Part shown: piece after piece, positions 1-64,000 of the stretch
Layout of the letters: every line of letters begins with the position of its first letter
Position numbering within the stretch: the first letter of the stretch is position 1
Assembly: GCA_018645365.1 (NCBI GenBank)
Contig: JABGOP010000002.1
Span: 3,409-67,408 of the forward strand
Direction: 5' to 3'
Source of the DNA: Candidatus Cloacimonadota bacterium
Lineage (GTDB): Bacteria > Cloacimonadota > Cloacimonadia > Cloacimonadales > TCS61
DNA: 64,000 nucleotides
The notes under the pieces: generated by a model
The model's input: the letters and a program-made list of their open reading frames with translations, nothing else
Told to the model about the DNA's origin: nothing
Databases searched by the model: none
Position numbers and translations under genes: made by a program

Positions 1-2434
1 CATGAACCGTAAATTCACTTTCGCTATTGTTGATGTTTGGTGGTAAAACCTCGATTCCCATTGCGCTACATTCATTTATGAAGTAAGGGATTTTTTCTGG
101 CTTATCTTCGAGAGAGAGCAGTGCTGCCATAAATTCAACTGGAAAATGTGCTTTCAAATAGGCAGTTTGGAAGGCAACATACGCATAAGCTGCTGCATGG
201 CTTTTATTGAAAGCGTAGTTGGCAAAATCTTTCCAATCTGTCCAAATTTTTTCGATAATGTGTGCCTTTACTCCATTTTTAGTAGCACCTTCGACGAATT
301 TTACTTTCAACTTCTCCATTGTTTTTAGATTTTTTTTACCAATTGCTTTTCGTAAAGTATCTGCTTCGGCACCGGTTAAACCACCCATATCTCTTGCAAT
401 CTGCATTACTTGTTCTTGATATACAGTGACTCCATAAGTTTCTTCGAGCGAATTTGTGGTGAGTGGATGGAGATATTCGATTTTTTCTTTACCGTGTTTT
501 CGGTTGATAAAAGATTCTATAAATTGCATTGGACCAGGACGGTAAAGTGCTACCATCGCGATTAAATCTTCAAATATATTTGGTTTCAAACTGCTCAAAT
601 GTTTTTGCATTCCGGCAGATTCAAATTGGAAAATTCCGTCAGTTTGCCCTTTTGAAAGTAATTCGTAAGCTTTTGCGTCATTAATGTCAACATTTTCAAT
701 ATCGATATTGAGGTTTTGCGATTTTTTAATGAGTGTAACTGATTTTTTAATTAGCGTCAAAGTTTTTAAACCCAAAAAATCCATTTTTAGCATTTTTAGA
801 TCGTCGAGCCATTTTCCTTCGAATTGCACTAAAACGGAACTTTCTCCATTTTTCTGATTGCTTGTAGCCAAAGGTACAAAATTGCTTAAATTCCCAGGTC
901 CAATTACTACACCAGCTGCATGCACACCGGAATGCCGAATCAATCCTTCCAACATTTTTGCGTATTTTAAGATGGCAACATTAACTTCATTTTCTTTCAT
1001 TTTTTCCGCAAAATCTGGTGATTCTTTGAGGGCAGATTCGAGAGTTATTTTGGGTGATGATGGAATTGTTTTGGTGATTTCATTTGCGACAGATGCAGTA
1101 ACATCTAAAGTCCTTGCCACATCTTTGATGACAGATTTGGCACCCAATTTACCAAAAGTGATAATTTGGGCAACGCAATTTCGTCCGTATTTTTTTACCA
1201 CATAATCGATAATTTTTTCTCTTCCTTCTGCGCAAAAATCAATGTCAATATCTGGCATTCCAATTCTATCTGGGTTTAAAAATCGTTCAAAAAACAAACC
1301 GTATTTGAGTGGTTCAATTTGGGTGATTTCCAGAAGATAAGAGACGATACTGCCCACCGCCGAGCCACGACCAGGTCCAACGGGAATATCCATCTCGCGT
1401 GCTGCATCGATAAAATCTTTTACGATGAGAAAATAGTCATCATATCCCATTTTATGAATGACGGAAAGTTCGTATTCAATGCGATTTTTAACTTCATCTG
1501 TGAAATCGGCATATTTATTTTTTGCAGCTTCTAAGCAGAGATATTTTATGTAATCTGCCGATGATGAAAAATCAGCTGGAATATCGATTTTAGGGAAAAG
1601 AAATTCGTTATAATCTAATTCTAAATCTATTTTATTTGCAACTTCAATGGTGTTGTCATATGCTTCTGGAATTTGTGGGAAAAGGGCACGCATTTCAGTT
1701 TCTGATTTGAAATAAAGTTGATCTGTATTGTATTTCATTCGTTCCGGGTCAGAAAGTGATTTCCCAGTTTGAATGCAGAGTAAGACATCGTGAGCGTCTG
1801 CATCTTCTTTTTGGATGTAATGTGAATCGTTCGTAACCACCATTTTTATGTCTAAGTTTTTTGCTAACTGAATTAATTTTGGTGCTACATATTTTTCATC
1901 TTCGAGGTTGTGATCTTGAATTTCAAGGTAAAAATCTTCACCAAAAAGATTTTTGTAAAAGAGTGCGACCTCTTTTGCTTTTTCATAGTTATCATTCAAG
2001 AGATGAAATGGGATTTCACCTTGCAAGCAAGCAGAAAGGCAAATGATTCCTTCAGAATATTTTTCTAAAAGCAGTTTATTGATGCGTGGTTTATAATAAA
2101 ACCCTTCCAAAAAACCAATGGATGAAAGTCTAATTAAATTTTTGTATCCTTGCAGATTTTTTGCCAAAAGCACCAAATGATGCCGAATTTCTTTTTTTGC
2201 AGATGGATCATCAAACTCTTTATTAATGATGTAAGTTTCAATACCTACGATAGGTTTTATTCCCTCTTTTTTTGCTTTCATATAAAAATCAATGGCACCG
2301 AACATATTGCCGTGGTCTGTGATGGCGACTGCCGGCATCTCATATTTTTTAGCCATCGCGATCATCTTATCTACGCGACAAGCACCGTCTAGCATGCTGT
2401 ATTGTGTATGGTTGTGAAGGTGGACAAATGACAT
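1..2434 (-). CDS. dnaE: DNA polymerase III alpha subunit (DnaE), N-terminal ~811 codons; gene continues beyond the left window edge
   Basis: Absent from the ORF track because it is open at the window edge. Reverse-strand translation from ATG (2434..2432) gives MSFVHLHNHTQYSMLDGACRVDKMIAMAKKYEMPAVAITDHGNMFGA (PHP domain). In-frame motifs read by hand: GPGRGSAVGS (rc of ~1350-1390) and FNKSHAAAYA (rc of ~185-215). GAGG lies ~7 nt upstream of the ATG. Confidence 0.9.
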   Translation of the reverse strand, partial: MSFVHLHNHTQYSMLDGACRVDKMIAMAKKYEMPAVAITDHGNMFGAIDFYMKAKKEGIKPIVGIETYIINKEFDDPSAKKEIRHHLVLLAKNLQGYKNLIRLSSIGFLEGFYYKPRINKLLLEKYSEGIICLSACLQGEIPFHLLNDNYEKAKEVALFYKNLFGEDFYLEIQDHNLEDEKYVAPKLIQLAKNLDIKMVVTNDSHYIQKEDADAHDVLLCIQTGKSLSDPERMKYNTDQLYFKSETEMRALFPQIPEAYDNTIEVANKIDLELDYNEFLFPKIDIPADFSSSADYIKYLCLEAAKNKYADFTDEVKNRIEYELSVIHKMGYDDYFLIVKDFIDAAREMDIPVGPGRGSAVGSIVSYLLEITQIEPLKYGLFFERFLNPDRIGMPDIDIDFCAEGREKIIDYVVKKYGRNCVAQIITFGKLGAKSVIKDVARTLDVTASVANEITKTIPSSPKITLESALKESPDFAEKMKENEVNVAILKYAKMLEGLIRHSGVHAAGVVIGPGNLSNFVPLATSNQKNGESSVLVQFEGKWLDDLKMLKMDFLGLKTLTLIKKSVTLIKKSQNLNIDIENVDINDAKAYELLSKGQTDGIFQFESAGMQKHLSSLKPNIFEDLIAMVALYRPGPMQFIESFINRKHGKEKIEYLHPLTTNSLEETYGVTVYQEQVMQIARDMGGLTGAEADTLRKAIGKKNLKTMEKLKVKFVEGATKNGVKAHIIEKIWTDWKDFANYAFNKSHAAAYAYVAFQTAYLKAHFPVEFMAALLSLEDKPEKIPYFINECSAMGIEVLPPNINNSESEFTVH

Positions 2435-2467
2435 TAATTTACCTCTTTTTTTAAAATTCTATCTGCT

Positions 2468-2496
2468 ACTATTTTTTGAATAGTAATATGTGTCAA
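2468..2496 (-). promoter_or_regulatory. Possible sigma70-like promoter for dnaE
   Basis: Minus-strand TTGACA (2496..2491), 17-nt spacer, AATAGT (2473..2468), ~35 nt upstream of the dnaE ATG. Pattern match by eye only. Confidence 0.25.
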
Positions 2497-2522
2497 AATA
2501 TTTTAATATTTTTTTGAATTTT

Positions 2523-2906
2523 CTAAAATTCTGGGTAAAACGCATTCTTTAAGTGATTTATTTTGAAAGTGTTATCTTTTTTTTGAATAATTGCAACCGC
2601 ATCAAATCTGGTTGGAAAATCTTCAAATTCAGGGTGTTGTTGCAAAAAACAGTAAGCGGTCTTGATTATTTTTTTCTGTTTAGCATTTGAAATGCTACTC
2701 AATGCTTTTTCGAGATTTGATTTTCGTGTTTTCACTTCGATAAAAATAAGCGTGTCAGTTCCAATTGCAACAATGTCTATTTCACCATATGCGGAGTGAT
2801 AATTTTGTGCTAAAATCTTATAACCATTTCGTTTAAGAAAACTTACTGCTAGATTTTCTCCAACCATTCCTAAATGTGCATTTTCACTATTTTTCATAAA
2901 ATACAA
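2523..2906 (-). CDS. yraN: YraN/UPF0102 family endonuclease-like protein
   Basis: 127-aa ORF with the family pattern GENLAVSFLKRNGYKIL...YGEIDIVA...LIFIEVKTR. Confidence 0.8.
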   Translation of the reverse strand: MYFMKNSENAHLGMVGENLAVSFLKRNGYKILAQNYHSAYGEIDIVAIGTDTLIFIEVKTRKSNLEKALSSISNAKQKKIIKTAYCFLQQHPEFEDFPTRFDAVAIIQKKDNTFKINHLKNAFYPEF

Positions 2907-2913
2907 AAAAAAC

Positions 2914-2942
2914 TTGACTTGATAATGGTCAATGAATAAAAG
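2914..2942 (+). promoter_or_regulatory. Promoter-like motif in front of the TPR/ExbBD operon
   Basis: TTGACT (2914-2919), 17 nt, TAAAAG (2937-2942), ~24 nt before the ATG at 2966. The same TTGACTTGAT...TAAAAG layout recurs at 19131-19159. Confidence 0.35.
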
Positions 2943-2965
2943 ATCTTTTAAATGTGGAGGATTTT

Positions 2966-3937
2966 ATGAAGAAAATTTTGATATTAATAGTGCTACTGAG
3001 TATTACGGGCTTGTTGTTTGCATCCTATGTTCAATTGGGCTTTACTGAAAGATATACGGTAGAAATACCAACAGCGTATGTTCCAACAGCAAAAATAGTA
3101 GAATTTGATAATATGAATTATTTTGGAATGAAGCACGGTGGATGGTATCTGAACCACATTTTTGCGTTAAAATATGGAATAGATAATAAATATGAATTTA
3201 CCATTTTTGCCCGTGGAAAAGATTATGAAATGGATGGGTATTTTCCCGATTCGCTTTATACTGATCCAAATGAAAATATTCAACCTAAATACAATGATGA
3301 AGTAATCTGTATTAATGCAAAATATTCCATAATTGATGAAACTGACAAGTTACCAGCAATTGCAGTTGGAATGAATGGTATTGATGGTGCAATTAAGAAA
3401 TTAATTGATTCGAAAGCTTCGGCGAATTGGGCACCCTATTTTGTTTTGAGTAAATCGTTTATTGTAACTTTACCAGTCATAAATACAATTCAACCCACCG
3501 TTCATTTTGGGAATGGACAAAGGGCAGAATTCCACTCTTTTTCACCATATGATAAATTATTTTTTGGTTTTTTTGGTGCTCTCTCTATTCCCATAAATGA
3601 CAATATAACATTGACTAGTGAATTTCGTGGTGCAAATTTTAATGCATCTGGTATTTATGAATGGGATAAGTTTGCCATAAAAACTGGATTAGTGCATTTT
3701 GAAGAGATTTTATTGAATGATGATGTGTCTGGTTTTACCTTTTTTTTGAATTTTAAATATAGAGTAGATTATTTTTCTAAACAAGAAAAAGATAGACCAC
3801 GAAACACAAATTTAAATATTACTCCGTCAACTGACCCTTCTGATCAACTGCTTTTAGATGAGCTCAAACAAATTCAAGAACAAAGAATACAGTCTGAAAA
3901 AGAATTGGAAGAACTTCGTAAACTTCTCGAAGATTAA
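2966..3937 (+). CDS. Secreted beta-rich protein with C-terminal coiled-coil tail, function unknown (first gene of operon)
   Basis: The track starts at GTG 2954. ATG 2966 is preferred (GGAGG 2956-2960, 5-nt spacer). Signal peptide MKKILILIVLLSITGLLFA, aromatic/beta-rich body ending FTFFLNFKYRVDYF, then ~55 charged heptad-like residues (LLLDELKQIQEQRIQSEKELEELRKLLED). Confidence 0.75.
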   Translation: MKKILILIVLLSITGLLFASYVQLGFTERYTVEIPTAYVPTAKIVEFDNMNYFGMKHGGWYLNHIFALKYGIDNKYEFTIFARGKDYEMDGYFPDSLYTDPNENIQPKYNDEVICINAKYSIIDETDKLPAIAVGMNGIDGAIKKLIDSKASANWAPYFVLSKSFIVTLPVINTIQPTVHFGNGQRAEFHSFSPYDKLFFGFFGALSIPINDNITLTSEFRGANFNASGIYEWDKFAIKTGLVHFEEILLNDDVSGFTFFLNFKYRVDYFSKQEKDRPRNTNLNITPSTDPSDQLLLDELKQIQEQRIQSEKELEELRKLLED

Positions 3938-3938
3938 G

Positions 3939-5921
3939 ATGAAAAAGATTTTTACGGCGATCATTTTTTTGACCGCATTTTTACTTTTTGCACAAACTAA
4001 AAATAGCGTTTTGATTCGTCAATTAAACACAGAAATTCGTATTTTGATAGAACAAAAACGAGAAGCAAAAATTTATGCTGAACTACTCGAACAAAAAAAT
4101 GAGATAATTTTGCTCATCGAAAAAAATAAGGCAAAAAAAGTAAGAAAGCTATTTCTTAAACAAGCCAAAATAATTGATTATTTTTTGGAAGAAGATAAGA
4201 TAAATTCTGCAGTATCTAAATTAAATGAGCTGAAATTTATTTTTGGAGAAATACATTTTTTGGCAGATTTATTTTTGTATTACGATGCAAAAATAGCTTT
4301 ATTTAAAGGTGAAGATAATTTAGCCGTAGATTTGTTGGAAAAATTGTTAACGCAATTTCCTGATTCTGAAACGCGAAATTTTGCCATATTAGAATTGGAA
4401 AATATTTATTTTCTTTACGAATTAGACTGGAAATTTATCGGGATTTATAATCAGTTTGATGAAGAAAAAACGGACTTGCAAAAATATCGTTTCGCGCACT
4501 GTAACTATAATATTGGTAACATTGCAGATGCCAAATCGATGTTCCAAGTTTTATTAAATTCTAAAGATTTTAGTTTTCGTGCTAAATCGATGTTAGCGTT
4601 AGTTTCCTATTTTTCTAAGGGTGTAAAACCGGCAATTCTTGAATTTCAAACTTTGGAAAACAGCTATCAAAAAAATCCGCCGCCGCACTATTATTTTGTG
4701 CTACTCTCATTAGCCCGTCTTTTTGCCGAACAAAATGAATTCGATAAATCGCTCGCGTATTACGAAAAATTTTATCAAATGCACCAAGAAAAAGTTGATG
4801 ATGGTGTGTTATATGAAATTGCTACCCAATACAAAAATGTGGGAAAATATGAAAATTCGCTCACATATTTACGACGAATTGTGGCAGTTTCACAAAAGAC
4901 AAAATATTTTGCACCAGCAAAATTTCTAATTGCGGTAATTGAACAGGAATTAGGCAATCTTGACAATGCAGAACAGCATCTTGAGGATGTTATTTTGCCA
5001 AATAATGAGTTTCTGGAAACACTTACTTCGAAGTACGATTTGCTGAATAAATATAACGATTTGCAAAGGCAAGTGATTGCAGATTCAGAAAATATAAAAT
5101 TAAAAACTGAAATTTTGGAAACAGAAAAACATCTTCAAAACACGAATTTATTTATCGAAAACTATTATGCAAAATTGGACTCATCAACGGTAACAACTCT
5201 GCAAGAATTAGAAATAGAATATTTGCATTACTGTGAAACAATTGCCGAAATTGACGCAGTAATTCAATTTCGTGAAACTACCCAAAATAGAGAATTATTG
5301 CCGATTGTAGATGATGCAATTGCCAAAGAAGAAGCATCGCTCGTTTTGCTTCAGATGATGAAATACCTAGCAAATGTAAAAAATATTTCTACGACAGATT
5401 ATGAAATTGCCAAAGCTTTAGCGGTTGAACGTATTTACGAAAATTCATTGCTAGAAATGTGGAATAAAATTGAGCAGACTGCAAAAATTAACAACTTTTC
5501 GAATATGTTGATTTTTATTAAAAAATCTCAAAATTTGATTGAGGGCAACATTGCATCTCTCGATTTGATTGCAAAGTACAAATTTAATCCGCAAATTAGT
5601 GATGAAGCACTGGCTTCAATAAAAGCGGAAGCCGAGAATATTGAACACAATAAAAATGAATTATTGGCTTTACGCGAAGATATTTTGAATAATCTTAATA
5701 AAAAGATCGCCCAAAAATTGAGTAAAAAACGCAAGATACTTTTTGATGAATTTGCTGAAATTAAAGTATCATATCAACAATCGATTGATTCGATGAAAAA
5801 ATATATTGGTCGTGAAAATCAAGAAGGAACGCGTACGCTTTTGGATGTGCTCTTCAAACAAACGCAAAAAATTGATGCTGAATTTGAAGAATTGAGAGAG
5901 GATTTTAAGCAAGATGAATAG
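3939..5921 (+). CDS. Secreted TPR-repeat protein with long C-terminal coiled coil
   Basis: The track starts at 3858 inside the upstream gene. ATG 3939 (TAAGATG junction) gives signal peptide MKKIFTAIIFLTAFLLFAQ. The N-terminal half is TPR-like helical hairpins. The C-terminal ~300 aa is E/K/L/Q-rich and coiled-coil-like. Confidence 0.75.
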   Translation: MKKIFTAIIFLTAFLLFAQTKNSVLIRQLNTEIRILIEQKREAKIYAELLEQKNEIILLIEKNKAKKVRKLFLKQAKIIDYFLEEDKINSAVSKLNELKFIFGEIHFLADLFLYYDAKIALFKGEDNLAVDLLEKLLTQFPDSETRNFAILELENIYFLYELDWKFIGIYNQFDEEKTDLQKYRFAHCNYNIGNIADAKSMFQVLLNSKDFSFRAKSMLALVSYFSKGVKPAILEFQTLENSYQKNPPPHYYFVLLSLARLFAEQNEFDKSLAYYEKFYQMHQEKVDDGVLYEIATQYKNVGKYENSLTYLRRIVAVSQKTKYFAPAKFLIAVIEQELGNLDNAEQHLEDVILPNNEFLETLTSKYDLLNKYNDLQRQVIADSENIKLKTEILETEKHLQNTNLFIENYYAKLDSSTVTTLQELEIEYLHYCETIAEIDAVIQFRETTQNRELLPIVDDAIAKEEASLVLLQMMKYLANVKNISTTDYEIAKALAVERIYENSLLEMWNKIEQTAKINNFSNMLIFIKKSQNLIEGNIASLDLIAKYKFNPQISDEALASIKAEAENIEHNKNELLALREDILNNLNKKIAQKLSKKRKILFDEFAEIKVSYQQSIDSMKKYIGRENQEGTRTLLDVLFKQTQKIDAEFEELREDFKQDE

Positions 5922-8900
5922 AATAAAATTTATATTTTTGTTGTTAATTTCTTTCAGCTTATTTGCACAAAATAATGAACTTGATGAAAAATTCAGTCAA
6001 AAAATGGCATATAAACGCAAGGTTTATGAACAGACTCTCAAATTTATCACACAAAATCCAGAATCACCGGGAATTGCTGGGCTTTATTTTAATTTGGCAG
6101 AAATGAGTACGGAAATAGACGCAGCTTCTTTGCGAAAAACAGCAAATTATTATCAAAAAGTTTTAGAGCTTGATCCTGAATTTATCTATCAAGATGCAGT
6201 CCTATACAACATTGGCTATTTTACATTTGAAGCGGAGAAAGATAGTCTTCAAAATTTGCGATATCAAAATATAGATTTGGTGGTAAATTGGCCTGATTCA
6301 TTACGAATTTCGGCTGAAAAGGCAAAAATTGCCATCGAATCTTACCAAAAAATTGAAGCAGAATTTCCATATTCAGAATATCATACCGAAGCAATTTATC
6401 GACTGGGTGCCATCTATTTTGAATTGGCATTAGATGCACGAAACCCGCAGGAACTATATCCGATAGCATTAAAATATTTTGATACAGTTGCCAGAAAAAA
6501 AGGCGATGATTTGCAACATTTTGGATTATTTCAAAGAGGTTGGACGAATTTTACGAGCGGAAAATTTATTGATGCAATCGATGATTTTACTGAAATTTTG
6601 GAAATTATCAACCGCGATTCTCTCAAAACAACGGAAAAGATGTTTTTTGAAGCTGATGCAATCGAAAATATGGCTTTTAGCTTGAGTGAATACGACGAAA
6701 ATTTTGTAGAAAAATCTGTTGCCGCTCAAAAAGCAAAGGAAATATTTTCCAATTTTGTGAGCGATGAATATGGCAAAGAAATTATTTTAGCCGCGATTGA
6801 TCTCAAATTGAAATATAATGCACCGATGCAAGCGATTGACTTGTATAATGCGTTTATCGAGATTTATCCGCAAAACAGAGATTGTCCAAGTTTTGTCGAT
6901 TCGGTTATGACTGTTTATAAGCGATATCCGTCGATGACGCGAAATAATGTAGATGCGATTGATTTAATTATTGCGGAAGAGAAGCGATTGGTCGAAGATT
7001 TTACGATTGATTCCGCTTGGTTCAAATCAAATTCTGGAAAAGATATTTCGAAGCAATTGGGGATAATTAGAAAAAGTTTCAAGCGGATGGGCGATATATA
7101 TCACAACAAATTTATCACCACGAATGCGGAAAAGGATTTCGTGAAATTTGAAAATTTAGTTGCACGCTTTTGCGAATTTGATATTTTCCTCAATGAAGAA
7201 ATTGTGCAAACACAAAAAGATTTTCGTAAACGCGTTATCGATTTGAATTTCCACCTCGCCGAATTTTCCCAAAATCCAGTTCATTACTTTAATGTGGTTG
7301 GAAAATATCGTGAATTTAATGAGTTATATCCAAATCACGCTGATATTTTTGATTTTCAAGAAAATATTTTTATTTGCTTAGATAAAAGTTATGATTTGTT
7401 GTTACCTCAAATTGAAACGCAAACTTTCGTCGATACTTTGCACAACATTACACTCGACAAAAATGGATTGGATTCACTTTACATCAATGCTAGTTTAGAT
7501 TACGAAGATTTGCTTTCAGATGTGAAATTGAATAGAATTCAAAAATCAGAACGAGTTAGAACGATTTATAAGCGTGCTAAAATTCGTTTTGAAGGCAATG
7601 ACTTGGATTCTGCATTTGTGGATTATGAAAAATTATTGACTTTCAGAATAGATAAAAATTTCAAAAAAATATGTAATGTTAAATTAGCGGAAATTAGTGA
7701 ATTGAACGGTGATTTTGGGTTTGCAGAAAAATTCTATCAAGAAGCGTCAAAATTTGCTTCTAAATCAGAGAAAAAGGATTTACAACAGAATGCACTTGCT
7801 TCCATTAATTCTGCTGCCGAAACTTTGCTAAATAATGGTAATGCAGAAGTTGCTGCGGCTGAATATCTTCGTCTGGCAAAAGAGCTTGAAAATACTAATG
7901 TGGAAAAAAGTATAGGATTTATGTTACGTGCAATTGATGTTTATAAAAACATCAATGAATATCAAAAAGCGATAGATTTATTTTTGCAAATTGCAGATTT
8001 GAAGCAAAATAAAAACGAAATTCTCGCTGCGTTTTCTGGAGCATGGTCAATTTCGGATAGTTTGGCCGAAAACGCAGATTTACTGTCTGCCATTACCCTT
8101 TGGAAGCAAAGTGAAAATTTACGAAATCAATTTATTAAGAAATATAAAAAATCAAATGAAGCTTATATTTTGCGTCGTCAAATTATTGAATTTTATGAAA
8201 ATTATCAATTTAACGATAAAGAAAAAGCAGCAAAAATGTACATTAAACTCCATAATAATGCGAGTGAAATGAATTTAGGTGAAGATTCAAAAGAAGCGGT
8301 TTTTGCCAAAGCAATTTTGATTTACGAAGAACTAAAAGATGAAGCTAAAATGGTAGATTTAATTGTCCAGTTTGAAAAATTATACCCAAATTATTCTGCA
8401 ACTGATGGATTAGTTGGTAAGATTGCAGCACTTTACATCGACCGTCAAAATGTAGATGATTTAATGAGTTTTGAGAAGATGTACCCGCTTCACCCAGATG
8501 TAGATGTGGTTTTGAGAAATTTAGCAAATATCTATCTTGAAGATAGCGATGTAAGTTTGATGCTTTCATTTCAGAGAAAATATCCAAATCACGATGCTTC
8601 TGAAATTTTGTTAAATAAAGTTGCCGAAATGTATAATAAAAGCAAAAATATTGAAGATATTCTTGCTTTTACCAAAATGTTTCCTCAGCATTCCGCAAGC
8701 TTAGAATTGCAAAAAACAACAGCGACAATTTATCACGAAAATGGTGATGAAGATAAATTGGAAGAGATTGCGCGCCTTATCAAAAAGAAAGATCCAGATT
8801 ATAATCTTTTAGAGCAGTTAGCCATTCAAAAATTGGTGAAAATAAACGCCGAAATTGATACTCTCTTCGTAACTGAACAATTTGATTTGATGTTAGAAAA

Positions 8901-10563
8901 AATTGAGGAATTCAAAATAACGGATAAGCATTATCGAAAAGATGACATCGAAATTGATTTAACTGCAAATTATGATATTCACGAATATTACGCAAATTTC
9001 GTAGATTTTTACGCTAGATTTGAACAAAAATTATCAAATATTCAAACTGAATTTTTAGGTGTTAGTCCACAAAAATTGATGCGTGTGAACGAGTTGACAG
9101 AGTGGAAAAAACATTTAAATAGTGGCGATAGCAGAGTTCAAAAATTAATGGAAAAATGTGATGAGTACAGTAATGAAATGGTATTGTTGATTAAAGAAGG
9201 CGTTGATTTTGGGCTTGATATCAATCAAAAAACAAAGGCCCTTTATTTTGTTGCTCAAATTTACGATTATGGTATGGAAATTATTTCAGTTCAAATGATG
9301 AGATTTATCAATGAATCTAACCAACTAAATAGTGGAGATATTGCCCAAAATCCAGTTGTTCAAAAACAATGGAAAGCAAATGTGTGGAAAAAAGCAAAAG
9401 AGTTTGCACTCGGATTTCAGAAGAAATCGGCTCAATATTACAACACAATTATGATGACTTTTGTGGATGATAAGGATTATTCTGACGAGTGGACAAATCT
9501 AACATTAAATAGACTAATTGATTGGAAAGTTCGTTCGCCGAAAACTTATCTTTATGCGTATTCTGATTCTACTTGGATTCAAAATAATATACCGATTAAT
9601 GATGTTATTTCTGCTGTAAATGTAGATTCTATATGGATAAATGCAGCCGAGTTTTCTGTAAACGACACCGTGAAATATTTAGAAATTTCACAGAATTTCA
9701 CGACCTATTTTGTGAAAAAATTCGAGAGTATTGTTAAACCAGAAAGATTTTCGGTAAATTATATTTATAACCAGCCAATAGGGATTTATTTGAATGGCGT
9801 AAAATTGGAAAAAGAGCACATTATTCAAGATACGATAAATGGAGAATTGCAGCTTAACACTAACTCTATCAGAAATCTTAAAGATGGTGAGAATACAATT
9901 ATTTTTGAGATTGAATATGATTCTTTGATGGTTGGGAAAAATAAGTTTATTGCTGATTTTGAGATGCAATACGACAAAGAAAAATATGATTTTGCCTTTT
10001 CAACAGAAAAGAAAATTCTTCTTTCTAATTTTTCATGGTTGACGAAAAAAGAAGATTTAGTAGATTCAACTTTTGCGATAGATTCGAGTTGGATTTTGGC
10101 AGATAGTGCTAATTTCTCATTCTTCAAAAATCAGATGTTTGGTCTGCAAAATAGTGAAGCTATCGAGATTTGGTCACCCGCAATTGATACGACAAAAATG
10201 GAAAATGTCTATTTCACAAAACAATTTAAGATTGATACCGAATTTGTGCGTGCGACCGCAAAATATATTGGTCAAAAATCAGTTTCAATCTGGATAAATG
10301 GCGAAGAAATAATTTCAAATGAAGAGATAATTTTTGACACAAAATTGAATCAAGTTCAAACGCAAGAGATAGAAATTTCACAGTTCATAAGTGGTCTCAA
10401 TACCATTTTGGTAAAAGTTGTTGGCGACAAAGCATTTAAGGGTTTTATTTTTGAAATGGAATATGTAGTGAAAAGGACGCTCGAAAATAGTGTTGACAAT
10501 AATATTGAGATTGAAAATGATGCAAACTTAAATGAAGGAGGAAACGATGAGATGGAAAATTAG
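5914..10563 (+). CDS. Giant (1549 aa) secreted TPR protein with BamD/CpoB(YbgF)-like F-x-K-x-YP repeats and two C-terminal beta-sandwich modules
   Basis: Uninterrupted 4650-nt ORF overlapping the upstream stop by 8 nt. Signal peptide MNRIKFIFLLLISFSLFAQ. Many TPR-like hairpins (e.g. IESYQKIEAEFPYSEYHTEAIYRLGAIYFELA). C-terminus has two similar modules (...YFVKKFESIVKPERFSVNYIYNQPIGIYLNGVKL... and ...VYFTKQFKIDTEFVRATAKYIGQKSVSIWINGEEI...). Confidence 0.85.
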   Translation: MNRIKFIFLLLISFSLFAQNNELDEKFSQKMAYKRKVYEQTLKFITQNPESPGIAGLYFNLAEMSTEIDAASLRKTANYYQKVLELDPEFIYQDAVLYNIGYFTFEAEKDSLQNLRYQNIDLVVNWPDSLRISAEKAKIAIESYQKIEAEFPYSEYHTEAIYRLGAIYFELALDARNPQELYPIALKYFDTVARKKGDDLQHFGLFQRGWTNFTSGKFIDAIDDFTEILEIINRDSLKTTEKMFFEADAIENMAFSLSEYDENFVEKSVAAQKAKEIFSNFVSDEYGKEIILAAIDLKLKYNAPMQAIDLYNAFIEIYPQNRDCPSFVDSVMTVYKRYPSMTRNNVDAIDLIIAEEKRLVEDFTIDSAWFKSNSGKDISKQLGIIRKSFKRMGDIYHNKFITTNAEKDFVKFENLVARFCEFDIFLNEEIVQTQKDFRKRVIDLNFHLAEFSQNPVHYFNVVGKYREFNELYPNHADIFDFQENIFICLDKSYDLLLPQIETQTFVDTLHNITLDKNGLDSLYINASLDYEDLLSDVKLNRIQKSERVRTIYKRAKIRFEGNDLDSAFVDYEKLLTFRIDKNFKKICNVKLAEISELNGDFGFAEKFYQEASKFASKSEKKDLQQNALASINSAAETLLNNGNAEVAAAEYLRLAKELENTNVEKSIGFMLRAIDVYKNINEYQKAIDLFLQIADLKQNKNEILAAFSGAWSISDSLAENADLLSAITLWKQSENLRNQFIKKYKKSNEAYILRRQIIEFYENYQFNDKEKAAKMYIKLHNNASEMNLGEDSKEAVFAKAILIYEELKDEAKMVDLIVQFEKLYPNYSATDGLVGKIAALYIDRQNVDDLMSFEKMYPLHPDVDVVLRNLANIYLEDSDVSLMLSFQRKYPNHDASEILLNKVAEMYNKSKNIEDILAFTKMFPQHSASLELQKTTATIYHENGDEDKLEEIARLIKKKDPDYNLLEQLAIQKLVKINAEIDTLFVTEQFDLMLEKIEEFKITDKHYRKDDIEIDLTANYDIHEYYANFVDFYARFEQKLSNIQTEFLGVSPQKLMRVNELTEWKKHLNSGDSRVQKLMEKCDEYSNEMVLLIKEGVDFGLDINQKTKALYFVAQIYDYGMEIISVQMMRFINESNQLNSGDIAQNPVVQKQWKANVWKKAKEFALGFQKKSAQYYNTIMMTFVDDKDYSDEWTNLTLNRLIDWKVRSPKTYLYAYSDSTWIQNNIPINDVISAVNVDSIWINAAEFSVNDTVKYLEISQNFTTYFVKKFESIVKPERFSVNYIYNQPIGIYLNGVKLEKEHIIQDTINGELQLNTNSIRNLKDGENTIIFEIEYDSLMVGKNKFIADFEMQYDKEKYDFAFSTEKKILLSNFSWLTKKEDLVDSTFAIDSSWILADSANFSFFKNQMFGLQNSEAIEIWSPAIDTTKMENVYFTKQFKIDTEFVRATAKYIGQKSVSIWINGEEIISNEEIIFDTKLNQVQTQEIEISQFISGLNTILVKVVGDKAFKGFIFEMEYVVKRTLENSVDNNIEIENDANLNEGGNDEMEN
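8371..8766 (+). repeat. Four exact-period tandem 99-nt (33-codon) coding repeats inside the giant TPR gene
   Basis: Units start at 8371, 8470, 8569 and 8668: FEKLYPNYS..., FEKMYPLHP..., FQRKYPNHD..., FTKMFPQHS.... Conserved positions are F1, K/R3, Y/F5, P6, H/Y8, A19, Y22. Confidence 0.85.
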
Positions 10564-10795
10564 CGTAATTTTAATGATTATTGCCGTTTTTGGTTTTGCT
10601 CAAAATCCCAAAGTAAATTTAGATAAGTTTAAAGAGAAGAAAAAATTGGTGAGTGAAGAGGTAGTTGAAGAAACAATCCAGATTCGTAAGCCAGAAAATG
10701 CAGTGATGATGTCACGAAAGCGTACAAATTTAGAGTTTTATTATAAAATAAATATTCGTGAAAGATTAATAAAATCAAATAAATTATTATATTAA
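10547..10795 (+). CDS. Small secreted K/E-rich protein (82 aa), unknown function
   Basis: AGGAGG 10536-10541 with a 5-nt spacer to ATG 10547 (track start 10532). Signal peptide MRWKISVILMIIAVFGFAQ. Overlaps the end of the giant gene by 17 nt. Confidence 0.6.
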   Translation: MRWKISVILMIIAVFGFAQNPKVNLDKFKEKKKLVSEEVVEETIQIRKPENAVMMSRKRTNLEFYYKINIRERLIKSNKLLY

Positions 10796-10804
10796 GGAGA
10801 AAAA

Positions 10805-11530
10805 ATGAGTAGAAAATGGATGAAGGTGTTGTTAGTTGCAGTGTTTACTGTGATGTTTGGTAATTTAGCGGCGGTTAATTTGGTCGATATGTATATGGAT
10901 GGTGGACCATTTATGCACATAATTGCTGGTTTGTTTGTGGTTATGATTGTGGTGGCATTGGTTAAATTTTTCCAATTATCTATTACGGAAAAACTCGACA
11001 CGAAGAGATTTTACCTTAAATTGAAGGGTTACATTGCTAATGACCAATTTGGTGAAGCCGTTGAAATTAGTAGTCAGTTCAAAAAGACAACAATGGGTTT
11101 TATTTTCTGGAATGGTTTAGTTGCTTTTTTGGATGCTAAAAAAGCTGGTAAGAAAGGGTTTACATTGCAGAAAGATGTACAAAATGCTTTTGATGAAGCC
11201 GGCTTACAGAAAATGCCATCAATTGAAGCTGGACTTTTTTGGTTAGATATTATTGCACAAGTAGCTACTCTTCTTGGTTTGCTCGGAACTATTTTCGGCT
11301 TGGTTGCTGCTTTTGATGCTCTTGCAAATGCACCTGAAAATTTGAAGCAAAAAATGCTTACAGAGGGTATTTCGCAAGCAATGGGGACTACAGCGTGGGG
11401 TCTTTTGGTAGCAATTCCAACGATGGGTATAAAAGGTGCATTACAAGCAAAAGCCGATAAAATTGTTAATGATATTGATGAATACAGTGTGAAGATTATC
11501 AACAGAATTAGTTATAAAATAGAGGATTAA
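10805..11530 (+). CDS. exbB: MotA/TolQ/ExbB-family proton channel
   Basis: AAGGAG RBS. 241 aa with typical C-terminal TM pair and motif LLGLLGTIFGLVAAF...LTEGISQAMGTTAWGLLVAIP. Confidence 0.9.
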   Translation: MSRKWMKVLLVAVFTVMFGNLAAVNLVDMYMDGGPFMHIIAGLFVVMIVVALVKFFQLSITEKLDTKRFYLKLKGYIANDQFGEAVEISSQFKKTTMGFIFWNGLVAFLDAKKAGKKGFTLQKDVQNAFDEAGLQKMPSIEAGLFWLDIIAQVATLLGLLGTIFGLVAAFDALANAPENLKQKMLTEGISQAMGTTAWGLLVAIPTMGIKGALQAKADKIVNDIDEYSVKIINRISYKIED

Positions 11531-11533
11531 TCA

Positions 11534-12037
11534 ATGGCTTATGCTCCATCGAAATCAAGAAAGATATCGAGAAAAGAACCGAAAGAACCGAATCTTATTC
11601 CCATTATGAATCTGTTCATTGTTGTCATTCCGATGTTAATGACGATGATGGTTTCGGTTCATTTGGCGATGTTGGAAATCACTCTTCCAACTCCGTCTGG
11701 CGGTGGTGGTTCAGAAGAAATAGAACAAAAAGAAGAACCACCCAAAGAGATAATGTTGGCTCTTTTTCCCGATAAATTTGAGATAAGTATTGAAGGAAGT
11801 GAAGATGTTATCAAGATACCTATTTTGGAAAATACACATAATTACATGGAACTTCATAACAAAATGGGCGAATTAAAACTTGTACACGAAAGACAGCAAA
11901 CAGTTAAAATTATCCCCGACCCCAATGTGAAATTTGATACTTTGCTTCGTTCGGTTGATATTTGTAAAGGTAATGGGTTTCCAAACATAACTTATTCTAC
12001 AATTCAGAAAAAGTATTACCGTGTTGGTAAAAAATAG
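11534..12037 (+). CDS. exbD: ExbD/TolR-family protein, paralog 1 (Asn at the conserved TM Asp position)
   Basis: 167 aa. N-terminal basic segment plus TM NLIPIMNLFIVVIPMLM, aligning with TolR NIVPLLDVLLVL. Periplasmic alpha/beta domain (VKIIPDPNVKFDTLLRSVDICKGNGF). Confidence 0.8.
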   Translation: MAYAPSKSRKISRKEPKEPNLIPIMNLFIVVIPMLMTMMVSVHLAMLEITLPTPSGGGGSEEIEQKEEPPKEIMLALFPDKFEISIEGSEDVIKIPILENTHNYMELHNKMGELKLVHERQQTVKIIPDPNVKFDTLLRSVDICKGNGFPNITYSTIQKKYYRVGKK

Positions 12038-12046
12038 AGGACTGAG

Positions 12047-12685
12047 ATGATACGATCAAATGTTGCTGTGAATAGGGGGAGAATTCAACCGGGTGGGTCA
12101 ATATCAAGTCGTTTCAAGATTAAGGCAAAAGGGAAAAAAGCGAAAGATTTAAACATCACTTCCCTGATTGATATTTTAACGATTTTGTTAGTTTTTATGA
12201 TTAAAAATGTTTCGATGGATGCTGCCCAAAAGAATGCTCCAGAAGGTATGGAAATGCCAACGACATTCAATAAAAATGAACTAATTGAAAGTGGTGATGC
12301 GGTTTTTGTGAAAATATATTCACCAAAAATTGATGGTCAAACTGGCGAAGAATTGGACGGTAAAATTCTTTACGGAAAAGAGAATATTTTGGTAGGCAGT
12401 TTATCTAATTTTGTTTCTGATAATAACATTCGCAAAGTTCTTTTGCAATATTTGAAGTTGGAATCGAAACAAATTAGTAAAACAGTGGATAGTGAAGGTA
12501 AAAGTAAAATTCCTTGTTTGTTGATTCAAGCTGATAAAGACTTGGAATGTCGCTATATTACTGAATTTATTAAATTTAGTGGACAGGCTTCTTTTGCAAA
12601 TATCTACTTTTCCACAATTCATACTGAAAACCAGGATGAAGTTTTGGGGATTGTGGCAAACTCAGCAGAAGTGGTTGGAAATTAG
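12047..12685 (+). CDS. exbD: ExbD/TolR-family protein, paralog 2 (Asp retained, extended periplasmic domain)
   Basis: GAGGA RBS. 212 aa. TM LNITSLIDILTILLVFMI with the conserved Asp. Longer periplasmic part ending LLIQADKDLECRYITEFIKFSGQASF. Confidence 0.8.
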   Translation: MIRSNVAVNRGRIQPGGSISSRFKIKAKGKKAKDLNITSLIDILTILLVFMIKNVSMDAAQKNAPEGMEMPTTFNKNELIESGDAVFVKIYSPKIDGQTGEELDGKILYGKENILVGSLSNFVSDNNIRKVLLQYLKLESKQISKTVDSEGKSKIPCLLIQADKDLECRYITEFIKFSGQASFANIYFSTIHTENQDEVLGIVANSAEVVGN

Positions 12686-12691
12686 GCGGTT

Positions 12692-14164
12692 ATGATGAAT
12701 AAAATTTTGAATTTAACTTTATCTTATAGAGGGAAACATCTAGATACCATCAAACATAATCGTGACTTTAAGAATAAATTTATTATCGGCAGCGACAAAC
12801 ATTTATTTTGGCAAATTCTCGATAAGAATTTCCCACAAAAACACACTTTTTTAACTTTTTCAGGTGGGAAATATGTTATTCATCTTTTGGAAAATATGGA
12901 TATTTCGGTTCGAAAAAATGATGATGAACTTTCCCATGATGAAATAGGTAAAATGCTGATTAATAATAAACTTCAGCTTTCCGCAAACATAAATGGTTCA
13001 ATAGCTTTTGCCGATTGGGAAATTGGCTATAAATTTGTGGAACCTTTCAAATTGAACCTAAAACATTTTTCAAAGGCAGAAATTGCAACTGCTATAAAAA
13101 AATACGGTCGAAGAGAACCAATCTCAAAAGAACATAAATTTACGACATTTTTCTTGCTTTTTGGATTGCTTTTTACAGCCGTTGGGCTTTATATTGGCAC
13201 AAAAAATTATGTACCACCAGCTGAAATTAGCTTTACCGAACGCTTCCAAAAAGTGGAGGAAATTGCCACTCGAATTGAAGCAGAAATGGAAGAAATTGAA
13301 TTAGAAAAAAAAGAAGATACACCAAAAGTTGATGTAACGAAGCATCGTGCAGAAACAGCAGAAGCTGCTGAAGAAGCAGTGGAAAAAGCACAAGAGGTGG
13401 CAGCAGCAGATTTTGCCGCAGAATTTGGTTTGGAATTTGATGAAACTGCAACTACTGGTGGTGACGATTTTGGTGGTGAAATTTTGGAAATTGCCCAAGT
13501 TAATGATATTGTCGTAGCACCTCAAACTGGTGGTGGCAGTGGAACTGGTGAAATTCCGGGCTCTGGTAGTGGCTCTGCTTTATCTGGTTCTGGTAGTGGT
13601 GAGCTAGATTTTGGATCTGGCGGTGATTTCGGTGGTTTTGGCGACGGTGGTGGTCTCGGTGATTTAGGTAGTCTTTCGGGTGGGAATTTGGAAGGTTTAG
13701 ATCTCGGTGGCGCAGGTTTAGAAGAGATTGATATTTCGGCTATTGGCGGAAAAATTGGTAATTTGAAAACGATTAAAATTCAAAGCAATGCACAACTTGC
13801 TGCTGCTAAGAAAAAGTTTGCTGGCGTGAAAGCAGTCAAAGAAGAAGCTATTGAGTTGGAAGAAATTACACCAGAAGCAAAAACGGAAATTGCGAAAATT
13901 AACCAAATTGTGAATACATATCGACCGCAAATTGCTAGTCGTTATCGAGTGGAATCGATGAAATATGATATGTATGGAACGATGAATATCACGCTTTACA
14001 TTGAAGAAAATGGTACTATTGTAGCGGTTGAATTTGACATTACAGTCGGCAGTCATTTCACAGATGAATTTTTGGAAATTGTCCGTGCGATAATTTTAAA
14101 ATGGAAAATCCCAGTTAAAGAAGCCCAGATTTTTGAGTTCCGCCAAAAATTTGTGAAACAATAA
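12692..14164 (+). CDS. Bitopic TonB_C/AgmX-PglI-like energy-transducer candidate with cytoplasmic N-domain, acidic helix and Gly-rich linker
   Basis: 490 aa. ~150-aa N-terminal domain, single TM FTTFFLLFGLLFTAVGLYIGT, E/A-rich helix, then G/S/D low-complexity region. C-terminal ~90 aa follow the TonB_C-like pattern (YRPQIASRYRVE...GTMNITLYIEENGTIVAVEFD...ILKWKIPV...FEFRQKF). Confidence 0.7.
   Translation: MMNKILNLTLSYRGKHLDTIKHNRDFKNKFIIGSDKHLFWQILDKNFPQKHTFLTFSGGKYVIHLLENMDISVRKNDDELSHDEIGKMLINNKLQLSANINGSIAFADWEIGYKFVEPFKLNLKHFSKAEIATAIKKYGRREPISKEHKFTTFFLLFGLLFTAVGLYIGTKNYVPPAEISFTERFQKVEEIATRIEAEMEEIELEKKEDTPKVDVTKHRAETAEAAEEAVEKAQEVAAADFAAEFGLEFDETATTGGDDFGGEILEIAQVNDIVVAPQTGGGSGTGEIPGSGSGSALSGSGSGELDFGSGGDFGGFGDGGGLGDLGSLSGGNLEGLDLGGAGLEEIDISAIGGKIGNLKTIKIQSNAQLAAAKKKFAGVKAVKEEAIELEEITPEAKTEIAKINQIVNTYRPQIASRYRVESMKYDMYGTMNITLYIEENGTIVAVEFDITVGSHFTDEFLEIVRAIILKWKIPVKEAQIFEFRQKFVKQ
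13529..13717 (+). repeat. GGT/GGC-rich low-complexity coding tract (Gly/Ser/Asp linker)
   Basis: Encodes GGGSGTGEIPGSGSGSALSGSGSGELDFGSGGDFGGFGDGGGLGDLGSLSGGNLEGLDLGGAG. Imperfect and locally GC-rich compared with its surroundings. Confidence 0.8.
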
Positions 14165-14170
14165 AAAAGG

Positions 14171-14194
14171 AAGCCCTCTACTGAGGGCTTTTTT
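14171..14194 (+). terminator. Rho-independent terminator closing the TPR/ExbBD operon
   Basis: AAGCCCTC (14171-14178), loop TACT, GAGGGCTT (14183-14190), then TTTT. Starts 7 nt after the stop codon. Confidence 0.85.
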
Positions 14195-14196
14195 AA

Positions 14197-16557
14197 ATGA
14201 ATTATTACGAAATAGCAATTCCTGTAAATCTAGAAAAAAACTATACTTATCAATCTTTTGCAACTATCAAAACAGGCTGTCGAGTTTTCGTATCATTTCA
14301 AAATACATTTTACACTGGCATCGTTTGGCAGAAAGCATTGGAAATTAATCCAGATATAAAATACAAAGAAATTATCGAAATAATTGACGAGACTCCCAAA
14401 ATAACTCATAACCTTCTCAAATTAGCTGACTGGATAAGTCATTATTATCATTGCAGTTTAGGAATGGTTATTGCCGCAATGTTGCCGTCTGCTTTTAATA
14501 TTCAAACTCAACAGAAAGTAAAAAGAATTTCCATAAAATTGGAAGTCGACGCAGAGATATTATCGCTTATTTCAAAGGATGAATGGACAGATATTTCTAT
14601 CTTGAAAGAGAATAAAATAACTAATATTTACGAAAGATTAGAAAAACTGGAAGTTTTGCAACTTATTGAAATTCAAAGAACTTATGACGAAAAAATAAAA
14701 AAGAAAATTGCCAATTTTATAGTTTTGAATTTTCCCCAAATATTGCCAGAACTAACAGTAAAACAAAATGAAGTTTACACCGAATTGCAAAAAGTTGGAA
14801 CAGATTTTCCTCTTTCCAAAATTATAAATCAATTTACTTATTATAGCGTCAAAAAATTGCGTGAAAAAGGTTTGCTCACAATAGAGCCACGCGAAATAGA
14901 TAGTAAAACTTCACTTTTACCTAAAGAACGGAAAATACGGAATTTTCAATTGACAGATGAGCAAAATGAAGCAGTGAAATGTTTGCAAAAATCAGTTTCA
15001 AAAAACGAGTTTAAAGCATTTTTACTTTATGGAATAACTGGAAGCGGTAAAACAGAAGTTTATATAAAAGCGATTGAAAAAGCACTTCAAATGGGGAAAA
15101 CTGCGTTAATGCTCGTTCCAGAAATTTCGTTGACTCCTCAAATGGTGGAGATGTTTTACAATGCATTTGGCGAGAATATTGCTATTTTGCACAGCCATTT
15201 GAATGACCGAGAACGATGGGAACAGTGGAATAAAATTAAGTCTGGTGATAGTAAAATTGTCATTGGTGCGAGAAGTGCAATTTTTGCGCCACTCGAAAAT
15301 ATAGGTGTTATCATCGTGGACGAAGAACACGAAACTACTTATAAGCAAGATAAAACGCCACGATATAATGGTCGCGACTTAGCTGTTGTTCGTGGAAAAT
15401 TTGCTGATGCGGTTGTTATTTTGGGAAGTGCCACCCCTTCACTTGAAAGTTGGCAAAATGTAAAATCAGAAAAATATCAATTACTAAAGCTTACCAAACG
15501 ACCCAAAAATGCTGAGCTTTCAAAAATTAAAATTATCGATATGCGTCGTGAAAAAAATACAAAAAATATTCTTTCTGAAAAATTAAAGAAAAAAATTGAA
15601 GAACGCCTAAAATCAAAAGAACAAGTCATCTTGTTGCAGAATAGGAGAGGTTATTCGTCGTTTGTGCAATGTATTTCTTGTGGTAAATTATTCGAATGCA
15701 AAAATTGCGATGTCAGTATGAAATTTCACAGTAAAGAGCAAAAACTGATTTGTCATTATTGTGGATTTTCAGAAAAAATGCCACGAAAATGTCCATCATG
15801 TGAAAGTTATCTTTTCAGTTTTGGCGCAGCGGGAACGCAACAAATAGAAAAGCAATTACAAATAATTTTCCCAACTGCCAAAATTTTACGAATGGATTCC
15901 GATTCGGCACGCAAAAAAGATAGTTACAATTTGATGTTTGAAAAAATGCGTAGTGGAAATGTCGATATTTTATTGGGTACGCAAATGATTGCGAAAGGTC
16001 TCGATTTTCCAAATGTAACATTAGTCGGTGTGATTTCGGCGGATATTGGTTTGAATGTGCCAGATTTTCGTGCAGCAGAGCGTACATTTCAACTACTTAC
16101 ACAGGTTGCTGGTAGATCTGGAAGAGGTGAAAAACCGGGCGAAGTTATTGTTCAAACCTATAATCCAGAGCATTACACCATTCTTTTGGCAATGGAACAA
16201 GACGCCGAAAAATTTACCGAAAAAGAGATGGAATTGCGTGAGATGTTATCTTATCCGCCAGTTACCAGAATGGCTCGCATTGTGTTTAGTAATAAAAATG
16301 AGAATTATTTGAAACAGCAGTTATTGCGAAATTCAAAATTATTTGAGATTTTGCGACAACACGATGACGATTTAAAAATTTTGGGACCGGTTCCAACGCC
16401 AATCGAAAAGCTGCAAAATATGTATCGATATCACCTCATCATTAAAACGAAATCTTTTGGGAAACTGTCGCAAACAATCGATTATTTGCAACAAAATTTA
16501 CAACTTGGTTCGACCATAAAATCAATAATCGATATTGATCCATATTCATTATTATAA
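14197..16557 (+). CDS. priA: Primosomal protein N' (replication restart helicase PriA)
   Basis: 786 aa. Walker A GITGSGKTEVY, DEEH box (IIVDEEHE), Cys-rich zinc region CISCGKLFECKNCDVSMKFH...CHYCG...CPSC. Confidence 0.92.
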   Translation: MNYYEIAIPVNLEKNYTYQSFATIKTGCRVFVSFQNTFYTGIVWQKALEINPDIKYKEIIEIIDETPKITHNLLKLADWISHYYHCSLGMVIAAMLPSAFNIQTQQKVKRISIKLEVDAEILSLISKDEWTDISILKENKITNIYERLEKLEVLQLIEIQRTYDEKIKKKIANFIVLNFPQILPELTVKQNEVYTELQKVGTDFPLSKIINQFTYYSVKKLREKGLLTIEPREIDSKTSLLPKERKIRNFQLTDEQNEAVKCLQKSVSKNEFKAFLLYGITGSGKTEVYIKAIEKALQMGKTALMLVPEISLTPQMVEMFYNAFGENIAILHSHLNDRERWEQWNKIKSGDSKIVIGARSAIFAPLENIGVIIVDEEHETTYKQDKTPRYNGRDLAVVRGKFADAVVILGSATPSLESWQNVKSEKYQLLKLTKRPKNAELSKIKIIDMRREKNTKNILSEKLKKKIEERLKSKEQVILLQNRRGYSSFVQCISCGKLFECKNCDVSMKFHSKEQKLICHYCGFSEKMPRKCPSCESYLFSFGAAGTQQIEKQLQIIFPTAKILRMDSDSARKKDSYNLMFEKMRSGNVDILLGTQMIAKGLDFPNVTLVGVISADIGLNVPDFRAAERTFQLLTQVAGRSGRGEKPGEVIVQTYNPEHYTILLAMEQDAEKFTEKEMELREMLSYPPVTRMARIVFSNKNENYLKQQLLRNSKLFEILRQHDDDLKILGPVPTPIEKLQNMYRYHLIIKTKSFGKLSQTIDYLQQNLQLGSTIKSIIDIDPYSLL

Positions 16558-16618
16558 CAATTTTCTTGACGAAAAAAGGGTGATTAAGTTCTGGTTATTT
16601 TTAAATATAGGAGGATAA

Positions 16619-17764
16619 ATGGATTATTTTTTAACAGAAGATCAACAAGAAATACGCGATTTAGCGCGTCAGGTGGCGGAAGAAAAAATCAAGCCAGTGC
16701 GTGCAAAATATGATGAGGAAAACGCATTTCCGTGGGAAATTGTGGAAGAGTTCAAAAAAACAGACCTTTTTGCAGTTCTCGTTCCAGAAGAGTATGGCGG
16801 AATCAGTGGAAAAGTCACAGATGTTGCGATTCTTACCGAGGAATTGAGCCGTGTTTGCGGTGGAATTAGCCTTTCACTAGGTGGTTCAGGATTGGGAATG
16901 TATCCAATTTTAATTTCTGGTAGCGAAGAACAAAAACAAAAATATTTGCCTTTGATAGCAGACGGTGAAAAACTTGCTGCATTCGCACTCACAGAAGCAA
17001 ATGCCGGTTCGGATGCTGGCGGAATGGAAACAACTGCAGTGAAAGATGGTGATTATTTTATTTTGAATGGTACCAAACAATGGATTACTAACGGTGGAGA
17101 AGCAGATATTTACACAGTTTTTGCTTTAACAAATAAAGCTAAAGGAGCACGCGGTTCTTCTTGTTTTATCGTGGAGAAAGGAACGGAAGGTTTTACTTTT
17201 GGCAAAAAAGAAAATAAGATGGGAATTCGCGGTTCTGCAACACGTGAGTTGATTTTCGATAATTGCAGAATTCCAAAAGAAAATATGATTGGTCGTGAGG
17301 GAACAGGTTTTATGATTGCAATGAAAACTCTCGATAAATCTCGTCCGATGGTAGCTGCTCAAGCGGTTGGAATCGCACAGGGTGCGTATGAAGAAGCGGC
17401 AAAATATTCGAAAGAGAGACAGCAATTTGGCAAGCCTATCTCGGCTTTCCAAGGTGTTCAGTTTATGTTGGCAGACATGGCAACTCAGATTGAAGCGGCT
17501 CGTGCATTGGTTATGCAGACTGCAAAGATGATTGATTCTGGTGCAAAAAAATACTCAAAAGAATCTGCAATGTGCAAAGTTTTTGCTTCCGATATGGCGA
17601 TGAAAGTTACAACTGATGCAGTTCAAGTTTTGGCTGGTTACGGTTATATGAAGGAATATCCGGTTGAAAAAATGATGCGTGATGCAAAAATCACCCAAAT
17701 TTATGAAGGGACAAATCAGGTTCAACGCGGTGTGATTGCAGCGAATTTATTGAAGGAATTCTAA
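16619..17764 (+). CDS. Acyl-CoA dehydrogenase (short-chain/butyryl-CoA type)
   Basis: AGGAGG RBS. 381 aa. ACAD motifs: FALTEANAGSDAGG, WITNGG, catalytic region QIYEGTNQVQR. Confidence 0.9.
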   Translation: MDYFLTEDQQEIRDLARQVAEEKIKPVRAKYDEENAFPWEIVEEFKKTDLFAVLVPEEYGGISGKVTDVAILTEELSRVCGGISLSLGGSGLGMYPILISGSEEQKQKYLPLIADGEKLAAFALTEANAGSDAGGMETTAVKDGDYFILNGTKQWITNGGEADIYTVFALTNKAKGARGSSCFIVEKGTEGFTFGKKENKMGIRGSATRELIFDNCRIPKENMIGREGTGFMIAMKTLDKSRPMVAAQAVGIAQGAYEEAAKYSKERQQFGKPISAFQGVQFMLADMATQIEAARALVMQTAKMIDSGAKKYSKESAMCKVFASDMAMKVTTDAVQVLAGYGYMKEYPVEKMMRDAKITQIYEGTNQVQRGVIAANLLKEF

Positions 17765-17766
17765 AT

Positions 17767-18300
17767 TTGAAATTATTGGTTCATATCTGTTGTGCACCGT
17801 GTTTCGCGGCGCCCTATTATTATTTGAAAAAGAAATTTGATATTCACGGTTTTTGGTTTAATCCTAATATTCACCCATATTTAGAGTATAAAAACAGAAT
17901 GGAGGAAGTGGAAAAATTTGCCAAAAATGAAAAATTTCCAATAATTTTTAAAGATGAATATAAGCTTAAAGATTTTTTACGAAAAGCAAGTTTTAGAGAA
18001 AATAATCGTTGTCAATTTTGTTATTACGACCGTTTAAAATACGCAGCGATTATCGCTAAAAAAGGTAATTTTGATTTTTTTACAACTTCGCTTTTATACA
18101 GTAAATTCCAAAATCATGAGTTGGTTCGTGAAATTGGAGAATCGCTTGCAAAAGAGTATAAAATAAAATTTTATTACGAAGATTTTCGTGAATATTGGAA
18201 AGAAGGGATTCAAATTTCCAAAGAAAAAAAGATGTATCGACAACAATATTGTGGTTGTATTTTCAGTGAAGAAGATAGATATAAGCCGAAGGGAAGTTGA
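17767..18300 (+). CDS. queH: Epoxyqueuosine reductase QueH (DUF208)
   Basis: 177 aa. N-terminal LLVHICCAPC and C-terminal YRQQYCGC Cys motifs typical of QueH. Apparent TTG start 2 nt after the upstream stop. Confidence 0.8.
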   Translation: MKLLVHICCAPCFAAPYYYLKKKFDIHGFWFNPNIHPYLEYKNRMEEVEKFAKNEKFPIIFKDEYKLKDFLRKASFRENNRCQFCYYDRLKYAAIIAKKGNFDFFTTSLLYSKFQNHELVREIGESLAKEYKIKFYYEDFREYWKEGIQISKEKKMYRQQYCGCIFSEEDRYKPKGS

Positions 18301-19118
18301 TGATGAAAAATGTGCTGTCGTTTCAAAAGATGAAAATGAAAAATAAAAAAATTGTGATGCTGACGGCGTACGATTATCCATCTGCAAAATACGCAGAGAT
18401 TGCAAATGTAGATGTGTTGCTGGTTGGAGATACTTTGGGAATGGTTGTTTTGGGTTACGAAAATACTTTACAAGTTACCTTGGATGACATAATTTACCAC
18501 ACAAAAGCGGTGCGACGCGGTGCCAAAAACACCTTCATTATTGCAGATATGCCATTTGGATCGTATCACATTAGCGATGAAGAAACTCGTAAAAATGCGA
18601 TTCGTTTAATCACTGAGACTGGTGCAAATGCAGTGAAATTGGAAGGCGGTTCGGAAAACAGGTTGGCAACAATAAAAACAATTCGCTCAATTTCAGATTG
18701 TGAAATTCCAGTTGTGGCACATCTTGGGTTAACGCCTCAATCCATTAACTCTATTGGTGGCTACAAAATTCAAGGTAAAAAAGATGCACAATATCAACAG
18801 ATTTTACAGCAAGCAATTGATGTTGAGAAAGCGGGTGCATTTATGTTAGTTTTGGAAGCAATTCCAGAGAAATTAGGTAAAGAAATCTCGGAAAATATTT
18901 CGATTCCAACGGTTGGAATTGGGGCTGGAAAATATACTGATGGTCAAGTTTTAGTTTATCACGATATTTTGGGAATGTCAGATTTTCAACCAAAATTTGT
19001 GAAAAAATACGCAAATTTAGAAGAATTAATTTCAAATAAAATTGGGGAATATTGTGATGATGTGAAATCTGAAAAATTCCCTCAGAAAGAGAATATTTAC
19101 TATCCAATTGAAGATTAA
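18297..19118 (+). CDS. panB: 3-methyl-2-oxobutanoate hydroxymethyltransferase (PanB)
   Basis: 273 aa. MLTAYDYPSA...LLVGDTLGMVVLGYENTL...IADMPFGSY...VKLEGG pattern. Start overlaps the queH stop (TGATGATG). Confidence 0.9.
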   Translation: MMMKNVLSFQKMKMKNKKIVMLTAYDYPSAKYAEIANVDVLLVGDTLGMVVLGYENTLQVTLDDIIYHTKAVRRGAKNTFIIADMPFGSYHISDEETRKNAIRLITETGANAVKLEGGSENRLATIKTIRSISDCEIPVVAHLGLTPQSINSIGGYKIQGKKDAQYQQILQQAIDVEKAGAFMLVLEAIPEKLGKEISENISIPTVGIGAGKYTDGQVLVYHDILGMSDFQPKFVKKYANLEELISNKIGEYCDDVKSEKFPQKENIYYPIED

Positions 19119-19130
19119 AGATGGTTCTGC

Positions 19131-19159
19131 TTGACTTGATTATCTTCATTTTTTAAAAG
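19131..19159 (+). promoter_or_regulatory. Promoter-like motif, second copy of TTGACTTGAT...TAAAAG
   Basis: TTGACT (19131-19136), 17 nt, TAAAAG (19154-19159). The downstream ATG at 19169 lies only 10 nt past the -10 element. Confidence 0.3.
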
Positions 19160-19168
19160 CGTTGACTT

Positions 19169-19786
19169 ATGGAAAATATGATAGAAAGTTATAAAAGTAT
19201 TGAGATGACACCCGATGAACGAATTCAAGCTGTATCGAATTTGAAGAGAAATTTGGAAGATAACTTTGTCCAACTTGGTCAGCTACTTCTGGATATGCGA
19301 AGAACGAAGCTTTTTAAATTTAAAGGTTACAAAAATTTCAGAGATTTTGTGGAGGCAGAGTTCAATTTTAGTAGCTCGTTTGCCAATAAAATTATTGGTA
19401 ATTTTGAGTTTTTTGTGAAAGAACTTGATATTGACGAACAATCTGTGAAAAATATTGGGCTCGATAAATTGAATATGCTAAAACCGATGGTGAAAAAAAT
19501 GTCTTTTGAAGAGACCGATCATTGGTTAAAAAAGGCGGTAGATTTACCTTCAACGGAATTAAGAGAAGAGATAAAAGAGATTCGCGAAAAACAAAAAACA
19601 AAAGAGAAGACATTAAAAGATATTTTTTCAGAACAATACCTAGAAAAAATGGTTACTTTCTTCAATTGCAATCGCAAAGAGTTGGATTTTAAATTGGCTT
19701 TATATTTTCAGGATTTAAACCTCGATGAAGTTCAAAAAATGATTAAAATTAATGAAAGACAATTTCAAATAACAGATGAAAAATAA
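19169..19786 (+). CDS. Hypothetical protein with ParB-HTH-like DNA-binding pattern
   Basis: 205 aa. LGQLLLDMRRTKLFKFKGYKNFRDFVEAEFNFSSSFANKII resembles the HTH region of ParB-like proteins, with no ParB N-terminal domain. No SD upstream. Confidence 0.5.
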   Translation: MENMIESYKSIEMTPDERIQAVSNLKRNLEDNFVQLGQLLLDMRRTKLFKFKGYKNFRDFVEAEFNFSSSFANKIIGNFEFFVKELDIDEQSVKNIGLDKLNMLKPMVKKMSFEETDHWLKKAVDLPSTELREEIKEIREKQKTKEKTLKDIFSEQYLEKMVTFFNCNRKELDFKLALYFQDLNLDEVQKMIKINERQFQITDEK

Positions 19787-19850
19787 CAGATTTGGAGGAT
19801 ATGTCGAAAAAATTGTGCTTTAATTTACAAAAAATGTTTTGGAGGAAATT

Positions 19851-21407
19851 ATGCAAAAACTAAAAATTTTATGGGTCGATGATGAAATTGAGCACTTAAA
19901 ACCTTTCGTCATTTTCCTTTCCGAAAAAGGGCACAAAGTGACGACTGTTTCGAACGGCTCAGATGCAATTAAATTGGTTTTAAAAAACCATTATGATTTG
20001 GTGCTTTTAGATGAAATGATGCCAGGAATGGACGGCTTGACAACCTTAAAAGAGATAAAAAGGATTAACAGTTCGTTGTCGGTCGTGATGGTGACAAAAA
20101 ATGAAGAAGAAGATTTGATGGAAGATGCGATAGCTGGTCAAATTGCCGATTATTTGATTAAACCGATAAATCCGAATCAAATTATTTTGACGATTAAAAA
20201 ATTATTTCAGACAAATGAAATTAAGAAAAATAAAATTGGTGCAGATTATGCCAGATTTTCATCAGAATTAAATGAAGATTTGGGTTCAAATCCAAACTGG
20301 GATGAGTGGTCACAAATTTATCAGAAATTGTGTGATTGGGATTCAAGATTGGATGATATTCGTGATGAAACAATGACGCATTTACATTTTTTGGAGAAAT
20401 TAAATTGCAACTCTGAATTTTCAAATTATGTAACGCGAAATTACAAAGATTGGCTAAGCACAGATGAACGACCAACTTTCTCATTTGACTTGATTTCTGA
20501 GTACGTAATTCCTGCAATTGAGCGTGAAAATACACCGGTTTATTTCATCGTTTTAGATTGTATGCGGCTAGATCAATACTACACGATTGAGCCTTTTTTG
20601 AAAGAACTATTTGATGTGGAAGTGGATTTATATTACTCCATTTTACCGACTGCTACTCCATATTCGCGAAATGCGATTTTTAGCGGTTTGATGCCAAATG
20701 ATATTGCTAAAAATTTCCCAAAATATTGGACAAATTCTGCAGACTTAGATACTAGCCGTAATCGTAACGAACATCAGCTTTTAGAGGAACATTTGAAAGA
20801 TTTGGGTCACGAAATAAACGAAAGTAAATATGTGAAAATTTTCAATATAGAAGAAGGCGATTACACTTTGCGTAAAATAGAATCTTGGAAAAATGAAAAA
20901 TTAATTGTTTTAGTGTATAATTTCTTAGATTTACTCGCACACCATCGTTCCCAAAATCAGGTTTTGAAGGAAGCAATTCCTGATGAAGAAGCACTTCGTC
21001 ATTTCACGAAACATTGGTTCACGCACTCCACATTTTATGAAACTTTAAAAAAAATTAAAGAACAAAATGCAACGGTTATTATCACAACTGATCACGGTTC
21101 AATACGCGTGAATAGGGCAAGTCAGCTAATTGGAAATAAGGAAACGACCTCATCCGTCCGCTACAAACAAGGCAAAAATTTAAAGATGCTAGATAAACAT
21201 TCATTTTATTTGGAAAATCCAGAAGAATATGGCCTTCCGAAGCAGAGCATTATAGAGAATTATGTGCTCGCAAAAGAAGATTATTACTTTGTTTATCCGA
21301 ATGCATTTCATAAATATATGAAACAATATGTTGGCACATTTCAGCACGGTGGAATTTCGATGGAAGAGATGATTTTGCCAATTTCAATTTGCAGACCCCA
21401 AAAATGA
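19851..21407 (+). CDS. porX: PorX-type response regulator: CheY-like receiver fused to a PglZ (alkaline-phosphatase superfamily) domain
   Basis: GGAGG 19841-19845 with a 5-nt spacer to ATG 19851 (track starts at TTG 19839). Receiver: ILWVDDE, LVLLDEMMPGMDG, DYLIKP. PglZ-type motifs: FIVLDCMRLDQ, LPTATPYSRNAIFSG, DLLAHH, ITTDHGS, FQHGGIS. Confidence 0.8.
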   Translation: MQKLKILWVDDEIEHLKPFVIFLSEKGHKVTTVSNGSDAIKLVLKNHYDLVLLDEMMPGMDGLTTLKEIKRINSSLSVVMVTKNEEEDLMEDAIAGQIADYLIKPINPNQIILTIKKLFQTNEIKKNKIGADYARFSSELNEDLGSNPNWDEWSQIYQKLCDWDSRLDDIRDETMTHLHFLEKLNCNSEFSNYVTRNYKDWLSTDERPTFSFDLISEYVIPAIERENTPVYFIVLDCMRLDQYYTIEPFLKELFDVEVDLYYSILPTATPYSRNAIFSGLMPNDIAKNFPKYWTNSADLDTSRNRNEHQLLEEHLKDLGHEINESKYVKIFNIEEGDYTLRKIESWKNEKLIVLVYNFLDLLAHHRSQNQVLKEAIPDEEALRHFTKHWFTHSTFYETLKKIKEQNATVIITTDHGSIRVNRASQLIGNKETTSSVRYKQGKNLKMLDKHSFYLENPEEYGLPKQSIIENYVLAKEDYYFVYPNAFHKYMKQYVGTFQHGGISMEEMILPISICRPQK

Positions 21408-21832
21408 AAAAAATAATCGAATTATTTTCCGAAAAAGATACTGAAAAGTTTGCTGAAAAATTAGCGTTACAATTAGAAAATGGCGATGTTATTGCACTTT
21501 ATGGCGAATTGGGTGCAGGTAAAACCTTTTTTACTCAAAAATTATGTTCATTTCTCAAAGTAACAGAAAATGTTTCTAGTCCAAGTTATGTTTTGATGAA
21601 CGAATATTCAGGGATTATGCCTATAATTCATCTTGATTTATATCGATTAAACTCGGAAGATGAAGTTTTGGAATTGGGCTTGTATGATGTAATAGAGTCT
21701 GGCTTAACGATTATCGAATGGCCAAAATTAGCTGAAAAGTTATTGACGAAAGATGTGATTAGAATTTACATTAATTATAAAAATAAGCATCGTGAAGCGA
21801 TAATCAAAACAGAAAAAGAAATTTTACTTTGA
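21404..21832 (+). CDS. tsaE: tRNA t6A37 biosynthesis ATPase TsaE (YjeE)
   Basis: ATGA overlap with the porX stop. P-loop GELGAGKTFFTQ and HLDLYRL motif. Confidence 0.85.
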   Translation: MKKIIELFSEKDTEKFAEKLALQLENGDVIALYGELGAGKTFFTQKLCSFLKVTENVSSPSYVLMNEYSGIMPIIHLDLYRLNSEDEVLELGLYDVIESGLTIIEWPKLAEKLLTKDVIRIYINYKNKHREAIIKTEKEILL

Positions 21833-22117
21833 TAAAAGGTGGAAAATAATAAATGCTAGAAGTACAAGAATAATTGCATTTCCCCACATAATTCTGTTTT
21901 TTAACTCTTCAATTTGATGGCGATTATTGGCGATTTTATCTTCTAATCGAATTATTAAATGCTCTAGATTAGAGAATTTTTTGTTAACTTTATCTATTTT
22001 GTTGACCTTTCGCATATTTTCAAAATCCTTGATAAAATGTTTGAAAATATCAAACATCATTTTGACTAAATTAGAAAGAATTGAACTATCTTTTCTTGTT
22101 TCGTTTCGTTTACTCAT
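21824..22117 (-). CDS. Small tail-anchored coiled-coil membrane protein, unknown function
   Basis: GAGGAG with a 5-nt spacer before ATG 22117 (track start 22183 is probably over-extended). MSKRNETRKD..., C-terminal TM WGNAIILVLLAFIIFHLL. The 3' end overlaps tsaE by 9 nt (convergent). Confidence 0.55.
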   Translation of the reverse strand: MSKRNETRKDSSILSNLVKMMFDIFKHFIKDFENMRKVNKIDKVNKKFSNLEHLIIRLEDKIANNRHQIEELKNRIMWGNAIILVLLAFIIFHLLSK

Positions 22118-22322
22118 CCTGACTCCTCTTTTCTTATAATTTAAAAACAAGAGCAGAAACTTAATTTGTGAAAGGAATGTCAATAAATTTCTTTCCTAAT
22201 AATAGAAAAATAGCAAATATACATTGACAAATAAAAGACATTTTGGCTTTTAGATAGTTCGTAAAATGTGTGTTTTAAATGGAAGAATCCATAAGATGAA
22301 GCTTGCAAAAAAAGGAGATGTG

Positions 22323-22439
22323 ATGTTCAAGGTTAGGGTAATGTTAGTTTTGTTGGTTTTAGTGTCATCTTGTGTATTGTCCCCACCAGTTGGTAAACTC
22401 ACAGGTACGACTGGAGAAATTAATGAGCTCCTCGATTAA
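22323..22439 (+). CDS. Candidate 38-aa lipoprotein (below the ORF-track size cutoff)
   Basis: AGGAG with a 5-nt spacer, then ATG 22323. MFKVRVMLVLLVLVSSCVLSPPVGKLTGTTGEINELLD with lipobox V-S-S-C. Overlaps the wzx start by 17 nt. Confidence 0.45.
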   Translation: MFKVRVMLVLLVLVSSCVLSPPVGKLTGTTGEINELLD

Positions 22440-23892
22440 AAAACAGGCTACATATCTTTTTGTTGGAAGAATATTAGCATTTGTTTTTCAAATACTAATT
22501 CCAATTATATTTGTTAGATTATTGCCACTTGAAACTTATGGTGCGTATCAAAAAATAATCCTCATTTGTTTATTTTTTGCACCACTTTTGCAATTTGGAA
22601 TGAGTAATAGTTTATTGTATTTTTATCCAATAGTGTCTGGAAGACAAAAGCAATTGTTAACAAACACATTCTATTTCTTGTTGACTATTGGAATACTTTT
22701 TTCTGTTTTGTTGGTTTTCTTTAAAAACGAAGTCGCCTCATTGTTTAATACTCTTGAGTTTGTAGATTTAATTTATCCTTCAGCACTTTTCATACTTTTT
22801 TATTTAGTTTCTGAAATAATTGAAAAAATATTTATTGTCGAACAAAAAAATGAAATGCTTGCTATATATCATTTACTTAATCAAAGTTTTAGAGTAATAT
22901 TTCTTTTAGTTGCAATAATAATCTTTCGATCATTATCAGCTTTAATATGGGCATTAGTGTTTTTTGTTCTAATAAAAGTCATTTTTTTGTTTTTATATTT
23001 AACGATTAATTATGGTATGAAATTTTCATTGATTTCAATAAAAGACTTAAAGGAACAATTTAAATATGCTTTGCCAATGGGTATGGGTAAAATTATTGGT
23101 ACGATAGGAAAAAAAATTGATAAATTTATTTTGGCATCACTGTTGATATCTTCTGATTATGCAATTTATTCGGTTGCTAACTTTAAACTTCCTTTTGTAC
23201 AACTAATCTACACATCAATTGGAAGCGTAGCTTTACCAAAATTATCAAAAATACGTGATAATGGAATTGAAGAAATAAGACAAATATGGCATAAGATGAT
23301 TGTCACATATACCTTAATAACCATACCATTTCTTATATATTTTGAATTGGTAGCGAAAGAGTTCATATTGTTTTTGTATACCGAAAAATATATTGAGAGT
23401 ATTACTCCGTTTAGATTTTTTTTATTAATCATGTTATTTCAGATGTTAAGTTACGGAACAATTTTGAAAGCATATGCCAAAACGAGATTTATTTTCAAAT
23501 CTAATCTAATAGTAATGGTTATTGGATTTCCAATATCTCTTAGTCTTATTAAGATGATGGGGACAGTGGGCGGAGCTATTTCTGCTCTGATAATTTTTGG
23601 CTTGAATGCGATTATACAAGTCTACAAAACAAAGCAAATCTTGAAATTAAAATTGAGTGATTTATTGCCATGGGAGCAGTTAATGAAAATAAGTATTATT
23701 TCGTTAATACCTGTGCCTTTGATTTTTTTAGCGATTAAATTTTCTTTTAATAGATTTTTGTTTTTAGTGGTAACGACACTTTTGTATTTTTTAAGCATTC
23801 TCATTATTTTTACAAAAATGAAGATGATTGACATTAATATTAAAAAGAAAAAAATTAATTTTCCACTTGTTGAAGGCTTATATGCAAAATAA
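22423..23892 (+). CDS. wzx: Polysaccharide/oligosaccharide flippase (Wzx, MOP superfamily)
   Basis: ATG 22423 preferred (MSSSIKKQATYLFVGRILAFVFQ...). ~12 TM segments, typical Wzx N-terminus. Confidence 0.8.
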   Translation: MSSSIKKQATYLFVGRILAFVFQILIPIIFVRLLPLETYGAYQKIILICLFFAPLLQFGMSNSLLYFYPIVSGRQKQLLTNTFYFLLTIGILFSVLLVFFKNEVASLFNTLEFVDLIYPSALFILFYLVSEIIEKIFIVEQKNEMLAIYHLLNQSFRVIFLLVAIIIFRSLSALIWALVFFVLIKVIFLFLYLTINYGMKFSLISIKDLKEQFKYALPMGMGKIIGTIGKKIDKFILASLLISSDYAIYSVANFKLPFVQLIYTSIGSVALPKLSKIRDNGIEEIRQIWHKMIVTYTLITIPFLIYFELVAKEFILFLYTEKYIESITPFRFFLLIMLFQMLSYGTILKAYAKTRFIFKSNLIVMVIGFPISLSLIKMMGTVGGAISALIIFGLNAIIQVYKTKQILKLKLSDLLPWEQLMKISIISLIPVPLIFLAIKFSFNRFLFLVVTTLLYFLSILIIFTKMKMIDINIKKKKINFPLVEGLYAK

Positions 23893-25282
23893 AATTCAAT
23901 CAATATTTTGTTGTATGAATGAAGAAAAAATACGATATTGTCAATGGAAAAGTTCTTTGAACTTAACAAATTCATTTGCTGGAAAAACTGATTTTGACAT
24001 ATTGGTAGACAGAAAAGATATTAACAAACTGCTCTCTCTCTTAATTAATAAGGGATTTAAGCGTAGGCAAAGCACATATGATAAAACCTATCATTCGATG
24101 GAAGATTATATTGGATTTGATTCTGCAACAGGTAGGTTGATTCATTTTCATTTGCATTATACACTAATCATGGGAAAGAAATTAACTAAAAATATTCGTA
24201 TACCAATAGAAAAATTTGTGTTAGATAATACTATGATTGATAACAATTTTGGAATAAAAATAATACAACCAGAGATTGAATTATTTTTATTATCTTTTAG
24301 GATTATGCTAAAGACAAAAATCGGTAAATCATTAATCCTAACGATGTTAAAACACAAAAGATATCTTCCCCAAAATATTATTAATGAATACAATTATTTA
24401 TTTGCGAAAATAGATTTTGACGAATTTGAAAAAATAGGTAATTTATACTTTATGGAATTCTACAAAGATGTCAAATTATTGGTCAATAATTTGAATATAA
24501 AACTAAATATTTTTAAGTTTTTCAAGATAAAAAAACGAATTGAGCGAAAATTACTGAAATATAAAAGATTTGATTCGCTTGAGAAAAAATGTGAATATCA
24601 AATACGGAAATTTTCCTCAAAGAATAGCAGAAACTTTTTGTCTTCAGGCGGTTTATCAATTGCATTTATTGGTGCAGATGGTTCTGGCAAGTCTACAATT
24701 ACGGAAGAAATAACGCATTGGTTAAATTGGAAATTGTCTGTTAGAAGAATATATATGGGGATTCCTAAAAAAGACAAAATGTGTATTATCCTTGGATATT
24801 TAGGTAATATAGCAAGAAAGCTACAATTATTAAAATTTGAAAAGTACATTTTTAATTTTAGGTGGCTTTATGTATCATACTATAGAAAGAAAAATTTTTA
24901 TCAATCACAAAAGTTTAAAAACCAAGGATATATTATTGTTTTTGATAGATACCCGTTAGATTTTTTCAGTAAAATGGAAAAACCTATGGATGGCGAACGA
25001 ATTGATTCTACTTCAATACTGAGCTGTAAGGAAAAGAAAAACTATCAACAAATTAAACTACCCGACGAAATGATTTGTTTGAGAGTCACATTACAGCAGT
25101 CAATAAATAGGAAGAAAGAACATCAGTTAAGTTTAATACAAGGAACAATTAAAAATAAAATTGAAGCAATAGATTCTTTAGTTAATGCAAATATTAGCAA
25201 GAAAATAAAAGTAATAAATTCTGATTGTGATTTAAATTCAAAGATATTAAAAATTAAAAAAATAATTTGGGATATGTTATAA
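23882..25282 (+). CDS. Fusion protein: uncharacterised nucleotidyltransferase-fold domain + thymidylate-kinase-like P-loop kinase domain (copy 1)
   Basis: ATG 23882 preferred. N-domain has KTDFDILVDRKD...GFKRR...IHFHLHY (D-x-D NTase-like). C-domain has IAFIGADGSGKSTI...VFDRYPLD (Tmk-like P-loop and DRY). Confidence 0.6.
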   Translation: MQNKIQSIFCCMNEEKIRYCQWKSSLNLTNSFAGKTDFDILVDRKDINKLLSLLINKGFKRRQSTYDKTYHSMEDYIGFDSATGRLIHFHLHYTLIMGKKLTKNIRIPIEKFVLDNTMIDNNFGIKIIQPEIELFLLSFRIMLKTKIGKSLILTMLKHKRYLPQNIINEYNYLFAKIDFDEFEKIGNLYFMEFYKDVKLLVNNLNIKLNIFKFFKIKKRIERKLLKYKRFDSLEKKCEYQIRKFSSKNSRNFLSSGGLSIAFIGADGSGKSTITEEITHWLNWKLSVRRIYMGIPKKDKMCIILGYLGNIARKLQLLKFEKYIFNFRWLYVSYYRKKNFYQSQKFKNQGYIIVFDRYPLDFFSKMEKPMDGERIDSTSILSCKEKKNYQQIKLPDEMICLRVTLQQSINRKKEHQLSLIQGTIKNKIEAIDSLVNANISKKIKVINSDCDLNSKILKIKKIIWDML

Positions 25283-25284
25283 TA

Positions 25285-26046
25285 ATGAAAAGAATAGAAA
25301 TTACTGGATTACCTGGAAGTGGAAAATCGACATTATTGCCTTTAATTAAAGATGGCTTTAAAGAACTTGGAGCAATTCTAACAGAAAAAGATTTAGTAGA
25401 TAGATTGATTAAAAAAAAGTATTTTATGTTTTCACCAATTTTCAGATTATTAACAATGTCTTTCAGAAATAAACTATTTAATAAACTATATAAATTTAAT
25501 ATTAAATCCAATAAATTAGAACCAAAATACATTCAGTTATTGAGTTTTATAAATGATTTAAATTCACAAAGAAGAATTTCAAATAATGAAGCGGTAAAAA
25601 TTATGAGTTGGTTTTATAATTTGATATCCGTGATGTCTTTAGCAGAAAAATTTATACATAAGCAAGAATACTTTTTGATAGACGAATCTTTTGTACATAG
25701 AGCTCAATCACTATTTATTTCAAAAGAAGAACCAGTTTTACGAAAAGAGATGCTAAAGAAATATCTAAAAATAATAGATGCACCCGAATACCTATTATTT
25801 ATTGAGGCGAATATTGAGGTTTGTATTTCAAGACTTAAAAAACGAGGATTCCCAGTCAGATTTTTAAAATACACAGCTGAAGAAATTAATCTTGTATTTC
25901 AGAATTCAGAAAAATTATTATTTAATGTCAGTGAAACATTTACGGAGAGTAATACAAAAATTATTAAGTTGAATAATAATTTAACGCATGAAGATTATTT
26001 TAGTATTAAGGAACAAATATGGAACGAACTAAAAGAAAAAAAATGA
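25285..26046 (+). CDS. Stand-alone P-loop kinase-like protein
   Basis: Walker A ITGLPGSGKSTLL, Walker-B-like YFLIDESF, RLKKRG. No closer family recognised. Confidence 0.5.
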   Translation: MKRIEITGLPGSGKSTLLPLIKDGFKELGAILTEKDLVDRLIKKKYFMFSPIFRLLTMSFRNKLFNKLYKFNIKSNKLEPKYIQLLSFINDLNSQRRISNNEAVKIMSWFYNLISVMSLAEKFIHKQEYFLIDESFVHRAQSLFISKEEPVLRKEMLKKYLKIIDAPEYLLFIEANIEVCISRLKKRGFPVRFLKYTAEEINLVFQNSEKLLFNVSETFTESNTKIIKLNNNLTHEDYFSIKEQIWNELKEKK

Positions 26047-27143
26047 AATTGTTATTTTATGATTTTGAAATTCCGTATTTGCTTAACGACTCAAACTATC
26101 CTGTTGGAGGGGCATGCGTTAGACAATATGCTTTTTCTATTGGTTTAAGCTTTTTAGGGCAAGATGTAGGTGTTTTAACTTGGAAAGGCGCAAATAAATT
26201 TGTGAAATCACAACAGCCATTTAAATTGGTAGAGAGCTACTCGATAGAAAGAGGCATTAGGGTTATTAGATGGATATACTATAGATTTCCCCAATTATTA
26301 CGAGCTATTTTAAATTTTAAACCAGATTTTATTTTTCAAAAATGTGCTGGGGCAAATGTTGGAATTATGGCAATAGTTGGGGTATTACTCAACAAACCTT
26401 TTATCTATATTTCTGCAAATGATACTGATGCAGATGATAGATACAAAAGAAATTTAAATTTCATCAATATGATTTTTTATAAATTTGGATTAAAATTATC
26501 ACAGGGAATAATTTGCCAAAATGAATATCAATACAAACAATTTAAAAAAAAATTTCCCCAAAAAAGAATTACACTGATTAAAAACCCTTTTGTTATGAAA
26601 GAAAAAATTGGAATTAACCCCAAAGCAAAAAGAAAATACATTGCTTGGGTTGGAGTATTTCAACATCAAAAAAACCTGTCTGCTCTTTATCGTATTGCCA
26701 ATCAAAATCTTGATTTAGAATTTCATGTTGCTGGCAAAAATAGTTCAAGTATCGATGGGAATACAAAAAATGCATTAGATAAATTGCGAGCATTACCTAA
26801 TGTTAAATTTGTAGGTTACTTATCTCGTACTGACATTTTAGGCTTTTTATCAAAAGCTTATGCTTTATTAAATACATCTCATTTTGAGGGATTTTCAAAC
26901 ACTTTTTTAGAATCTTTTGCAGTTGGAACTCCAATAATAAGTTTAAATGTAAACCCCGACAACATTATTACAAAATATGATTTAGGAGATATGATTAGCT
27001 TAGAAAGTAATTCACATGTTTTTAAGAAGTTATTAGATTCTTATGATTATCTAAAAGAAGGAATTAAAATCCAAAAATATTTAACTTCAAATCATGACTA
27101 TATTAATATTGCCAATCAATTTTTAGATTTTCTGGAAGATTAA
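26043..27143 (+). CDS. Glycosyltransferase, GT-B fold (GT4-like)
   Basis: ATGA overlap. C-terminal EGFSNTFLESFAVGTPII (E-x7-E region). Confidence 0.8.
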   Translation: MKLLFYDFEIPYLLNDSNYPVGGACVRQYAFSIGLSFLGQDVGVLTWKGANKFVKSQQPFKLVESYSIERGIRVIRWIYYRFPQLLRAILNFKPDFIFQKCAGANVGIMAIVGVLLNKPFIYISANDTDADDRYKRNLNFINMIFYKFGLKLSQGIICQNEYQYKQFKKKFPQKRITLIKNPFVMKEKIGINPKAKRKYIAWVGVFQHQKNLSALYRIANQNLDLEFHVAGKNSSSIDGNTKNALDKLRALPNVKFVGYLSRTDILGFLSKAYALLNTSHFEGFSNTFLESFAVGTPIISLNVNPDNIITKYDLGDMISLESNSHVFKKLLDSYDYLKEGIKIQKYLTSNHDYINIANQFLDFLED

Positions 27144-27144
27144 T

Positions 27145-28458
27145 ATGATGACATACATATTGTTAATAATGTTTTTGGGGTTTATCTATATTACCATTAG
27201 ATTATTTCAAAGTGAAGTAGCTTTTAATTTAACAAGATTTAATGAATTTATTTTGTATGTATTAATTTTTCTTAGAATCATTAGTATTTATAAAGTGCCA
27301 TTTATACCTATTGCTCCCGATAATATTTTTTATGGTTTTATTTTTTTAATATTCGTTGTTTTCAATAAATTATATTCGGCTGCATTTAACAAACAAATAA
27401 AAGTCATACTACTTACCTATGTATTTTATCAACTATTGAAAATGTTCACAAGCTATTTAGAAATAGGAAGAACTGAAATCTTGCAATGGTGGATTTTACG
27501 GGACTACTTTCTGTTAGTATCATTTGTTATTACCATTAATCGACAAAATTTTTATAAGTATTTAAAATGGTTTACGATAGTTCTTTCAATATCGATGTTA
27601 TTTGGTTTACTTATTTATTTTATAGGAGAACCATTTGCTTCATTAAGATTAAAAATTATCAATAACCCTACGATGCATTATTACGGTAAAGGAGAGCGAG
27701 TAGTTGGACTGAATTATAGTATTTTTTCATTTGCCTACCCATTAACTATTTTGCCAATTTTGCTTCTTACTATTTATAAAATATCATCAAAACACTATTT
27801 GATTATTTTGATGGTATTTTCTTTTTTAGGTCTTATTTTAAATGGTGAAAGAATTAGTTTAGCTTTAGCATCTTTTGTAATGTTATTATTAATAAATAGA
27901 TGGTTTAATGCAGGCAGGAAAATATTTTTGTTAATATTTTTGGTGTTAGCAATAATTTTATTTCAATCGGTGATGCTTTCTTCTGATAAAAACCAAGATA
28001 CAATAGGGGCAGTAAGTAGAATACAAAGCACAACATCTGATGAGTTATCCATTCGTTTTTATAAACAATATGCAGGCTTAGTTACGGTATTTAAACATCC
28101 ATTAACGGGTGGGACGAATAATAATTTTAAGAATGAGACATATGCTTTGTATGGAGGTGTGGGTAATTATTCGCATAATGCTATAATTAATATCGGAATG
28201 TATGCTGGATTTGGAGGTTGGTTATTATTTATGTTTTTTTTCTCAAATATTTTGTCACAAATAAAAAAGATGTCTTTAAAATCAAAAATTATAAATCAAG
28301 GAGTTGTTTTTTCTTTTGCAAGTTTAATGGGGGTATCTCTATTTCATAATGATGGTATTTTTGAAGGAGAAACAGTTTCTTTGATATTGTTAGGTTTTAT
28401 ATTAGGTAGTTCAAAATATTGTAATAATAAACTTAATTTAAACACAAGAGATGATTAA
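27145..28458 (+). CDS. O-antigen polymerase/ligase-like membrane protein (Wzy-like)
   Basis: 437 aa, ~10-12 TM segments, one large loop, extremely AT-rich codons. Assignment is by architecture and context only. Confidence 0.6.
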   Translation: MMTYILLIMFLGFIYITIRLFQSEVAFNLTRFNEFILYVLIFLRIISIYKVPFIPIAPDNIFYGFIFLIFVVFNKLYSAAFNKQIKVILLTYVFYQLLKMFTSYLEIGRTEILQWWILRDYFLLVSFVITINRQNFYKYLKWFTIVLSISMLFGLLIYFIGEPFASLRLKIINNPTMHYYGKGERVVGLNYSIFSFAYPLTILPILLLTIYKISSKHYLIILMVFSFLGLILNGERISLALASFVMLLLINRWFNAGRKIFLLIFLVLAIILFQSVMLSSDKNQDTIGAVSRIQSTTSDELSIRFYKQYAGLVTVFKHPLTGGTNNNFKNETYALYGGVGNYSHNAIINIGMYAGFGGWLLFMFFFSNILSQIKKMSLKSKIINQGVVFSFASLMGVSLFHNDGIFEGETVSLILLGFILGSSKYCNNKLNLNTRDD

Positions 28459-28461
28459 GCT

Positions 28462-29610
28462 ATGATAATAAGTATTAATTTTTTTGGGATATTATTTTTT
28501 GCAGTATTAGTTTATTGGTTAATTCCGATACAAAGATATAGAGTGTTATTTCTTTCATTTATAAGTTTATTTTTTGTTGGTATTTATGATATTAATGCAA
28601 CTATTCTAATTATAAGTTTATCAATTTTTAGTTATTCAATTAGCAGTTTGATACAAGCTAATAAAAATAATTATTTTTTTCATAAACTGGGGATTATAGG
28701 GTTAATTGCCATCTTAGTCATTTTTAAATATTTAGGATTATTAACGGAAACGATAAATCATTTAAGTGAATTTGTATCATTCTTTCCGCAAATTCGTATA
28801 AAACACATTTTATTGCCATTGGGAATATCATACATTATCTTTAAGCATGTCAGTTATATTACAGATGTTTATTGGAAAGTGATAAAAAAAGGAGATTTTC
28901 TTGATTTTTTATGTTATAGTTCTCTATTTACAATTTTTGTAGCGGGTCCAATTGAAAGATTTGAAAGTTTTTCGCCACAAATATTAAAATTACAACGATT
29001 TGAAAATTCTAACCTGGCATTTTTCTTCCGAAGGCTTATTTATGGGTTATTCAAAAAATTAGTGATTGCTAACTGGATTGGATATTTTATTAGTCCATAT
29101 TTACAAAATTACAACACAGAAAACATATTAGTAAAGATGTTGGTGTTATGTGGATTTTCAATGCAAATATATACAGATTTTTCGGGTTATAGCGATATAG
29201 CAATTGGAAGTTCTAGATTATTCGGACTTAGAATAAAGGAAAATTTTAATTGGCCATATATTCAATCAAATATTAGCGAATTTTGGAGACATTGGCATAT
29301 TTCGCTTTATAAATGGTTCAGAGATTATCTATACATCCCATTAGGTGGTTCCCGCAAAGGATCAAAGAGGACAATGCTTAATGTGATAATTGTATTTATG
29401 TTGTGTGGTCTTTGGCATGGAGCTTCTTGGAATTTTTTATTTTGGGGTCTTTGGCATGGAGTAGGAATATCAATTTATCAAGTTTGGCAAAATTTAAAAA
29501 AGAATAATGATAAATTACAAAAAATTACATGTGGATCGGTGTATAAATGCTTTAGTACTTTGATCACATTCTTATTTGTAACGATAGGTTGGTGGTGGTG
29601 GATAAAATAA
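28462..29610 (+). CDS. MBOAT-family membrane O-acyltransferase (AlgI/DltB-like)
   Basis: Signature SEFWRHWHISLYKWFRDYLYIPLGGSRKG with the conserved His. 382 aa, shorter than typical. Confidence 0.8.
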   Translation: MIISINFFGILFFAVLVYWLIPIQRYRVLFLSFISLFFVGIYDINATILIISLSIFSYSISSLIQANKNNYFFHKLGIIGLIAILVIFKYLGLLTETINHLSEFVSFFPQIRIKHILLPLGISYIIFKHVSYITDVYWKVIKKGDFLDFLCYSSLFTIFVAGPIERFESFSPQILKLQRFENSNLAFFFRRLIYGLFKKLVIANWIGYFISPYLQNYNTENILVKMLVLCGFSMQIYTDFSGYSDIAIGSSRLFGLRIKENFNWPYIQSNISEFWRHWHISLYKWFRDYLYIPLGGSRKGSKRTMLNVIIVFMLCGLWHGASWNFLFWGLWHGVGISIYQVWQNLKKNNDKLQKITCGSVYKCFSTLITFLFVTIGWWWWIK

Positions 29611-30563
29611 AAAAGTTTATTTTGTTAGTAATTGCGATATTTGTTTCTTTCGTCATTACGGAGGTATTCATTCGAGTTGTAATTGGTTACCCTGTTTCGG
29701 GTGAATTGATGAAGATTATAGGTATCTCTGGCCCTAAATCTTATGGAAAACTTTATGAACCTCATTCAAAATATTGGAATGTTGAAGGTGGAAATAATGT
29801 TTTTGAAAGAAATAATGTTGGGCTTCCAGGATTAGATATTATTACTTCAGATTCAACTGGTTATGTTTTAGTATTGGGTTCTTCTGTGGTTGAGGCGCAA
29901 CAAGTTCCTCGAAACCAAATGGCTACATCAGTTTTTCATGACTTGCTTACGAAAGAAAACGATAAATATCAGATTGTGAATTTAGGGACGAGTGGAGTAA
30001 ATCCTTATCAGCAATGGTTTAGGACATGTTATTTTGAAAGTCTGTATGAGCCGAGTGTAGTTATCATGGTATTAGATGAACATTCTTATGAATATTTATC
30101 GAGGATAAAAAGTCAAAAACTTAATTTTGATTTACCTAATCGATTTGGAGAAGAACACGACATTAGTTTAACTAAACAAATATCGCATTTCTTGAAAAAT
30201 AACCTTTCAACTCTCAATATTCTTTTTCAAAACATACATAATTTACAACCGACAAAAAAACAAGATAATAAAAAATATGCAAAATATGATGTTGATATCT
30301 CATTGGAAAAATTAGAAATTTGTATTTCTGAATTTCAAAAAAAATACAAAGAAAAGTTTATTTTAATATCTATTTTAAATGATAAAGAAATAAATAATGA
30401 AATTCAAAAAATATGTAATAATAAAAAACTAAATTATTTTATTGACGATTCTACACAAAGTTCAATAAATAGATTTCACGGTACAGGTCATCTTAATGTA
30501 CGAGGAAATAGAGGATTAGGAGTTCTGTTGCATGAAGTTTTCAAAAAAAGTTTTATTGAATAA
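29589..30563 (+). CDS. Membrane-anchored DltD/AlgJ/AlgX-like (SGNH-like) partner of the MBOAT
   Basis: N-terminal TM FILLVIAIFVSFVITEVFI, LVLGSSVVE block, C-terminal GTGHLNVRGNRGLG. Only non-ATG starts are available (TTG 29589 or GTG 29592-29598). Confidence 0.55.
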   Translation: MVVVDKIKKFILLVIAIFVSFVITEVFIRVVIGYPVSGELMKIIGISGPKSYGKLYEPHSKYWNVEGGNNVFERNNVGLPGLDIITSDSTGYVLVLGSSVVEAQQVPRNQMATSVFHDLLTKENDKYQIVNLGTSGVNPYQQWFRTCYFESLYEPSVVIMVLDEHSYEYLSRIKSQKLNFDLPNRFGEEHDISLTKQISHFLKNNLSTLNILFQNIHNLQPTKKQDNKKYAKYDVDISLEKLEICISEFQKKYKEKFILISILNDKEINNEIQKICNNKKLNYFIDDSTQSSINRFHGTGHLNVRGNRGLGVLLHEVFKKSFIE

Positions 30564-30749
30564 GGATTTTAGATATTTTGTCAAATGGATATTTTTATTT
30601 ACATTGTTATTTTTATCCATTTTTTTAGGATCTTTACAGAAAATTATTTCTTCACAAAATAATCCTTTTTTTTACGAAAATTTTTAAATGATAAAAATAA
30701 TGACAATCAGAGAGATTAATTAATGCAAAAATGATAAGGAGTGTGCTTT

Positions 30750-31694
30750 ATGAATGACACAAAAATTTTAGTTACTGGGGGAGCAGGTTTTATTGGCTCT
30801 CACTTGACTAAAGAGTTAGTGAAGAGAGGTTATCAAGTAGTTGTTTTAGATAATTTGTCGAGAAATGTTAACCATGTTGAAGATTTATGGAAAGAAGGTG
30901 AAATTAAATTTCTTAAGGGGGATATACGGGAAAAAGCACATGTTTTAACGGCTATGAAAGGGGTAGATTATGTATTTCATCAAGCCGCGGCTTGTTTGAA
31001 TAGATGTAAAGCATTTCCAAAAGAGGCAATCGAAGTAAATTTAGAAGGTTCATATAATGTGTTTGGGGCTGCCATTCACGAGAATGTTAAAAAAGTGATT
31101 TATGCATCTACTTCTAGTGTTTATGGACAACCCAATTATTTACCAATGGATGAAAAACATCCGACAAATGCTAGAGAACCTTATGGTGCTACAAAACTTT
31201 GTGTCGATAAATTTATGGAATTTTTGTCAGCAAAACATGGTTTGAAATACATAGGTTTTAGATATTTTAATGTATATGGTACATATCAAAGTGTAGATGC
31301 CTATTACACCTCTGTAATTAATATTTTTATAAAGAGAATATTAAATGGGCAGTCTCCAAGAATTAATGGTGATGGTGAACAATCTATGGATTTCACACAT
31401 GTTTCTGATGTTGTAGCTGCCAATATAGCTGCTCTTAACAGCGATGTTGAAAATGAAATGTTCAATGTTGGCTATGGTCAAGAAAATTCTTTAAAAATGT
31501 TGGCAAATTTTATTTTAACTTATCTTGGCTCAGATTTAAAGCCAGAATTTATTCCACGAGAAATTTTGGTTTCTAGACGCAGGTGCGATAATTCAAAATT
31601 GAAAAAACTACTCAGAGTCGAATGCAAGATTGATTTGGAAACTGGTTTGAAAGAATTGGTTGAACATGTGAAAAAGTATCCTGAAATATATTAA
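30750..31694 (+). CDS. NAD-dependent sugar epimerase/dehydratase (extended SDR)
   Basis: AAGGAG 30736-30741, ATG 30750. GGAGFIGSHL, YASTSSVYG, YGATKL (YxxxK). Confidence 0.85.
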   Translation: MNDTKILVTGGAGFIGSHLTKELVKRGYQVVVLDNLSRNVNHVEDLWKEGEIKFLKGDIREKAHVLTAMKGVDYVFHQAAACLNRCKAFPKEAIEVNLEGSYNVFGAAIHENVKKVIYASTSSVYGQPNYLPMDEKHPTNAREPYGATKLCVDKFMEFLSAKHGLKYIGFRYFNVYGTYQSVDAYYTSVINIFIKRILNGQSPRINGDGEQSMDFTHVSDVVAANIAALNSDVENEMFNVGYGQENSLKMLANFILTYLGSDLKPEFIPREILVSRRRCDNSKLKKLLRVECKIDLETGLKELVEHVKKYPEIY

Positions 31695-31713
31695 TGCTGG
31701 AAATGTTATAAGG

Positions 31714-32694
31714 ATGGGTTTAAATGTTATTTTTCACGATGCTGTTGAACAAGCAGAACTGAAATTTTTTTTAGAGAATGTTGAGGATGATAGGTTTAGA
31801 TATTATCCGAGTAATTCCCAAAAAGGCAAAGTGGATTATTTATTTTTTCGGATTAACTCATATGCGAATAAATTTGAGAATACAATTTTATATGCTTATG
31901 AAAATAATAAACTGGTTGGTATAATAGGGTTTAGAGAATCAATTTGGGATTCGGATGTTTTTGGCTATAAATGTGCTGTAATCGATTATTTTTTTTCTAA
32001 GAATTGTAATTATTCTGAAAAAACTCGAATTAAAGAAATTCTTCTTAAGCAATTCGATAATTGGTGTAAAAAAAGTAATGTTAGATTTGTTACAGCTCGT
32101 ATTAATGTGTCAGATTTATCCTCAATTCATCTACTTGAGAACCAAAATTTCAGATTCATTGAAAATATTTTATGGCCAATAATTGATTTTAGAAGAGACA
32201 AAGAAGTAAAAGCAGTAAAACATAAAATTAGATTTGCAGATGAAAATGATTCGACTGCATTATCATATCTTGCAAGGAATTTTTATTATCGATGTGGAAG
32301 GTTCCCGGCAGATTCCCATTTTTCAGAGAAAGATGTTGCAAATATGCGCGAAAAATGGATGCAAAATAGTATAAAATCAAACCATAAAATAGTTGTAGTG
32401 GAAACGGATGATGACATTGTAGGCTATTTTATATATTTTATAAATGATGCGATTAAAAAATATTTTGGATTAAAATTTGCTCACTTAAGATCGGCAGTGT
32501 TATCTAGTGAACATAGAGGTTATGGATTGGGTTCCAGTTTGTTTCAAGGAACACTAAATATACTGAGGGAAAAAGTGGATATTGTAGATAGTGGCTTTAT
32601 TACAAGAAATTATCCATCTATGAATTTACACTGGAAAGTTGGCTTAGACAGAGTAGTTTATTCTTGTGCTACATTCCATAAATGGTTTTATTAA
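31714..32694 (+). CDS. Two-domain GNAT N-acetyltransferase (WecD/RffC-like architecture)
   Basis: 326 aa. C-terminal GNAT core SSEHRGYGLGSSLFQGTL. The N-terminal half is also GNAT-like but lacks the Q/RxxGxG motif. Confidence 0.7.
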   Translation: MGLNVIFHDAVEQAELKFFLENVEDDRFRYYPSNSQKGKVDYLFFRINSYANKFENTILYAYENNKLVGIIGFRESIWDSDVFGYKCAVIDYFFSKNCNYSEKTRIKEILLKQFDNWCKKSNVRFVTARINVSDLSSIHLLENQNFRFIENILWPIIDFRRDKEVKAVKHKIRFADENDSTALSYLARNFYYRCGRFPADSHFSEKDVANMREKWMQNSIKSNHKIVVVETDDDIVGYFIYFINDAIKKYFGLKFAHLRSAVLSSEHRGYGLGSSLFQGTLNILREKVDIVDSGFITRNYPSMNLHWKVGLDRVVYSCATFHKWFY

Positions 32695-32723
32695 TTGATT
32701 TGTAATAAAGTAAGGGTGATTAA

Positions 32724-33827
32724 ATGAACAAAGATAAAATAAGGTTAATGCGTCCAAATGTAGGTAAAGAAGAATTAGAATTAATCAAAGAAGTTATTGA
32801 ATCAGGATATCTTGTTGAAGGAAAGATGGTGAAAGAGTTTGAAAAAACTGTTGCTGATTATCTAAGTGTTGAATATGCAATTGCATGCACATCTGCTACA
32901 ACAGGATTAGAATTGGCATTAAGAGCAGTGGGTATTAAAGATGGTGACGAAGTTATTATCCCCGATTTCACTCATCCTGCGACTGCACTAGTAATCCAAA
33001 CACTTAGTGCGAATCCTGTACTGATAGATATAGATGTCTTTTCTTACAATAATACAGCACGATTAATTGAAGAAGCAATAACATCAAAGACTAAAGCAAT
33101 AATGCCAGTTTCCATTTTTGGCAATCCTTTAGATTTGGAGCCAATAATGGAACTTGGGAAAAAATATAAAATACCTGTGATTGAAGATGCAGCTTGTAGC
33201 TTAGGCGCAGAGCACAAAGGAAAAAAAGTTGGTTCTCTAGCAAATATTTCAGTGTTTAGTTTTCACCCTCGTAAAGTATTTACAACTGGAGATGGAGGTT
33301 TAATTGTAACCAATGACCAAAACTATGCTGAACTAATGCTTTCTATGAAAAAATTTGGTTCAGGATTAACTCCTGAAAGTAAACCAGGATTTATTCGTTG
33401 GGGAACTAATTATAGAATGAGTGATATACTTGGAGCTGTTGCTTTAGGGCAAGTTAGAAAAATCGATAAAATTGTAAATGATAGAATAGAAAAAGCAATG
33501 ATTTACAACGAATTATTAAAGGATGTAGAAGAGGTAAGAATTCCTGAAATTACAGAGGACTCAAAAAGTAATTATCAAACTTATGCTATATATATTAAAA
33601 AAGGTAATAGGGATTCTATATTAGATAAGATGAGAGAGAATAATATTGAAGTGCAAATAGGCACCTATGCATTACATACACAACCATTTTTTAAGAATTT
33701 AAAGAGAGTGGGAAATTTGGAAAATTCACTTGCTCTTTTCAATAATCTATTAACTTTGCCACTTCATTCAGAATTATCAAAAGATGATCAAATTTTGGTT
33801 GTTAATACACTCAAAGAATTATTATAG
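32724..33827 (+). CDS. DegT/DnrJ/EryC1/StrS-family PLP-dependent sugar aminotransferase
   Basis: 367 aa. DAACSLGA and SFHPRKVFTTGDGG (PLP Lys) motifs. Confidence 0.9.
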   Translation: MNKDKIRLMRPNVGKEELELIKEVIESGYLVEGKMVKEFEKTVADYLSVEYAIACTSATTGLELALRAVGIKDGDEVIIPDFTHPATALVIQTLSANPVLIDIDVFSYNNTARLIEEAITSKTKAIMPVSIFGNPLDLEPIMELGKKYKIPVIEDAACSLGAEHKGKKVGSLANISVFSFHPRKVFTTGDGGLIVTNDQNYAELMLSMKKFGSGLTPESKPGFIRWGTNYRMSDILGAVALGQVRKIDKIVNDRIEKAMIYNELLKDVEEVRIPEITEDSKSNYQTYAIYIKKGNRDSILDKMRENNIEVQIGTYALHTQPFFKNLKRVGNLENSLALFNNLLTLPLHSELSKDDQILVVNTLKELL

Positions 33828-33836
33828 GAGTATTTA

Positions 33837-35012
33837 ATGAATATTCTTGTTATCTCGAATATGTTTCATCCAATACAAACTGGATCTTCAAATTATACTT
33901 TAGCTCTTGCCAAAACACTTCACAATCATAATCAAAAAGTTGTAGTTGTTTCTGTTAAGTTAAAACAATATGATTCAAATAATGATACAGAATTTCCTTT
34001 TAAAATTTTTCGATTACCCTGTATTCACTTTAAATTTAAAAAATTATTTAATTGGTTTACCGTAGTTTCGTTTAACATATTGAACTATTTCAGATTATAC
34101 AAGATTATTAAGGATGAAGATATTGATATTGTACATCAAGTTAATCATTATTTGGATACGGCAATCCTAACTAGAATTGTATGTCCAATAGCCAAAGTTC
34201 CTTATGTTGTTTCGGTTCATACTCAACTTCAATTTAAAAAATCATTTTATGCTCCAATTTTAACTCAAATTGATAAATTAATTAGTGGCAAGTTTATTTT
34301 AAAAAGGGCTGTGAAAATTTTGAGTTTTAATAGTGAAGTATTGAGGTACTTGGATAATACTTATGGAAAATTAATTCATCATTCAAAAGTAGACAGTAAA
34401 ATTTTAAGGGGAATCAGGGTCAATTTAAGGGATTATCCTCAAAAAAATAATTATAATCTTAATAATTTTATTCTTTCTGTAGGTCATCTAATAAATATCC
34501 GCAATAGAATTAATCTTATAAAAGCAATAAAAATTGTTATAACTAAACACCCCTTGATTAGACTGGAAATTATTGGTCATAAATATATTTCTGAACCATT
34601 GAAACTTGTTAAAGAATTGAAACTTGAAAGCAATGTACACTTTACTGGAGAACTTAGTAGAAAAGAGATAAAAAACAAGTTTTTGAGTGCTGATATTCAT
34701 GTTGTATGGGTCACATCAGAATATGTAGGGCTTGGCACTGCAATTTCAGAATCAATGCTCTCAGGTGTGCCAGTAATTAATAATTCTCCCCATAATTTGA
34801 TCGGAAACAACAAATTGGAAGATATGAAAAATATTATTTTAATAAAAGATGATAATATTGAGGATATAGCACAGAAAATAATTGTATTATTGGATGATAA
34901 AAAACTGCGCGAAAAGATTGGAAGATCAGGAAGAGATTTTATTTATAATAATTACAATTTTGATAATATAATAAATGCTCAAATAAATTTATATAATTCA
35001 CTTAGTAATTAG
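33837..35012 (+). CDS. Glycosyltransferase, GT-B fold (GT4-like)
   Basis: TAGGAG RBS. 391 aa. C-terminal GLGTAISESMLSGVPVI. Confidence 0.75.
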   Translation: MNILVISNMFHPIQTGSSNYTLALAKTLHNHNQKVVVVSVKLKQYDSNNDTEFPFKIFRLPCIHFKFKKLFNWFTVVSFNILNYFRLYKIIKDEDIDIVHQVNHYLDTAILTRIVCPIAKVPYVVSVHTQLQFKKSFYAPILTQIDKLISGKFILKRAVKILSFNSEVLRYLDNTYGKLIHHSKVDSKILRGIRVNLRDYPQKNNYNLNNFILSVGHLINIRNRINLIKAIKIVITKHPLIRLEIIGHKYISEPLKLVKELKLESNVHFTGELSRKEIKNKFLSADIHVVWVTSEYVGLGTAISESMLSGVPVINNSPHNLIGNNKLEDMKNIILIKDDNIEDIAQKIIVLLDDKKLREKIGRSGRDFIYNNYNFDNIINAQINLYNSLSN

Positions 35013-35019
35013 AGTTTTA

Positions 35020-36030
35020 ATGAAAATTTATGAGAATAGATCTTTCGTCGCTTCATTAGTATTTACAACTATAGTTATTGTTTTTATTTTTAAATATATC
35101 TCATTAAATGATATTTTTAATGCAGTAAACAGTGTACAGATAAAGTATATTTTAGTTGGTTTTATATTTCATATTCTTGCTTATTTTTTTAGGACATTAG
35201 TTTTTTATTCCTTTTTAAAAAAAGATAGAATTAGTTTTTTTTACTTACTATATATTCATTTTATTCAAAATTTTTATGTACATATAGTACCAGCAAGTTT
35301 GGGAGAGTTTTCTTTTCCATTGCTTTTAAAAAAACGAATTGATATGGCAAAAAGCTTTTCAGTATTAGTGATTTCAAGAATTATTTCATTAGCTCTTATA
35401 TTTCTCCTTTTTTTAACTTCAGGAATTTATTTATTTAATTTTCATAGAATTATTGCTTTAAGAAATAATATTTTTACTTTATTAATTTGTAGTGGCTTAA
35501 CTTTATTAATAATATTATTAGTTGTTGCTTTCAGAATAAAATACAAGATTTATATTCAAAATGTTATAAAAAACAATAAAAGTTTTAATAAAATTAACAA
35601 TAAACTTATTAATATTTACATAAAAATAAAAAGTGAAATGATTCAACTTAAAAATGTAAGATTTATATTTAAAATTATTCTTTATTCTCTACTTGCATTA
35701 CTATGTTCTATGCTGTTTTCAATTATTCTACTTAAAGGTATTAATATTGAATTAAACATATTTCAAGTAATCTTTGTATCTTCCATTGGAGTTGCTTTTT
35801 TGATATTACCAATTAAGAGTATTGGAGGATTTGGCACTACCGAAGGAAGTTGGGCAATTGGTTTAATGTTGTTTGGAATAACAAAACAAACTGCTCTTCA
35901 AGCGGGTTTTGTTGTTCATATTTTTGCTTTATTTAATGTGATCTTTCTTTTTCTAATAGGAATCATTTTCAACACGATTAATAATAGAAAGATGGGGTTT
36001 ATTAATAAAAATGAGGATAATGAAACTTAA
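35020..36030 (+). CDS. UPF0104/LPG-synthase-TM (flippase-like) membrane protein
   Basis: 336 aa, ~8 TM segments. Pattern IKYILVGFIFHILAYFFRTL...PASLGEFSFPLLLKK resembles this family. Confidence 0.55.
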   Translation: MKIYENRSFVASLVFTTIVIVFIFKYISLNDIFNAVNSVQIKYILVGFIFHILAYFFRTLVFYSFLKKDRISFFYLLYIHFIQNFYVHIVPASLGEFSFPLLLKKRIDMAKSFSVLVISRIISLALIFLLFLTSGIYLFNFHRIIALRNNIFTLLICSGLTLLIILLVVAFRIKYKIYIQNVIKNNKSFNKINNKLINIYIKIKSEMIQLKNVRFIFKIILYSLLALLCSMLFSIILLKGINIELNIFQVIFVSSIGVAFLILPIKSIGGFGTTEGSWAIGLMLFGITKQTALQAGFVVHIFALFNVIFLFLIGIIFNTINNRKMGFINKNEDNET

Positions 36031-37315
36031 TAAATTGTCTCATAAACAGTTGATAGTTGCTATAATCTTAATTGCATTTATCATTCGTTTGGGTTTTGGT
36101 ATATTTATCTTCCAACAAACAGGAACCTTAGGTTACTGTGATGATTGGGATTATATTTCATATGCAAGAAACATTATAACTCAGGGTATTTTTGTGCCAG
36201 ATTTATCTAGCTTTCAAAGTAATAGTCATCTTATCGGTCCGGGATACCCAATGATAGTAGCCTTATCATTAATAATTTTTGGTGATACATATCTGCCAAT
36301 AGTTATATTAAATGCAATAATAAGTACATTAATTTGCATTCTTATTTACTTAATAGGTAAACAAGTTTTTAATAGTAGAGTTGGGTTGTTAGCATCATCA
36401 TGGAGTACTTTCTATGTTTTATTTATAAGGTATGTTCCAAGAGTTCTTAAAGAAATTTGGGTACCCTTTCTTTTTGTATTAATAATTCTAATGTTTATAA
36501 ATATATCAAAACAAAAAAGGATATCTTATGTAAACTTTATTATGAGCTTACTTTTTTCTTTACTTATTCATATGGATGAAAGGTTTTTTATCTATTTTCC
36601 AGTTTTAGTAATTTGCTTTTTGTTCTTTGATAAATTAAATTGGAAAAATGGTTTTAGGAAAGCTATAATATTTTGCTTTACTGTAATTTTGTTAATGATC
36701 CCATGGCTCATAAGAAATTATCAGGTTTATGAAAAACCCGTAATAATAACTGAACGCACTTCATCATTTACAGATAAAATTTTTGATTATCACGAAAAAA
36801 TTAATGCCCCTAGTAAAGCTATGAAAGTTCCACTACAATTGTATGAAGCTGTTACAGACTCAATATTATCAGAAAAAACTGTAAGGAGTTCTGGTAGTAG
36901 AATTAAGGGAATTAAAAGGGGGATATCATTAGGGTATACTCCGCACAAATTTAGCGCATCTGAGAGGTATTGGGCAGAATTTAAAGAATTTTGGCGCCCG
37001 GTAAGATTTACTGCAGGTTATGTCGGTCGAGGTTTTCGCTTTGAAGGTCCATCTTGGTCTTTAGCACATAATTTGTCTTTAGGGTTAACTTATGGCATAC
37101 TCTTACCATTTTTTCTGTTAGGATGTTTTTTTATAATTAAGTATAAAAATAAATATGGTATATTCTTTATAATTCTTATTATTACACATACTTTCCTGCA
37201 TGTGGTATTGATGTGGGTTAGAAATCGGTATAGGATTCCAATTGACGCTTTAATTATAATAATCGCTTTTTATGGTTTGCAAAATGCTATAATGATTATT
37301 TCCATGAAAAAATAA
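36011..37315 (+). CDS. GT-C fold glycosyltransferase (ArnT/PMT_2, GT39/GT83-like)
   Basis: 434 aa polytopic protein. N-terminal LIVAIILIAFIIRLGFG...DDWDYISYA loop typical of ArnT-like enzymes. Alternative ATG at 36020. Confidence 0.6.
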   Translation: MRIMKLNKLSHKQLIVAIILIAFIIRLGFGIFIFQQTGTLGYCDDWDYISYARNIITQGIFVPDLSSFQSNSHLIGPGYPMIVALSLIIFGDTYLPIVILNAIISTLICILIYLIGKQVFNSRVGLLASSWSTFYVLFIRYVPRVLKEIWVPFLFVLIILMFINISKQKRISYVNFIMSLLFSLLIHMDERFFIYFPVLVICFLFFDKLNWKNGFRKAIIFCFTVILLMIPWLIRNYQVYEKPVIITERTSSFTDKIFDYHEKINAPSKAMKVPLQLYEAVTDSILSEKTVRSSGSRIKGIKRGISLGYTPHKFSASERYWAEFKEFWRPVRFTAGYVGRGFRFEGPSWSLAHNLSLGLTYGILLPFFLLGCFFIIKYKNKYGIFFIILIITHTFLHVVLMWVRNRYRIPIDALIIIIAFYGLQNAIMIISMKK

Positions 37316-37316
37316 A

Positions 37317-38399
37317 ATGAAAATATTATACATTATAGAATCTTTGAAATCAGGAGGAAAAGAGAGGCGACTTCTCGAGTTAATTGATGGTTTAAAGAAA
37401 GATAAAAATTTTACATGTGCAATCATTATCTTAAATGATCAGATACACTATAAAAAAGCACATCAAAATGGATGTGAAATATTCACTGTAAAAAAAGATA
37501 ATTATTTCTCAATTTCAATGCAAATTTTTAATATTTGTAAAACTTTCCGTCCAACTATTATTCACAGTTGGGCAGCAAATGCAACGATTTATTCACTATA
37601 TACAGTAAAAAGATTAAAATTGAAACTAATAGATTCGAGTATTTCTACTGCACCATTAGAAGTGAAAAAAAAATCCAAAATAAACTTAATTAATCAAATT
37701 ATTTTTAAGTTTGCAGATATGATAAATGCAAATTCGCAAGTTGGTTTGAATTCATATTATGCACCAAAAAATAAAAGTATTTGTATTCATAACGGTTTTA
37801 ATTTTGATAGAATAAAAAACCTTGTTTCAGAAACTGAAATTAGGGAAAAGTTTTCTGTTACTACAAAAAAAGTGATTGCTATGGTTGCATCGTTTTCTGA
37901 AAAGAAAGATTACGCAACTTACATTAAATCGGCATTGCAGATTTTAGAAAATAATAATGATGTTACTTTTTTATGCGTTGGATCCGGTGATTATACTAAA
38001 TATCAACTTCTTATTCCCAAAGAATACGAAGCAAAAATAAAGTTTTTAGGGAAACAAAGTGATGTAGAATTAATTATGAATATTTGTGATTTTACTGTAC
38101 TTTCCACCTATACAGAAGGAATTTCAAATTCCATTATGGAATCAATGGCACTTGGTATTCCTGTAATTGCAACTGATGGCGGAGGTACATCAGAAATTAT
38201 TGCGGATTATGAAAATGGCATATTAATTCCACCCAAATCACCACAAATTCTAACAGAAAAAATAAATGATTTATTGAATAATTCAGAAAAAGTTGAATAC
38301 CTTGGTAAGAATGCGATTCGACAAATTAAAGAGAATTTTTCGATTGACAAAATGATTGATAAATTTATTTTACTTTACAAGCGGGTTTTAGTGAAATGA
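37317..38399 (+). CDS. Glycosyltransferase, GT-B fold (GT4-like)
   Basis: 360 aa. YTEGISNSIMESMALGIPVIATDGGG motif. Confidence 0.8.
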   Translation: MKILYIIESLKSGGKERRLLELIDGLKKDKNFTCAIIILNDQIHYKKAHQNGCEIFTVKKDNYFSISMQIFNICKTFRPTIIHSWAANATIYSLYTVKRLKLKLIDSSISTAPLEVKKKSKINLINQIIFKFADMINANSQVGLNSYYAPKNKSICIHNGFNFDRIKNLVSETEIREKFSVTTKKVIAMVASFSEKKDYATYIKSALQILENNNDVTFLCVGSGDYTKYQLLIPKEYEAKIKFLGKQSDVELIMNICDFTVLSTYTEGISNSIMESMALGIPVIATDGGGTSEIIADYENGILIPPKSPQILTEKINDLLNNSEKVEYLGKNAIRQIKENFSIDKMIDKFILLYKRVLVK

Positions 38400-39829
38400 A
38401 AAAAAATAAAAATTATATTCTTACTATATTTATGGGTTGTGTGCTGTCATTTGTTTTTGTTGGATGTGTGATAGACTCTACTGTTACCTACACAGTTTCA
38501 GGCAATATCGAATTTTACGATACGGAAGGAAACATAACTAACCCAATAATAAGTGGAACAGTAAAACTATTCCAACCTACTTTGTTTTGTGATTCTCTTT
38601 CTACTTTACAAAATAAATACCCCGTAGGTGCGGAGATAAACCCCATTCTATTGATGGAGCATCGGCTAGCTGGTAATCCATTGGCGTCGGGTACAATAAA
38701 TTCAAATGGGGATTTCACATTAATGGAATTATTGGAAGGTGAATATTTATTGCTTTACTCTGTTGAAGGATATGGTTGGCACAAGCAAGTTTGCAATGTG
38801 GCATCGGATATGTCGTTGCACCTCAAAATGCGTGAGACGATAGTTTGTGATGAAAATTTTAACACAATTAATGGAACTGTCGTGTGGGGTCCTAACCAAC
38901 ACATTATAGTTACCGAAGATGTTTTGATAATGAATGAAGCATCATTGACAATACTAGAAAATACAATTATAGAATTCGGATTTGGTTACTGCAAACTAGA
39001 AGTAATTGGTAATTTTTTTGTGGAAGGTTCGAGTGAATTTCCTGTGATATTTACATCAGCGGAAGAAAATCCAGCCGAAAATGATTGGAATGCACTATAT
39101 AATAATTCAGAAAATTGTTTAATAAATAATTGTATTGTTGAATGGTCATACTATGGGTTTTATAATTTAGGAGAAGCTAATTTAAATCAATTAGTTATTA
39201 AAAATTGTAGCTCAAATGGGATTAATCTTAATGGAAATTCAGCGACTATTGAAAATACTACTATTTTTGGTTGTGAAAATGGAGTTTGGGCTTATGGTCT
39301 AGATGATGGTGTTTTTGGTGGAAATATATCAAACACATTGATCTTTGATAATAATACAAGTGGCATAGAACTAACTAGTTCATCTCCGTTAATAAATAAC
39401 TGTTTTTTTAGTGAAAATGATAAACATATTTTCATTTATTATTCTTGTCCTAAAATTGAATATTGTGCTTTTGAAAATAGTAGAACATACTCTATTTATT
39501 CTCAGCGTGAGGCAGGAATAGAAGGTACAATTGAAATAAAGTACTGTGATTTTACAGACGAGAATACATTAATTTATTGCCGAAGAAGTGCAGATATTAT
39601 TGCTAATCACAATAATTTTTATGTTAGTAATACTTTTGTTTTTGAACTTATTTATTACAATGGTAGTAATTTTATTAATGCGCAAAATAACTGGTGGGGA
39701 ACTTCTTCCGAAACAGAAATACAAAATTTAATTTGGGATGAATCAGATGAGCCTGGTGGGTATGATGCCGGAACAGTAGATTATTCAAGTTGGGAATATC
39801 ATGAAATTGAAGATGCGGGGCCACAATAA
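38396..39829 (+). CDS. Lipoprotein with carboxypeptidase-regulatory-like N-domain and right-handed parallel beta-helix repeats
   Basis: ATGA overlap. Signal/lipobox MKKNKNYILTIFMGCVLSFVFVGC. Repeated N-x-[CI]-x-[VI]-x-x-N/G turns (LINNCIVEWS, VIKNCSSNGINLNG, IENTTIFGCENGVWA, ISNTLIFDNNTSGIEL, LINNCFFSEN). Confidence 0.65.
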   Translation: MKKNKNYILTIFMGCVLSFVFVGCVIDSTVTYTVSGNIEFYDTEGNITNPIISGTVKLFQPTLFCDSLSTLQNKYPVGAEINPILLMEHRLAGNPLASGTINSNGDFTLMELLEGEYLLLYSVEGYGWHKQVCNVASDMSLHLKMRETIVCDENFNTINGTVVWGPNQHIIVTEDVLIMNEASLTILENTIIEFGFGYCKLEVIGNFFVEGSSEFPVIFTSAEENPAENDWNALYNNSENCLINNCIVEWSYYGFYNLGEANLNQLVIKNCSSNGINLNGNSATIENTTIFGCENGVWAYGLDDGVFGGNISNTLIFDNNTSGIELTSSSPLINNCFFSENDKHIFIYYSCPKIEYCAFENSRTYSIYSQREAGIEGTIEIKYCDFTDENTLIYCRRSADIIANHNNFYVSNTFVFELIYYNGSNFINAQNNWWGTSSETEIQNLIWDESDEPGGYDAGTVDYSSWEYHEIEDAGPQ

Positions 39830-40839
39830 TGAAATATAAAATTGTCACGAAATTAGCTAAAAATAGATGGTCATCATTTGTGGAAAATCACACGAATGGC
39901 AATATTTTCCAGACGCCAGAAATGTATAAAGTATATCAAAAAACGAAAAATTATGAGCCAATCTTTTTGGCAGTTATTGATAATGACGACACAATATTAG
40001 GTGTGATGTTGGCGGTTATCCAAAAAGAATATAGTGGGATTATAGGTAGTCTTACAGCACGTTCAATTATTTTTGGTGGTCCATTGATTAAAGATGAAAA
40101 TATTGAAGTGTTAGATGTGGTTTTAAAAGAATATAGTACTATTGCAAAAAGCAAAGCAATTTATTCACAATTTAGAAATTTTTGGGATTGGCAAGAACCT
40201 AAAAATATTTTTTCAAAAAATGGATTTGAATACGAAGAACATCTGAATATTTTGGTAGATTTAAATAAAAGCGAAGATGAATTGTGGAAAGATGTAAAAA
40301 AATCAAGAAAAGAAGGTATTAGGAAAGCAATTAGGGATGATTTGCAATTTAGTGTTGCAAACAATGATGAAATTTTGCCGACATTTTATGGTCTATTGAA
40401 AGAAACTTATTCTAATGCAAAATTGCCATATCCTGATTTTGATTTTTTTAATAATTTACAGAAATTAATCCCAACAAATACAATTAAGTATTTTACACTC
40501 AAAAAAGAAAATAATATTATTATTGCTTTGCTCGCGTATGTTTACAAAGGGTGTCTTTCAGCGTTTTATATAGGAATAAATCGTGAAGAAAAATATTTCA
40601 AAATGCGCCCAGTAGATCTTTTTTATTGGGAATTATTAAAATGGGGAAGTGAAAATAATTGTGAAATATATGATTGGTTGGGTGCTGGGAAACCAGATAA
40701 AGAATATGGAGTTAGAAAATTTAAACTTCAATTTGGTGGAAAAATTGTTAATTATGGCAGATTTGAGAAAATACACAAACCTATTTTGCTCAAAATAGCA
40801 AAATTTGGATTTATGTTTTGGAAAGGACTAAAAAGATGA
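39829..40839 (+). CDS. FemAB-like / Acetyltransf_6-type GNAT-fold aminoacyl- or acyl-transferase
   Basis: TAATG junction. 336 aa. W..FV....NGNIFQTPEMYKVY N-terminus and a duplicated GNAT-like layout typical of FemAB-related proteins in EPS loci. Confidence 0.55.
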   Translation: MKYKIVTKLAKNRWSSFVENHTNGNIFQTPEMYKVYQKTKNYEPIFLAVIDNDDTILGVMLAVIQKEYSGIIGSLTARSIIFGGPLIKDENIEVLDVVLKEYSTIAKSKAIYSQFRNFWDWQEPKNIFSKNGFEYEEHLNILVDLNKSEDELWKDVKKSRKEGIRKAIRDDLQFSVANNDEILPTFYGLLKETYSNAKLPYPDFDFFNNLQKLIPTNTIKYFTLKKENNIIIALLAYVYKGCLSAFYIGINREEKYFKMRPVDLFYWELLKWGSENNCEIYDWLGAGKPDKEYGVRKFKLQFGGKIVNYGRFEKIHKPILLKIAKFGFMFWKGLKR

Positions 40840-41858
40840 ATATTTTATTTGACCTAAATCACCCCGTGGATGTTAACTTTTTCAAAAACACGATGTTGAA
40901 ACTTAAAGAACAAGGGCATAATATTATTCTAACTTATCGCCCCAGAGGTAAACTTCAAAAAATTGTGGATTATGAAGTAAGCGAATTTAACCCAATTCCA
41001 ATCGGGAAGCATTACAAAACTTTTTTTTCAAAATTATTTGGACAATTGTATCGAGATTTACTGATGTTTAAATTTCAACGAAAACACAAAATTGAGCTTT
41101 CTGTATGTTTTGGTCCTACCAATGCGATTTCATCTTGGTTTAACCGAATTCCCTATTTGGCCTTTGAAGATGACCTTGAATATAGGATTCCTTTTTATCA
41201 CGCGAATTTATTTTCAACTCGTCACATTATGCCAGATTACATCAGATTTTCCAATAAAAAAACTTGGAAGTATAAAGGTTTTAAAGAGTTAGCATATCTA
41301 CATCCAAAAAGATTCAAAGCCAATTTAAATTCGATAAAAAACCTTAATTTAGTAAAAAAAAGATATGTTTTTATTCGCGAAATTTCTAACGTGAGTCTTA
41401 ACTATAAAGAAGAAAATAAAAGTATTGTTGATATTGTTTCCTATCTTGCGAATAAAGGAGTGCAGGTAGTTATTTCTTTAGAGGATGATGCGATAAAAGA
41501 TAAATTACGTGAGATGTGTTTGGTTTTGAAAGAGCCAGTTGAAGATTTATCTTCGATTTTGGCTTATGCGCAATTTGCAATTTCGTCTGGTGACACGATG
41601 GCTCGGGAAGTTTGTTTGTTAGGTACACCTTGTATTTATACAGGCGGAAGAGAAATGGTTATGAATAATGAACTTATTGAAATGGGAATTATGTTCAAGG
41701 AAGATACTGTTGCGTCAATATTTAAAAGGATAGACTTGCTAATGGATGATGAAGTTAGCAGCAAATTATCAAATGAAATTAGCGATAAAATCAACAATGA
41801 ATGGGCTGATACAACCGAAGTAATTCTTGAACACATTAGCGAGTTTATTAGAAAATGA
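40836..41858 (+). CDS. DUF354-family protein (GT-B/epimerase-like fold)
   Basis: ATGA overlap. MNILFDLNHPVDVNFFKNTMLKLKEQGHNIILTYRPRG matches my memory of DUF354 N-termini. Confidence 0.55.
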   Translation: MNILFDLNHPVDVNFFKNTMLKLKEQGHNIILTYRPRGKLQKIVDYEVSEFNPIPIGKHYKTFFSKLFGQLYRDLLMFKFQRKHKIELSVCFGPTNAISSWFNRIPYLAFEDDLEYRIPFYHANLFSTRHIMPDYIRFSNKKTWKYKGFKELAYLHPKRFKANLNSIKNLNLVKKRYVFIREISNVSLNYKEENKSIVDIVSYLANKGVQVVISLEDDAIKDKLREMCLVLKEPVEDLSSILAYAQFAISSGDTMAREVCLLGTPCIYTGGREMVMNNELIEMGIMFKEDTVASIFKRIDLLMDDEVSSKLSNEISDKINNEWADTTEVILEHISEFIRK

Positions 41859-42973
41859 GAATATTTTTTTTAGAAAATGAAAACCCATATAGGACATCAT
41901 CTGGTGGGATAATGTCGTACTTAATGAACCTTTCAACTTTTCTTAAAACTCAAAAAATAGAGACAATTTTATGTGGTGTTGGCAAACAACAATCTAAAAA
42001 AAATGAGATATTTTCTGAATTTAAACAGATTTTAGTTGATGATAATCCATCTAATTATAAATATATTTTTGCTTTATTCCGTAAATTAAAGACACTTAAA
42101 TTATCCAGAGAAACCATTATTCACGCTCAGCGTCCGGATATGTTAATTCCTGCAATTTGTTTATTTAGGAAAACAAAATTTGTTTGTTCATTACACGGTG
42201 CACATGACAAAGCAGTTTTCGATAAAAAAGGATTTGTCAATGGTGTTATTTACTCTTTTCTGCAAAGAATAGCTTTCAAATATGCAGATCTATTAATTGC
42301 GGTAGACGCTGAGACAAAAAGCTACTATCTAAAAAAATACTCTTTCATTAAAGATAAAATTCAATTAGTTCCAATTGCAGTTGATACTGATAAGTTTTGT
42401 GTGATGGACAAGAAAATTATTCGTGGAAAATATGGATTTTTGCAGAAGGATAAAATAATTATTTTTGTAGGTCGATTAGAAAAAGAAAAGAATGTAAAAT
42501 TCATTATTGATTCCTTTACTCATGTTCAAAAGAAAACCGAAAATGTTAAGTTGTTATTGGTTGGTGCCGGCAGGCAAGAAGAGGAATACAAATTATATGT
42601 TTCTCAAAAAGGAATAGAAAAGATTATCTTTAAGGGTGAAGTTGCAAATGAAGTAATTCCGGAATTATTAAATTGTGCTGATGTTTTTGCTTTTTCCTCG
42701 CTATATGAAGGTAGCCCAACTGTTATCAAGGAGGCATTAGCATGTAATATCCCAATAGTTTCTGTTGATGTAGGAGATGTAAAATCCGTAATAAATGGTT
42801 TAGAAGGGTGTTTTCTTGCTAAAAGAGAAATAAAAGATTTTAGCCTAAAATTGATTAATGTTTTGAATAATAAAGATAACTTTAAAGGTAGAAACAAAGC
42901 ATTAGAATTTAATAGTGAGAGTGTTGGTCAAATGACGCTGAACTTATATAAAAAATTGCGAGGCAAAGGTTAG
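41855..42973 (+). CDS. Glycosyltransferase, GT-B fold (GT4-like)
   Basis: ATGA overlap. FVGRLEKEKN and YEGSPTVIKEALACNIPIVSVDVGD motifs. Confidence 0.85.
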   Translation: MRIFFLENENPYRTSSGGIMSYLMNLSTFLKTQKIETILCGVGKQQSKKNEIFSEFKQILVDDNPSNYKYIFALFRKLKTLKLSRETIIHAQRPDMLIPAICLFRKTKFVCSLHGAHDKAVFDKKGFVNGVIYSFLQRIAFKYADLLIAVDAETKSYYLKKYSFIKDKIQLVPIAVDTDKFCVMDKKIIRGKYGFLQKDKIIIFVGRLEKEKNVKFIIDSFTHVQKKTENVKLLLVGAGRQEEEYKLYVSQKGIEKIIFKGEVANEVIPELLNCADVFAFSSLYEGSPTVIKEALACNIPIVSVDVGDVKSVINGLEGCFLAKREIKDFSLKLINVLNNKDNFKGRNKALEFNSESVGQMTLNLYKKLRGKG

Positions 42974-44706
42974 TGAATAGAATAGATAAATATAGCGTCG
43001 ACTTGATATTTGATAAAGAAAATAAAATTGAATTACTTAAGGAAGAGTATCCAAAAGTAATAGAAAAACTTAAAAAGAATAAGATTAGTTTTATAGAGTT
43101 ATCAGCTACAAATCAAGTTAATCGTTCTTTTTTTGAATGTGAAGAATTTACAAAAGCTTATGATGCCGAGGTTATTCATTATAATAATTGGAAAGCTGAA
43201 TTTCTTATAATTAAACAGAAATGGGAAAAAGAAGGAATTGAATATCTTTTCCATAAATCTATAGGTAAGTTCCCATATTTAAGTGATAATTTAGATGTAT
43301 TGGTTAGGCAGAAAGATTTTGAGCGTGCCGGAGAGTTATTGATAGAGTTGGGTTATGTTAATCTTAGAAATATTCAAGAAGCTCATAAGGAATTTTACAG
43401 GAAATTTGATGGTAACAGAGCAGTTTGTCCGATTCATTTGCATGAAAGAGTTTGTTGGAGTGTTCCATATGAAGACAACAAACATCTTTGGGAAAATCGC
43501 CTTGTCTCTTCTGATGATGAACTGGTGCATTATCCTTGTTATGACGATGCCCTTTTGATAAATACTGCACATTGTTTTCTTGAAGATCACTTAATTAAAA
43601 TTTATGATTTATTAACAATTAAAAGTTGCATGAATAATGTTGATGTTAATTGGGAATATATCTATAAAACAGCAGAAAAACTAAGCTGGCTGCAAAGTAT
43701 TCATACTGGCTTTATAATGTTTAATCATCTATATTATAAACTTTTTCAAGAAGAGATGTTCCCAAAAGAAGTAATAGAAAATTCATGGAATTTTATAAAT
43801 AAAATAGGTTGGATTTCGAAAAAATTAAAAAGAGATATTTTGATGGCAGAGATTAAAACGCCTTTTCGTATTCCTCACTTATGGACAAGAAGACATAGCT
43901 CCGAAAGAATATTTAATGATATCTCCTTTGGTTCAAAATTACAAAGATTGCAGATAATTTTTTCTTCATTACTAGATGGTTTTATCCATAATAAATTGCA
44001 GATAAAACCTCATCCTCCATTATTTGTAGTATTTAGTGGAATAGATGGCACCGGAAAATCTTCACACATTAATATTATCGTGGAAAATCATCAAACAAGC
44101 GGTATAAAGACTAATGTTGTTTGGAGTCGTGCGGGATCATTGCCTTTAATTAGTGCATTATTGAAAATAATTCATTTTTTTAGAGGAGGTTCTTCAAAAC
44201 AAAATAATAAAAGTAAATCAACTGTGTTACCCAAAAATAAACTGACAAATTATTTTTGGCGTTTTTTGAATGTATTTGAAATGATATACTACTATTTTAT
44301 TAAGATTAGAATACCTTTGATATTTGGCAAGTCTATTATTGCCGATCGATATATATATGATTCCATTATTGATATGGAAATCATAAATAATTCGTCAAAA
44401 TACGATAGATTTATTTATAAATTATTGGCATTTTTCACTCCTAAACCAGATGTTGTATTTCATCTTCGAGTTGAAATAGATGAAATATCAAAGCGGGGAG
44501 TTGATGAGCAAATTGATGCCTTGAAAGTGAAAGAATTACATTATAATGAACTATTATCGATGAAAAAAGAAGTAATTGAAGTGGATAATAATAAAAATTT
44601 TAATTCTGTAAACTCTGCATTAACCCAGATTTCACTCAAAAAATTATTTGATAAACATCCTGATAAATTTGAAGGTTATAAGGTTGTTTCATTTCGATAT
44701 AAGTAG
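42973..44706 (+). CDS. Fusion protein: nucleotidyltransferase-fold domain + thymidylate-kinase-like P-loop kinase domain (copy 2)
   Basis: GTG start in a TAGTG junction. N-domain SDNLDVLVRQKDFERAGELLIELGY...IHLHERV. C-domain FVVFSGIDGTGKSSH...IADRYIYDS...PKPDVVFHLRV. Confidence 0.6.
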   Translation: MNRIDKYSVDLIFDKENKIELLKEEYPKVIEKLKKNKISFIELSATNQVNRSFFECEEFTKAYDAEVIHYNNWKAEFLIIKQKWEKEGIEYLFHKSIGKFPYLSDNLDVLVRQKDFERAGELLIELGYVNLRNIQEAHKEFYRKFDGNRAVCPIHLHERVCWSVPYEDNKHLWENRLVSSDDELVHYPCYDDALLINTAHCFLEDHLIKIYDLLTIKSCMNNVDVNWEYIYKTAEKLSWLQSIHTGFIMFNHLYYKLFQEEMFPKEVIENSWNFINKIGWISKKLKRDILMAEIKTPFRIPHLWTRRHSSERIFNDISFGSKLQRLQIIFSSLLDGFIHNKLQIKPHPPLFVVFSGIDGTGKSSHINIIVENHQTSGIKTNVVWSRAGSLPLISALLKIIHFFRGGSSKQNNKSKSTVLPKNKLTNYFWRFLNVFEMIYYYFIKIRIPLIFGKSIIADRYIYDSIIDMEIINNSSKYDRFIYKLLAFFTPKPDVVFHLRVEIDEISKRGVDEQIDALKVKELHYNELLSMKKEVIEVDNNKNFNSVNSALTQISLKKLFDKHPDKFEGYKVVSFRYK

Positions 44707-45744
44707 ATGAAAAAGATATTGTTAGTAACGGAATACTTGAATCCGCCCTATGATGAGGGGATTAAAAAAACGGTATTTAATTTGTTTGAATATTTAGATG
44801 AAAATTATCATCTACGTGTAATTTGTCGATATGGATTTGAAAAAGAAAACGTTAATGTTATAGGAACCAATCGTTTATTTATTAGCCGAAAAATTAAACA
44901 TATCATCAGTAATTTCAGTCCTGAAATTTTGATTTATTTTCCATTTGCCTCGATGACTTTTGCCAGTTATTTAAGATTCTTTATTTTAAAAAAATATAGC
45001 AAAAATGCTAAATCAATTATTTTTGCTCTTCAACCGAAAAAAATGAAAAATTGGCAAGAAAGAATTGTAAATTTTATCAAACCTTCCGTTGCATTATCAC
45101 CTTCACCACAGTTAATTGAAAATTGGGACAAATTAGGGTGGAAATCAAAATTTCTACCTCTTTATACAGATTTAGAAAAATTTGTATTGTTACCAACCTC
45201 ACAATCAAAGAGTGAATTACGAAAGAGATACAATATTCCGACCAATAAATATGTCATTTCTCATATGGGGCACCTAAATGAAGGAAGAAATTTGGAATCA
45301 TTAATTCCACTCCAAAATATGGGATATCAAATAGTCATCGTCGGTAGTAGTTCTACTCCCAAAGATGCACTTGGGTCAGATAACTTGAAACAAAAATTAT
45401 TAGATTCAGGAATCATTATTTTAAATAAATACATAGAAAAGATTGAAGAAATTTACCAACTTTCTGATCTTTATGTTTTTCCTGTTGTTGCTGATTGTAG
45501 TTCAATTGGTTTGCCACTTTCCATATTAGAAGCACGGGCTTGTGGCATTCCTGTTTTAACTACTAAATTTGGAAGTGTTGAAGGTTTTTTATCTGATGAT
45601 TTTGGCAATATTATTTTTGAAGATTCGGATAACTTTGTTGATGTTGTTGCCAAAATAAAAAATAAAAAGAAAAACACAAGCACAAATGTTGATAGAATGA
45701 ATGCATTATATTTCGAGATAATTAACTCGGAGATAGATAAATGA
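44707..45744 (+). CDS. Glycosyltransferase, GT-B fold
   Basis: 345 aa. MKKILLVTEYLNPPYDEGIKK... and C-terminal GLPLSILEARACGIPVLTT. Confidence 0.7.
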   Translation: MKKILLVTEYLNPPYDEGIKKTVFNLFEYLDENYHLRVICRYGFEKENVNVIGTNRLFISRKIKHIISNFSPEILIYFPFASMTFASYLRFFILKKYSKNAKSIIFALQPKKMKNWQERIVNFIKPSVALSPSPQLIENWDKLGWKSKFLPLYTDLEKFVLLPTSQSKSELRKRYNIPTNKYVISHMGHLNEGRNLESLIPLQNMGYQIVIVGSSSTPKDALGSDNLKQKLLDSGIIILNKYIEKIEEIYQLSDLYVFPVVADCSSIGLPLSILEARACGIPVLTTKFGSVEGFLSDDFGNIIFEDSDNFVDVVAKIKNKKKNTSTNVDRMNALYFEIINSEIDK

Positions 45745-46874
45745 AAATAATTTCGGTAGTCGGCGCACGTCCTAATTTTATGAAAATTGCACCATTCATC
45801 AAAGCAATAAAAAAATACGACAAAAATATTCAGCACATTCTTGTGCATACTGGTCAGCATTATGATGTTAAAATGTCGCAATCATTTTTTGAAGCTCTTG
45901 ATATTTCAAAGCCAGGTATAAACTTAGAAATCGGTTCAGGTTCTCATGCAGAACAAGTTGGCAAAACGATGATTGCTTTTGAAAAAGTTTTGCTTTCTGA
46001 AAAACCAGATTGGGTAGTGGTAGTCGGTGATGTGAATGCAACTTTGGCTTGTTCTGTTACCGCCAAAAAACATCATGTAAAGGTTTGTCACATCGAAGCT
46101 GGGTTGCGCTCTGGTGATTTGAAAATGCCGGAAGAGATTAATCGGTTGGTTACAGATAGATTATCGGATCTTTTATTGACACCAGATTTGATGTCAAACG
46201 AAAATTTGATTAGAGAGGGTGTTTCGGAAGATAAGATAAAATTTGTGGGAAACATTATGATTGATACTTTGGAAGCAAATCGAGAAAAAGCACAAAAACT
46301 TAAAATTGGCGAGATAATCGAAAACAATAAAATTTCCGAAAATAGTGTAAAATTAACAGTTAATGATTTTGCGTTAATGACTTTACATCGTCCTTCAAAT
46401 GTGGATAAAAAAGAAATTTTAGCAGCGATTGTGGATTTTATATTAAATGAGGTTGTGCGAAAAACACCTCTTATTTGGTCGATTCATCCGCGTACAAAAA
46501 AGCAATTGCAAAAATTCAAATTATGGGAAAAAATTACCAGCTGCGAAGATTTAATTTTATTAAATCCAATTGGTTATCATGAGATGCTGAAATTAAATAT
46601 GAAAGCCAAAATTATGTTGACAGATAGTGGTGGTCTGCAAGAAGAATGCACTGTCTTGGGTACTCCCTGTTTGACGCTTCGTTGGAATACCGAAAGACCG
46701 ATAACATTACAGAAATTTGGTGGTGCGAGTGTTTTGGTGGGGAATAATATTGAGAGAATTAGAAAAGAATATAATGCTATTTTAGATAGCAAAATTGTAC
46801 CACTTTGTCCCAAATTGTGGGATGGTAAAACTGCCGAAAGATGTGTCGATGCGATTGTGAATTATAACTCATGA
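45741..46874 (+). CDS. wecB: UDP-N-acetylglucosamine 2-epimerase (non-hydrolysing)
   Basis: VVGARPNFMKIAPF, HTGQHYD, GSGSHAEQ, DSGGLQEE motifs. Confidence 0.92.
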   Translation: MKIISVVGARPNFMKIAPFIKAIKKYDKNIQHILVHTGQHYDVKMSQSFFEALDISKPGINLEIGSGSHAEQVGKTMIAFEKVLLSEKPDWVVVVGDVNATLACSVTAKKHHVKVCHIEAGLRSGDLKMPEEINRLVTDRLSDLLLTPDLMSNENLIREGVSEDKIKFVGNIMIDTLEANREKAQKLKIGEIIENNKISENSVKLTVNDFALMTLHRPSNVDKKEILAAIVDFILNEVVRKTPLIWSIHPRTKKQLQKFKLWEKITSCEDLILLNPIGYHEMLKLNMKAKIMLTDSGGLQEECTVLGTPCLTLRWNTERPITLQKFGGASVLVGNNIERIRKEYNAILDSKIVPLCPKLWDGKTAERCVDAIVNYNS

Positions 46875-47677
46875 AAGATTTCACATTTCACATTTACGAA
46901 AAGTTATTAACTTCTTTTTTGCAAAATCATTATGAATTTCATACATTAGAAAAATTTCACAATCACCAAATCACCAAATCATTAAATCAGCAAATAGTTA
47001 TGCGTCATGATGTGGATAGAAAACCGCAAAATGCATTGCAAATGGCAAAATTAGAAAATAAATTAGGCATCAGAGCAACTTATTATTTTCGAATTGTTAA
47101 AGCAAGTTTTGACGAAAAAATTATACAAGAAATTGCTTTAATGGGACATGAAATTGGTTATCATTATGAAAATTTGAGCATTGCTCAAATTTTAACAAAA
47201 AAAACAAAACCTCACAAAGAAGAATTATTTGAGATTGCGATAAAAGATTTTGAAGAAAATTTGCGAATATTTAGACAAATCTATCCTGTAAAAACAATAT
47301 GTATGCACGGTCGACCACTTTCAAAATGGGATAATCGAGAGTTGTGGAAAAAATATAACTATCATGATTTTGGTGTAACTTGCGAACCCTATTTTGATTT
47401 TGATTTTAACGAAGTGTTTTATGTGACGGATGCGAGTAGATGCTGGAATAATGAGACTGTAAACCGTCGTGATAAAGTTGAAACAAAATTTAAATTTAAA
47501 GTTGAATCAACTAATGACTTGATTGAATTGCTGGACAAAAAAGAGCTTCCGAAAAAAATGATTATCAATATTCATCCAGAACACTGGGCTGAAAATAATA
47601 TCGAATGGTTTAAAATTTGGATAATTAGGAAATTGAAAAATTTTATCAAAAAGAAAGTTATTAGAGGAAAAAAATGA
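46871..47677 (+). CDS. Putative polysaccharide deacetylase-like (CE4-like) protein
   Basis: 268 aa. MRHDVD and GHEIGYHY resemble NodB motifs 1 and 2. Assignment is tentative. Confidence 0.45.
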   Translation: MKDFTFHIYEKLLTSFLQNHYEFHTLEKFHNHQITKSLNQQIVMRHDVDRKPQNALQMAKLENKLGIRATYYFRIVKASFDEKIIQEIALMGHEIGYHYENLSIAQILTKKTKPHKEELFEIAIKDFEENLRIFRQIYPVKTICMHGRPLSKWDNRELWKKYNYHDFGVTCEPYFDFDFNEVFYVTDASRCWNNETVNRRDKVETKFKFKVESTNDLIELLDKKELPKKMIINIHPEHWAENNIEWFKIWIIRKLKNFIKKKVIRGKK

Positions 47678-48723
47678 AAATATTAATTACGGGTACAGCT
47701 GGATTTATTGGTTATCATTTATTGAAAAAATTGATTTCAACTGACAATCATATTGTCGGTTTAGATAATATTAATGATTACTACGATTTGCGTGTGAAAT
47801 ATGGAAGATTAGATGATTGTGGTATTTTAATTCAAAATATTAGATTAAATCAGCTGATTCAAAGTGAAAAACATGATAATTATAGGTTTATAAAAATGGA
47901 TTTAGCAGACCAAAAAAACTTGTATAAATTATTCGAAAAAGAAAGATTTGATGTTGTCATAAATCTTGCAGCACAAGCGGGTGTTCGTTACAGTATCACT
48001 AATCCAGATGCATATTTACAGAGCAATGTAATTGGTTTTCACAATTTATTGGAAGCTTGTCGGAATTACAAGATTAAACATTTGGTTTATGCGAGTAGTT
48101 CAAGTGTTTACGGTTGGAATGAAAAAATGCCGTTTTCCACTTCGGATAATGTTGATCATCCGATTAGTTTGTATGCTGCCAGTAAAAAATCAAATGAATT
48201 GATGGCACATTGTTATAGTGCATTGTATGATATTCCAACAACAGGGTTGCGATTTTTCACAGTTTACGGACCGTGGGGCAGACCAGATATGGCACTTTTC
48301 TTATTTACAAAAAATATAATCGAAAACAAACCAATAGATGTTTACAATTTTGGTAAGATGAAACGAGATTTTACATATGTTGATGACATCGTGGAAGGTA
48401 TCAAGCGAGTGATGGAAAATCCAGCAAAACCAAATCCGAATTGGACAGGGAATAGCCCGGATCCCGGTTCTTCCAAGGCACCTTATAAAATTTATAATAT
48501 CGGCAACAATGAGCCAGTTTTATTGATGGATTTTATCGAAGCAATTGAGGATGCACTCGGCAAGAAAGCAGAAAAAAATATGCTCCCAATTCAGCAGGGA
48601 GATGTACCAGCTTCCCACGCAGATGTAACGGATTTAATTCAAGATTTTAGTTATAAACCTGATACAAACATCAGAGATGGCGTTAATAAATTCATCAAAT
48701 GGTATTTGGAGTTTTACAGATAA
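47674..48723 (+). CDS. NAD-dependent UDP-glucuronate 4-epimerase-type SDR
   Basis: ITGTAGFIGYHL, LDNINDYYD, YASSSSVYG, YAASKK. Pattern of the CapI/LpsL/WbnF group. Confidence 0.75.
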   Translation: MKILITGTAGFIGYHLLKKLISTDNHIVGLDNINDYYDLRVKYGRLDDCGILIQNIRLNQLIQSEKHDNYRFIKMDLADQKNLYKLFEKERFDVVINLAAQAGVRYSITNPDAYLQSNVIGFHNLLEACRNYKIKHLVYASSSSVYGWNEKMPFSTSDNVDHPISLYAASKKSNELMAHCYSALYDIPTTGLRFFTVYGPWGRPDMALFLFTKNIIENKPIDVYNFGKMKRDFTYVDDIVEGIKRVMENPAKPNPNWTGNSPDPGSSKAPYKIYNIGNNEPVLLMDFIEAIEDALGKKAEKNMLPIQQGDVPASHADVTDLIQDFSYKPDTNIRDGVNKFIKWYLEFYR

Positions 48724-48726
48724 AAT

Positions 48727-50277
48727 ATGAATTCAAACACCAAATCAACAAGGATATCACTTACATTTCTTGTTTTGGATTTACTTTTTGCAACCGCTGC
48801 TTTTTTATTCGTAATTTGGTATAAGCCAGCTTCGAGAAGGGTATATCTTCCGCTTTACATTAAACCATTTTTAGGCTTTTTATTTTTGTGGTTCACCACT
48901 TCAGTTGCTGGACATAAATATAAACTTTCCAATAAAGAATCTTTTCGGGAAGTATTGGATTCGATATTTAGAGTAAATGCGGTTTCTGTTTCCGCTGTTT
49001 TTGCGTTGATTTACCTGTTTGAAAGATTTTCTTATTCAAAAATGATTGTTTTTGGAACGATTGGGCTGACTACTGTTTTTGAAATAATATTTGGTTGGTT
49101 TTATATTTTGGAGCAAGAGATAATTTCATCGTTAGAGCAATCCAATAAAATATTAAGTAAACCAAAATATGTTTACCCGCATTTTTCCAAAGGGAAAATA
49201 AAATTAGAAGAATTACCAAAATTAAGGGAAGATGAACTCTCGATTTTAGAAAATCTTGAATCTCATTTTTTAACAGAAAAAGGAGAGTTATTTCAATTCT
49301 TGAAAGTAAAAATTCCATTAAATAGAATAGCTAAATCAAAATCAGATTTTGTTAAATCTTTCGGAAATATTAAGAAAATACCACATCAATTATTAATTGA
49401 TTTGCATCGGATCAATGATTTTCGGCGGATAAATAGGCATTTTCATCAAATGAATAAAGCGGTAGGAAAAGGTGGTTATTTTGTTGGTTGTGTGGAAAGT
49501 CTAGAAGAACGACATCGTAAAATTGCAAAATTTCCAATTTTTATCTCGAAACCGATGTATCTTTTTGATTTTATTTTTCAGAGAATATTTCCCAAAATAC
49601 CCATCTTAAAAGAAATATATTTTTTCATACTGAAAGGTAAAGATAGAGCAATTTCAAAAGCGGAAACGCTAGGAAGAATTTGTTATTGCGGATTTCAAAT
49701 CGTGTCTGTTAAAGAGATTGAGAAAAAAACATATTTTATCTGCCGTAAATATAGCGAACCGAAGGAAGATGAGAATCCGTCTTACGGACCGCTTATCAAA
49801 TTGAAACGAGTGGCAAAAAATGGGAAGCGAATATTTGTTTATAAATTTAGAACGATGCACCCATATTCAGAATATTTGCAAGATTACATTCACGAATTAA
49901 ATAATTTGGAAAGTGGTGGCAAGTTCAAAGAAGATTTCAGAATAACCAGTTGGGGAAAGGTGTTTCGTAAATTGTGGATTGATGAACTTCCGCAACTAAT
50001 TAATCTGTTTCGTGGTGAAATTTCATTGGTCGGGATACGTGCATTAAGTGAGCATTATTTCAGTTTGTATCCGCCTGAAATGCAAGAGTTGAGAACAAAG
50101 TTCAAGCCAGGTTTAGTGCCACCTTTTTACGCGGATATGCCCAAAACATTTGAAGAAATTATCGAATCAGAAAGAGAATATTTACTGAAAAAAATGGAAA
50201 AACCGTTTTCAACTGACATTAAATATTTTTTCAAAATTTGGTGGAATATTATTTTTAAGAAAGCAAGGAGTAGATAA
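48727..50277 (+). CDS. Polyprenyl-phosphate sugar-phosphate transferase (bacterial sugar transferase family, initiating enzyme)
   Basis: N-terminal TM bundle, central soluble insert, C-terminal catalytic domain FVYKFRTMH...[21 protein letters not shown]. Confidence 0.85.
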
Positions 50278-51284
50278 TGAATATTTTGATAACTGGCGGT
50301 GCTGGCTACATTGGAAGCCACGCTTGCCTTGAATTTCTTAACGCTGGTCACCAAATTACAGTTGTGGATAATCTTTCCAATAGCAAGTTTGAATCACTAA
50401 AAAGAGTCGAGAGAATTACTGGGAAACAAATTCAATTTTATGAAACTGATATTTTAGAAAGAGTAAAGTTAAATGAGATATTTTCCAAAAATAAGTTTGA
50501 TGCTGTTATTCATTTTGCTGGCTTGAAAGCGGTTGGTGAATCTACGAAAAAGCCTCTTGAATATTTTCAAAATAATGTGTGTGGTACAATAAATTTATGT
50601 GAAATAATGAAAAAACACGATGTTAAAAATATAATTTTTAGTTCTTCAGCGACAGTTTATGGTGACCCTGAAAGTGTGCCAATTGCAGAAGCTTTTCCGC
50701 TTTCTGCCACAAATCCATACGGTCGTTCAAAATTGATGATTGAAGAGATATTACGCGATTTATATCGTTCTGATGAAAAATGGAATGTGGTTTTATTGCG
50801 ATATTTTAATCCCGTTGGTGCTCATAAAAGTGGAAAAATTGGCGAAAATCCCAATGGAATTCCTAATAATTTGATGCCATATATTTCTCAAGTTGCAATT
50901 GGTAAAAGGAAAAATTTGCAAATTTTCGGAGATGATTATCCTACCAAAGATGGCACGGGAGTGCGAGATTATATCCATGTAGTGGATTTGGCGGTAGGTC
51001 ATTTGAAAGCACTAAGAAAGATAAAAGATAATTCCGGTTTGAAAATTTATAATCTTGGAACAGGTAATGGTTACAGTGTATTGGAGATGGTAAAGGCATT
51101 TGAAAAAGCTTCCCATAGGAAAATTGATTATAAAATAATTGCAAGGCGTTCGGGAGACATTGCAGAATGTTTTGCCGATGTGAGCTTAGCAAATAAAGAG
51201 TTGAATTGGAAAGCAAAACGAAATATTGATGAGATGTGTGCTGATGCGTGGCGTTGGCAATCAAAAAATTTAAATGGATATTAA
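50277..51284 (+). CDS. galE: UDP-glucose 4-epimerase
   Basis: TAATG junction. [34 protein letters not shown]. Confidence 0.92.
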
Positions 51285-51320
51285 AATAAATTTTATTATA
51301 AAACGAAAAAGAGGAATTTT

Positions 51321-52640
51321 ATGAAATTAGCAGTAATTGGAACGGGATATGTGGGGTTGGTAACAGGTACTTGTTTTGCTGAAATGGGCAATAATGTTAT
51401 TTGTGTGGATAATGATAAAAGCAAAATTGATTTGTTAAATAACGGCGGAATTCCAATTTGGGAGCCTGGTTTAGAGGATATGGTGAAGAAAAATTTTTCC
51501 GAAAAAAGAATTCAATTTACCACTGATATAAAATCTGCTGTTGAAAAAAGTGATATTTGTTTTATCGCGGTTGGAACTCCGCCCGATGAAGACGGCTCTG
51601 CAGATTTGCGCTATGTTTTAGCGGTTGCGAGAGATATTGCTACTCATATGGATGGTCACAAAATAGTGATTGATAAATCGACTGTACCGGTTGGAACTGC
51701 TGATAAAGTTAAAGATACGATGCAAAAAGTGCTCGATGAACGAAAAGTAAATTTCACTTTTGATGTTGTTTCAAATCCTGAATTTTTGAAGGAAGGTGAT
51801 GCAATCAATGACTCGATGAAACCAGATAGAGTGGTAGTTGGTACCGATTCGGAAACTTGTGCAAAGACAATGCGAGAGCTTTATGCTCCTTTTGCACGCA
51901 GTCACGAAAAAATGATTATTATGTCAGTTCGTTCTGCCGAGATGACAAAATATGCGGCGAATGCGATGTTAGCTACCAAAATATCTTTCATGAATGACAT
52001 TGCTAATCTTTGCGAAAAATTGGGTGCAGATGTGCATGAGGTTCGTCACGGTATTGGTTCTGATTCACGCATCGGTTACAAGTTTATTTATCCGGGGTGT
52101 GGTTATGGTGGCAGTTGCTTCCCGAAAGATGTGAAAGCACTCATCAAGATGGCAAAAAAAGTTAATTCAGAAGTACGTATTTTGCAATCGGTAGAAGATG
52201 TGAATGATGACCAAAAACGAGTTCTTTTCGGTAAAGTTGTGAAGTATTTTGGCAAGAATTTAAGTGGTAAAACTTTCGCGATTTGGGGACTTTCTTTCAA
52301 ACCAAAAACAGATGATATGCGCGAAGCACCATCTCGCGTGATAATCGAGCATCTTATTTCGGCGGGGGCAAAAATTCAAGCTTACGATCCAGTTGCGATG
52401 GAAGAAGCAAAACACATTTTTGGTGAAAATTCGAACATCAAATATGCCGATGGAAATTACGAAGCTTTGAAGGGTGCAGATGCTCTTCTGCTTGTTACAG
52501 AATGGAACCAATTCCGCTATCCTGATTTTACAGAAGTAAAAAATAGACTGAAAAATCCAGTAATTTTTGATGGAAGGAATCAATATAATCCCAAAGACTT
52601 GCTGAGATTAGGATTTGAATATTTCTCAATTGGACGATAA
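51321..52640 (+). CDS. ugd: UDP-glucose 6-dehydrogenase
   Basis: [29 protein letters not shown] (catalytic Cys), [12 protein letters not shown]. Confidence 0.92.
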
Positions 52641-52646
52641 AAAAAA

Positions 52647-52673
52647 TGGGAGCAATTTTGCTCCCATTTTTTT
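52647..52673. terminator. Bidirectional Rho-independent terminator between convergent ugd and the PorV-like gene
   Basis: TGGGAGCA (52647-52654), loop ATTT, TGCTCCCA (52659-52666), flanked by A8 upstream and T7 downstream. Confidence 0.85.
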
Positions 52674-52686
52674 GTTTCAGTAATTT

Positions 52687-53532
52687 TTAGAATTTGTATC
52701 CTAATCCAAAATGGTGTGTTTCACCGATTGTGTGCGTATTAAATCCGTATTCGACGATAACATTATAAATATCAAATCTTGCACCCGCTGAATAACTTGC
52801 TGGATTGGAGCGAATTCCAAAATTTAACGCAAATATTTTTGTGATTTGCAATTCTGTACCAGCGTGAATTTCCGTTTTTCCAGCGAGAGGCTTTTCTAAT
52901 TCAAGTGCAGTGATAACGCCAGTATAAGGCTCGTAAGAAATCCCCATAACCATTTTTTGTGGAAGTTCGTGCAAATTATCAACACCAACTTTTGGATTGT
53001 TCAAATTTGTGATTGTAAAACCGATTTTGGTACGCTGATGCAAAGTTGCCAACATTCCCAAATTAACCCCAAAAGATGGCTGATTTCCCAAACCATCGAA
53101 TGTGAGGTGATACATATTGAAAGTGTGACCGAAATTGAGTTCAGAGTGGATATCTTTCATTAAAGTGATAGAATGTGATAATGCGTAAATTTTTTCTGAC
53201 ATCAAATTAACATCTTGAAAATCGACATCCATCGATTGTAAACCGAGACCGATATTGCCAAATTTTTTGGGAAGTTTCATCGAAAAAACGACTGTATTTA
53301 AAGCTTGAAAGTCATTGTTCATAACTTTGGCGTAACTCGATTCAAAATGGTTGTCTGCGTGGATTAATCCAGCTGGATTGTAGAAAATTGCGTAAGCATC
53401 GTTACTGAAAGAGTAAAAAGCTCCACCCATTGCACGGGCTCGTGGTGATGGTTCGTAATCGTCGAAAACGGCAAAAATATTTGCGACAATTAAGATTAAA
53501 ATGATTGAGAAGATGATTTTATTTGATTTCAT
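52687..53532 (-). CDS. PorV/PorQ-family-like outer-membrane beta-barrel protein (short, 281 aa)
   Basis: Signal peptide. N-terminal SPRARAMGGAFYSFSNDAYAIFYNPAGL matches the PorV/PorQ-type motif. Alternating beta pattern, C-terminal ...GLGYKF. Confidence 0.6.
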   Translation of the reverse strand: MKSNKIIFSIILILIVANIFAVFDDYEPSPRARAMGGAFYSFSNDAYAIFYNPAGLIHADNHFESSYAKVMNNDFQALNTVVFSMKLPKKFGNIGLGLQSMDVDFQDVNLMSEKIYALSHSITLMKDIHSELNFGHTFNMYHLTFDGLGNQPSFGVNLGMLATLHQRTKIGFTITNLNNPKVGVDNLHELPQKMVMGISYEPYTGVITALELEKPLAGKTEIHAGTELQITKIFALNFGIRSNPASYSAGARFDIYNVIVEYGFNTHTIGETHHFGLGYKF

Positions 53533-53542
53533 TTTTATTCTC

Positions 53543-55396
53543 CTATTTCAATTGCGTGCCGATAACAATCGGAGCTTTCGCTGTTTTTTTAGCGCCAGTA
53601 TTTACATCAATTACTTCCAAATAGCAGATGTATAAACCGATTGGAAGCAGTTCATAATTTTTGTCGCGGCCATTCCAATCAAGATGAACAATGCCATTTG
53701 AATTTGAAATTATTTCATTTTTAAGGGTTGTTTTTAGTTTTCCTTCCGCATTGTAAATTCGCAAAATTGCTTTATCACCATTTTCAGAACCAAAATCTAT
53801 CGGGAAAGTTTCGCCCAAGAATGGATTGAAAACTTTTGCTGGCATATTTAAAGCAGCGGCGTGAGAAGTAATGTTAAATGTGAAAGAAAATGCTGATTCA
53901 TTTGGGTAGCCCTCGGGAAATGTGTGTTCAATATTACTTGTATCAGTTGCTACAATGTAGAATTCAACAGTAGTTCCCTCATCTTGGGCAGGTACATTAG
54001 TGAAATAAAAAGTAGAATCTTTTTCCATCTCCAAAACACTGAAATTTTGGAAACTAATTGTTTTCCAATGTAGAATGACTGATTCATATTCGAGTGAATA
54101 GTTAAATGTGATTTCTGTTGGTTGGTTTGGAATAAGTTCACTTATTTCCCCGTAAGAATAGCTAATGCCATCATCGTAAGTAACATCTTCAGCATAACCA
54201 CAAGATAATTGTGGAGCACCTTCATAAAATGTGATTACACCTTTTCCGCAAACTAAATCGCCAATCATAAAATGAGAGATAGAATCGGGTGCAACAGCAG
54301 AATTCCAAAACATCAAATCAATAATACCGCCATTTGTATCAACTTCGATTTTGTAAAATCCATACTCACTATCCCACACATCCGTAATGGTGCCAACTGC
54401 TTTCGACCAAGTTCCGTTCCAAGTTTCATCTTCATTTCCTGCTAAATTGTGTGCAAAGGGTAAACTTTCATTTTGAGAAATTAAGGTAATTGTTGGATAA
54501 GTAATTTCTACGTCATCGTTGTATCTTTCAATAGTTCCGGTAACTTCGATTTTATCACCACGCACATAAATTGTAGAAAGTGGTTGCGAATTGTAAACTT
54601 GAATACCATGACCAGATTCATCTTGAATATAGAATTTTGTTTGACCGGGATACAATAAATTATCACCAATTGTAACAACGCCACAAACGGTTACTTCATC
54701 ACCATCATAATCATTAAAATTATTTTGAATATCAGCGATAAGGTCGTAACTATCTTCTGGTTCTTCGTAGCCAAAAATATCATTTTCATCACGCGGAATA
54801 AGAGCAAATTCACTCATGTGTTCATCAACTATACCAGTGATAGATTCAATCTCTGAATTAGCAATAATAGTAGCCGAGAAAATATTGTCATCAATTTGGC
54901 ATTCACCTGAACCATCGTTAACATACCACTCGCCGTCATCATTTGTTCCTTCGGTTACGGTAATATTTTGAATTTGTACTAAAACAGATTCGTATTTTTC
55001 TTCAGTAGCGAGTTCATTTGTGGAAATTATCGTAGCTTCTGGAAGTGGATTATCTGAACTAATTATATTTGCGATTGAAATAATGGTGATTTCGGTAATG
55101 CCTTGATATTCAACTACACGCCCGGTAATTTCTACTTCGTCACCCAAGTTTGGCTCGATGCCAGCTCCATAAATGTAAATTCCGTTCCATTCGCCACCTT
55201 CATCTTCTGAAATGAAGAAATTGTCGTTGCTAAAATTATAGCCAATCGCAGTAACGATACCAGTTACCGTTACAATTTCATTTTTGAAAGGTGAATCACC
55301 CGAAGCATCTTCGGTGTATTGAATTTCATAAATAGTTTCCGCATTTATTACAGAAAACATTAAAATTCCAACTATTAAGATAAATATTTTTTTCAT
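53543..55396 (-). CDS. Secreted multi-OB/beta-barrel-module protein with FlgD-Ig-like T9SS-type C-terminal sorting domain
   Basis: SPI-type signal MKKIFILIVGILMFSVINA. Repeated modules (IYEIQYTEDASGDSPFKNEIVTVTGIVTA..., IADIQNNFNDYDGDEVTVCGVVTI...). The last ~75 aa (AILRIYNAEGKLKTTL...LDWNGRDKNYELLPIGLYICYLEV...) look like an FlgD_ig/T9SS CTD. Confidence 0.7.
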   Translation of the reverse strand: MKKIFILIVGILMFSVINAETIYEIQYTEDASGDSPFKNEIVTVTGIVTAIGYNFSNDNFFISEDEGGEWNGIYIYGAGIEPNLGDEVEITGRVVEYQGITEITIISIANIISSDNPLPEATIISTNELATEEKYESVLVQIQNITVTEGTNDDGEWYVNDGSGECQIDDNIFSATIIANSEIESITGIVDEHMSEFALIPRDENDIFGYEEPEDSYDLIADIQNNFNDYDGDEVTVCGVVTIGDNLLYPGQTKFYIQDESGHGIQVYNSQPLSTIYVRGDKIEVTGTIERYNDDVEITYPTITLISQNESLPFAHNLAGNEDETWNGTWSKAVGTITDVWDSEYGFYKIEVDTNGGIIDLMFWNSAVAPDSISHFMIGDLVCGKGVITFYEGAPQLSCGYAEDVTYDDGISYSYGEISELIPNQPTEITFNYSLEYESVILHWKTISFQNFSVLEMEKDSTFYFTNVPAQDEGTTVEFYIVATDTSNIEHTFPEGYPNESAFSFTFNITSHAAALNMPAKVFNPFLGETFPIDFGSENGDKAILRIYNAEGKLKTTLKNEIISNSNGIVHLDWNGRDKNYELLPIGLYICYLEVIDVNTGAKKTAKAPIVIGTQLK

Positions 55397-55881
55397 TTAT
55401 CCTCCAAAATATTTTTTTTTTGAAAAATTGAAGTAATCACGATGAGAGAAATCGCAATTACGATTGAACTATCTGCAATGTTGAAAACGGGCCATCTTTG
55501 CATAATAAAATCTGGAAAATCCCACCAAATAAAATCAGTAACACTTCCGAAAATAACGCGATCAATTAAATTTCCGATTGCTCCACCCAAAACAAGTGTG
55601 TAAATTATTTGTTCTGTTTTTGAAGTAGATTTTATTTTCAATCGCAAAATTAAAATGGCGGCAATGATGGAAACCATGATAAAAATAATACGATTTACAA
55701 TTGGGTTTCCAAATGATAAACTGAATGCAGCACCTTCGTTTTCTACATGTGTAAGCCAGAAAAACTTTGGTGTAATTTTGATGGTATCGTGGAGTACAAT
55801 AAATTTTCTAACAACTATTTTTGTGATTTGATCGAGCGCAATCACTAAAATAGATATCCACCAAAATGAGGGTTTTCTCAT
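55393..55881 (-). CDS. lspA: Lipoprotein signal peptidase (signal peptidase II)
   Basis: NEGAAFS, GGAIGNLIDR, VFNIADS motifs. 4-nt overlap with the downstream cargo gene. Confidence 0.92.
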   Translation of the reverse strand: MRKPSFWWISILVIALDQITKIVVRKFIVLHDTIKITPKFFWLTHVENEGAAFSLSFGNPIVNRIIFIMVSIIAAILILRLKIKSTSKTEQIIYTLVLGGAIGNLIDRVIFGSVTDFIWWDFPDFIMQRWPVFNIADSSIVIAISLIVITSIFQKKNILEDK

Positions 55882-56258
55882 TATCTTTTTTCCTCTATTT
55901 CTTTACAGGAAATACAAAGTTTTGCCCATGGTATAATTTTTAATCTTTTTGCGGGAATGTAATCTCCACAAATTTCACAAATGCCATAAGTTTTTTCATA
56001 AATTCTTTTCAGGGCGAGATTAATGTTTTTTAAGTTTTTCATCTCTTTTTCTAAAAGATAAACTCGCCGTTCCGCATTATCTGTATCTGTTCCCATGTCT
56101 GCTTGGTGCATCGAGTAGGATGATAGATCGCCGTTTCCATCTTTCGCACCGCGTTTTTGGATGTCGTTGATATCATTGATAATGCCTTGCGTTTCATCTT
56201 TTTCTTTGCGAAGAATTTCTTCGTATTTTTCGAGTTGCTTTGATGTTAAATCTTTCAT
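55881..56258 (-). CDS. DksA/TraR-family C4 zinc-finger protein
   Basis: 125 aa. C-terminal CEICGDYIPAKRLKIIPWAKLCISC. Confidence 0.85.
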   Translation of the reverse strand: MKDLTSKQLEKYEEILRKEKDETQGIINDINDIQKRGAKDGNGDLSSYSMHQADMGTDTDNAERRVYLLEKEMKNLKNINLALKRIYEKTYGICEICGDYIPAKRLKIIPWAKLCISCKEIEEKR

Positions 56259-56274
56259 TACTAAACCACCTTTA

Positions 56275-57087
56275 TTATATTTTTTTCATTAAATTTGTGA
56301 TTAAAATTTCCATATTATGGCGTGCTTTTATCGCGTTAGCACGAATCTCTTCTTGGGTGTGTGGATTGCTGTGGAAGATGTTACTCAAATTTGTTACGAC
56401 CGAAATCCCTAAAACTTCCATTTGGCTGTGAATGGCTACTATTGCTTCTGGAACGGTGGACATTCCCACTAAATCTGCACCTAAAATTTGCAACATTTTG
56501 CATTCGGCTAATGTTTCTAAACTTGGTCCAGTAAGTCCAGCGTAAACTCCAGTTTCTAATTTGAAATTATGTTTTTCGGCAATTTTTTGGGAAAATTCGA
56601 TCATTTTTTTTGAATAAGGCTCGTGCATACTCGGAAATCGTTCGCCTAACTTTTCATTATTTTTACCAATAAGCGGATTGTCTCCCGTCAAATTTAGATG
56701 GTCTTTTATCAAGACTAAATCGCCGGGTTGAAGGTGTTCTCGCAAACTGCCAGCTGCGTTTGTGATGATTAATTTTTTTACTCCAATTGCTTTCAAAACG
56801 CGAATTGGGAAAGTAATATCTTGCATTGAATAGCCTTCATAATAGTGCAGACGACCTTGCATAATTACCACTTTTTTATCACCAAGTTTTCCAAATACAA
56901 ATCTACCTTGATGTGATGGAGCGGTTGAAATTGGCATATTTGGAACATCTGCATAATCAAGAACAACAGATATTTGCATCATTTCTGCTACTGAATTTAG
57001 CCCAGTTCCCAAAATTAATGCAATTTCTGGTTGGAATGGTATTTTATTCAAAATAAAATCTGCGGTAATGTTAATTTTTTCTATCAT
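56275..57087 (-). CDS. Purine nucleoside phosphorylase (trimeric PNP/MTAP family)
   Basis: 270 aa. LILGTGLN, HQGRFVFG, QGRLHYYEG, ITNAAGSL, VGMSTVPE motifs. Confidence 0.9.
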   Translation of the reverse strand: MIEKINITADFILNKIPFQPEIALILGTGLNSVAEMMQISVVLDYADVPNMPISTAPSHQGRFVFGKLGDKKVVIMQGRLHYYEGYSMQDITFPIRVLKAIGVKKLIITNAAGSLREHLQPGDLVLIKDHLNLTGDNPLIGKNNEKLGERFPSMHEPYSKKMIEFSQKIAEKHNFKLETGVYAGLTGPSLETLAECKMLQILGADLVGMSTVPEAIVAIHSQMEVLGISVVTNLSNIFHSNPHTQEEIRANAIKARHNMEILITNLMKKI

Positions 57088-57353
57088 AAGTTACTCGTTA
57101 AAACTATATTTTGTAAAAAATTTAAAATCAAAAGTGCTAAAAGTGGCGAAAAATCGATGGATAAATTTGGCAAAATGCGAAGTTGCAAGTCGCGTAGTTT
57201 TCCCAAAACGGGTTCCGTTAATTTAATTAAAAAGAGGTAAAGCTGGAAAAACATATTTTGTTGATTTAAGCGAAACCACGAAAAAATAGCACGGAGAATT
57301 ATGAGGAAAATGTAGATGTCAATTGCTTTGATTAAAATAAATTTCAAATTCAT
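57084..57353 (-). CDS. yggT: YggT-family membrane protein
   Basis: ATG 57353 preferred (MNLKFILIKAIDIYIFLIILRAIFSWF...), 2 nt after the tdk stop. The track start at 57383 overlaps tdk. Confidence 0.75.
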   Translation of the reverse strand: MNLKFILIKAIDIYIFLIILRAIFSWFRLNQQNMFFQLYLFLIKLTEPVLGKLRDLQLRILPNLSIDFSPLLALLILNFLQNIVLTSNL

Positions 57354-57355
57354 AA

Positions 57356-57913
57356 TTATAAAACCTCGTGGCAATTTCGGCAACGTGCTTCGTAAATATC
57401 AGTCGTGCCAACTAAGACAGTTTCTTTATTTTTCGTCACTCTTTGGGTGCGACTAGCAGGATTTCCACAAATTACACAAATAGCGGAAAGTTTGCTTATG
57501 TATTCGGCAATTGCTAAAAGTTTTGGTATCGGTCCGAATGGTTTGCCAGTAAAATCTTGGTCTAATCCAGCTACGATAACGCGTTTACCACTATCTGCCA
57601 AATTATTGCAAAGTTTCACGATGTCATCATCAAAAAATTGCACTTCGTCTATTGCCACAACTTCGGTATCATACTTAACGAGGTTGTGGATGTCGTCTGA
57701 AGTTACCACAATTTCAGAAGGAGTTTTCATTTTATTGTGCGAGACTATTTGATCTTTTTCGTACCGGTTATCAATTTTCGGTTTGAAAACTTGAATTTTT
57801 TGTCTAGCATATTCAGCACGGTGTATTCTGCGAATTAATTCTTCCGTTTTGCCACTAAACATACTGCCACAAACAACTTCAATCCAACCAGTTCGATTAT
57901 TTATTATATTCAT
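57356..57913 (-). CDS. tdk: Thymidine kinase
   Basis: [15 protein letters not shown]-loop and C-terminal CxxCG...C..C zinc motif. ATG 57913 ([22 protein letters not shown]) matches typical Tdk N-termini. The track extends to TTG 57952. Confidence 0.88.
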
Positions 57914-58062
57914 ATTCAATTTAACCTCGCCCGTCATTAATTTTTTGAGCAAGATTGTGTCAAATGTTTTGTGACAATGCAGATAATCGTTTTAAATGTT
58001 CAAAAAATAACTTGCCTAATTATTATGATTTTTTTTTCTGCGATAAATATTTGGAGGATAAC

Positions 58063-61000
58063 ATGCGAAAAGTAGCAGTTTTAATTTTGTTAATTTGTGC
58101 ACAATTATTAATTGGTTTTGAAATTTCTGGTAACCCTGAAAACTGGTTATTTGAGGATTTTATTGGTTTTGATGAAGTTGGTGATTGCACCTCACGAACC
58201 GGCGATATTTCGTCCGTTTTTATTCATCCAGAAACCGAAAAACTTTTTTTGAGAATTACTTTTGACGATATGTATTCTCACAAAAGTAAAATTGACAATT
58301 TTGCAAATGAGAATATGCAGATAATGTTGATTATTTCCGAAAACGGCAAAGAATTATTTAAAGAAAAGTTTGATACTAATAAACTTTCGGGGCAGAAACA
58401 AGCATTCGCTTTTTTGCGAACCCCATCATATAATCTTGTGGAGTTTTCGATAGATTGGTTACATTCAAAAGAAAATTTATCCTTTGAAATTCAAATTATG
58501 AATAATCTGGAAACAGTCGATAGCTTTACTTCTGATGTAAATCGAAATTTTCGAGGTGGAAATTGTGCTTTTGTGCATCACGGAAATCAAGGTTTGACTT
58601 ACACTGAAGTTTTTTATGGTCAAAATCCACAAGAAACGAGTGGTTTTGATGAAATTCTGGAAGTTCATCAAGCGACAGATATTCCTGGAAATTTTCATAT
58701 GTCTGGCACTTTGATGCCAGCTGCTGAATGGCATAATCCAGAATTTAACGATTGGCTTGAAAATGGCGTAGATGATGGTTATGTCTCGATGTTAACCTCT
58801 GCGTTGGGGCAGCACATTATGCCATTTGTACAAAATGACATGAATGATTGGTCGGTGGCAGTTGAGTGCGATATGGTGGAATATCGTTATGGTTACACCC
58901 CAAAAGTAGCATGGATTCCAGAGCGGGTTTGGCTTTCACCTGAAAATTACCCGGATGCTGGCGTGGTTGATTGGTTGGGGAACAATTGGGAGCAACACGG
59001 CGTCGAGGCTGTTATTCTCGATGATTGGCCTCATTGTTCAGGGCATGATAATAAAAAAATACATTGGATGAATAATGGTGTTGGCGTGAATTTGCGTGTG
59101 ATTCCAATTGATAATGAATTTGTTGGAAAGATGCATTACGATGCAGATGGTGCCAAAAATCACATATCTTCGACTGGGCAATATGGCATTACAGTTTACG
59201 GTACAGATTGGGAAGTTGCCGCCGAAATGAACGAGCATCACGATGGTTTTTTTCTCGATAATTACGAAAGTGTGATGTGGTATTGTTATGATAATTATCC
59301 TGCAATTAATGTTTGGAAATTAGATGAAGCTTTGAATAATCCAGATTTTAATGGTTCAGGGATTGATGTTCAAAATGGAACTTATGGACTTTGCGGTGGT
59401 GAAAACGGTTATGGTGGTAGTAACAACAGTTGGTACACACAATGGGCTAGTGCTATTTCACATTCCGATTATCACACTCCACAATGGAATTATGGCACAG
59501 TTTGGAACGATACTTACAACAATTTAATGTCAGCACCCAACAATTCCCTTTCTCAGTTGGCGTGGTACACATTGATGATAAATCTACATGAAACAGGGTG
59601 GCACACGAGTGGAGATGTAGCAGATTGGGAACATCGCTACTCTTCACACATCAAAAATGCAAATGTATATGCCGCAGCATCTCGCTGGCAGAATGGCGAT
59701 TATACAGAAACAACTGGTTGCTATTTAGATGATATTGACCACGATGGAATTGATGAATTGGTCATCCATAATGATAATGCTTTCTTTGTTTTTGAAGAAA
59801 TTGGTGGAAAAGCAAATTGGATTTTTTACAAAGATGAATTTGATGGTGGCTATTCCGTTGTTGGTTCAGATGTCTCATATTATCCCGAAACAGACGGAGA
59901 TTACAATGAAAATTCTTCCTACAATCATTTTGCCGCACTTTCCGATGTTTCTCAAAATATGCAACACTCTATTTACGATATTTCAGTTGAACAATCCAGT
60001 GGTAATATTGTGCGCGCAACTTTTTCACAACAAGGAGTTAGTAAGACCATTCAACTGGAAAGAGATAAAAAATATTTGAATGTTACTTACGATTTTTTGG
60101 GTGAATCTGGTTATGTGAAATCTGGTTGGACACCAGATTTATTGGATATCATTTGGTCTGGAAAAAGCCATTTGCAAAGAATGTGGGGTGATGATGGTTC
60201 ATATTGCGGGCAGCGAAATTCTGCAAATGGAGCTACAATTGCACTTGTTTTAGGTGATGGTGGTGCGTCTCACAACGGAGAATTTGAAGGTACTCTCGTT
60301 AAAGGTGATGAGATTTTTGGCGAAAATATTTTTAACTTGCGTCTTTTTGCTGGCTACACTTCGCCACCTTATGATGCTAATTATAATAAAGTGATTGAGT
60401 TAGACGAATTAGCTTTGGAGGTTTTTGATGATATAGTTCCTCAACTGAATGAAAATGCACTCAAAGTTGGTGCAAATAAAATTCAGCTGATTTTTAATGA
60501 ATCGGTTCAAAATATTGAAAATATAGCTAATTATGAATTGCAAAATTTTGTTGAAAATTATTCAATTTTAGACATTATTATTTCTCACAATCGAAAAGTT
60601 ATCTTGATTTTAGACCAAGAATTAGCTCTTGCTGAAAACGGTAATATCGTAGTTTCAAATGTTACTGATTTACAAGGTAATCCGCTTGATCCGGCTTTCA
60701 ATAGTGCCGAATTAATAGAGATTATTCAACCACATTTAGTAGGTTCAATGAATAATTGGGCACCATCAAACCATGATTATGACTTGATTTTAAACAATAA
60801 TGGCGTTTGGGAAATTACTTTGGATTTGGAGATAGGAGAACATCAATATAAAATTATTGAAAGTGATAGTTGGAACGGAAATGATTGGCCAGCAAATAAT
60901 CAAATTATCGACCTTAATTTGCCTTCACTAATTGAAATTAAAGCAAATTGTGGAGTTTGGCCGATTTTGAAAAATGGAGATGAATTTGTAACACATTTCA

Positions 61001-61494
61001 ATCCAGTCGTGGTGGGAGATTTTATCTCAGAAGTTGGTGGAATTAACTGGAATCCAGAAGATTTAACGGGTGAGATGCTCGATGAAGATGGTGATGGAAT
61101 TTACGAATGGCAAGTTCTTGTTCCGACTGGAACTTGGGGATTTAAAGTTGTTTTAAATCGTGATTGGGAGCAAGATACAGAAGGAAATGCGGGAAATTAT
61201 TCATTTTCTTCAGATGGAATTTCGACCACAATTTTTAGTTATGATATGGAACAAAATTTGACATCAACCTCGGCTGAAAATTCTATTATATTTGGCGATG
61301 TAGATGGAAACGGTGAAGTTCAGGCGATGGATGCTTCATTAGCACTGCAAAAAGTGGTGGAATTAATTGCTTTTGAAAGTTGGCAAATAATTGTCGCAGA
61401 TGTAGATGGAAACGGTGAAATACAAGCTTTTGATGCTTCCTTGATTTTGCAATTTGTTGTCGGCATCATTGACCACTTTCCAATAGACGAATAA
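58063..61494 (+). CDS. Secreted GH57-like alpha-glucan-active enzyme with Ig-like domain, two glycogen/starch-binding-like beta-sandwich modules and a C-terminal dockerin-like module
   Basis: GGAGG 58053-58057 with a 5-nt spacer to ATG 58063 (track start 57955 over-extended). Signal MRKVAVLILLICAQLLIG. GH57-like blocks AFVHHGNQ, FHMSGTL, AWIPERVW. CBM-like HLVGSMNNWAP...GVWEITLDLEIGEHQYKI and VVVGDFISEVGGINWNP...GIYEWQVLVPTGTWGFKVV. Confidence 0.65.
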   Translation: MRKVAVLILLICAQLLIGFEISGNPENWLFEDFIGFDEVGDCTSRTGDISSVFIHPETEKLFLRITFDDMYSHKSKIDNFANENMQIMLIISENGKELFKEKFDTNKLSGQKQAFAFLRTPSYNLVEFSIDWLHSKENLSFEIQIMNNLETVDSFTSDVNRNFRGGNCAFVHHGNQGLTYTEVFYGQNPQETSGFDEILEVHQATDIPGNFHMSGTLMPAAEWHNPEFNDWLENGVDDGYVSMLTSALGQHIMPFVQNDMNDWSVAVECDMVEYRYGYTPKVAWIPERVWLSPENYPDAGVVDWLGNNWEQHGVEAVILDDWPHCSGHDNKKIHWMNNGVGVNLRVIPIDNEFVGKMHYDADGAKNHISSTGQYGITVYGTDWEVAAEMNEHHDGFFLDNYESVMWYCYDNYPAINVWKLDEALNNPDFNGSGIDVQNGTYGLCGGENGYGGSNNSWYTQWASAISHSDYHTPQWNYGTVWNDTYNNLMSAPNNSLSQLAWYTLMINLHETGWHTSGDVADWEHRYSSHIKNANVYAAASRWQNGDYTETTGCYLDDIDHDGIDELVIHNDNAFFVFEEIGGKANWIFYKDEFDGGYSVVGSDVSYYPETDGDYNENSSYNHFAALSDVSQNMQHSIYDISVEQSSGNIVRATFSQQGVSKTIQLERDKKYLNVTYDFLGESGYVKSGWTPDLLDIIWSGKSHLQRMWGDDGSYCGQRNSANGATIALVLGDGGASHNGEFEGTLVKGDEIFGENIFNLRLFAGYTSPPYDANYNKVIELDELALEVFDDIVPQLNENALKVGANKIQLIFNESVQNIENIANYELQNFVENYSILDIIISHNRKVILILDQELALAENGNIVVSNVTDLQGNPLDPAFNSAELIEIIQPHLVGSMNNWAPSNHDYDLILNNNGVWEITLDLEIGEHQYKIIESDSWNGNDWPANNQIIDLNLPSLIEIKANCGVWPILKNGDEFVTHFNPVVVGDFISEVGGINWNPEDLTGEMLDEDGDGIYEWQVLVPTGTWGFKVVLNRDWEQDTEGNAGNYSFSSDGISTTIFSYDMEQNLTSTSAENSIIFGDVDGNGEVQAMDASLALQKVVELIAFESWQIIVADVDGNGEIQAFDASLILQFVVGIIDHFPIDE
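61297..61452 (+). repeat. Duplicated dockerin-type Ca-binding segment (coding direct repeat)
   Basis: Identical 21-mer GATGTAGATGGAAACGGTGAA at 61297-61317 and 61399-61419 (102-nt period). Encodes DVDGNGEVQAMDASLALQ and DVDGNGEIQAFDASLILQ. Confidence 0.8.
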
Positions 61495-61506
61495 AAAGGA
61501 ATAAAA

Positions 61507-64000
61507 ATGCGAAAAATTAGTTTTTTGTTTTTTATGATTATGATAACATTGTTAGTGGCTGCACCGGTTCACACAACATATTTGTGGCATTTACAGCAAC
61601 CGATTTATTGGCCAGATAGAAGTGAGTGGAATTCATTCCAATATCAAACTTGTTGGGAATCGCAATATTTGAAATTTAATAATGGAAATTGGTACAGCGA
61701 TGGTCAGCAACATCCGCTCAATAATTTGGAAGAAATTTTTGGGAATGATGATAGGAAGGCGGTTTACCAATACAGAGCAAAAGATGCCGTTGCTTCCCTT
61801 CTTTCTCACGCGGATGCTGGCGCACAAGTCAATTATTCTGGCTGTCTTATTAAAAATGTGAATAGTTTAGCGGATGCAGGGCAATGGGGATATTATTCTG
61901 GTTGGCAAAATAATTTTCAGGAAGCACGCAATTGGCAAACTTCTGGTGGAAATCCACGCATGGACATAGTTTCTTTTACATTTCACCACGCGTTGGCTCC
62001 ACTGATAGATGAGAATGCCCTTCACAAAGAAATTCAGACACATCGATATATTTATGAACAAACTTTTGGTACAGGATATTCAAAAGGGTTCTGGCCAGCA
62101 GAATGTTCTTTTTCGGAACGAATAATTCAAACTTTAGTTGAGGAAGGTCTCGAATGGACAATAATTGCAAATAGCCACTTGGCACGAACTTGTCAGGATT
62201 ATCCTTTGAATTATGGCACTTCTGGTTGCAATATTGATCCACCAAATGGTGCTGATATTTTGGGTCCTAACGGTGTAAATTGGTGGAATGGTCAAATTGA
62301 TGGGCGTGGAGGAGCATTTTCTGCTCCGTTTAGTTATCAAGCACATAAAGCAAAATATGTTGATCCAGAAAATGGCGAAGAATTCAAAATAACCGCAGTG
62401 CCGATGTGCGATTTATTGAGTTATCAAAACGGATACAGCACGATGGGGACTGGTGAAATTGACGCTCACATTGCACCATTTAATAACCCAAATCATCCGT
62501 CAATTGTGTTGTTAGCACACGATGGTGACAATGCTTGGGGAGGGGGATTTGACTACTATATGAATTCGGTTTCTGGTTTTGCAAATGCCGCTGCAAATCA
62601 AGGTTATATTCCTTCTACAATTCAGCAATTTTTGGACAATAATCCTGTTCCAGAAAATGATGTGGTGCACATTGAAGATGGAAGTTGGGTGAATGCCGCA
62701 AATGATTGGGGACATCCGCAATTCATTAATTGGATTTGGCCGATGTACGATGGAAATCGACAATTTGACCCGAATGGTTGGACGGAAGATGTCCGTAATT
62801 GGGCGGTCATAACTGCTGCTGAAAATCGTGTCGAAACTGCTGAAAATTTGGTTGGAAATGTAGATATTGCTGAAATTGTTTATCCTAACTCAAATTCAAA
62901 TAATGGTGAATTGGCGTGGCATCATTTCCTACCTTCTCTTACGAGTGGATATATGTACTACGGTACCGCGATAGATATGGAAGTAAAGCAAACGGTGGCT
63001 TGCAATAATGCTACGGATTTTGCCGATTTGGAGATAAATGCACACCCGGCTGTAGATAATGTGTCGCCATCAATTTTTATCCCGCAGAGATTTCCATACA
63101 ATCCTGGCGGAAAGGGATTTGGTCCAATTTATGGTTATCAAGAATATAACAATCCAAGCGATTTTTTTGTTTGGACTTTTGCGTATGATGTATCCGAAAT
63201 TCAAATAATTGAAGTGAAATATCGAGTTGATGTAGATGGAGTTAATCCGCTTTCAAATAATGAAAATGAAACATATTTTGGCGGTGCTGGAGTTGGTGGA
63301 TGGCAATCGATTTCGATGACCGAAAGAATTTTCCCAATTGATAATATTACGGGAAATCCCGAGATTGATTTCTTTATTTTGCCAAATTATATGGCAAACG
63401 AATATTACGCAGAAATTACAGGTTTAACTAACTGCTTGGTAGATTATTATATCGAAGCAACCGATAATTTTGGGAATTTAAAAAAGACACCTATCCAGCA
63501 TGTTTATGTTGGCGAAGGTGGTGGTGAAATTCCAGAATATGTGGTTTGGGAGCCAGAAACCCCAGCCGTTGGCGATGTGTTTAATGTTTATTATGGTGAA
63601 AGCGGTGAATTTTTTAATTCCCCTCAATTGATGCTTCATTTAGGTGTAAATGGCTGGCAAAATGTGAATGATTATGAGATGAATTTTGATGCTGAAAATA
63701 ATTGTTGGAATTATTCTTTTACGATTGAAAATAATGTTGAAATTGTCGATTTTTGTTTTACCGATGGTAATGATAATTGGGATAATAATAACGGTCAAGA
63801 TTGGCATATTTCTGTAACGGGTGGCTCATCTTCGCAATTTGTGATGGATGGCGAAATTGATGAATCAGCAGAACAAGTACTTTCAGAGAATGACCTATTT
63901 TTGTACTTAGATTACAATGGTAGTGATCTTTATTTTGCCGTTCCGTCTGCTCAAAGTTTACAGAATGATGTTTTTGTTTTTATCTCTGAAAATCCCACCG
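61507..64000 (+). CDS. Secreted GH57-family alpha-amylase-like enzyme with CBM25-like module; 3' end beyond the window
   Basis: Absent from the track because it is open at the right edge. Hand translation from ATG 61507: MRKISFLFFMIMITLLVAAPVHTTYLWHLQQPIYW... with GH57 regions HLQQP, FTFHHALAPL, FWPAECSFSE, LLAHDGDNAWGG, VNAANDWGH. Later LHLGVNGWQNV...FCFTDGNDNWDNNNGQDWHI (CBM25-like). Confidence 0.8.
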   Translation, partial: MRKISFLFFMIMITLLVAAPVHTTYLWHLQQPIYWPDRSEWNSFQYQTCWESQYLKFNNGNWYSDGQQHPLNNLEEIFGNDDRKAVYQYRAKDAVASLLSHADAGAQVNYSGCLIKNVNSLADAGQWGYYSGWQNNFQEARNWQTSGGNPRMDIVSFTFHHALAPLIDENALHKEIQTHRYIYEQTFGTGYSKGFWPAECSFSERIIQTLVEEGLEWTIIANSHLARTCQDYPLNYGTSGCNIDPPNGADILGPNGVNWWNGQIDGRGGAFSAPFSYQAHKAKYVDPENGEEFKITAVPMCDLLSYQNGYSTMGTGEIDAHIAPFNNPNHPSIVLLAHDGDNAWGGGFDYYMNSVSGFANAAANQGYIPSTIQQFLDNNPVPENDVVHIEDGSWVNAANDWGHPQFINWIWPMYDGNRQFDPNGWTEDVRNWAVITAAENRVETAENLVGNVDIAEIVYPNSNSNNGELAWHHFLPSLTSGYMYYGTAIDMEVKQTVACNNATDFADLEINAHPAVDNVSPSIFIPQRFPYNPGGKGFGPIYGYQEYNNPSDFFVWTFAYDVSEIQIIEVKYRVDVDGVNPLSNNENETYFGGAGVGGWQSISMTERIFPIDNITGNPEIDFFILPNYMANEYYAEITGLTNCLVDYYIEATDNFGNLKKTPIQHVYVGEGGGEIPEYVVWEPETPAVGDVFNVYYGESGEFFNSPQLMLHLGVNGWQNVNDYEMNFDAENNCWNYSFTIENNVEIVDFCFTDGNDNWDNNNGQDWHISVTGGSSSQFVMDGEIDESAEQVLSENDLFLYLDYNGSDLYFAVPSAQSLQNDVFVFISENPT

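Follow-up and report, generated by a model that had tools for sequence, protein, structure and literature searches.

An operon of Cloacimonadota that pairs a TolQR-type motor with large secreted TPR proteins resembles the Agl-Glt core complex

What is driven by a Ton/Tol-type motor that is encoded in one stretch with giant secreted TPR proteins? This question is raised by eight co-directional genes at positions 2966-14164 of a 64,000-nucleotide stretch of DNA from a Candidatus Cloacimonadota bacterium (hereafter the window). An earlier note, made from the sequence alone, likened these genes to the parts of the Agl-Glt machinery of Myxococcus and not to a Ton or Tol-Pal system. Our analysis indicates that the eight genes form a real operon for a proton-driven, envelope-spanning machine. 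We consider it probable (roughly 0.7) that this conserved operon represents, in Cloacimonadota, the "core complex" of the Agl-Glt/Nfs type, a force transducer powered by the proton motive force.

Results

Organization of the operon

All eight genes lie on the forward strand. G1 (2966-3937, 323 aa) encodes a secreted beta-rich protein whose C-terminal helix is conserved, amphipathic and charged. It is followed by G2 (3939-5921, junction +1), a 660-aa secreted TPR protein whose long C-terminal half is helical and poor in Pro and Gly, by G3 (5914-10563, junction -8), a 1549-aa secreted TPR protein, and by G4 (10547-10795, junction -17), an 82-aa secreted K/E-rich protein. The motor genes come next: G5 (10805-11530, junction +9, 241 aa) encodes a proton-channel subunit of the TolQ/ExbB/AglR type, and G6 (11534-12037, junction +3, 167 aa) and G7 (12047-12685, junction +9, 212 aa) encode the first and second ExbD/TolR paralogs. 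The last gene, G8 (12692-14164, junction +6), encodes a 490-aa GltG-like bitopic transducer. A check of the open reading frames reproduced every coordinate and junction of the earlier note, and independent NCBI gene calls on two near-identical contigs (L004 and L005) agree, including the 82-aa gene. The N-termini of G1-G4 resemble signal peptides that end in FA/Q or FA/S, and no lipobox Cys was seen when these N-termini were inspected.

The proposed signals at the two ends of the unit fared differently. A TTGACT-17-TAAAAG promoter-like motif can indeed be read directly from the forward strand at 2914..2942, within the 59 bp that separate G1 from the divergently oriented yraN (minus strand). 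This motif fails the -10 rule of our scanner and was missed by the consensus scan, and this AT-rich region yields promoter-like matches no more often than shuffled sequence does (77 against an expected 70.6). The motif is at best a tentative candidate for the operon promoter. A GGAGG Shine-Dalgarno sequence is located 7 nt upstream of the G1 ATG. At the other end, the GC-rich hairpin (14167..14194, forward strand) is real, with a predicted RNA folding energy of -17.8 kcal/mol (z = -5.0) that was equaled in 0 of 200 shuffles. This terminator-like element looks bidirectional because an A-run precedes it and a T-run follows. The ATG of priA (14197) is only 3 nt past the T-run, and thus transcripts may read through the hairpin into priA.

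Conservation of the gene neighborhood

Six independent Cloacimonadota lineages keep the eight genes in collinear order, even where their flanks diverge. When the proposed association of TPR and motor genes was tested, the two were found to adjoin in 6/6 Cloacimonadota lineages and in ~40 loci from other phyla. Collinear clusters in Zixibacteria, Coatesbacteria, Calditrichota and KSB1 have the order TPR protein, small protein, ExbB, G6-type ExbD, G7-type ExbD and GltG-like protein, and the Zixibacteria-type loci also encode G2-like and G3-like proteins of matching size. A Glt-like gene set is therefore widespread in the Fibrobacter-Chlorobi-Bacteroides (FCB) group. Wzz-like and Wza-like genes adjoin related clusters.

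The earlier note also held that no receptor, TolB or Pal accompanies the motor. Among the Cloacimonadota loci for which Pfam tables were available, no gene within 10 kb of the cluster is annotated as TolB, Pal or OmpA or with a Plug domain; for the ~50 loci from other phyla, the eight window proteins served as the only references against which neighbors were compared. The claim is less secure with respect to a receptor, as the secreted beta-rich G1 may itself be an outer-membrane partner.

The motor subunits

The assignment of one channel protein and two ExbD/TolR paralogs is borne out by Pfam, with matches of G5 to MotA_ExbB (2.7e-23) and of G6 and G7 to ExbD (3.5e-9 and 1.9e-6). The solved structures closest to G5 are TolQ (3e-10) and then ExbB (5e-5), its best NCBIfam match is also TolQ, and the channel Thr and Pro motifs are kept (GLLGTIFGL and GTTAWGLLVAIP). 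These similarities identify G5 as a TolQ-like subunit of a channel.

The two ExbD/TolR paralogs, G6 and G7, are distinct from each other and separated long ago. The SLIDIL motif of G7 carries the canonical transmembrane Asp, which is invariant in 43 orthologs. The equivalent motif of G6, IPIMNLF, has Asn at the transmembrane position of the canonical proton-binding Asp. This Asn is conserved in all Cloacimonadota, Calditrichota and KSB1 orthologs, and Asp occupies the position in those of Zixibacteria and Coatesbacteria. The conserved replacement of the proton-binding Asp by Asn in the first ExbD paralog is a new detail.

The transducer G8

An AF2 model of G8, with domain pLDDT values of ~90, consists of a cytoplasmic FHA-like domain (residues 1-120), a transmembrane helix (146-171) and a TonB_C-like domain of the AgmX/PglI type (390-490). 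The intervening linker (~190-365, about 120-200 aa) is acidic and Gly-rich, modeled with low confidence and mostly disordered, with one predicted helix (218-245). Foldseek searches with this model retrieve the C-terminal domains of TonB, FusB and TolAIII as well as FHA domains. The TonB_C-like C-terminus that had been proposed is consistent with the AgmX/PglI C-terminal profile (NF033768), which 24/31 family members match; the match of G8 itself is weak (3.2e-4, 20.8 bits, below the curated cutoff of 40). Profile searches with G8 gave no direct match to Pfam TonB_C, Pfam TonB_2 or NCBIfam GltG, and only 1/31 family members touches the TolA model and 1/31 matches TIGR01352.

G8 has few recognizable relatives, as a search of 1.84 billion representatives returned only 136 proteins at E <= 1e-3. 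Its distant full-length relatives match NCBIfam GltG at 1e-20 to 1e-59 (model positions ~205-650), and all pass the cutoff for the AgmX/PglI domain. Full-length profile-profile alignment (hhalign) of G8 with GltG-like proteins gave a probability of 99.9 % (E 3e-31). As judged from these alignments, G8 is a divergent but full-length homolog of GltG-like proteins.

The secreted proteins

Pfam finds TPR repeats in both G2 and G3, as had been proposed. About 55 % of G3, at its N-terminus, is conserved, and its Trp-rich C-terminal region is variable. Among 75 G3 homologs, all those with a named source are from Cloacimonadota, one of them labeled Candidatus Tenebribacter. More distantly, G3 matches a 1437-aa Zixibacteria protein (9e-12) and the TPR protein at the D position of a cluster of GltC-, GltE-, CglF- and GltG-like genes (5e-12), although these matches lie in stretches rich in TPRs, a property that can inflate E-values. 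However, phmmer with G3 as the query finds only the position-equivalent large TPR proteins and no other TPR proteins of the same loci. The large TPR protein that related clusters encode at the GltD position thus appears to be a homolog of G3.

The TPR repeats of G2 span residues 121-354, and Pro and Gly together make up 1.7 % of residues 361-660, a composition that would suit the coiled coil proposed in the earlier note. G2 is kept at its position, which is that of GltC/GltE-type TPR proteins, in five Cloacimonadota lineages. Its positional equivalent in Zixibacteria (655 aa) matches NCBIfam GltC (2.2e-11), but a direct pairwise comparison of the two proteins is not significant (0.14). G4 is conserved within Cloacimonadota (3e-6 to 3e-13) and occupies the position of GltF-type small proteins. 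It shares no profile similarity with the same-position small proteins of other phyla (hhalign 2 %), which weakly match NCBIfam CglF (= GltF).

G1 is homologous to its positional equivalents in other Cloacimonadota (1e-18 and 9e-31) and also matches a partial ORF (1e-5) in a locus with the Zixibacteria-type layout (L048). The AF2 model of G1 is poor overall (pLDDT 31.7), with a confident helix only at residues 291-322. In the G1 tail, 53 % of the residues are charged, which would likewise suit the proposed coiled coil. Sub-threshold matches to Pfam YjbH occur in 5/8 family members (best 5.8e-5), and the protein may be an outer-membrane component or partner. In direct profile and pairwise comparisons, none of G1, G2 and G4 has significant similarity to any Glt protein.

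Discussion

Alternative readings of the operon

The cluster could instead be a functional replacement for Tol-Pal, acting as the housekeeping machine of this lineage for envelope integrity and division. The TolQR-like motor and a TolA-like G8 would then pull on YbgF/CpoB-like TPR proteins and an outer-membrane protein instead of TolB-Pal. This proposal contests the function and not the homology, and several findings are consistent with it: the block is present in every sampled Cloacimonadota lineage, usually amid housekeeping genes such as dnaE, yraN and priA; G5 is most similar to TolQ; and YbgF/CpoB and BamD are the models that best match the TPR units of G3-type proteins. We nevertheless regard it as unlikely, since neither a TolB beta-propeller nor Pal/OmpA is annotated beside the Cloacimonadota clusters with Pfam tables, the FHA-like and AgmX/PglI-type domains of G8 are not those of TolA, and a TolR pair made of two paralogs is a feature of Agl and not of Tol.

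Ton operons of Bacteroidota have the order ExbB-ExbD-ExbD-TonB. The same order in the window, together with the TonB C-terminal fold that Foldseek detects in G8, would fit an ordinary Ton system that powers TonB-dependent transporters encoded elsewhere, with the TPR genes as passengers. TonB-dependent cellodextrin import was indeed hypothesized by the authors for F. succinogenes FSU_2400-2403 (PMC6851124). Such a system is highly improbable here. G8 matches neither Pfam TonB profile, only 1/31 family members matches TIGR01352, and classical TonB lacks the cytoplasmic FHA-like domain that G8 carries. Moreover, the TPR genes are invariant neighbors across phyla with translationally coupled junctions. 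Two KSB1 loci (L028 and L032) also hold a separate, canonical-looking ExbB-ExbD-ExbD-TonB-like cluster next to the G-type one; its ExbB is far from G5 (5e-11 versus ~1e-33), and both of its ExbDs carry Asp.

Marginal matches of G5 to ZorA (0.0036) bring to mind a MotAB-type, Zorya-like anti-phage system, but they span only the generic MotA/ExbB core, no other protein matches PADLOC, and entire phyla share the cluster as a core, syntenic unit, whereas a defense island would be patchy. Chance juxtaposition of unrelated genes is excluded by the overlapping or tight junctions and the conserved order. Given the collinear clusters across phyla and the PADLOC outcome, both of these readings are effectively refuted.

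A possible mechanism

If the operon encodes a core complex of the Agl-Glt type, a G6-G7 heterodimer would be ringed by five G5 subunits, by analogy with TolQR and ExbBD structures and with the AglR5-AglQ-AglS/Glt model. Proton flow via the single Asp of G7 would drive a conformational or rotary step. G8 might dock on G5 through its transmembrane helix and membrane-proximal FHA-like domain, cross the peptidoglycan with its long flexible linker, and engage, through its TonB_C-like domain, a periplasmic scaffold of the TPR protein G3 together with G2 and the small protein G4. The C-terminal helix of G1 could tie this scaffold to the outer membrane. Such a machine would perform mechanical work on a target in the outer membrane or at the cell surface, and this target is probably neither a TonB-dependent transporter nor TolB-Pal. 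Our best guess is a complex for surface polysaccharide or adhesion, by analogy with Agl-Nfs, which moves spore-coat polysaccharide. The Wzz-/Wza-like neighbors of related clusters, the YjbH-like matches of G1 and the role of Agl-Nfs are hints of a link to polysaccharide.

Comparison with known systems

With Ton systems, including the exbB-exbD-exbD-tonB operons of Bacteroidota, the window operon shares gene order and the fold of the transducer's C-terminal domain. It differs in the missing TonB_C profile match, in an acidic, Gly-rich linker in place of a Pro-rich rigid spacer, in its obligate TPR partners, and in coexisting with a paralogous canonical-looking cluster in KSB1. Tol-Pal likewise has a TolQ-like channel (the best solved structure, as given above), TolR-like subunits, a bitopic transducer with a TolAIII/TonB_C-like fold, and TPR units like those of CpoB/YbgF. 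However, the window operon lacks TolB and Pal, has two TolR paralogs rather than a homodimer, adds an FHA-like cytoplasmic domain to the transducer, and encodes giant TPR proteins rather than the 26-kDa CpoB.

The likeness to Agl-Glt/Agl-Nfs of Myxococcus xanthus is more extensive. In a published structural model, the motor is AglR5QS and GltG is arranged as FHA-TMH-linker-TonB_C. Both systems combine one TolQ-like protein with two different TolR-like subunits, a GltG-type transducer (FHA domain beside the transmembrane helix, long disordered periplasmic linker, TonB_C-like domain), large periplasmic TPR scaffold proteins, and a small secreted protein whose gene lies between those for the TPR proteins and the GltG-like protein. 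At the window operon we saw no homologs of GltA, GltB, GltH, GltK, GltI, GltJ, CglB, AglZ or MglA, which are the Group A and cytoplasmic components that turn the Myxococcus complex into a motility machine. G8 also lacks the first, N-terminal FHA domain of GltG, its relatives covering only positions ~205-650 of that model. In Myxococcus, furthermore, GltD and GltE are lipoproteins, unlike the lipobox-free G2 and G3; the transmembrane Asp is kept in both AglQ and AglS, whereas G6 has Asn; and the motor genes occupy a locus separate from the glt genes.

A closer match is the Agl-Glt "core complex" that Luciano et al. (2011) described in non-gliders at one locus (PMC3169522). It corresponds to the Group B genes gltC, gltD, gltE, gltG, aglR, aglQ and aglS, and comprises two TPR proteins, one TolQ, two TolR, one GltG-like TonB-family protein and one extra gene without a Myxococcus homolog. 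Its hosts are gamma- and beta-proteobacteria, Geobacter and the FCB member Fibrobacter succinogenes, whose set contains homologs of GltC, GltD, AglR, AglS and GltG (PMC3169522). The gene set of the window is the same, and therefore the Agl-Glt idea is supported. The further claim that no system of this composition had been characterized was overstated, as proteomic data also exist for an F. succinogenes cluster of the same order (PMC6851124).

Indeed, Fisuc_1892-1897 of F. succinogenes S85 encodes TPR proteins of 746 and 1292 aa, an ExbB/AglR-like protein of 212 aa, two ExbD/TolR-like proteins and a GltG-like protein of 308 aa (PMC3169522). Parts and order match those of the window (TPR 660, TPR 1549, small protein, ExbB 241, ExbD 167, ExbD 212, GltG-like 490), and both clusters belong to the FCB group; the link between them is drawn through Zixibacteria, Calditrichota and GltG-like intermediates. 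The GltG-like protein of F. succinogenes is short and therefore probably lacks the FHA-like domain that G8 keeps, and the upstream outer-membrane gene FSU_2396 is annotated as OmpA-family (PMC6851124), a family that G1 does not resemble. Two features of the window operon, Asn in its first ExbD paralog and a Trp-rich extension at the C-terminus of G3, are undescribed for F. succinogenes, whose cluster is the closest instance of a known system.

An eight-gene operon is conserved in Cloacimonadota

The eight co-directional genes that the earlier note described as one transcription unit are present in a single row on the plus strand (window positions 2966 to 14164), with junctions of +1, −8, −17, +9, +3, +9, and +6 nt. 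The first four encode the secreted proteins G1 (2966–3937), G2 (3939–5921), G3 (5914–10563), and G4 (10547–10795). These are followed by genes for an ExbB/TolQ protein (G5, 10805–11530), two ExbD/TolR paralogs (G6, 11534–12037; G7, 12047–12685), and a GltG-like protein (G8, 12692–14164). Identical gene calls, including that for the 82-aa protein, are found on two near-identical NCBI contigs from a 'Candidatus Cloacimonetes' MAG. The N termini of G1 through G4 resemble signal peptides that end in FA followed by Q or S, without a lipobox, and Pfam models identify TPR repeats in both G2 and G3.

A strong hairpin at positions 14167 to 14194 (ΔG −17.8 kcal/mol, z −5.0) fits the terminator proposed for the end of the operon. 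It is followed by a T-run and preceded by an A-run, and thus could act on either strand. The ATG of priA (14197) lies only 3 nt past the T-run, so close that neither a promoter nor a typical ribosome-binding site would fit, and partial read-through from the operon into priA is possible. The proposed promoter motif, TTGACT-17-TAAAAG, is also present but carries little weight, because similar matches occur at shuffle level in AT-rich DNA. No Rfam family or tRNA was detected in the window. Upstream of G1 lie yraN and then dnaE (1–2906), both on the minus strand. In other Cloacimonadota (loci L001, L002, L007, and L008), dnaE and yraN are separated by one or two GWxTD-domain genes; these are missing from the window, which indicates a local rearrangement in this lineage.

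The eight-gene operon is real and conserved. G3 (1549 aa) has 75 homologs, all of which, where the source is named, come from Cloacimonadota (one is labelled Candidatus Tenebribacter); its N-terminal ~55% is conserved and its C terminus is variable. The order G1-G2-G3-small-ExbB-ExbD-ExbD-G8 is kept in all five further divergent lineages examined (25–64% G3 identity), and it persists where both flanks (L006) or the downstream flank (L007) differ. The TPR genes are thus conserved neighbors of the motor genes, a point on which the original proposal had been made to depend. In one divergent lineage (L002 and L003, each at 10001–15871), a single 1956-aa protein stands in place of G2 and G3. Its residues ~553 to 1951 align with full-length G3 (residues 25–1422 of the G3 protein in L001), whereas neither BLAST nor profile comparison relates its first ~550 residues to G2. 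That this protein could be G3 fused to a diverged G2 part is plausible but unproven.

The motor subunits include an asymmetric pair of ExbD paralogs

G5 passes the PF01618 (MotA_ExbB) model (82.5 bits versus a cutoff of 22.9, 2.7e-23) and keeps the Thr and Pro residues of TM2/TM3 in the motifs GLLGTIFGL and GTTAWGLLVAIP; the channel-subunit feature of 5:2-type motors is therefore present. The corresponding ExbD/TolR feature, a single-TM subunit with a conserved Asp, is found in one of the two paralogs, G7, which matches PF02472 (ExbD; 28.4 bits versus a cutoff of 25.4, 1.9e-6) and whose Asp in SLIDIL is invariant among orthologs. G6 also matches PF02472 (37.2 bits, 3.5e-9) and carries an Asn at the position of the proton-binding TM Asp. 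Searches of the PDB with G6 and G7 gave no matches.

The Asn of G6 is strictly conserved (PIMNLF or PVMNIF) in the Cloacimonadota, Calditrichota, and KSB1 orthologs of loci L001 to L042, whereas the Zixibacteria and Coatesbacteria orthologs carry an Asp instead (PFIDML). The second, G7-type paralog has an Asp in every ortholog. A stator that combines the G6 Asn with the G7 Asp would have a single protonatable Asp. In contrast, both AglQ and AglS of the Myxococcus gliding motor are reported to carry a TM Asp, and the AglQ D28N mutation abolishes function. The G6-type and G7-type proteins are each orthologous separately across phyla, such that G5, G6, and G7 provide the one TolQ-like and two distinct TolR-like genes per cluster that characterize the Agl-Glt core complex.

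G8 is a divergent GltG-type transducer

The earlier note had predicted a TonB_C- or AgmX-type profile match for G8, and this held in part. The only NCBIfam match of G8 alone is to NF033768 (AgmX/PglI C-terminal domain; 3.2e-4), but its score of 20.8 bits is below the cutoff of 40, and neither PF03544 nor PF13103 is matched at E ≤ 0.1. By itself, G8 falls below every curated cutoff. Of the 31 members of its family, 24 match NF033768 (best 5.2e-6), though likewise under the cutoff of that model.

An AF2 model built on the family alignment predicts a confident β-sandwich (residues 1–120), a TM helix (146–171), a low-confidence linker (194–221 and 244–365, pLDDT <50) interrupted by one predicted helix (218–245), and a confident α-β-β-α-β domain (390–490). 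Foldseek relates the C-terminal domain to those of TonB, FusB, HasB, and TolAIII (probabilities up to 1.0, TM-score to target up to 0.64) and the N-terminal domain to the FHA domains of TIFA, DDL, and APLF, with E-values of ~1e-2, a range like that published for GltG and GltJ. This arrangement of FHA domain, single TM helix, long disordered linker, and AgmX/PglI C-terminal domain is the architecture of GltG-type proteins. PDB profile searches with the G8 and G1 families returned coiled-coil or ATP-synthase-b noise only.

When the G8 family profile was compared with 1.84 billion representative proteins, just 136 matches were obtained at E ≤ 1e-3. The distant full-length matches share the architecture of G8, exceed the AgmX/PglI cutoff, and match the NCBIfam 'GltG' model at 1e-20 to 1e-59 over model positions ~205 to 650, a stretch that runs from the second FHA domain through the TM helix and linker to the C-terminal domain. 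Alignment of the G8 family with these GltG-matching proteins by hhalign extends over the full length (99.9%, E 3e-31). On the basis of this profile–profile match and of the distant relatives that cover GltG positions ~205 to 650, G8 is a divergent GltG-type transducer that lacks the first FHA domain of GltG.

Possible links of the secreted proteins to Glt proteins differ in strength

G3 aligns with the large TPR protein of Zixibacteria (9e-12 in pairwise comparison, collinear over 330 residues plus further segments) and with the D-position TPR protein (5e-12) of a cluster that also holds GltC-like (1.8e-24), GltE-like (1.3e-35), CglF/GltF-like, and GltG-like (3.2e-37) genes. In phmmer searches, G3 matches only the position-equivalent large TPR proteins and no other TPR proteins in those loci. 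Any likeness of G3 to GltD is drawn through the D-position TPR proteins of related clusters. For G2 the link to GltC is positional: its Zixibacteria counterpart matches GltC at 2.2e-11, G2 itself has no GltC match, and pairwise comparison of G2 with that counterpart gives no support (0.14).

G1 matches a partial G1-like ORF in a Zixibacteria-type locus (L048) at 1e-5, and five of eight G1-family members show sub-threshold YjbH matches; the AF2 model of G1, from an alignment of five close sequences, was unusable (pLDDT 31.7). In other phyla, small secreted proteins are encoded just upstream of ExbB in loci L011 to L042 (for example, L014 7962–8303) and L043 to L055 (for example, L051 6554–7090). 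They share the motifs GRIEKPQTVFIIPG...IDRSFF in Calditrichota and KSB1 and GRLERPVALFIK...FARDFW in Zixibacteria, where an additional C-terminal hydrophobic segment is present. These proteins are mutually homologous (hhalign 96.9%) and weakly GltF-like, as in the weak match of the L051 protein to NCBIfam CglF (=GltF). G4 occupies the same position and has no profile similarity to them; its candidacy as a GltF homolog was rejected because the profile comparison was negative.

Related clusters occur in several other phyla

A genome scan with a three-sequence GltG-like alignment, using one genome per species, gave 49 loci from Calditrichota/Caldithrix, KSB1, Zixibacteria, Coatesbacteria, and Fibrobacteria. 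P0190, the nearest intermediate, is encoded inside an ExbB-ExbD-ExbD-GltG-like array; the contigs of P0226 and P0227 are too short to be of use. Because repeat-protein profiles drift, the jackhmmer labels of TPR proteins call for caution, and claims about these proteins rest on noniterative phmmer and BLASTP.

In phmmer searches with the eight window proteins, the Calditrichota and KSB1 loci comprise a TPR protein of ~960 to 1050 aa and a ~115-aa protein, and then ExbB, a G6-type ExbD, a G7-type ExbD, and a GltG-like protein (~440 aa). By phmmer and jackhmmer, the Zixibacteria-type and Coatesbacteria loci encode a G2-like protein (~600–655 aa), a G3-like protein (~1410–1470 aa), and a ~175-aa protein, and then ExbB, two ExbDs, and two GltG-like proteins. 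The latter pair is in tandem (~440 and ~460 aa) in L051 (8909–18066) and in L045, L047, L049, and L052. These clusters are often trailed by a Wzz/chain-length-determinant-like protein (~620–630 aa in L051-type loci) and another ~1400-aa TPR protein; the Wzz-like gene hints at a link to surface polysaccharide.

A Glt/Nfs-like cluster at L010 902–14821 (GCA_024278455.1) holds GltC-like, two YbgF-like TPR, GltE-like, CglF/GltF-like small, and GltG-like genes without adjacent motor genes, and it adjoins a Wza-type Poly_export gene and sugar-nucleotide enzymes. In the Fibrobacter loci L054 and L057 to L059, the match is confined to the TonB_C-like domain, and those inspected are not TPR-linked clusters: L057 has rhomboid and PfkB genes as neighbors, and no ExbB is seen in L054.

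Other features of the window

Positions 22000 to 52700 hold a long co-directional run of genes with a G+C content of 0.24 to 0.31, versus 0.32 to 0.38 in the flanks. The encoded functions include a Polysacc_synt flippase, Bac_transf, UDP-glucose/GDP-mannose dehydrogenase, and a nucleotidyltransferase/thymidylate-kinase fusion, all of polysaccharide biosynthesis, and the run probably forms a variable island for surface glycans. The protein encoded at 19839–21407 joins a response-regulator receiver to a PglZ domain and is conserved at the same position in the near-identical sister contigs L004 and L005. A 1179-aa protein (57955–61494) carries GH57 and pullulanase X25 domains together with a type I dockerin at its C terminus, a combination that is unusual for Cloacimonadota.

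Tol-Pal and Ton roles are disfavored, and a defense role is excluded

An operon of this kind might stand in for Tol-Pal, which would fit its TolQ- and TolR-like subunits. This role is disfavored by the GltG-type transducer and by the absence of the TolB and Pal genes that accompany tolQRA: as the earlier note had observed, neither is encoded in the window operon, and the annotations within 10 kb of the cluster in L001, L002, L006, L007, and L008 include no gene for TolB, Pal/OmpA, or a Plug domain. An ordinary Ton energizer would account for the TonB_C-like fold of the G8 C terminus. It is likewise disfavored, since the TPR partners are invariant and translationally coupled, G8 has an FHA-like domain, and just one of 31 G8-family members matches TIGR01352. 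Moreover, the KSB1 loci hold a separate canonical-looking ExbB-ExbD-ExbD-TonB-like cluster, with an Asp in both ExbDs, downstream of the G-type cluster (directly in L028, 11429–14162; past one further GltG-like gene in L032, 12806–15424), which indicates that two systems coexist as paralogs. A Zorya-type MotAB defense system is excluded: the ZorA matches are marginal (0.0036) and limited to the generic channel core, and PADLOC gave no other match that would supply ZorB or ZorC/D/E.

A possible ancient envelope machine and its relation to the Agl-Glt core complex

Tentatively, with a probability of roughly 0.3, the operon may represent an ancient machine of the FCB bacteria (Cloacimonadota, Zixibacteria, Coatesbacteria, Calditrichota, KSB1, and Fibrobacterota) whose asymmetric stator, with a single Asp (G7 Asp, G6 Asn), would move or organize a surface polymer or adhesion complex, as a nonmotile ancestor-type of the Myxococcus gliding and spore-coat motors. 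The significance of the operon rests on its breadth across FCB phyla, on the single-Asp stator, and on the role of the Agl-Glt core complex in nongliding bacteria, a question standing since 2011 that the function of such an ancient machine would answer. Cloacimonadota have the collinear version essentially universally, and it is common in several FCB sister phyla; what was a patchy curiosity becomes an envelope system conserved in bacteria that abound in anaerobic digesters and sediments. The clusters also offer natural variants with which the coupling of TolQR-type motors to their loads could be studied: stators with an Asp/Asn or Asp/Asp pair, transducers with or without an FHA-like domain, and clusters with one or two GltG-like proteins.

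In a published structural model, an AglR5-AglQ-AglS motor docks the membrane-proximal FHA domain and TM helix of GltG on AglR, the ~124-aa linker of GltG crosses the wall, and GltD and the small GltF are bound by the TonB_C-like domain. By transfer of this model, the products of the window operon are proposed to work in the same manner. A full gliding machine was not encountered in the 64-kb window and flanks, where the Group A components (GltA/B/H/K barrels, GltI, GltJ, and CglB) and AglZ/MglA were sought, and no NCBIfam gliding model other than the AgmX/PglI tail matches any of G1 to G8.

Myxococcus gliding genes fall into two groups, of which Group A does not extend beyond Myxococcales and Bdellovibrionales (Luciano et al. 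2011, PMC3169522). Outside gliders, the Group B genes (gltC, gltD, gltE, gltG, aglR, aglQ, and aglS) lie in one locus, the 'core complex', of unassigned function, which was originally defined by motor and glt genes monophyletic with those of M. xanthus and was found in gamma- and beta-proteobacteria, Geobacter, and F. succinogenes (PMC3169522). The F. succinogenes genes listed there in Table S3, Fisuc_1892 (746-aa TPR, GltC), Fisuc_1893 (1292-aa TPR, GltD), Fisuc_1894 (ExbB, AglR), Fisuc_1896 (ExbD, AglS), and Fisuc_1897 (TonB family, GltG), follow the same order as those of the window. In the same strain, FSU_2396 (OmpA), FSU_2397 and FSU_2398 (TPR), and FSU_2400 to FSU_2403 (ExbB, ExbD, ExbD, TonB) are higher on cellulose, and the TPR and OmpA proteins (FSU_2396–2398) are present in cellulose-binding multiprotein complexes (PMC6851124); we infer that the two tag sets name one locus. 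Unlike FSU_2396, G1 is not OmpA-like, and G2 and G3 are not lipoproteins. The literature search yielded no paper that treats this cluster in Cloacimonadota. The Agl-Glt-like parts list proposed earlier is right in substance, with a GltG-type G8, the motor set G5/G6/G7, and collinear clusters across phyla, whereas the statement that no characterized system has this composition is overstated. Because the composition is of a known, albeit functionally uncharacterized, kind, the operon adds a phylum to that kind and is not a new system in itself.

Follow-up and report, generated by a model that had tools for sequence, protein, structure and literature searches.

A conserved asparagine-type ExbD/TolR-family subunit is encoded beside an aspartate-type partner in a putative Glt-core-like module of Cloacimonadota

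We analyzed a 64,000-nt stretch of DNA from Candidatus Cloacimonadota bacterium (GCA_018645365.1, contig JABGOP010000002.1, positions 3,409-67,408, forward strand), hereafter called the window, and all coordinates below are positions within it. The module studied here is encoded in the order TPR proteins, small secreted protein, TolQ/ExbB-like protein, an ExbD-like protein with Asn at the proton-site column (D1), an ExbD-like protein with Asp there (D2), and a GltG-like TonB-type protein:

3858..5921, + strand: TPR protein of 687 aa, the first TPR gene of the module (Pfam TPR families)
5914..10563, + strand: large TPR protein of 1549 aa, carrying a signal peptide at its N terminus and BamD/YfiO-like repeats
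10532..10795, + strand: small secreted protein of 87 aa; the first 32 nt of its gene lie within the 3' end of the TPR gene
10805..11530, + strand: TolQ/ExbB/AglR-like pentamer subunit of 241 aa (Pfam MotA_ExbB; alignment to E. coli TolQ and ExbB)
11534..12037, + strand: D1, an ExbD/TolR-family protein of 167 aa, AglQ-like "position-1" family (Pfam ExbD)
12047..12685, + strand: D2, an ExbD/TolR-family protein of 212 aa, AglS-like "position-2" family (Pfam ExbD)
12692..14164, + strand: GltG-like transducer of 490 aa (weak NF033768 match; hhalign comparison of families)

Spacers of 3, 9, and 6 nt separate the pentamer, D1, D2, and transducer genes, respectively. Downstream of the module lie priA and an acyl-CoA dehydrogenase homologue (both read from the translated sequences), followed by panB (Pfam). 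A promoter and terminator scan of the window returned nothing beyond the shuffled expectation. Both axle genes, D1 and D2, are at present annotated merely as "biopolymer transporter ExbD". The 687-aa TPR protein scored above the cut-offs of TPR_6 (41.3 bits), TPR_8 (28.6 bits), and TPR_14 (26.7 bits; all summed over repeats), and matched other Pfam TPR families below cut-off. Among 45 Cloacimonadota loci, each from a different species-representative genome, a large TPR gene stands upstream of the motor genes in 40, that is, in all loci whose contig reaches that far, and the gene for the 87-aa secreted protein is present in most. Distant modules also have two to three TPR genes upstream. All six distant Asn-type modules carry a TPR protein of ~950-1550 aa in the slot of the large TPR protein, mostly with faint YfiO-like matches, and distant modules encode a signal-peptide protein of 74-177 aa in the slot of the small secreted protein. 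The small secreted proteins of the window and of the distant modules have in common the motif …I-x-[IL]-x-K-P-E/D…, in which the Pro is invariant.

D1 and D2 both matched the Pfam ExbD family (PF02472; 37.2 and 28.4 bits, respectively, against a gathering cut-off of 25.4). The protonatable transmembrane (TM) Asp of this family (ExbD D25, TolR D23) is absent from D1 alone. In a MAFFT alignment with the E. coli K-12 sequences, D1 Asn26 (codon AAT, 11609-11611) and D2 Asp42 (12170-12172) both fell in the TolR D23/ExbD D25 column, and HMMER placed the Asn of a D1-family profile on Asp25 of Serratia ExbD (PDB 7ajq_F). The segment reads NLIPIMNLFIVV in D1 and NITSLIDILTIL in D2. The corresponding segments of the K-12 genes read NIVPLLDVLLVL in TolR and NVTPFIDVMLVL in ExbD, in agreement with the reference segments of the first-pass annotation. 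Its hand alignment, with Asn in the 167-aa protein and Asp retained in the 212-aa protein, is borne out by these comparisons, as are both ORF lengths.

The first-pass annotation had also reasoned that another acidic residue of D1 might turn out to occupy the channel position. No such substitute was found: His43 and Glu48 are unconserved among orthologues, and the acidic or polar residue that precedes the "LP" motif of D1 is carried by normal ExbD/TolR proteins too. The TM segment of D1 is near-invariant among sequences that are 41-77% identical overall, and D1 has retained both the helix length and the signature (N-x-x-P-x-x-[polar]) typical of pore-inserting ExbD/TolR. An AF2 model of D1 (pLDDT 69) consists of a TM helix (residues 21-50) followed by a beta-beta-beta-alpha-beta-alpha-beta domain, and the PDB entries that it matches best are those of TolR (5by4) and ExbD (8pek/8vgc). 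Single-sequence PDB searches with D1 or D2 returned no ExbD/TolR match, and the D1 profile alone found one. The fold of D2 was judged by Pfam alignment alone because its single-sequence AF2 model (pLDDT 33) was unusable. In D2, the usual Pro three residues upstream of the Asp is replaced by Ser, whereas D1 keeps the helix Pro. D2 had been described as having extra periplasmic sequence. Its length of 212 aa stands, but most of the extension is lineage-specific and some of it is cytoplasmic: it comprises a longer cytoplasmic N-tail, a 14-residue lineage-variable insert, and a C-terminal tail, and lengths of 209-212 aa occur in close relatives of the window only, the remaining D2 orthologues being 166-197 aa long.

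Next, we surveyed the conservation of the Asn. Our database set held 120 D1 orthologues, two of which are truncated upstream of the column, and all 118 that cover it carry Asn. Within the 45 Cloacimonadota loci, D1 has Asn in every case and D2 has Asp in all 43 in which D2 lies on the contig. Across the loci, the codon is AAT 36 times and AAC 20 times, and never GAY; use of both synonymous codons indicates that D1 Asn is under purifying selection. A first-pass concern was that orthologues in relatives might carry Asp, making the change peculiar to one strain; the substitution is not strain-specific. These conservation data also contradict D1 as a pseudogene. The related idea that D1 is a decaying, functionless duplicate with a neutral or strain-specific Asn draws on the finding that Asp-to-Asn inactivates a model ExbD (PMC11658791). 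We consider it extremely improbable given the 118 of 118 orthologues, the 45 Cloacimonadota loci, the synonymous codon turnover, a family that spans several phyla, and the maintenance of full-length ORFs with an invariant TM segment.

An exhaustive HMMER search extended this picture to the wider D1 family, most of whose members stem from metagenomes: among 148 representatives at 50% identity, the column holds Asn in 135, Asp in five, and Ser, Gly, or Ala in seven. Beyond Cloacimonadota, this family is represented in KSB1/Zhuqueibacterota, Calditrichota, Desulfobulbaceae, and Myxococcales MAGs. Wherever the contig includes the gene after an Asn-type gene, that next gene is of the Asp type and belongs to a distinct family, with one orphan as the sole exception. 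This order was found in six of seven distant contexts, in the Desulfobulbaceae locus, and in one Myxococcales locus (in the second of the two, the contig ends inside D1). The first-pass annotation had called for a survey of Asp-to-Asn paralogs in syntenic clusters, and the Asn/Asp pairing is indeed syntenic across phyla. Since Ser, Gly, or Ala occasionally occupies the column, a carboxylate appears to be dispensable in the D1 family. Together with the orphan copy, which has no adjoining ExbB gene, such residues would fit a D1 that sits outside the pore as a peripheral accessory (a peptidoglycan or TPR anchor, or a side-binding helix of the TonB/TolA kind) to an axle formed by a D2 homodimer. 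We regard this arrangement as quite improbable: D1 keeps the signature and length of a pore-inserting helix, the Ser-His-Leu-Ser motif of the TonB/TolA helix (PMC12204202) is missing from it, and its nearest Asp-bearing relatives are AglQ-like, the proton-binding site of AglQ being essential for gliding (PMC9120999).

The pentamer subunit matched Pfam MotA_ExbB (PF01618) with 82.5 bits (cut-off 22.9). Its Asp-facing channel Thr residues, Thr162 (11288-11290) and Thr196 (11390-11392), correspond to ExbB T148/T181 and TolQ T145/T178, and both are invariant in 51 Asn-type modules. At the position of the TM3 Glu (ExbB E176/TolQ E173), the window protein has Gln191 (11375-11377). The Glu is found in none of the 51 Asn-type modules, where the residue is Q, M, T, K, V, I, or L. 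E. coli TolQ and ExbB have it, as do the pentamer subunits of 68 of 69 metagenome loci whose first gene is of the Asp type and 3/3 partners that we call AglR-like, these being from MAG loci judged by taxon, gene order, lengths, and Asp28, rather than M. xanthus sequences. Loss of the TM3 Glu is correlated with the D1 Asn, a relationship absent from the first-pass annotation. The importance of ExbB E176/TolQ E173 reportedly comes from mutagenesis by Braun & Herrmann in 2004 and Baker & Postle in 2013; our literature searches on ExbB E176 returned nothing relevant. The Asn type may go back to a single ancient event, in which case few independent changes could underlie the covariation of Asn and Glu loss. 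In a neighbor-joining tree, the Asp-type position-1 proteins form one clade, which is unplaced relative to the Asn types (internal branches <=0.01).

Joint loss of the D1 Asp and the pentamer Glu, with the Thr residues still invariant, could also point to another ion-binding arrangement, either with a different coupling ion or with a site built from the Asn, the Thr ring, and the D2 Asp. Cloacimonadota are anaerobic fermenters, and a sodium economy is conceivable in them. Nevertheless, we judge this arrangement to be very improbable, as there is no positive sequence evidence of a sodium site, and the replacement of Glu by Q/M/T/K/V/I/L, with no defined residue, looks like relaxed constraint and not like a new ligand.

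We then asked which known system the module resembles. The 490-aa transducer has a cytoplasmic N-domain, one TM helix, an acidic/Gly-rich linker, and a C-terminal domain of TonB-C/AgmX-PglI-like type. It scored 20.8 bits against NF033768 (cut-off 40) and did not match NF033760. Compared as a family with seven GltG-like proteins by hhalign, it aligned over its full length (probability 99.6%, E 7.7e-25). Five of the seven, which are encoded downstream of the axle genes in distant modules, were scanned against NCBIfam, and four of these pass NF033768 and match NF033760. The window transducer, unlike GltG, stays below the NCBIfam GltG cut-offs, and none of these proteins, the window transducer included, reaches the NF033760 equivalog cut-off of 650. 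In Myxococcus xanthus AglR-AglQ-AglS, as in the window, one TolQ-like gene is followed by two unlike TolR-like genes. The Agl/Glt core complex (Luciano et al. 2011, PMC3169522) likewise includes a GltG-type protein that ends in a TonB-C/AgmX-PglI-like region, and the two clusters both contain TPR proteins. Two differences stand out: the AglQ equivalent carries Asn here and D28 in Myxococcus, and the AglR equivalent has lost the TM3 Glu that AglR-like partners have. No gliding-specific (Group A) genes were seen here, and we know of no motility in Cloacimonadota. The Agl/Glt complex drives gliding or spore-coat assembly; outside myxobacteria, the function of the core complex is unknown according to Luciano et al. 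(PMC3169522).

With the E. coli ExbB-ExbD-TonB and TolQ-TolR-TolA motors, the module has in common the Pfam MotA_ExbB and ExbD families and the channel Thr, and its axle proteins, like ExbD and TolR, have a single N-terminal TM helix and a periplasmic alpha/beta domain. The E. coli 5:2 axles are, however, homodimers with two Asp residues in non-equivalent environments (PMC12965293), whereas the window encodes two unlike axle subunits with one Asp between them, and it lacks both the TM3 Glu and a Ser-His-Leu-Ser TonB/TolA helix. We rejected a Ton identity: the TM helix of the transducer has no His, and no TonB-dependent transporter is found among the annotated neighbors in the window. A Tol-Pal identity was rejected as well, since no TolB or Pal domains lie nearby, the flanking genes being priA, the acyl-CoA dehydrogenase homologue, and panB downstream and TPR genes upstream. 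The system is probably a Glt-core-like module and not a classical Ton or Tol motor.

The D1 and D2 profiles also separate the two proteins of Asp/Asp clusters. In these clusters, the first ExbD scored 98-107 bits on the D1 profile and the second 102-114 bits on the D2 profile, with cross scores of 12-44 bits; the first gene of the Myxococcales MAG loci has Asp at residue 28, as in AglQ D28. As judged by profile, with MAG loci considered AglRQS-like by taxon, gene order, lengths, and Asp28 standing in for the M. xanthus proteins, D1 belongs to an AglQ-like family and D2 to an AglS-like family. D1 and D2 are 13% identical and represent two old and distinct families. The first-pass description of them as paralogs does not hold in the sense of recent duplicates of one ExbD, given this identity and the clean cross-scoring.

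On balance, and with modest confidence, we favor the view that the two genes encode the unlike axle subunits of a proton-driven, envelope-spanning motor of the Agl/Glt core type, in which the AglQ-like subunit carries Asn. Such a core complex would consist of a TolQ/ExbB-like pentamer with the AglQ-like and AglS-like subunits in its pore, a GltG-like TonB-type transducer, periplasmic or outer-membrane TPR proteins, and the small secreted protein. Co-assembly of D1 and D2 as a heterodimer in one pentamer we infer from the tight packing of the genes in the operon, from their obligate co-occurrence, and from the precedent of AglQ/AglS, where both proteins are reported to have the TM Asp (PMC9389320) and AlphaFold predicts an AglQ-AglS heterodimer inside AglR5 (PMC11761067). 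The stoichiometry, the use of protons, and what the motor would drive are conditional in the same way. The most probable assembly would be 5:1:1, in which the entire membrane core contains just one carboxylate.

The sequence data would fit a second assembly equally, namely two separate complexes: ExbB5-D2(2) as a working proton motor, and ExbB5-D1(2) as a non-conducting scaffold, brake, or assembly intermediate. Canonical motors have homodimeric axles (PMC12965293), and for AglQ/AglS the choice between homo- and heterodimer is stated to be experimentally unknown (PMC9389320). Even so, we think separate complexes rather unlikely. A D1-only complex would be devoid of any carboxylate, having neither Asp nor Glu, yet no part of D1 is more conserved than the pore-facing helix, and the Asn is specifically retained. 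D1 and D2 are, moreover, always encoded together in a fixed order (9 nt apart in the window), and the complementary asymmetry in which D2 lost the helix Pro and D1 keeps it is easier to understand with a mixed pair.

In the heterodimer that we favor, the D2 Asp would take up and release protons, and the D1 Asn would be its neutral counterpart, fixed in a "protonated-like" state and able to form hydrogen bonds with the Thr ring. The unlike periplasmic domain of D1 would give the axle two non-equivalent ends. In models of 5:2 motors (MotAB, ExbBD, TolQR, AglRQS), two equivalent Asp residues are assumed to gain and lose their proton in turn while the pentamer rotates round the dimer. AglQ (D28N) and MotB (D32N) are reportedly inactive. 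ExbD (D25N) is inactive too (PMC11658791), while MotB (D22N) has been used as a protonation mimic and shows only a small structural change (PMC9389320). These laboratory mutants (ExbD D25N, MotB D22N/D32N, AglQ D28N) share with D1 both the substitution and its place in the helix; they differ in altering both copies of a homodimer, whereas the Asn of D1 is natural, lies in one of two unlike subunits, and goes along with an altered pentamer. Because Asp-to-Asn mutants are inactive in model systems, a one-Asp axle might not turn by the accepted alternating-site scheme. TolQ-associated vWA proteins offer another comparison, with a TolR-like transpore helix and heterologous pairs (PMC12204202). There, as proposed here for D1/D2, two unlike proteins are predicted in one TolQ-like pore, but the vWA partners both keep the Asp and are unrelated outside the helix, and D1 has Asn. 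Our literature searches for Asn-type ExbD/TolR, ExbD1/ExbD2 heterodimers, and AglS residue data found no description of the variant.

We tentatively suggest, as a plausible though doubtful proposal, that single-carboxylate 5:2 motors (one Asp, no Glu) run by a one-site mechanism and not by an alternating two-site cycle. If so, the motor might, for example, use one proton per 72-degree double step, or alternatively deliver an oscillating power stroke to the GltG-like arm; the Asp/Asp state of AglQ/AglS would be a secondary reversion linked to processive motility, and AglR Glu-to-Gln/Met would modify the AglQ D28N defect.

To our knowledge, the need for both Asp sites has been tested only with mutants that alter both copies. 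The D1/D2 family is a natural and strongly conserved example with a permanently neutral residue at one of the two positions and with loss of the buried Glu of the pentamer, and its Asn/Asp pairing constitutes a natural test of the two-proton-site requirement in such motors. The family provides ready-made constructs for structural and biophysical tests, along with a concrete genetic prediction for Myxococcus. It also gives a likely identity, that of a Glt-core-like envelope motor, to a cluster present in every Cloacimonadota locus retrieved and in other little-studied phyla.

The window belongs to a member of the Cloacimonadota, as judged by its homologues, and its motor genes, which include the two ExbD/TolR-family genes D1 and D2, are tightly packed on the plus strand with spacers of 3, 9 and 6 nt:

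3858-5921, plus strand, TPR protein
5914-10563, plus strand, TPR protein with a signal peptide, 1549 aa
10532-10795, plus strand, small secreted protein, 87 aa
10805-11530, plus strand, MotA/TolQ/ExbB-family (ExbB-like) protein, Pfam 82.5 bits
11534-12037, plus strand, D1, 167 aa, above the Pfam ExbD cut-off
12047-12685, plus strand, D2, 212 aa, above the Pfam ExbD cut-off
12692-14164, plus strand, 490-aa protein
after the 490-aa protein, priA

We noted that the start of the small ORF overlaps the end of the 1549-aa TPR gene by 32 nt in a different frame (10532-10563), which suggests translational coupling. Elsewhere in the window, some 30 plus-strand genes at 22000-52600 (very low G+C, mostly 0.24-0.31, ~0.35 at the 3' end) look like a surface polysaccharide locus; the three genes sampled there encode a polysaccharide-synthesis/flippase family protein, a possible nucleotidyltransferase and a UDP-glucose dehydrogenase. 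A PglZ domain fused to a response-regulator receiver domain is encoded at 19839-21407, and a 1179-aa protein with a GH57 domain, pullulanase X25 domains and a type I dockerin domain at 57955-61494.

The first-pass annotation had proposed, from a hand alignment with TolR and ExbD reference motifs, that D1 has Asn and D2 Asp at the position of the proton-carrying Asp. Those motifs matched the real E. coli K-12 genes exactly, and MAFFT alignment, done twice with E. coli K-12 tolQR and exbBD as references, placed D1 Asn26 and D2 Asp42 in the TolR D23/ExbD D25 column. HMMER alignment of a D1-orthologue profile to Serratia ExbD (7ajq_F) gave the same assignment, and no alternative conserved acidic residue was found in or near the D1 helix among D1 orthologues. 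D1 keeps a Pro three residues before the position and lacks the Asp; D2 keeps the Asp and has Ser instead of the Pro. This complementary asymmetry recurs in all Cloacimonadota pairs and in six distant modules whose first ExbD gene likewise carries Asn (Asn-type modules); the D2 of a Myxococcales locus (L047) retains the Pro. In the AF2 model of D1 (pLDDT 69), a disordered linker joins a TM helix to an alpha/beta domain, and the best PDB matches of the model are the TolR and ExbD periplasmic domains. A 14-pair hairpin and, after it, a T-rich stretch lie within D1 just 3' of the Asn codon (11616-11651); the feature is probably meaningless, since terminator-like hits in the region are at chance level.

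The substitution is not specific to this strain: Asn occupies the position in 118/118 database orthologues that cover the column (120 in all). A scan that took a single genome for each GTDB species yielded 45 Cloacimonadota loci, every one with Asn in D1, and D2 has Asp in all 43 with D2 on the contig; one of the two scan patterns included the Asn, and the word-based and exhaustive HMMER searches were independent of it. Every locus on a sufficiently long contig has the full row (TPR, small ORF, ExbB-like, D1, D2, 490-aa protein and usually priA). The codon is AAT in 36 cases, AAC in 20 and GAY in none, evidence of purifying selection at the amino-acid level. In the closest relative (93% identical; contig L001, 4629-5111), the D1 frame is open only from a Met just before the Asn and similarity continues upstream, probably reflecting a sequencing or assembly error in the MAG.

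An exhaustive search of 1.8 billion representatives with the D1 profile gave 1506 hits at E <= 0.001, the best 148 of which include 135 with Asn, 5 with Asp, 3 each with Ser and Gly and 1 with Ala; a further search that started from distant members found Asn in 116/116. Members that carry a taxon name belong to Cloacimonadota, candidate division KSB1/Zhuqueibacterota, Calditrichota, Desulfobulbaceae, Myxococcales MAGs and one Pseudomonadota MAG. Six of the seven distant contexts examined share one gene order: TPR proteins (one of ~950-1550 aa in each) come first, followed by a small secreted ORF, then MotA_ExbB, ExbD(Asn) and ExbD(Asp), and last a 390-475-aa protein. The seventh, in the Pseudomonadota MAG (L051, 8001-8522), is an orphan Asn-type ExbD gene amid acetyl-CoA carboxylase-type genes that lacks a neighboring ExbB, GltG-like or second ExbD gene. 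The Asn/Asp pairing is real, conserved and wider than was first supposed.

The proposed extension of D2 held only in part: lengths of 209-212 aa are confined to the window's closest relatives, and other D2 orthologues have 166-197 aa. Compared with E. coli ExbD, the cytoplasmic tail and a mid-domain segment of D2 are longer, the latter also in D1, and D2 adds a lineage-variable insert (SPKIDGQTGEELDG) and a C-terminal tail.

We rejected a Ton or Tol system in favor of a variant Agl/Glt-type envelope motor. The architecture of the Asn-type module matches the Agl/Glt core complex (aglR, aglQ, aglS, gltG and the TPR genes gltC/D/E), which is clustered in scattered non-myxobacterial lineages, where its function is unknown (Luciano et al., PMC3169522). 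The downstream proteins of four distant modules exceed the cut-off of 40 bits for NCBIfam NF033768 (the AgmX/PglI C-terminal domain), at 84-102 bits, and hit the GltG model NF033760 (E 1e-24 to 1e-35, under the equivalog cut-off), and the window's 490-aa family is homologous to these GltG-like proteins over its full length (hhalign 99.6%, E 7.7e-25). The Desulfobulbaceae locus also has FHA domain, outer-membrane barrel and TPR genes. The large TPR and ExbB-like genes are always separated by a gene for a small signal-peptide protein (window 10532-10795; loci L052 6769-7188, L053 6788-7039 and L059 5720-6253). These small proteins have in common a short motif, …I-x-[IL]-x-K-P-E/D…, whose Pro is invariant, and they end in NKLLY in Cloacimonadota; by analogy with GltF, a proposed strand-donating partner, they may serve the TonB-C-like domain in that role.

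The few Asp-bearing matches to the D1 profile come from aglRQS-looking clusters (Asp-type). A Myxococcales locus encodes an ExbB-like protein (220 aa), an ExbD with Asp at residue 28 (158 aa) and a second ExbD (187 aa); a Coatesbacteria locus additionally has GltG-like and GYF+TonB_C (GltJ-like) genes. Many Asp-type relatives in soil and other metagenomes (L069-L137) are arranged differently, with two ExbB-like and then two ExbD-like genes. On the Asn-type D1 profile, the first ExbD of the aglRQS-looking clusters reaches 98-107 bits and the second 16-44; on the D2 profile, the first reaches 12-18 and the second 102-114. E. coli ExbD and TolR score 17-44 on either. These cross-scores place D1 and D2 in two old families predating the Asp/Asn split and make D1 the counterpart of AglQ. 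In a neighbor-joining tree, the Asp-type position-1 proteins form one clade of unresolved position. Sun et al. reportedly described an AglQ D28N allele in 2011. Unlike D1, AglQ is reported to keep the Asp, as is AglS (PMC9389320), and gliding requires the AglQ proton-binding site (PMC9120999).

Beyond the original observation, we found a correlated change in the pentamer. The ExbB-like protein keeps the pore Thr residues (Thr162 = ExbB T148, Thr196 = T181; invariant in 51 modules) and has Gln191 at the TM3 Glu position (ExbB E176, TolQ E173), which is Q, M, T, K, V, I or L in 51/51 Asn-type modules. E. coli TolQ/ExbB and 3/3 AglR-like partners have Glu there, as do all copies in 68 of the 69 loci with an ExbB gene among 80 metagenome loci with Asp-type D1 relatives. 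The sole exception, metagenome contig Ga0170475_131094351 (L125), has two ExbB-like genes with Ala and Gln, possibly an intermediate or an independent loss. The variety of replacing residues shows that constraint on the position is gone, and statistics on the Asn/Glu-loss association are limited by phylogenetic non-independence. Read from sequence, the Glu loss and the D1 Asn would together leave one carboxylate in the motor core, compared with seven in ExbBD and TolQR. We found no publication on an Asn-type ExbD/TolR or the linked Glu loss in literature that included subscription sources only in part.

In ExbBD/TolQR, the two Asp are non-equivalent, one H-bonded to the Thr pair and the other further off, and their protonation is believed to differ (PMC12965293); the residue conventionally used to mimic protonated Asp is Asn (PMC9389320). 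An AlphaFold prediction places a mixed AglQ-AglS axle (the ExbD-like pair in the pentamer pore) within an AglR pentamer (PMC11761067). From this precedent, the obligate co-occurrence, fixed order and tight spacing of D1 and D2, and their complementary Pro/Asp pattern, we infer that they co-assemble; alternatively, they could form separate homodimeric complexes, or D1 could be a peripheral accessory. Under co-assembly, the simplest reading would be a 5:1:1 complex in which the D2 Asp cycles protons, the D1 Asn permanently fills the neutral position and the distinct periplasmic domain of D1 makes the axle polar. Since E. coli ExbD D25N is inactive (PMC11658791), such a one-site motor would be mechanistically unusual.

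Follow-up and report, generated by a model that had tools for sequence, protein, structure and literature searches.

A conserved nucleotidyltransferase-fold/thymidylate-kinase-like fusion protein and its partner kinase form a putative phosphotransfer module in a Wzx/Wzy-type glycan locus of a Candidatus Cloacimonadota bacterium

Introduction

Kinases, nucleotidyl-transferring enzymes and nucleotidyltransferase (NTase)-fold proteins take part in several pathways that build phosphate-linked or sulfated products. In the MeOPN pathway of C. jejuni (Cj1415-Cj1418), a kinase, a nucleotidyltransferase and a P-loop kinase are combined, and the LicD/fukutin-type phosphotransferases are NTase-fold enzymes that put phosphate-linked groups on glycans. 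In bifunctional PAPS synthases (ATP sulfurylase plus APS kinase, with dedicated copies of the NodPQ type), the kinase step pulls an unfavorable adenylylation forward. Among small-molecule NTases, LnuA and ANT(2'')-Ia adenylylate sugar-like hydroxyls, and among P-loop kinases, thymidylate kinase (TMK) uses the arginine of its "DRY" motif to clamp the acceptor phosphate.

The closest experimental precedent for the module described here is the PsmK/PsmN pair of the lasso peptide pseudomycoidin, in which a kinase acts first and a protein of an "uncharacterised NTase family" is then required for hexose on the phosphate (PMC6993621). The two proteins place a hexose on phospho-serine and the DxD motif of PsmN is essential; PsmK gives mono-, di-, and triphosphorylated peptide, while a single phosphate and a hexose remain in the products that depend on PsmN (PMC6993621). 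When its authors modeled PsmN with Phyre2, the homology seen, to two ANT(2'') structures (5cfs and 4xje), was limited (PMC6993621), and PsmN displayed no activity in vitro (PMC11912497). In addition, in one described family of phosphonate gene clusters, the genes flanking Ppm encode a thymidylate kinase and a PF14907 protein (10.1101/2021.04.07.438883).

Here, we analyzed a 64,000-nt stretch of DNA (hereafter, the window) from a Candidatus Cloacimonadota bacterium (GCA_018645365.1 JABGOP010000002.1:3409-67408). An earlier note, made by reading this window, had pointed to a gene joining an NTase-like to a thymidylate-kinase-like domain, followed by a further kinase-like gene, and had proposed that the fusion carries out a two-step reaction, such as phosphorylation and then nucleotidylylation, on the glycan or a lipid-linked intermediate.

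Results and Discussion

Fusion gene 1 (23882..25282, + strand) encodes a 466-aa protein in which an NTase-fold domain precedes a TMK-like P-loop kinase domain. The reading frame is open without interruption (23828/23882-25282, +), and its start is the ATG at 23882, where the homologues begin. The protein is 100% identical to a hypothetical protein (466 aa) from a Candidatus Cloacimonetes MAG, full-length homologues make up 54 database clusters, and the genomes of at least 422 species, spread over ~13 phyla, encode full-length relatives. When a profile of the N-terminal domain was used for searching, 2306 protein clusters were matched, and among the best 150 of these nearly all were 460-540 aa, i.e., of fused length. 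Conservation of the complete fusion across these clusters and genomes excludes a frameshift artefact joining two genes, and fusion 1 is a genuine, widely conserved protein encoded by one gene, as the earlier note had assumed. AlphaFold produced a confident model of the full-length protein (pLDDT 93, pTM 0.90), which implies that the two domains take up a set position relative to each other. Residue invariance was scored over an alignment of 36 fusion 1 relatives, and both halves of the protein could be placed at the fold or superfamily level.

The N-terminal domain (aa 1-250; 23882..24631, +) has a Pol-beta-type nucleotidyltransferase fold and, C-terminal to it, a helical bundle, and it appears to be distantly related to NTP_transf_5 (PF14907, "uncharacterised nucleotidyltransferase"), whose DxD and HxH strands it shares. 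The D-x-D signature suspected earlier was located at GKTDFD (23981..23998, +), the G-x-x-D-x-D motif by which the NTase fold binds metal (D37 and D39), and the accompanying HFHLHY (24143..24160, +) forms an H88-x-H90 strand whose counterpart in a second fusion protein (fusion 2, below) is IHLHE. D37 and D39 are invariant in the 36 relatives, K23, H88, H90, K103, and R140 are likewise invariant in the alignment, and S24, G34, D80, E133, and K144 are nearly so. G34 and D80 are each conserved at >=90%, with D80 ~40 residues past the DxD, a spacing also seen for D86 of ANT(2'')-Ia. Judged from the alignment, D80 may be the third carboxylate of the putative NTase site, with the invariant H88/H90 as an alternative.

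Pfam NTP_transf_5 scored 19.8 bits on fusion 1, under its gathering score of 31.2, and was matched at E <= 0.01 by 11 of the 36 relatives; relative P0008 carries a precomputed PF14907 match. The AlphaFold model of the N-terminal domain alone reached a pLDDT of 93.5, and its top Foldseek matches in the PDB were mainly NTase-fold proteins, all weak, led by LnuA (probability 0.98) and followed by ANT(2'')-Ia, Cid1, Trf4, and OAS, with Pol beta also among the top matches. None of the PDB matches reached E <= 0.001, and a search of the PDB at the sequence level gave no match. The nearest solved structures, LnuA and ANT(2'')-Ia, show only a weak likeness (E 0.04-0.12, TM 0.5-0.56, 7-13% identity), and fusion 1 has no resistance context; 5cfs, the structure also named for PsmN, is among the best structural matches. 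A known antibiotic NTase was rejected as the identity of this domain, given that the best structural match was only E 0.04.

The C-terminal domain (aa 251-466; 24632..25282, +) belongs to the Thymidylate_kin superfamily (PF02223, P-loop NMP-kinase fold). Pfam Thymidylate_kin on fusion 1 alone scored 17.2 bits, under the gathering score of 27; PF02223 was matched by 25 of the 36 relatives, the family profile matched solved thymidylate kinases (PDB sequences) at E 1e-13, and the fusion 1 model matched S. aureus TMK in Foldseek at E 1e-8 (TM ~0.69, normalised to target). Its motif set (GxDGSGKS, DRYP, MDGP, and RK) includes the Walker A/P-loop GADGSGKST (24671..24697, +), of which G264, D266, G267, G269, and K270 are invariant, and a segment made up of DRYP and an M-D-G-P/E loop (24944..24997, +), where DRYP (24944-24955) is the TMK "DRY" motif and the loop is family-specific. 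R356 of DRYP and D370 of the loop are invariant, as is the lid arginine R410 in the 36 relatives, and the P-loop, DRY, and lid arginine residues align with those of TMK. While the P-loop domain and both of its motifs were thus as the earlier note had described them, its "hydrophobic insert" was not: the segment, with a highest 19-residue Kyte-Doolittle hydropathy of 1.26, aligns with the NMP-binding helices of TMK with no large gap, and is neither an insert nor a membrane segment.

Although the fold, the GxDGxGKS P-loop with its acidic residue, DRY, and the lid arginine are common to fusion 1 and Tmk (PF02223, TIGR00041), fusion 1 differs in its invariant MDGP loop, fused NTase domain, paralogous partner, and glycan operons. 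A true dTMP kinase was rejected, with the TIGR00041 equivalog scoring 20.3 bits against a cut-off of 83.25. The base-binding segment that follows DRY in TMK is replaced in the fusion 1 family by the unrelated M-D-G-P loop, the arginine matching that of the TMK "ANR" is kept in close relatives only, and the dTMP-kinase pattern of thymine- and deoxyribose-binding residues (post-DRY, helices alpha2-alpha3) was not found in the family.

Partner gene G3 (25285..26046, +) encodes a 253-aa NMP-kinase-like P-loop protein with the motifs GLPGSGKST (25306-25332) and DESF and an R183/R187/R192 lid. Its profile matched adenylate and UMP-CMP kinases in the PDB (~E 1e-8), in keeping with its first description as another Walker A/B kinase-like gene. 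The present results go beyond that reading of a third kinase-like gene in two respects. First, comparison with the fusion family by hhalign (probability 97.5%, E 6e-12) identifies G3 as a paralogue of the TMK-like domain of fusion 1. Second, G3 is a conserved partner and not an incidental neighbor: 62 of 84 loci have a G3 homologue right beside the fusion gene, often with the two genes overlapping by 16 nt, and 9 more have one <10 kb away. In three Anaerolineae loci, G3 is fused to an APH-type kinase. Cultivable carriers of the pair include Vibrio chagasii (P0037/L001) and Natroniella sulfidigena AHT3 (L068).

Because the nearest relatives of both kinases are nucleotide kinases, and the TMK P-loop aspartate and DRY motif are retained, the pair could conceivably handle nucleotides locally. 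In that case, G3 and the TMK-like domain would be true NMP/NDP kinases, either recycling the UMP, CMP, or dTMP set free as glycans are assembled or making an unusual nucleotide, and the NTase would make a nucleotide-activated donor; APH-type neighbors could be anomeric sugar kinases, an idea based on NahK and AmgK. However, the score far under the dTMP-kinase cut-off and the exchange of the base-reading segment for an invariant MDGP loop speak against such a role, we know of no Pol-beta-fold sugar-1-phosphate nucleotidylyltransferase, and the Wzx and Wzy fusions described below are hard to reconcile with a soluble salvage enzyme. We consider this explanation distinctly improbable.

The surroundings of the two genes point to glycan assembly. 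The gene for a Wzx-type flippase (Polysacc_synt_3; 22372..23892, +) overlaps the start of fusion gene 1 with its stop by 11 nt, a GT4 glycosyltransferase gene (26019-27143, +) lies directly 3' of G3, a Wzy-type polymerase gene (27145-28458, +) comes next, and MBOAT genes are also found downstream of fusion gene 1 in the window. The order Wzx-fusion-G3 recurs in loci L004 and L088, the commonest downstream neighbors in related loci are GT4 and Wzy_C, and Wzx, Wzy, GT4, and sulfotransferases predominate in a neighbor census of these loci. Across many phyla, the pair lies in one operon with Wzx and GT genes, where the stop codon of one gene overlaps the start codon of the next. Moreover, relatives are covalently fused to Wzx (P0072), Wzy (P0068), GT4 (L074), and GT2 (L044), and the module is therefore physically tied to repeat-unit assembly. 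The placement inside a glycan locus made by the earlier note is upheld, and the ties to glycan assembly go far beyond what the window alone reveals.

Some pairs occur outside recognisable glycan loci (e.g., L003 and L005 of Bacteroidia), regions with glycan loci tend to be variable, G+C is low in this region, and G3 gave weak PADLOC matches (VakA, 21.6 bits, and mad8). These observations would suit an NTase/kinase pair with a regulatory, defence, or toxin-like role that is merely housed in variable polysaccharide islands. However, neither fusion protein was matched by PADLOC models, and both the operons shared with Wzx and GT genes and the relatives joined covalently to Wzx, Wzy, GT2, or GT4 argue against a non-glycan role, to which we assign very little probability.

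Genes for other anionic decorations also lie near the module. Sulfotransferase genes were found <10 kb away in 31 of the 84 loci. These 31 represent five or more phyla, and in Chloroflexota the module has as many as six sulfotransferase paralogues around it. APH-type kinases were found in 15 loci, all of which also carry sulfotransferases. The joining of nucleotidyl transfer to a P-loop kinase resembles the architecture of PAPS synthase, and no APS-kinase or ATP-sulfurylase family was seen among the 25 of 129 neighbor families listed for 18 sulfotransferase loci, a list in which families occurring once are only partly represented. It is conceivable that the module makes PAPS, or a similar activated donor, in a non-canonical way: its NTase would adenylylate sulfate or another oxyanion and its fused kinase would phosphorylate the product, feeding the neighboring sulfotransferases. 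However, a recognisable sulfotransferase is lacking from 53 of the 84 loci and from the whole 30-kb locus of the window. Both halves are dissimilar to the ATP-sulfurylase and APS-kinase families, of which there was no Pfam or NCBIfam match in fusion 1, G3, or the 36 relatives, and G3 and the fusions to Wzx, Wzy, and glycosyltransferases are left unexplained. We see a slim chance of this explanation being correct.

A second fusion gene in the window (42973..44706, +; 577 aa) has the same architecture, is very divergent, and represents a separate family with 63 full-length homologues and a conserved GT4-fusion-GT1 context. Both NTP_transf_5 (50 bits) and Thymidylate_kin (34.2 bits) exceed their gathering scores on fusion 2, and TIGR00041 scored 37.5 bits against the cut-off of 83.25. 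BLASTP of fusion 2 against fusion 1 was not significant and hhalign gave a probability of 43%. The fusion 2 family shows the same joining of NTP_transf_5 to a TMK-like domain, and profile comparison suggests that the fusion 1 family is a distant sister subfamily of NTP_transf_5 with its own partner gene. No G3 partner was found with the fusion 2 family, and so a two-kinase scheme cannot hold for the architecture as a whole.

Given the placement of both folds, the intact catalytic motifs, the conserved fusion and partner, and the coupling to Wzx, Wzy, and glycosyltransferases, we tentatively propose, with somewhat less than even confidence, that fusion 1 and G3 form a two-gene, three-domain phosphotransfer module that decorates Wzx/Wzy-dependent glycans. 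Such a module would most likely act on the cytoplasmic side, beside the membrane machinery, on a lipid-linked repeat unit or a substituent destined for one. G3 and the TMK-like domain would use ATP to phosphorylate an acceptor already bearing a phosphate, as suggested by the invariance of the acceptor-clamping "DRY" arginine in the fusion 1 family. The NTase-fold domain could then join the phosphate to a second group, nucleotidyl or glycosyl, by two-metal chemistry involving D37, D39, and probably D80. The product would be an anionic, phosphodiester-linked decoration, finished before Wzx flips the unit. Points against the proposal are that enzymes with either kinase fold by default act on a nucleotide, that some pairs sit outside recognisable glycan loci, that G3 is missing from the fusion 2 family, and that no solved structure matches the N-terminal domain at E <= 0.001.

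Both folds, the genuine fusion, a non-housekeeping kinase, and the glycan link thus stand from the earlier interpretation, and its specific reaction, phosphorylation and then nucleotidylylation of the glycan, is one candidate. The usual CDP-donor genes were not found among the top families of the neighbor census, by which, along with its different protein families, the module departs from the LicD/fukutin and MeOPN systems. With PsmN compared by description only, the module and PsmK/PsmN have in common a P-loop kinase acting with an NTase-family protein and a DxD motif; PsmK/PsmN differ in their peptide serine substrate, in a kinase that is HPr-kinase-like and not TMK-like, and in being separate proteins. 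By analogy, this precedent suggests sugar capping of a phosphate over nucleotidylylation.

The same precedent, in which PsmK adds up to three phosphates and the PsmN-dependent products retain one phosphate plus hexose (PMC6993621), also fits a nucleotide-independent route. In this route, a hydroxyl kinase (APH where present, or one of central metabolism) would supply X-phosphate, G3 and the TMK-like domain would extend it to X-di- or X-triphosphate, and the NTase-fold domain would move X-P to a glycan hydroxyl with release of PPi. NTase-fold enzymes use triphosphate donors, the two paralogous kinases are of the NMP-kinase type, whose acceptors are phosphates, and G3 is found fused to or beside an APH-type hydroxyl kinase. 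In addition, the usual cytidylyl- and nucleotidylyl-transferase genes are absent from the top families of the neighbor census, and the TMK plus PF14907 pair beside PEP mutase fits phosphonate activation. However, the route is entirely inferential, APH-type kinases occur in only 15 of the 84 loci, all of them with sulfotransferases, there is just one kinase domain in the fusion 2 family, and no NTase-fold enzyme that takes a non-nucleotide triphosphate is known to us. We regard it as unlikely, and hold equally doubtful its extension, that a P-loop kinase with an NTP_transf_5-type NTase is a general nucleotide-independent phosphodiester builder, which would convert a sugar, peptide, or small-molecule phosphate or phosphonate to a triphosphate and transfer the phosphorylated moiety to a hydroxyl with loss of PPi. 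If true, however, one general triphosphate logic would account for the glycan-decorating module proposed here, for PsmK/PsmN acting on lasso peptides, and for the pairing of TMK with PF14907 beside PEP mutase.

Gene structure and domain architecture of fusion 1

Fusion 1 is a single open reading frame (ORF) of 466 codons on the plus strand (window 23882-25282). The earlier note had described its product as a nucleotidyltransferase (NTase)-fold domain joined to a thymidylate kinase (TMK)-like domain; this observation was confirmed, and a coordinate check found all of the reported motifs in their places. Its unbroken reading frame and the persistence of the full-length fusion in hundreds of genomes ruled out a frameshift or chimera artefact, so the gene is a genuine fusion. 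An upstream TTG (23828) could provide a longer start; homologues begin at the ATG (23882). The protein is basic (pI 9.8), and a hypothetical protein from a Candidatus Cloacimonetes MAG matches it at 100% identity.

Since the Pfam scores of fusion 1 alone (NTP_transf_5, PF14907, 19.8 bits; Thymidylate_kin, 17.2 bits) were both under Pfam's thresholds, the domain assignments were tested by other methods. Among 36 aligned full-length relatives, K23, D37, D39, H88, H90, K103, and R140 were invariant in the first half and G264, D266, G267, G269, K270, G293, R356, D370, and R410 in the second. Modeling with AlphaFold from this alignment gave a confident structure (pLDDT 93, pTM 0.90) whose best PDB matches were thymidylate kinases (E 1e-8), and solved thymidylate kinases matched the family profile at E 1e-13 across the whole C-terminal domain. 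The C-terminal domain retains the P-loop, the DRY arginine, and one lid arginine; the nucleotide-reading segment of TMK is swapped for a different, invariant M-D-G-P loop in the fusion 1 family. A true dTMP kinase was rejected on its score (20 bits vs. an 83-bit equivalog cut-off) and on differing substrate-site residues. The C-terminal domain is thus a TMK-superfamily kinase, yet no dTMP kinase. What had been noted as a hydrophobic insert corresponds to the TMK alpha2-alpha3 helices, and a membrane-spanning segment was rejected on profile alignment and hydropathy.

The N-terminal 248 residues, modeled separately (pLDDT 93.5), gave no match to PDB structures at E <= 0.001, and their sequence profile found nothing in the PDB below E 0.6. 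The leading structural matches were mainly of the Pol-beta-type NTase fold (LnuA, ANT(2'')-Ia, Cid1, Trf4, OAS, and Pol beta), with the lincosamide adenylyltransferase LnuA at a probability of 0.98 and a TM of 0.56. PF14907 was matched by 11 of the 36 relatives, and hhalign aligned fusion 1 with fusion 2, the second such gene of the window, at 43% probability over the DxD-HxH core. Because of these structural, Pfam, and hhalign matches, the N-terminal domain is considered an NTase-fold domain with only distant kinship to PF14907. The profile and structural checks bore out both halves of the fusion at the level of fold or superfamily.

The partner gene G3

G3 (window 25285-26046, plus strand, 253 codons) begins two bases past fusion 1, and a fusion gene followed by a small G3 homologue was found in the first three contexts examined. 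While a word-indexed search with G3 returned only 2 homologues, iterated HMMs run over simple six-frame ORF calls of the fetched loci placed G3 directly beside 58 fusion genes (52 same-strand downstream, 6 convergent), elsewhere within 10 kb of 17, and found it absent from 8; six more fusion genes had too little downstream sequence to score. Counted per locus, G3 adjoined the fusion gene in 62 of 84, was nearby in 9, and was missing from 13. The two genes often overlap by an identical 16 nt. G3 is therefore a partner of the fusion gene and no bystander. Seven loci (L006, L009, L021, L040, L056, L071, and L089) show a variant order, with a GT-A-like gene (roughly 265 aa, weak PF03407, Nucleotid_trans, match) directly upstream of the fusion and Wzy directly downstream. 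G3 is not the immediate neighbor here: three of these loci (L021, L071, and L089) have it 3-8 kb downstream, and no G3 was detected in the remaining four, several of them with only short downstream stretches.

Adenylate and UMP-CMP kinases matched the C-terminal half of the G3 profile at about E 1e-8. By hhalign, G3 and the TMK-like domain of the fusion are also homologues (97.5% probability, E 6e-12), G3 having DEGF where that domain has DRYP; therefore, the module comprises one NTase-fold and two paralogous NMP-kinase-like domains. The earlier mention of a third kinase-like gene thus held as to its kinase character, to which are now added a conserved partnership and paralogy with the TMK-like domain. 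We consider it unlikely that the two NMP-kinase-like domains act as true nucleotide kinases in the supply of donors. Three Anaerolineae loci encode G3 as a fusion with an aminoglycoside/choline-kinase-like (APH) domain (L022 3007-4932, L023 3885-5885, and L030 7714-9699), which implies that both kinases work in consecutive steps.

Distribution of the fusion

Full-length relatives of fusion 1 (460-510 aa) formed 54 database clusters, and a scan of one genome per species, using a 13-sequence alignment of closer relatives, found them encoded in at least 422 genomes. Carriers span ~13 phyla, as judged from record titles: Bacteroidota, Chloroflexota, Gemmatimonadota, Myxococcota, Desulfobacterota, Nitrospirota, Acidobacteriota, Actinomycetota, Bacillota, Thermotogota, and Alpha- and Gammaproteobacteria in the scan, with Spirochaetales and Vibrio chagasii (database homologues) and the Cloacimonetes source of the window outside of it. 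Among 1.84 billion proteins, the N-domain profile matched 2306 representatives (50% identity clusters), 1239 of them at E <= 1e-30. Since nearly all of the best 150 of these 2306 matches are 460-540 aa long, the N-domain is almost always kinase-fused. The search for the fused architecture in protein databases thus found it widespread, in hundreds of genomes, where annotation pipelines label the module "hypothetical", "thymidylate kinase", or "nucleotidyltransferase family protein". Seven Gemmatimonadota loci (L045, L055, L057, L064, L069, L072, and L078) carry two full-length fusion paralogues a few kb apart, accompanied by weaker G3-like ORFs some 225-258 aa long.

Coupling to polysaccharide assembly

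In the window, fusion 1 follows a Wzx-type flippase gene (22372-23892, plus strand; Polysacc_synt_3, E 7e-30) whose stop overlaps the fusion 1 start by 11 nt, and GT4, Wzy, and MBOAT genes come after G3, all on the plus strand. A Spirochaetales MAG and a metagenomic contig share this Wzx-fusion-G3 order. A census of two genes on each side of the module (124 upstream and 113 downstream proteins) was led upstream by Sulfotransfer_3 (17), Wzy_C (15), Wzx (13), and polysaccharide deacetylase (10), and downstream by GT4 (about 32), Wzy_C (12), and APH-type kinases (10). Individual relatives carry an N-terminal Wzx flippase (P0072, 1025 aa), a Wzy-type polymerase (P0068, 915 aa), or a glycosyltransferase (GT4 in L074, GT2 in L044). 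Long ORFs (700-1050 aa) in Gemmatimonadota and Myxococcota loci were mostly over-extended by the ORF caller, L074 and L044 alone being real N-terminal fusions. The module sits in the core of Wzx/Wzy polysaccharide operons, and these contexts show that the NTase-fold domain and both kinases are inherited together and physically tied to Wzx, Wzy, and glycosyltransferases. A minority of fusion-G3 pairs lie outside an obvious glycan locus (Bacteroidia L003 and L005), and PADLOC gave no defence assignment; a function unrelated to glycans seems most improbable. The earlier interpretation, a two-step modification of a glycan or lipid-linked intermediate, was partly supported: the domain assignments, the genuine fusion, and the glycan link stood.

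The glycan locus of the window covers ~30 kb and ends at about 52.6 kb. Its G+C content (24-31% across 22000-46000) vs. that of the flanks (33-38%) fits a polysaccharide island that has been exchanged horizontally or that differs in composition. Just outside the locus, a PglZ (alkaline-phosphatase-like) domain fused to a response-regulator receiver domain (19839-21407) lies directly upstream of tsaE (21389-21832). Within it, an LPG_synthase_TM-family membrane protein gene and an overlapping PMT_2 (GT-C-type) glycosyltransferase gene (35020-37315) hint at an extra periplasmic glycosylation step. Three ORFs gave no Pfam match: one of 324 aa right behind the MBOAT gene (29589-30563), one of 477 aa (38396-39829) whose N-terminal hydrophobic segment and cysteine look, by eye, like a lipoprotein signal, and one of 268 aa with an HDVDR motif (46871-47677).

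Fusion 2 (42973-44706, plus strand, 577 aa) has the architecture of fusion 1 and scores over both Pfam thresholds. A recent duplication was rejected, as BLASTP detected no similarity between the two and the hhalign probability was low. Fusion 2 belongs to its own family (555-607 aa; "nucleotidyltransferase family protein" at NCBI, "thymidylate kinase" at JGI), whose genes are flanked by a GT4 gene and a GT1-type gene, stop and start codons overlapping, and had no G3 partner in the contexts examined. Because of this separate family, different context, and BLASTP dissimilarity, the locus is considered to hold two old, separate lineages of the same fusion. The block FemAB-like/DUF354/GT4/fusion 2/GT1 (39829-45744) is syntenic with a Bacteroidales MAG contig (L085 4085-10079). 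This synteny points to a sub-cluster, mobile or conserved, that would serve a single glycan feature, perhaps an aminoacylated sugar or one bridged by a peptide.

Association with sulfotransferases

According to HMMs built from the loci, 31 of the 84 carry sulfotransferase (ST)-family genes within 10 kb, among them all 15 loci with an APH gene; the 31 represent at least five phyla. Chloroflexota loci hold up to six ST paralogues, in the order ST-ST-ST-ST-Wzy-ST-fusion-G3-APH-GT4-ST; those with four to six around the module (L011, L013, L015, L016, L018, L020, L027, L028, L039, L041, and L053), where APH-type kinase, GT4, and Wzy genes occur as well, seem to be dedicated to heavily sulfated exopolysaccharides of Anaerolineae and Caldilineae. 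GGDEF proteins recurred in the wider flanks of sampled ST-containing loci. Like PAPS synthase, fusion 1 joins an NTase to a kinase, and no APS-kinase or ATP-sulfurylase was among the 25 families listed for the wider flanks of 18 ST-containing loci, as might be expected if the module were an unconventional synthase of a PAPS-like donor. However, STs are absent from 53 of 84 loci, including the fully visible window locus, Vibrio chagasii, and L088, and the fusion proteins carry the same invariant residues with or without them. Sulfation is accordingly read here as a decoration that often accompanies the module, not as its purpose, and we regard a PAPS-like synthase as very unlikely.

Proposed function and relation to known systems

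Judged from sequence, the module combines an apparently catalytically competent NTase-fold domain with two intact NMP-kinase-type P-loop kinases. In TMK, the DRY arginine engages an acceptor that already bears phosphate. The module may work at the cytoplasmic face, with the lipid-linked repeat unit, or a substituent meant for it, as substrate. Its kinases would phosphorylate an acceptor already carrying phosphate, to which the invariant DRY arginine points, and the NTase domain would link this phosphate with another group, so that an anionic decoration of phosphodiester type would be in place when the unit is flipped. We advance this cytoplasmic kinase and NTase decoration of the repeat unit tentatively, at somewhat less than even odds. 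A more specific variant of it, with the kinases producing a triphosphate for the NTase to handle as it would an NTP, seems unlikely.

Searching the literature by architecture turned up no paper on either fusion family; the leads were a phosphonate gene-cluster inventory (10.1101/2021.04.07.438883), with one cluster family in which a thymidylate kinase gene and a PF14907 gene flank Ppm, and papers on PsmN. The kinase PsmK of the pseudomycoidin lasso-peptide cluster adds up to three phosphates to the C-terminal serine, and one or two hexoses on the phosphate need PsmN in vivo (PMC6993621). PsmN belongs to "a family of uncharacterised nucleotidyltransferases", with an essential DxD and ANT(2'') (5cfs, 4xje) as nearest modeled structures (PMC6993621); it showed no activity in vitro (PMC11912497). 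With PsmN taken as a putative relative, and together with the two fusion families, pairs of a P-loop kinase and such an NTase recur in peptide, phosphonate, and glycan contexts.

Fusion 1 is no new kind of protein, since databases already show its domains and indeed their joint architecture. As far as we found, the G3 partner, the Wzx, Wzy, and glycosyltransferase fusions, and the association with STs and APH kinases were not described before, and the fusion-G3 module is large, conserved, and uncharacterized. Vibrio chagasii and Natroniella sulfidigena are cultivable carriers, leaving the module open to testing. Once worked out, its reaction will probably prove to be an undescribed glycan decoration, or a new activation route for one, with a bearing on capsule and exopolysaccharide charge, on phage and immune recognition, and on sulfated or phosphorylated biopolymers, and it could also explain the chemistry of PsmN-type enzymes.
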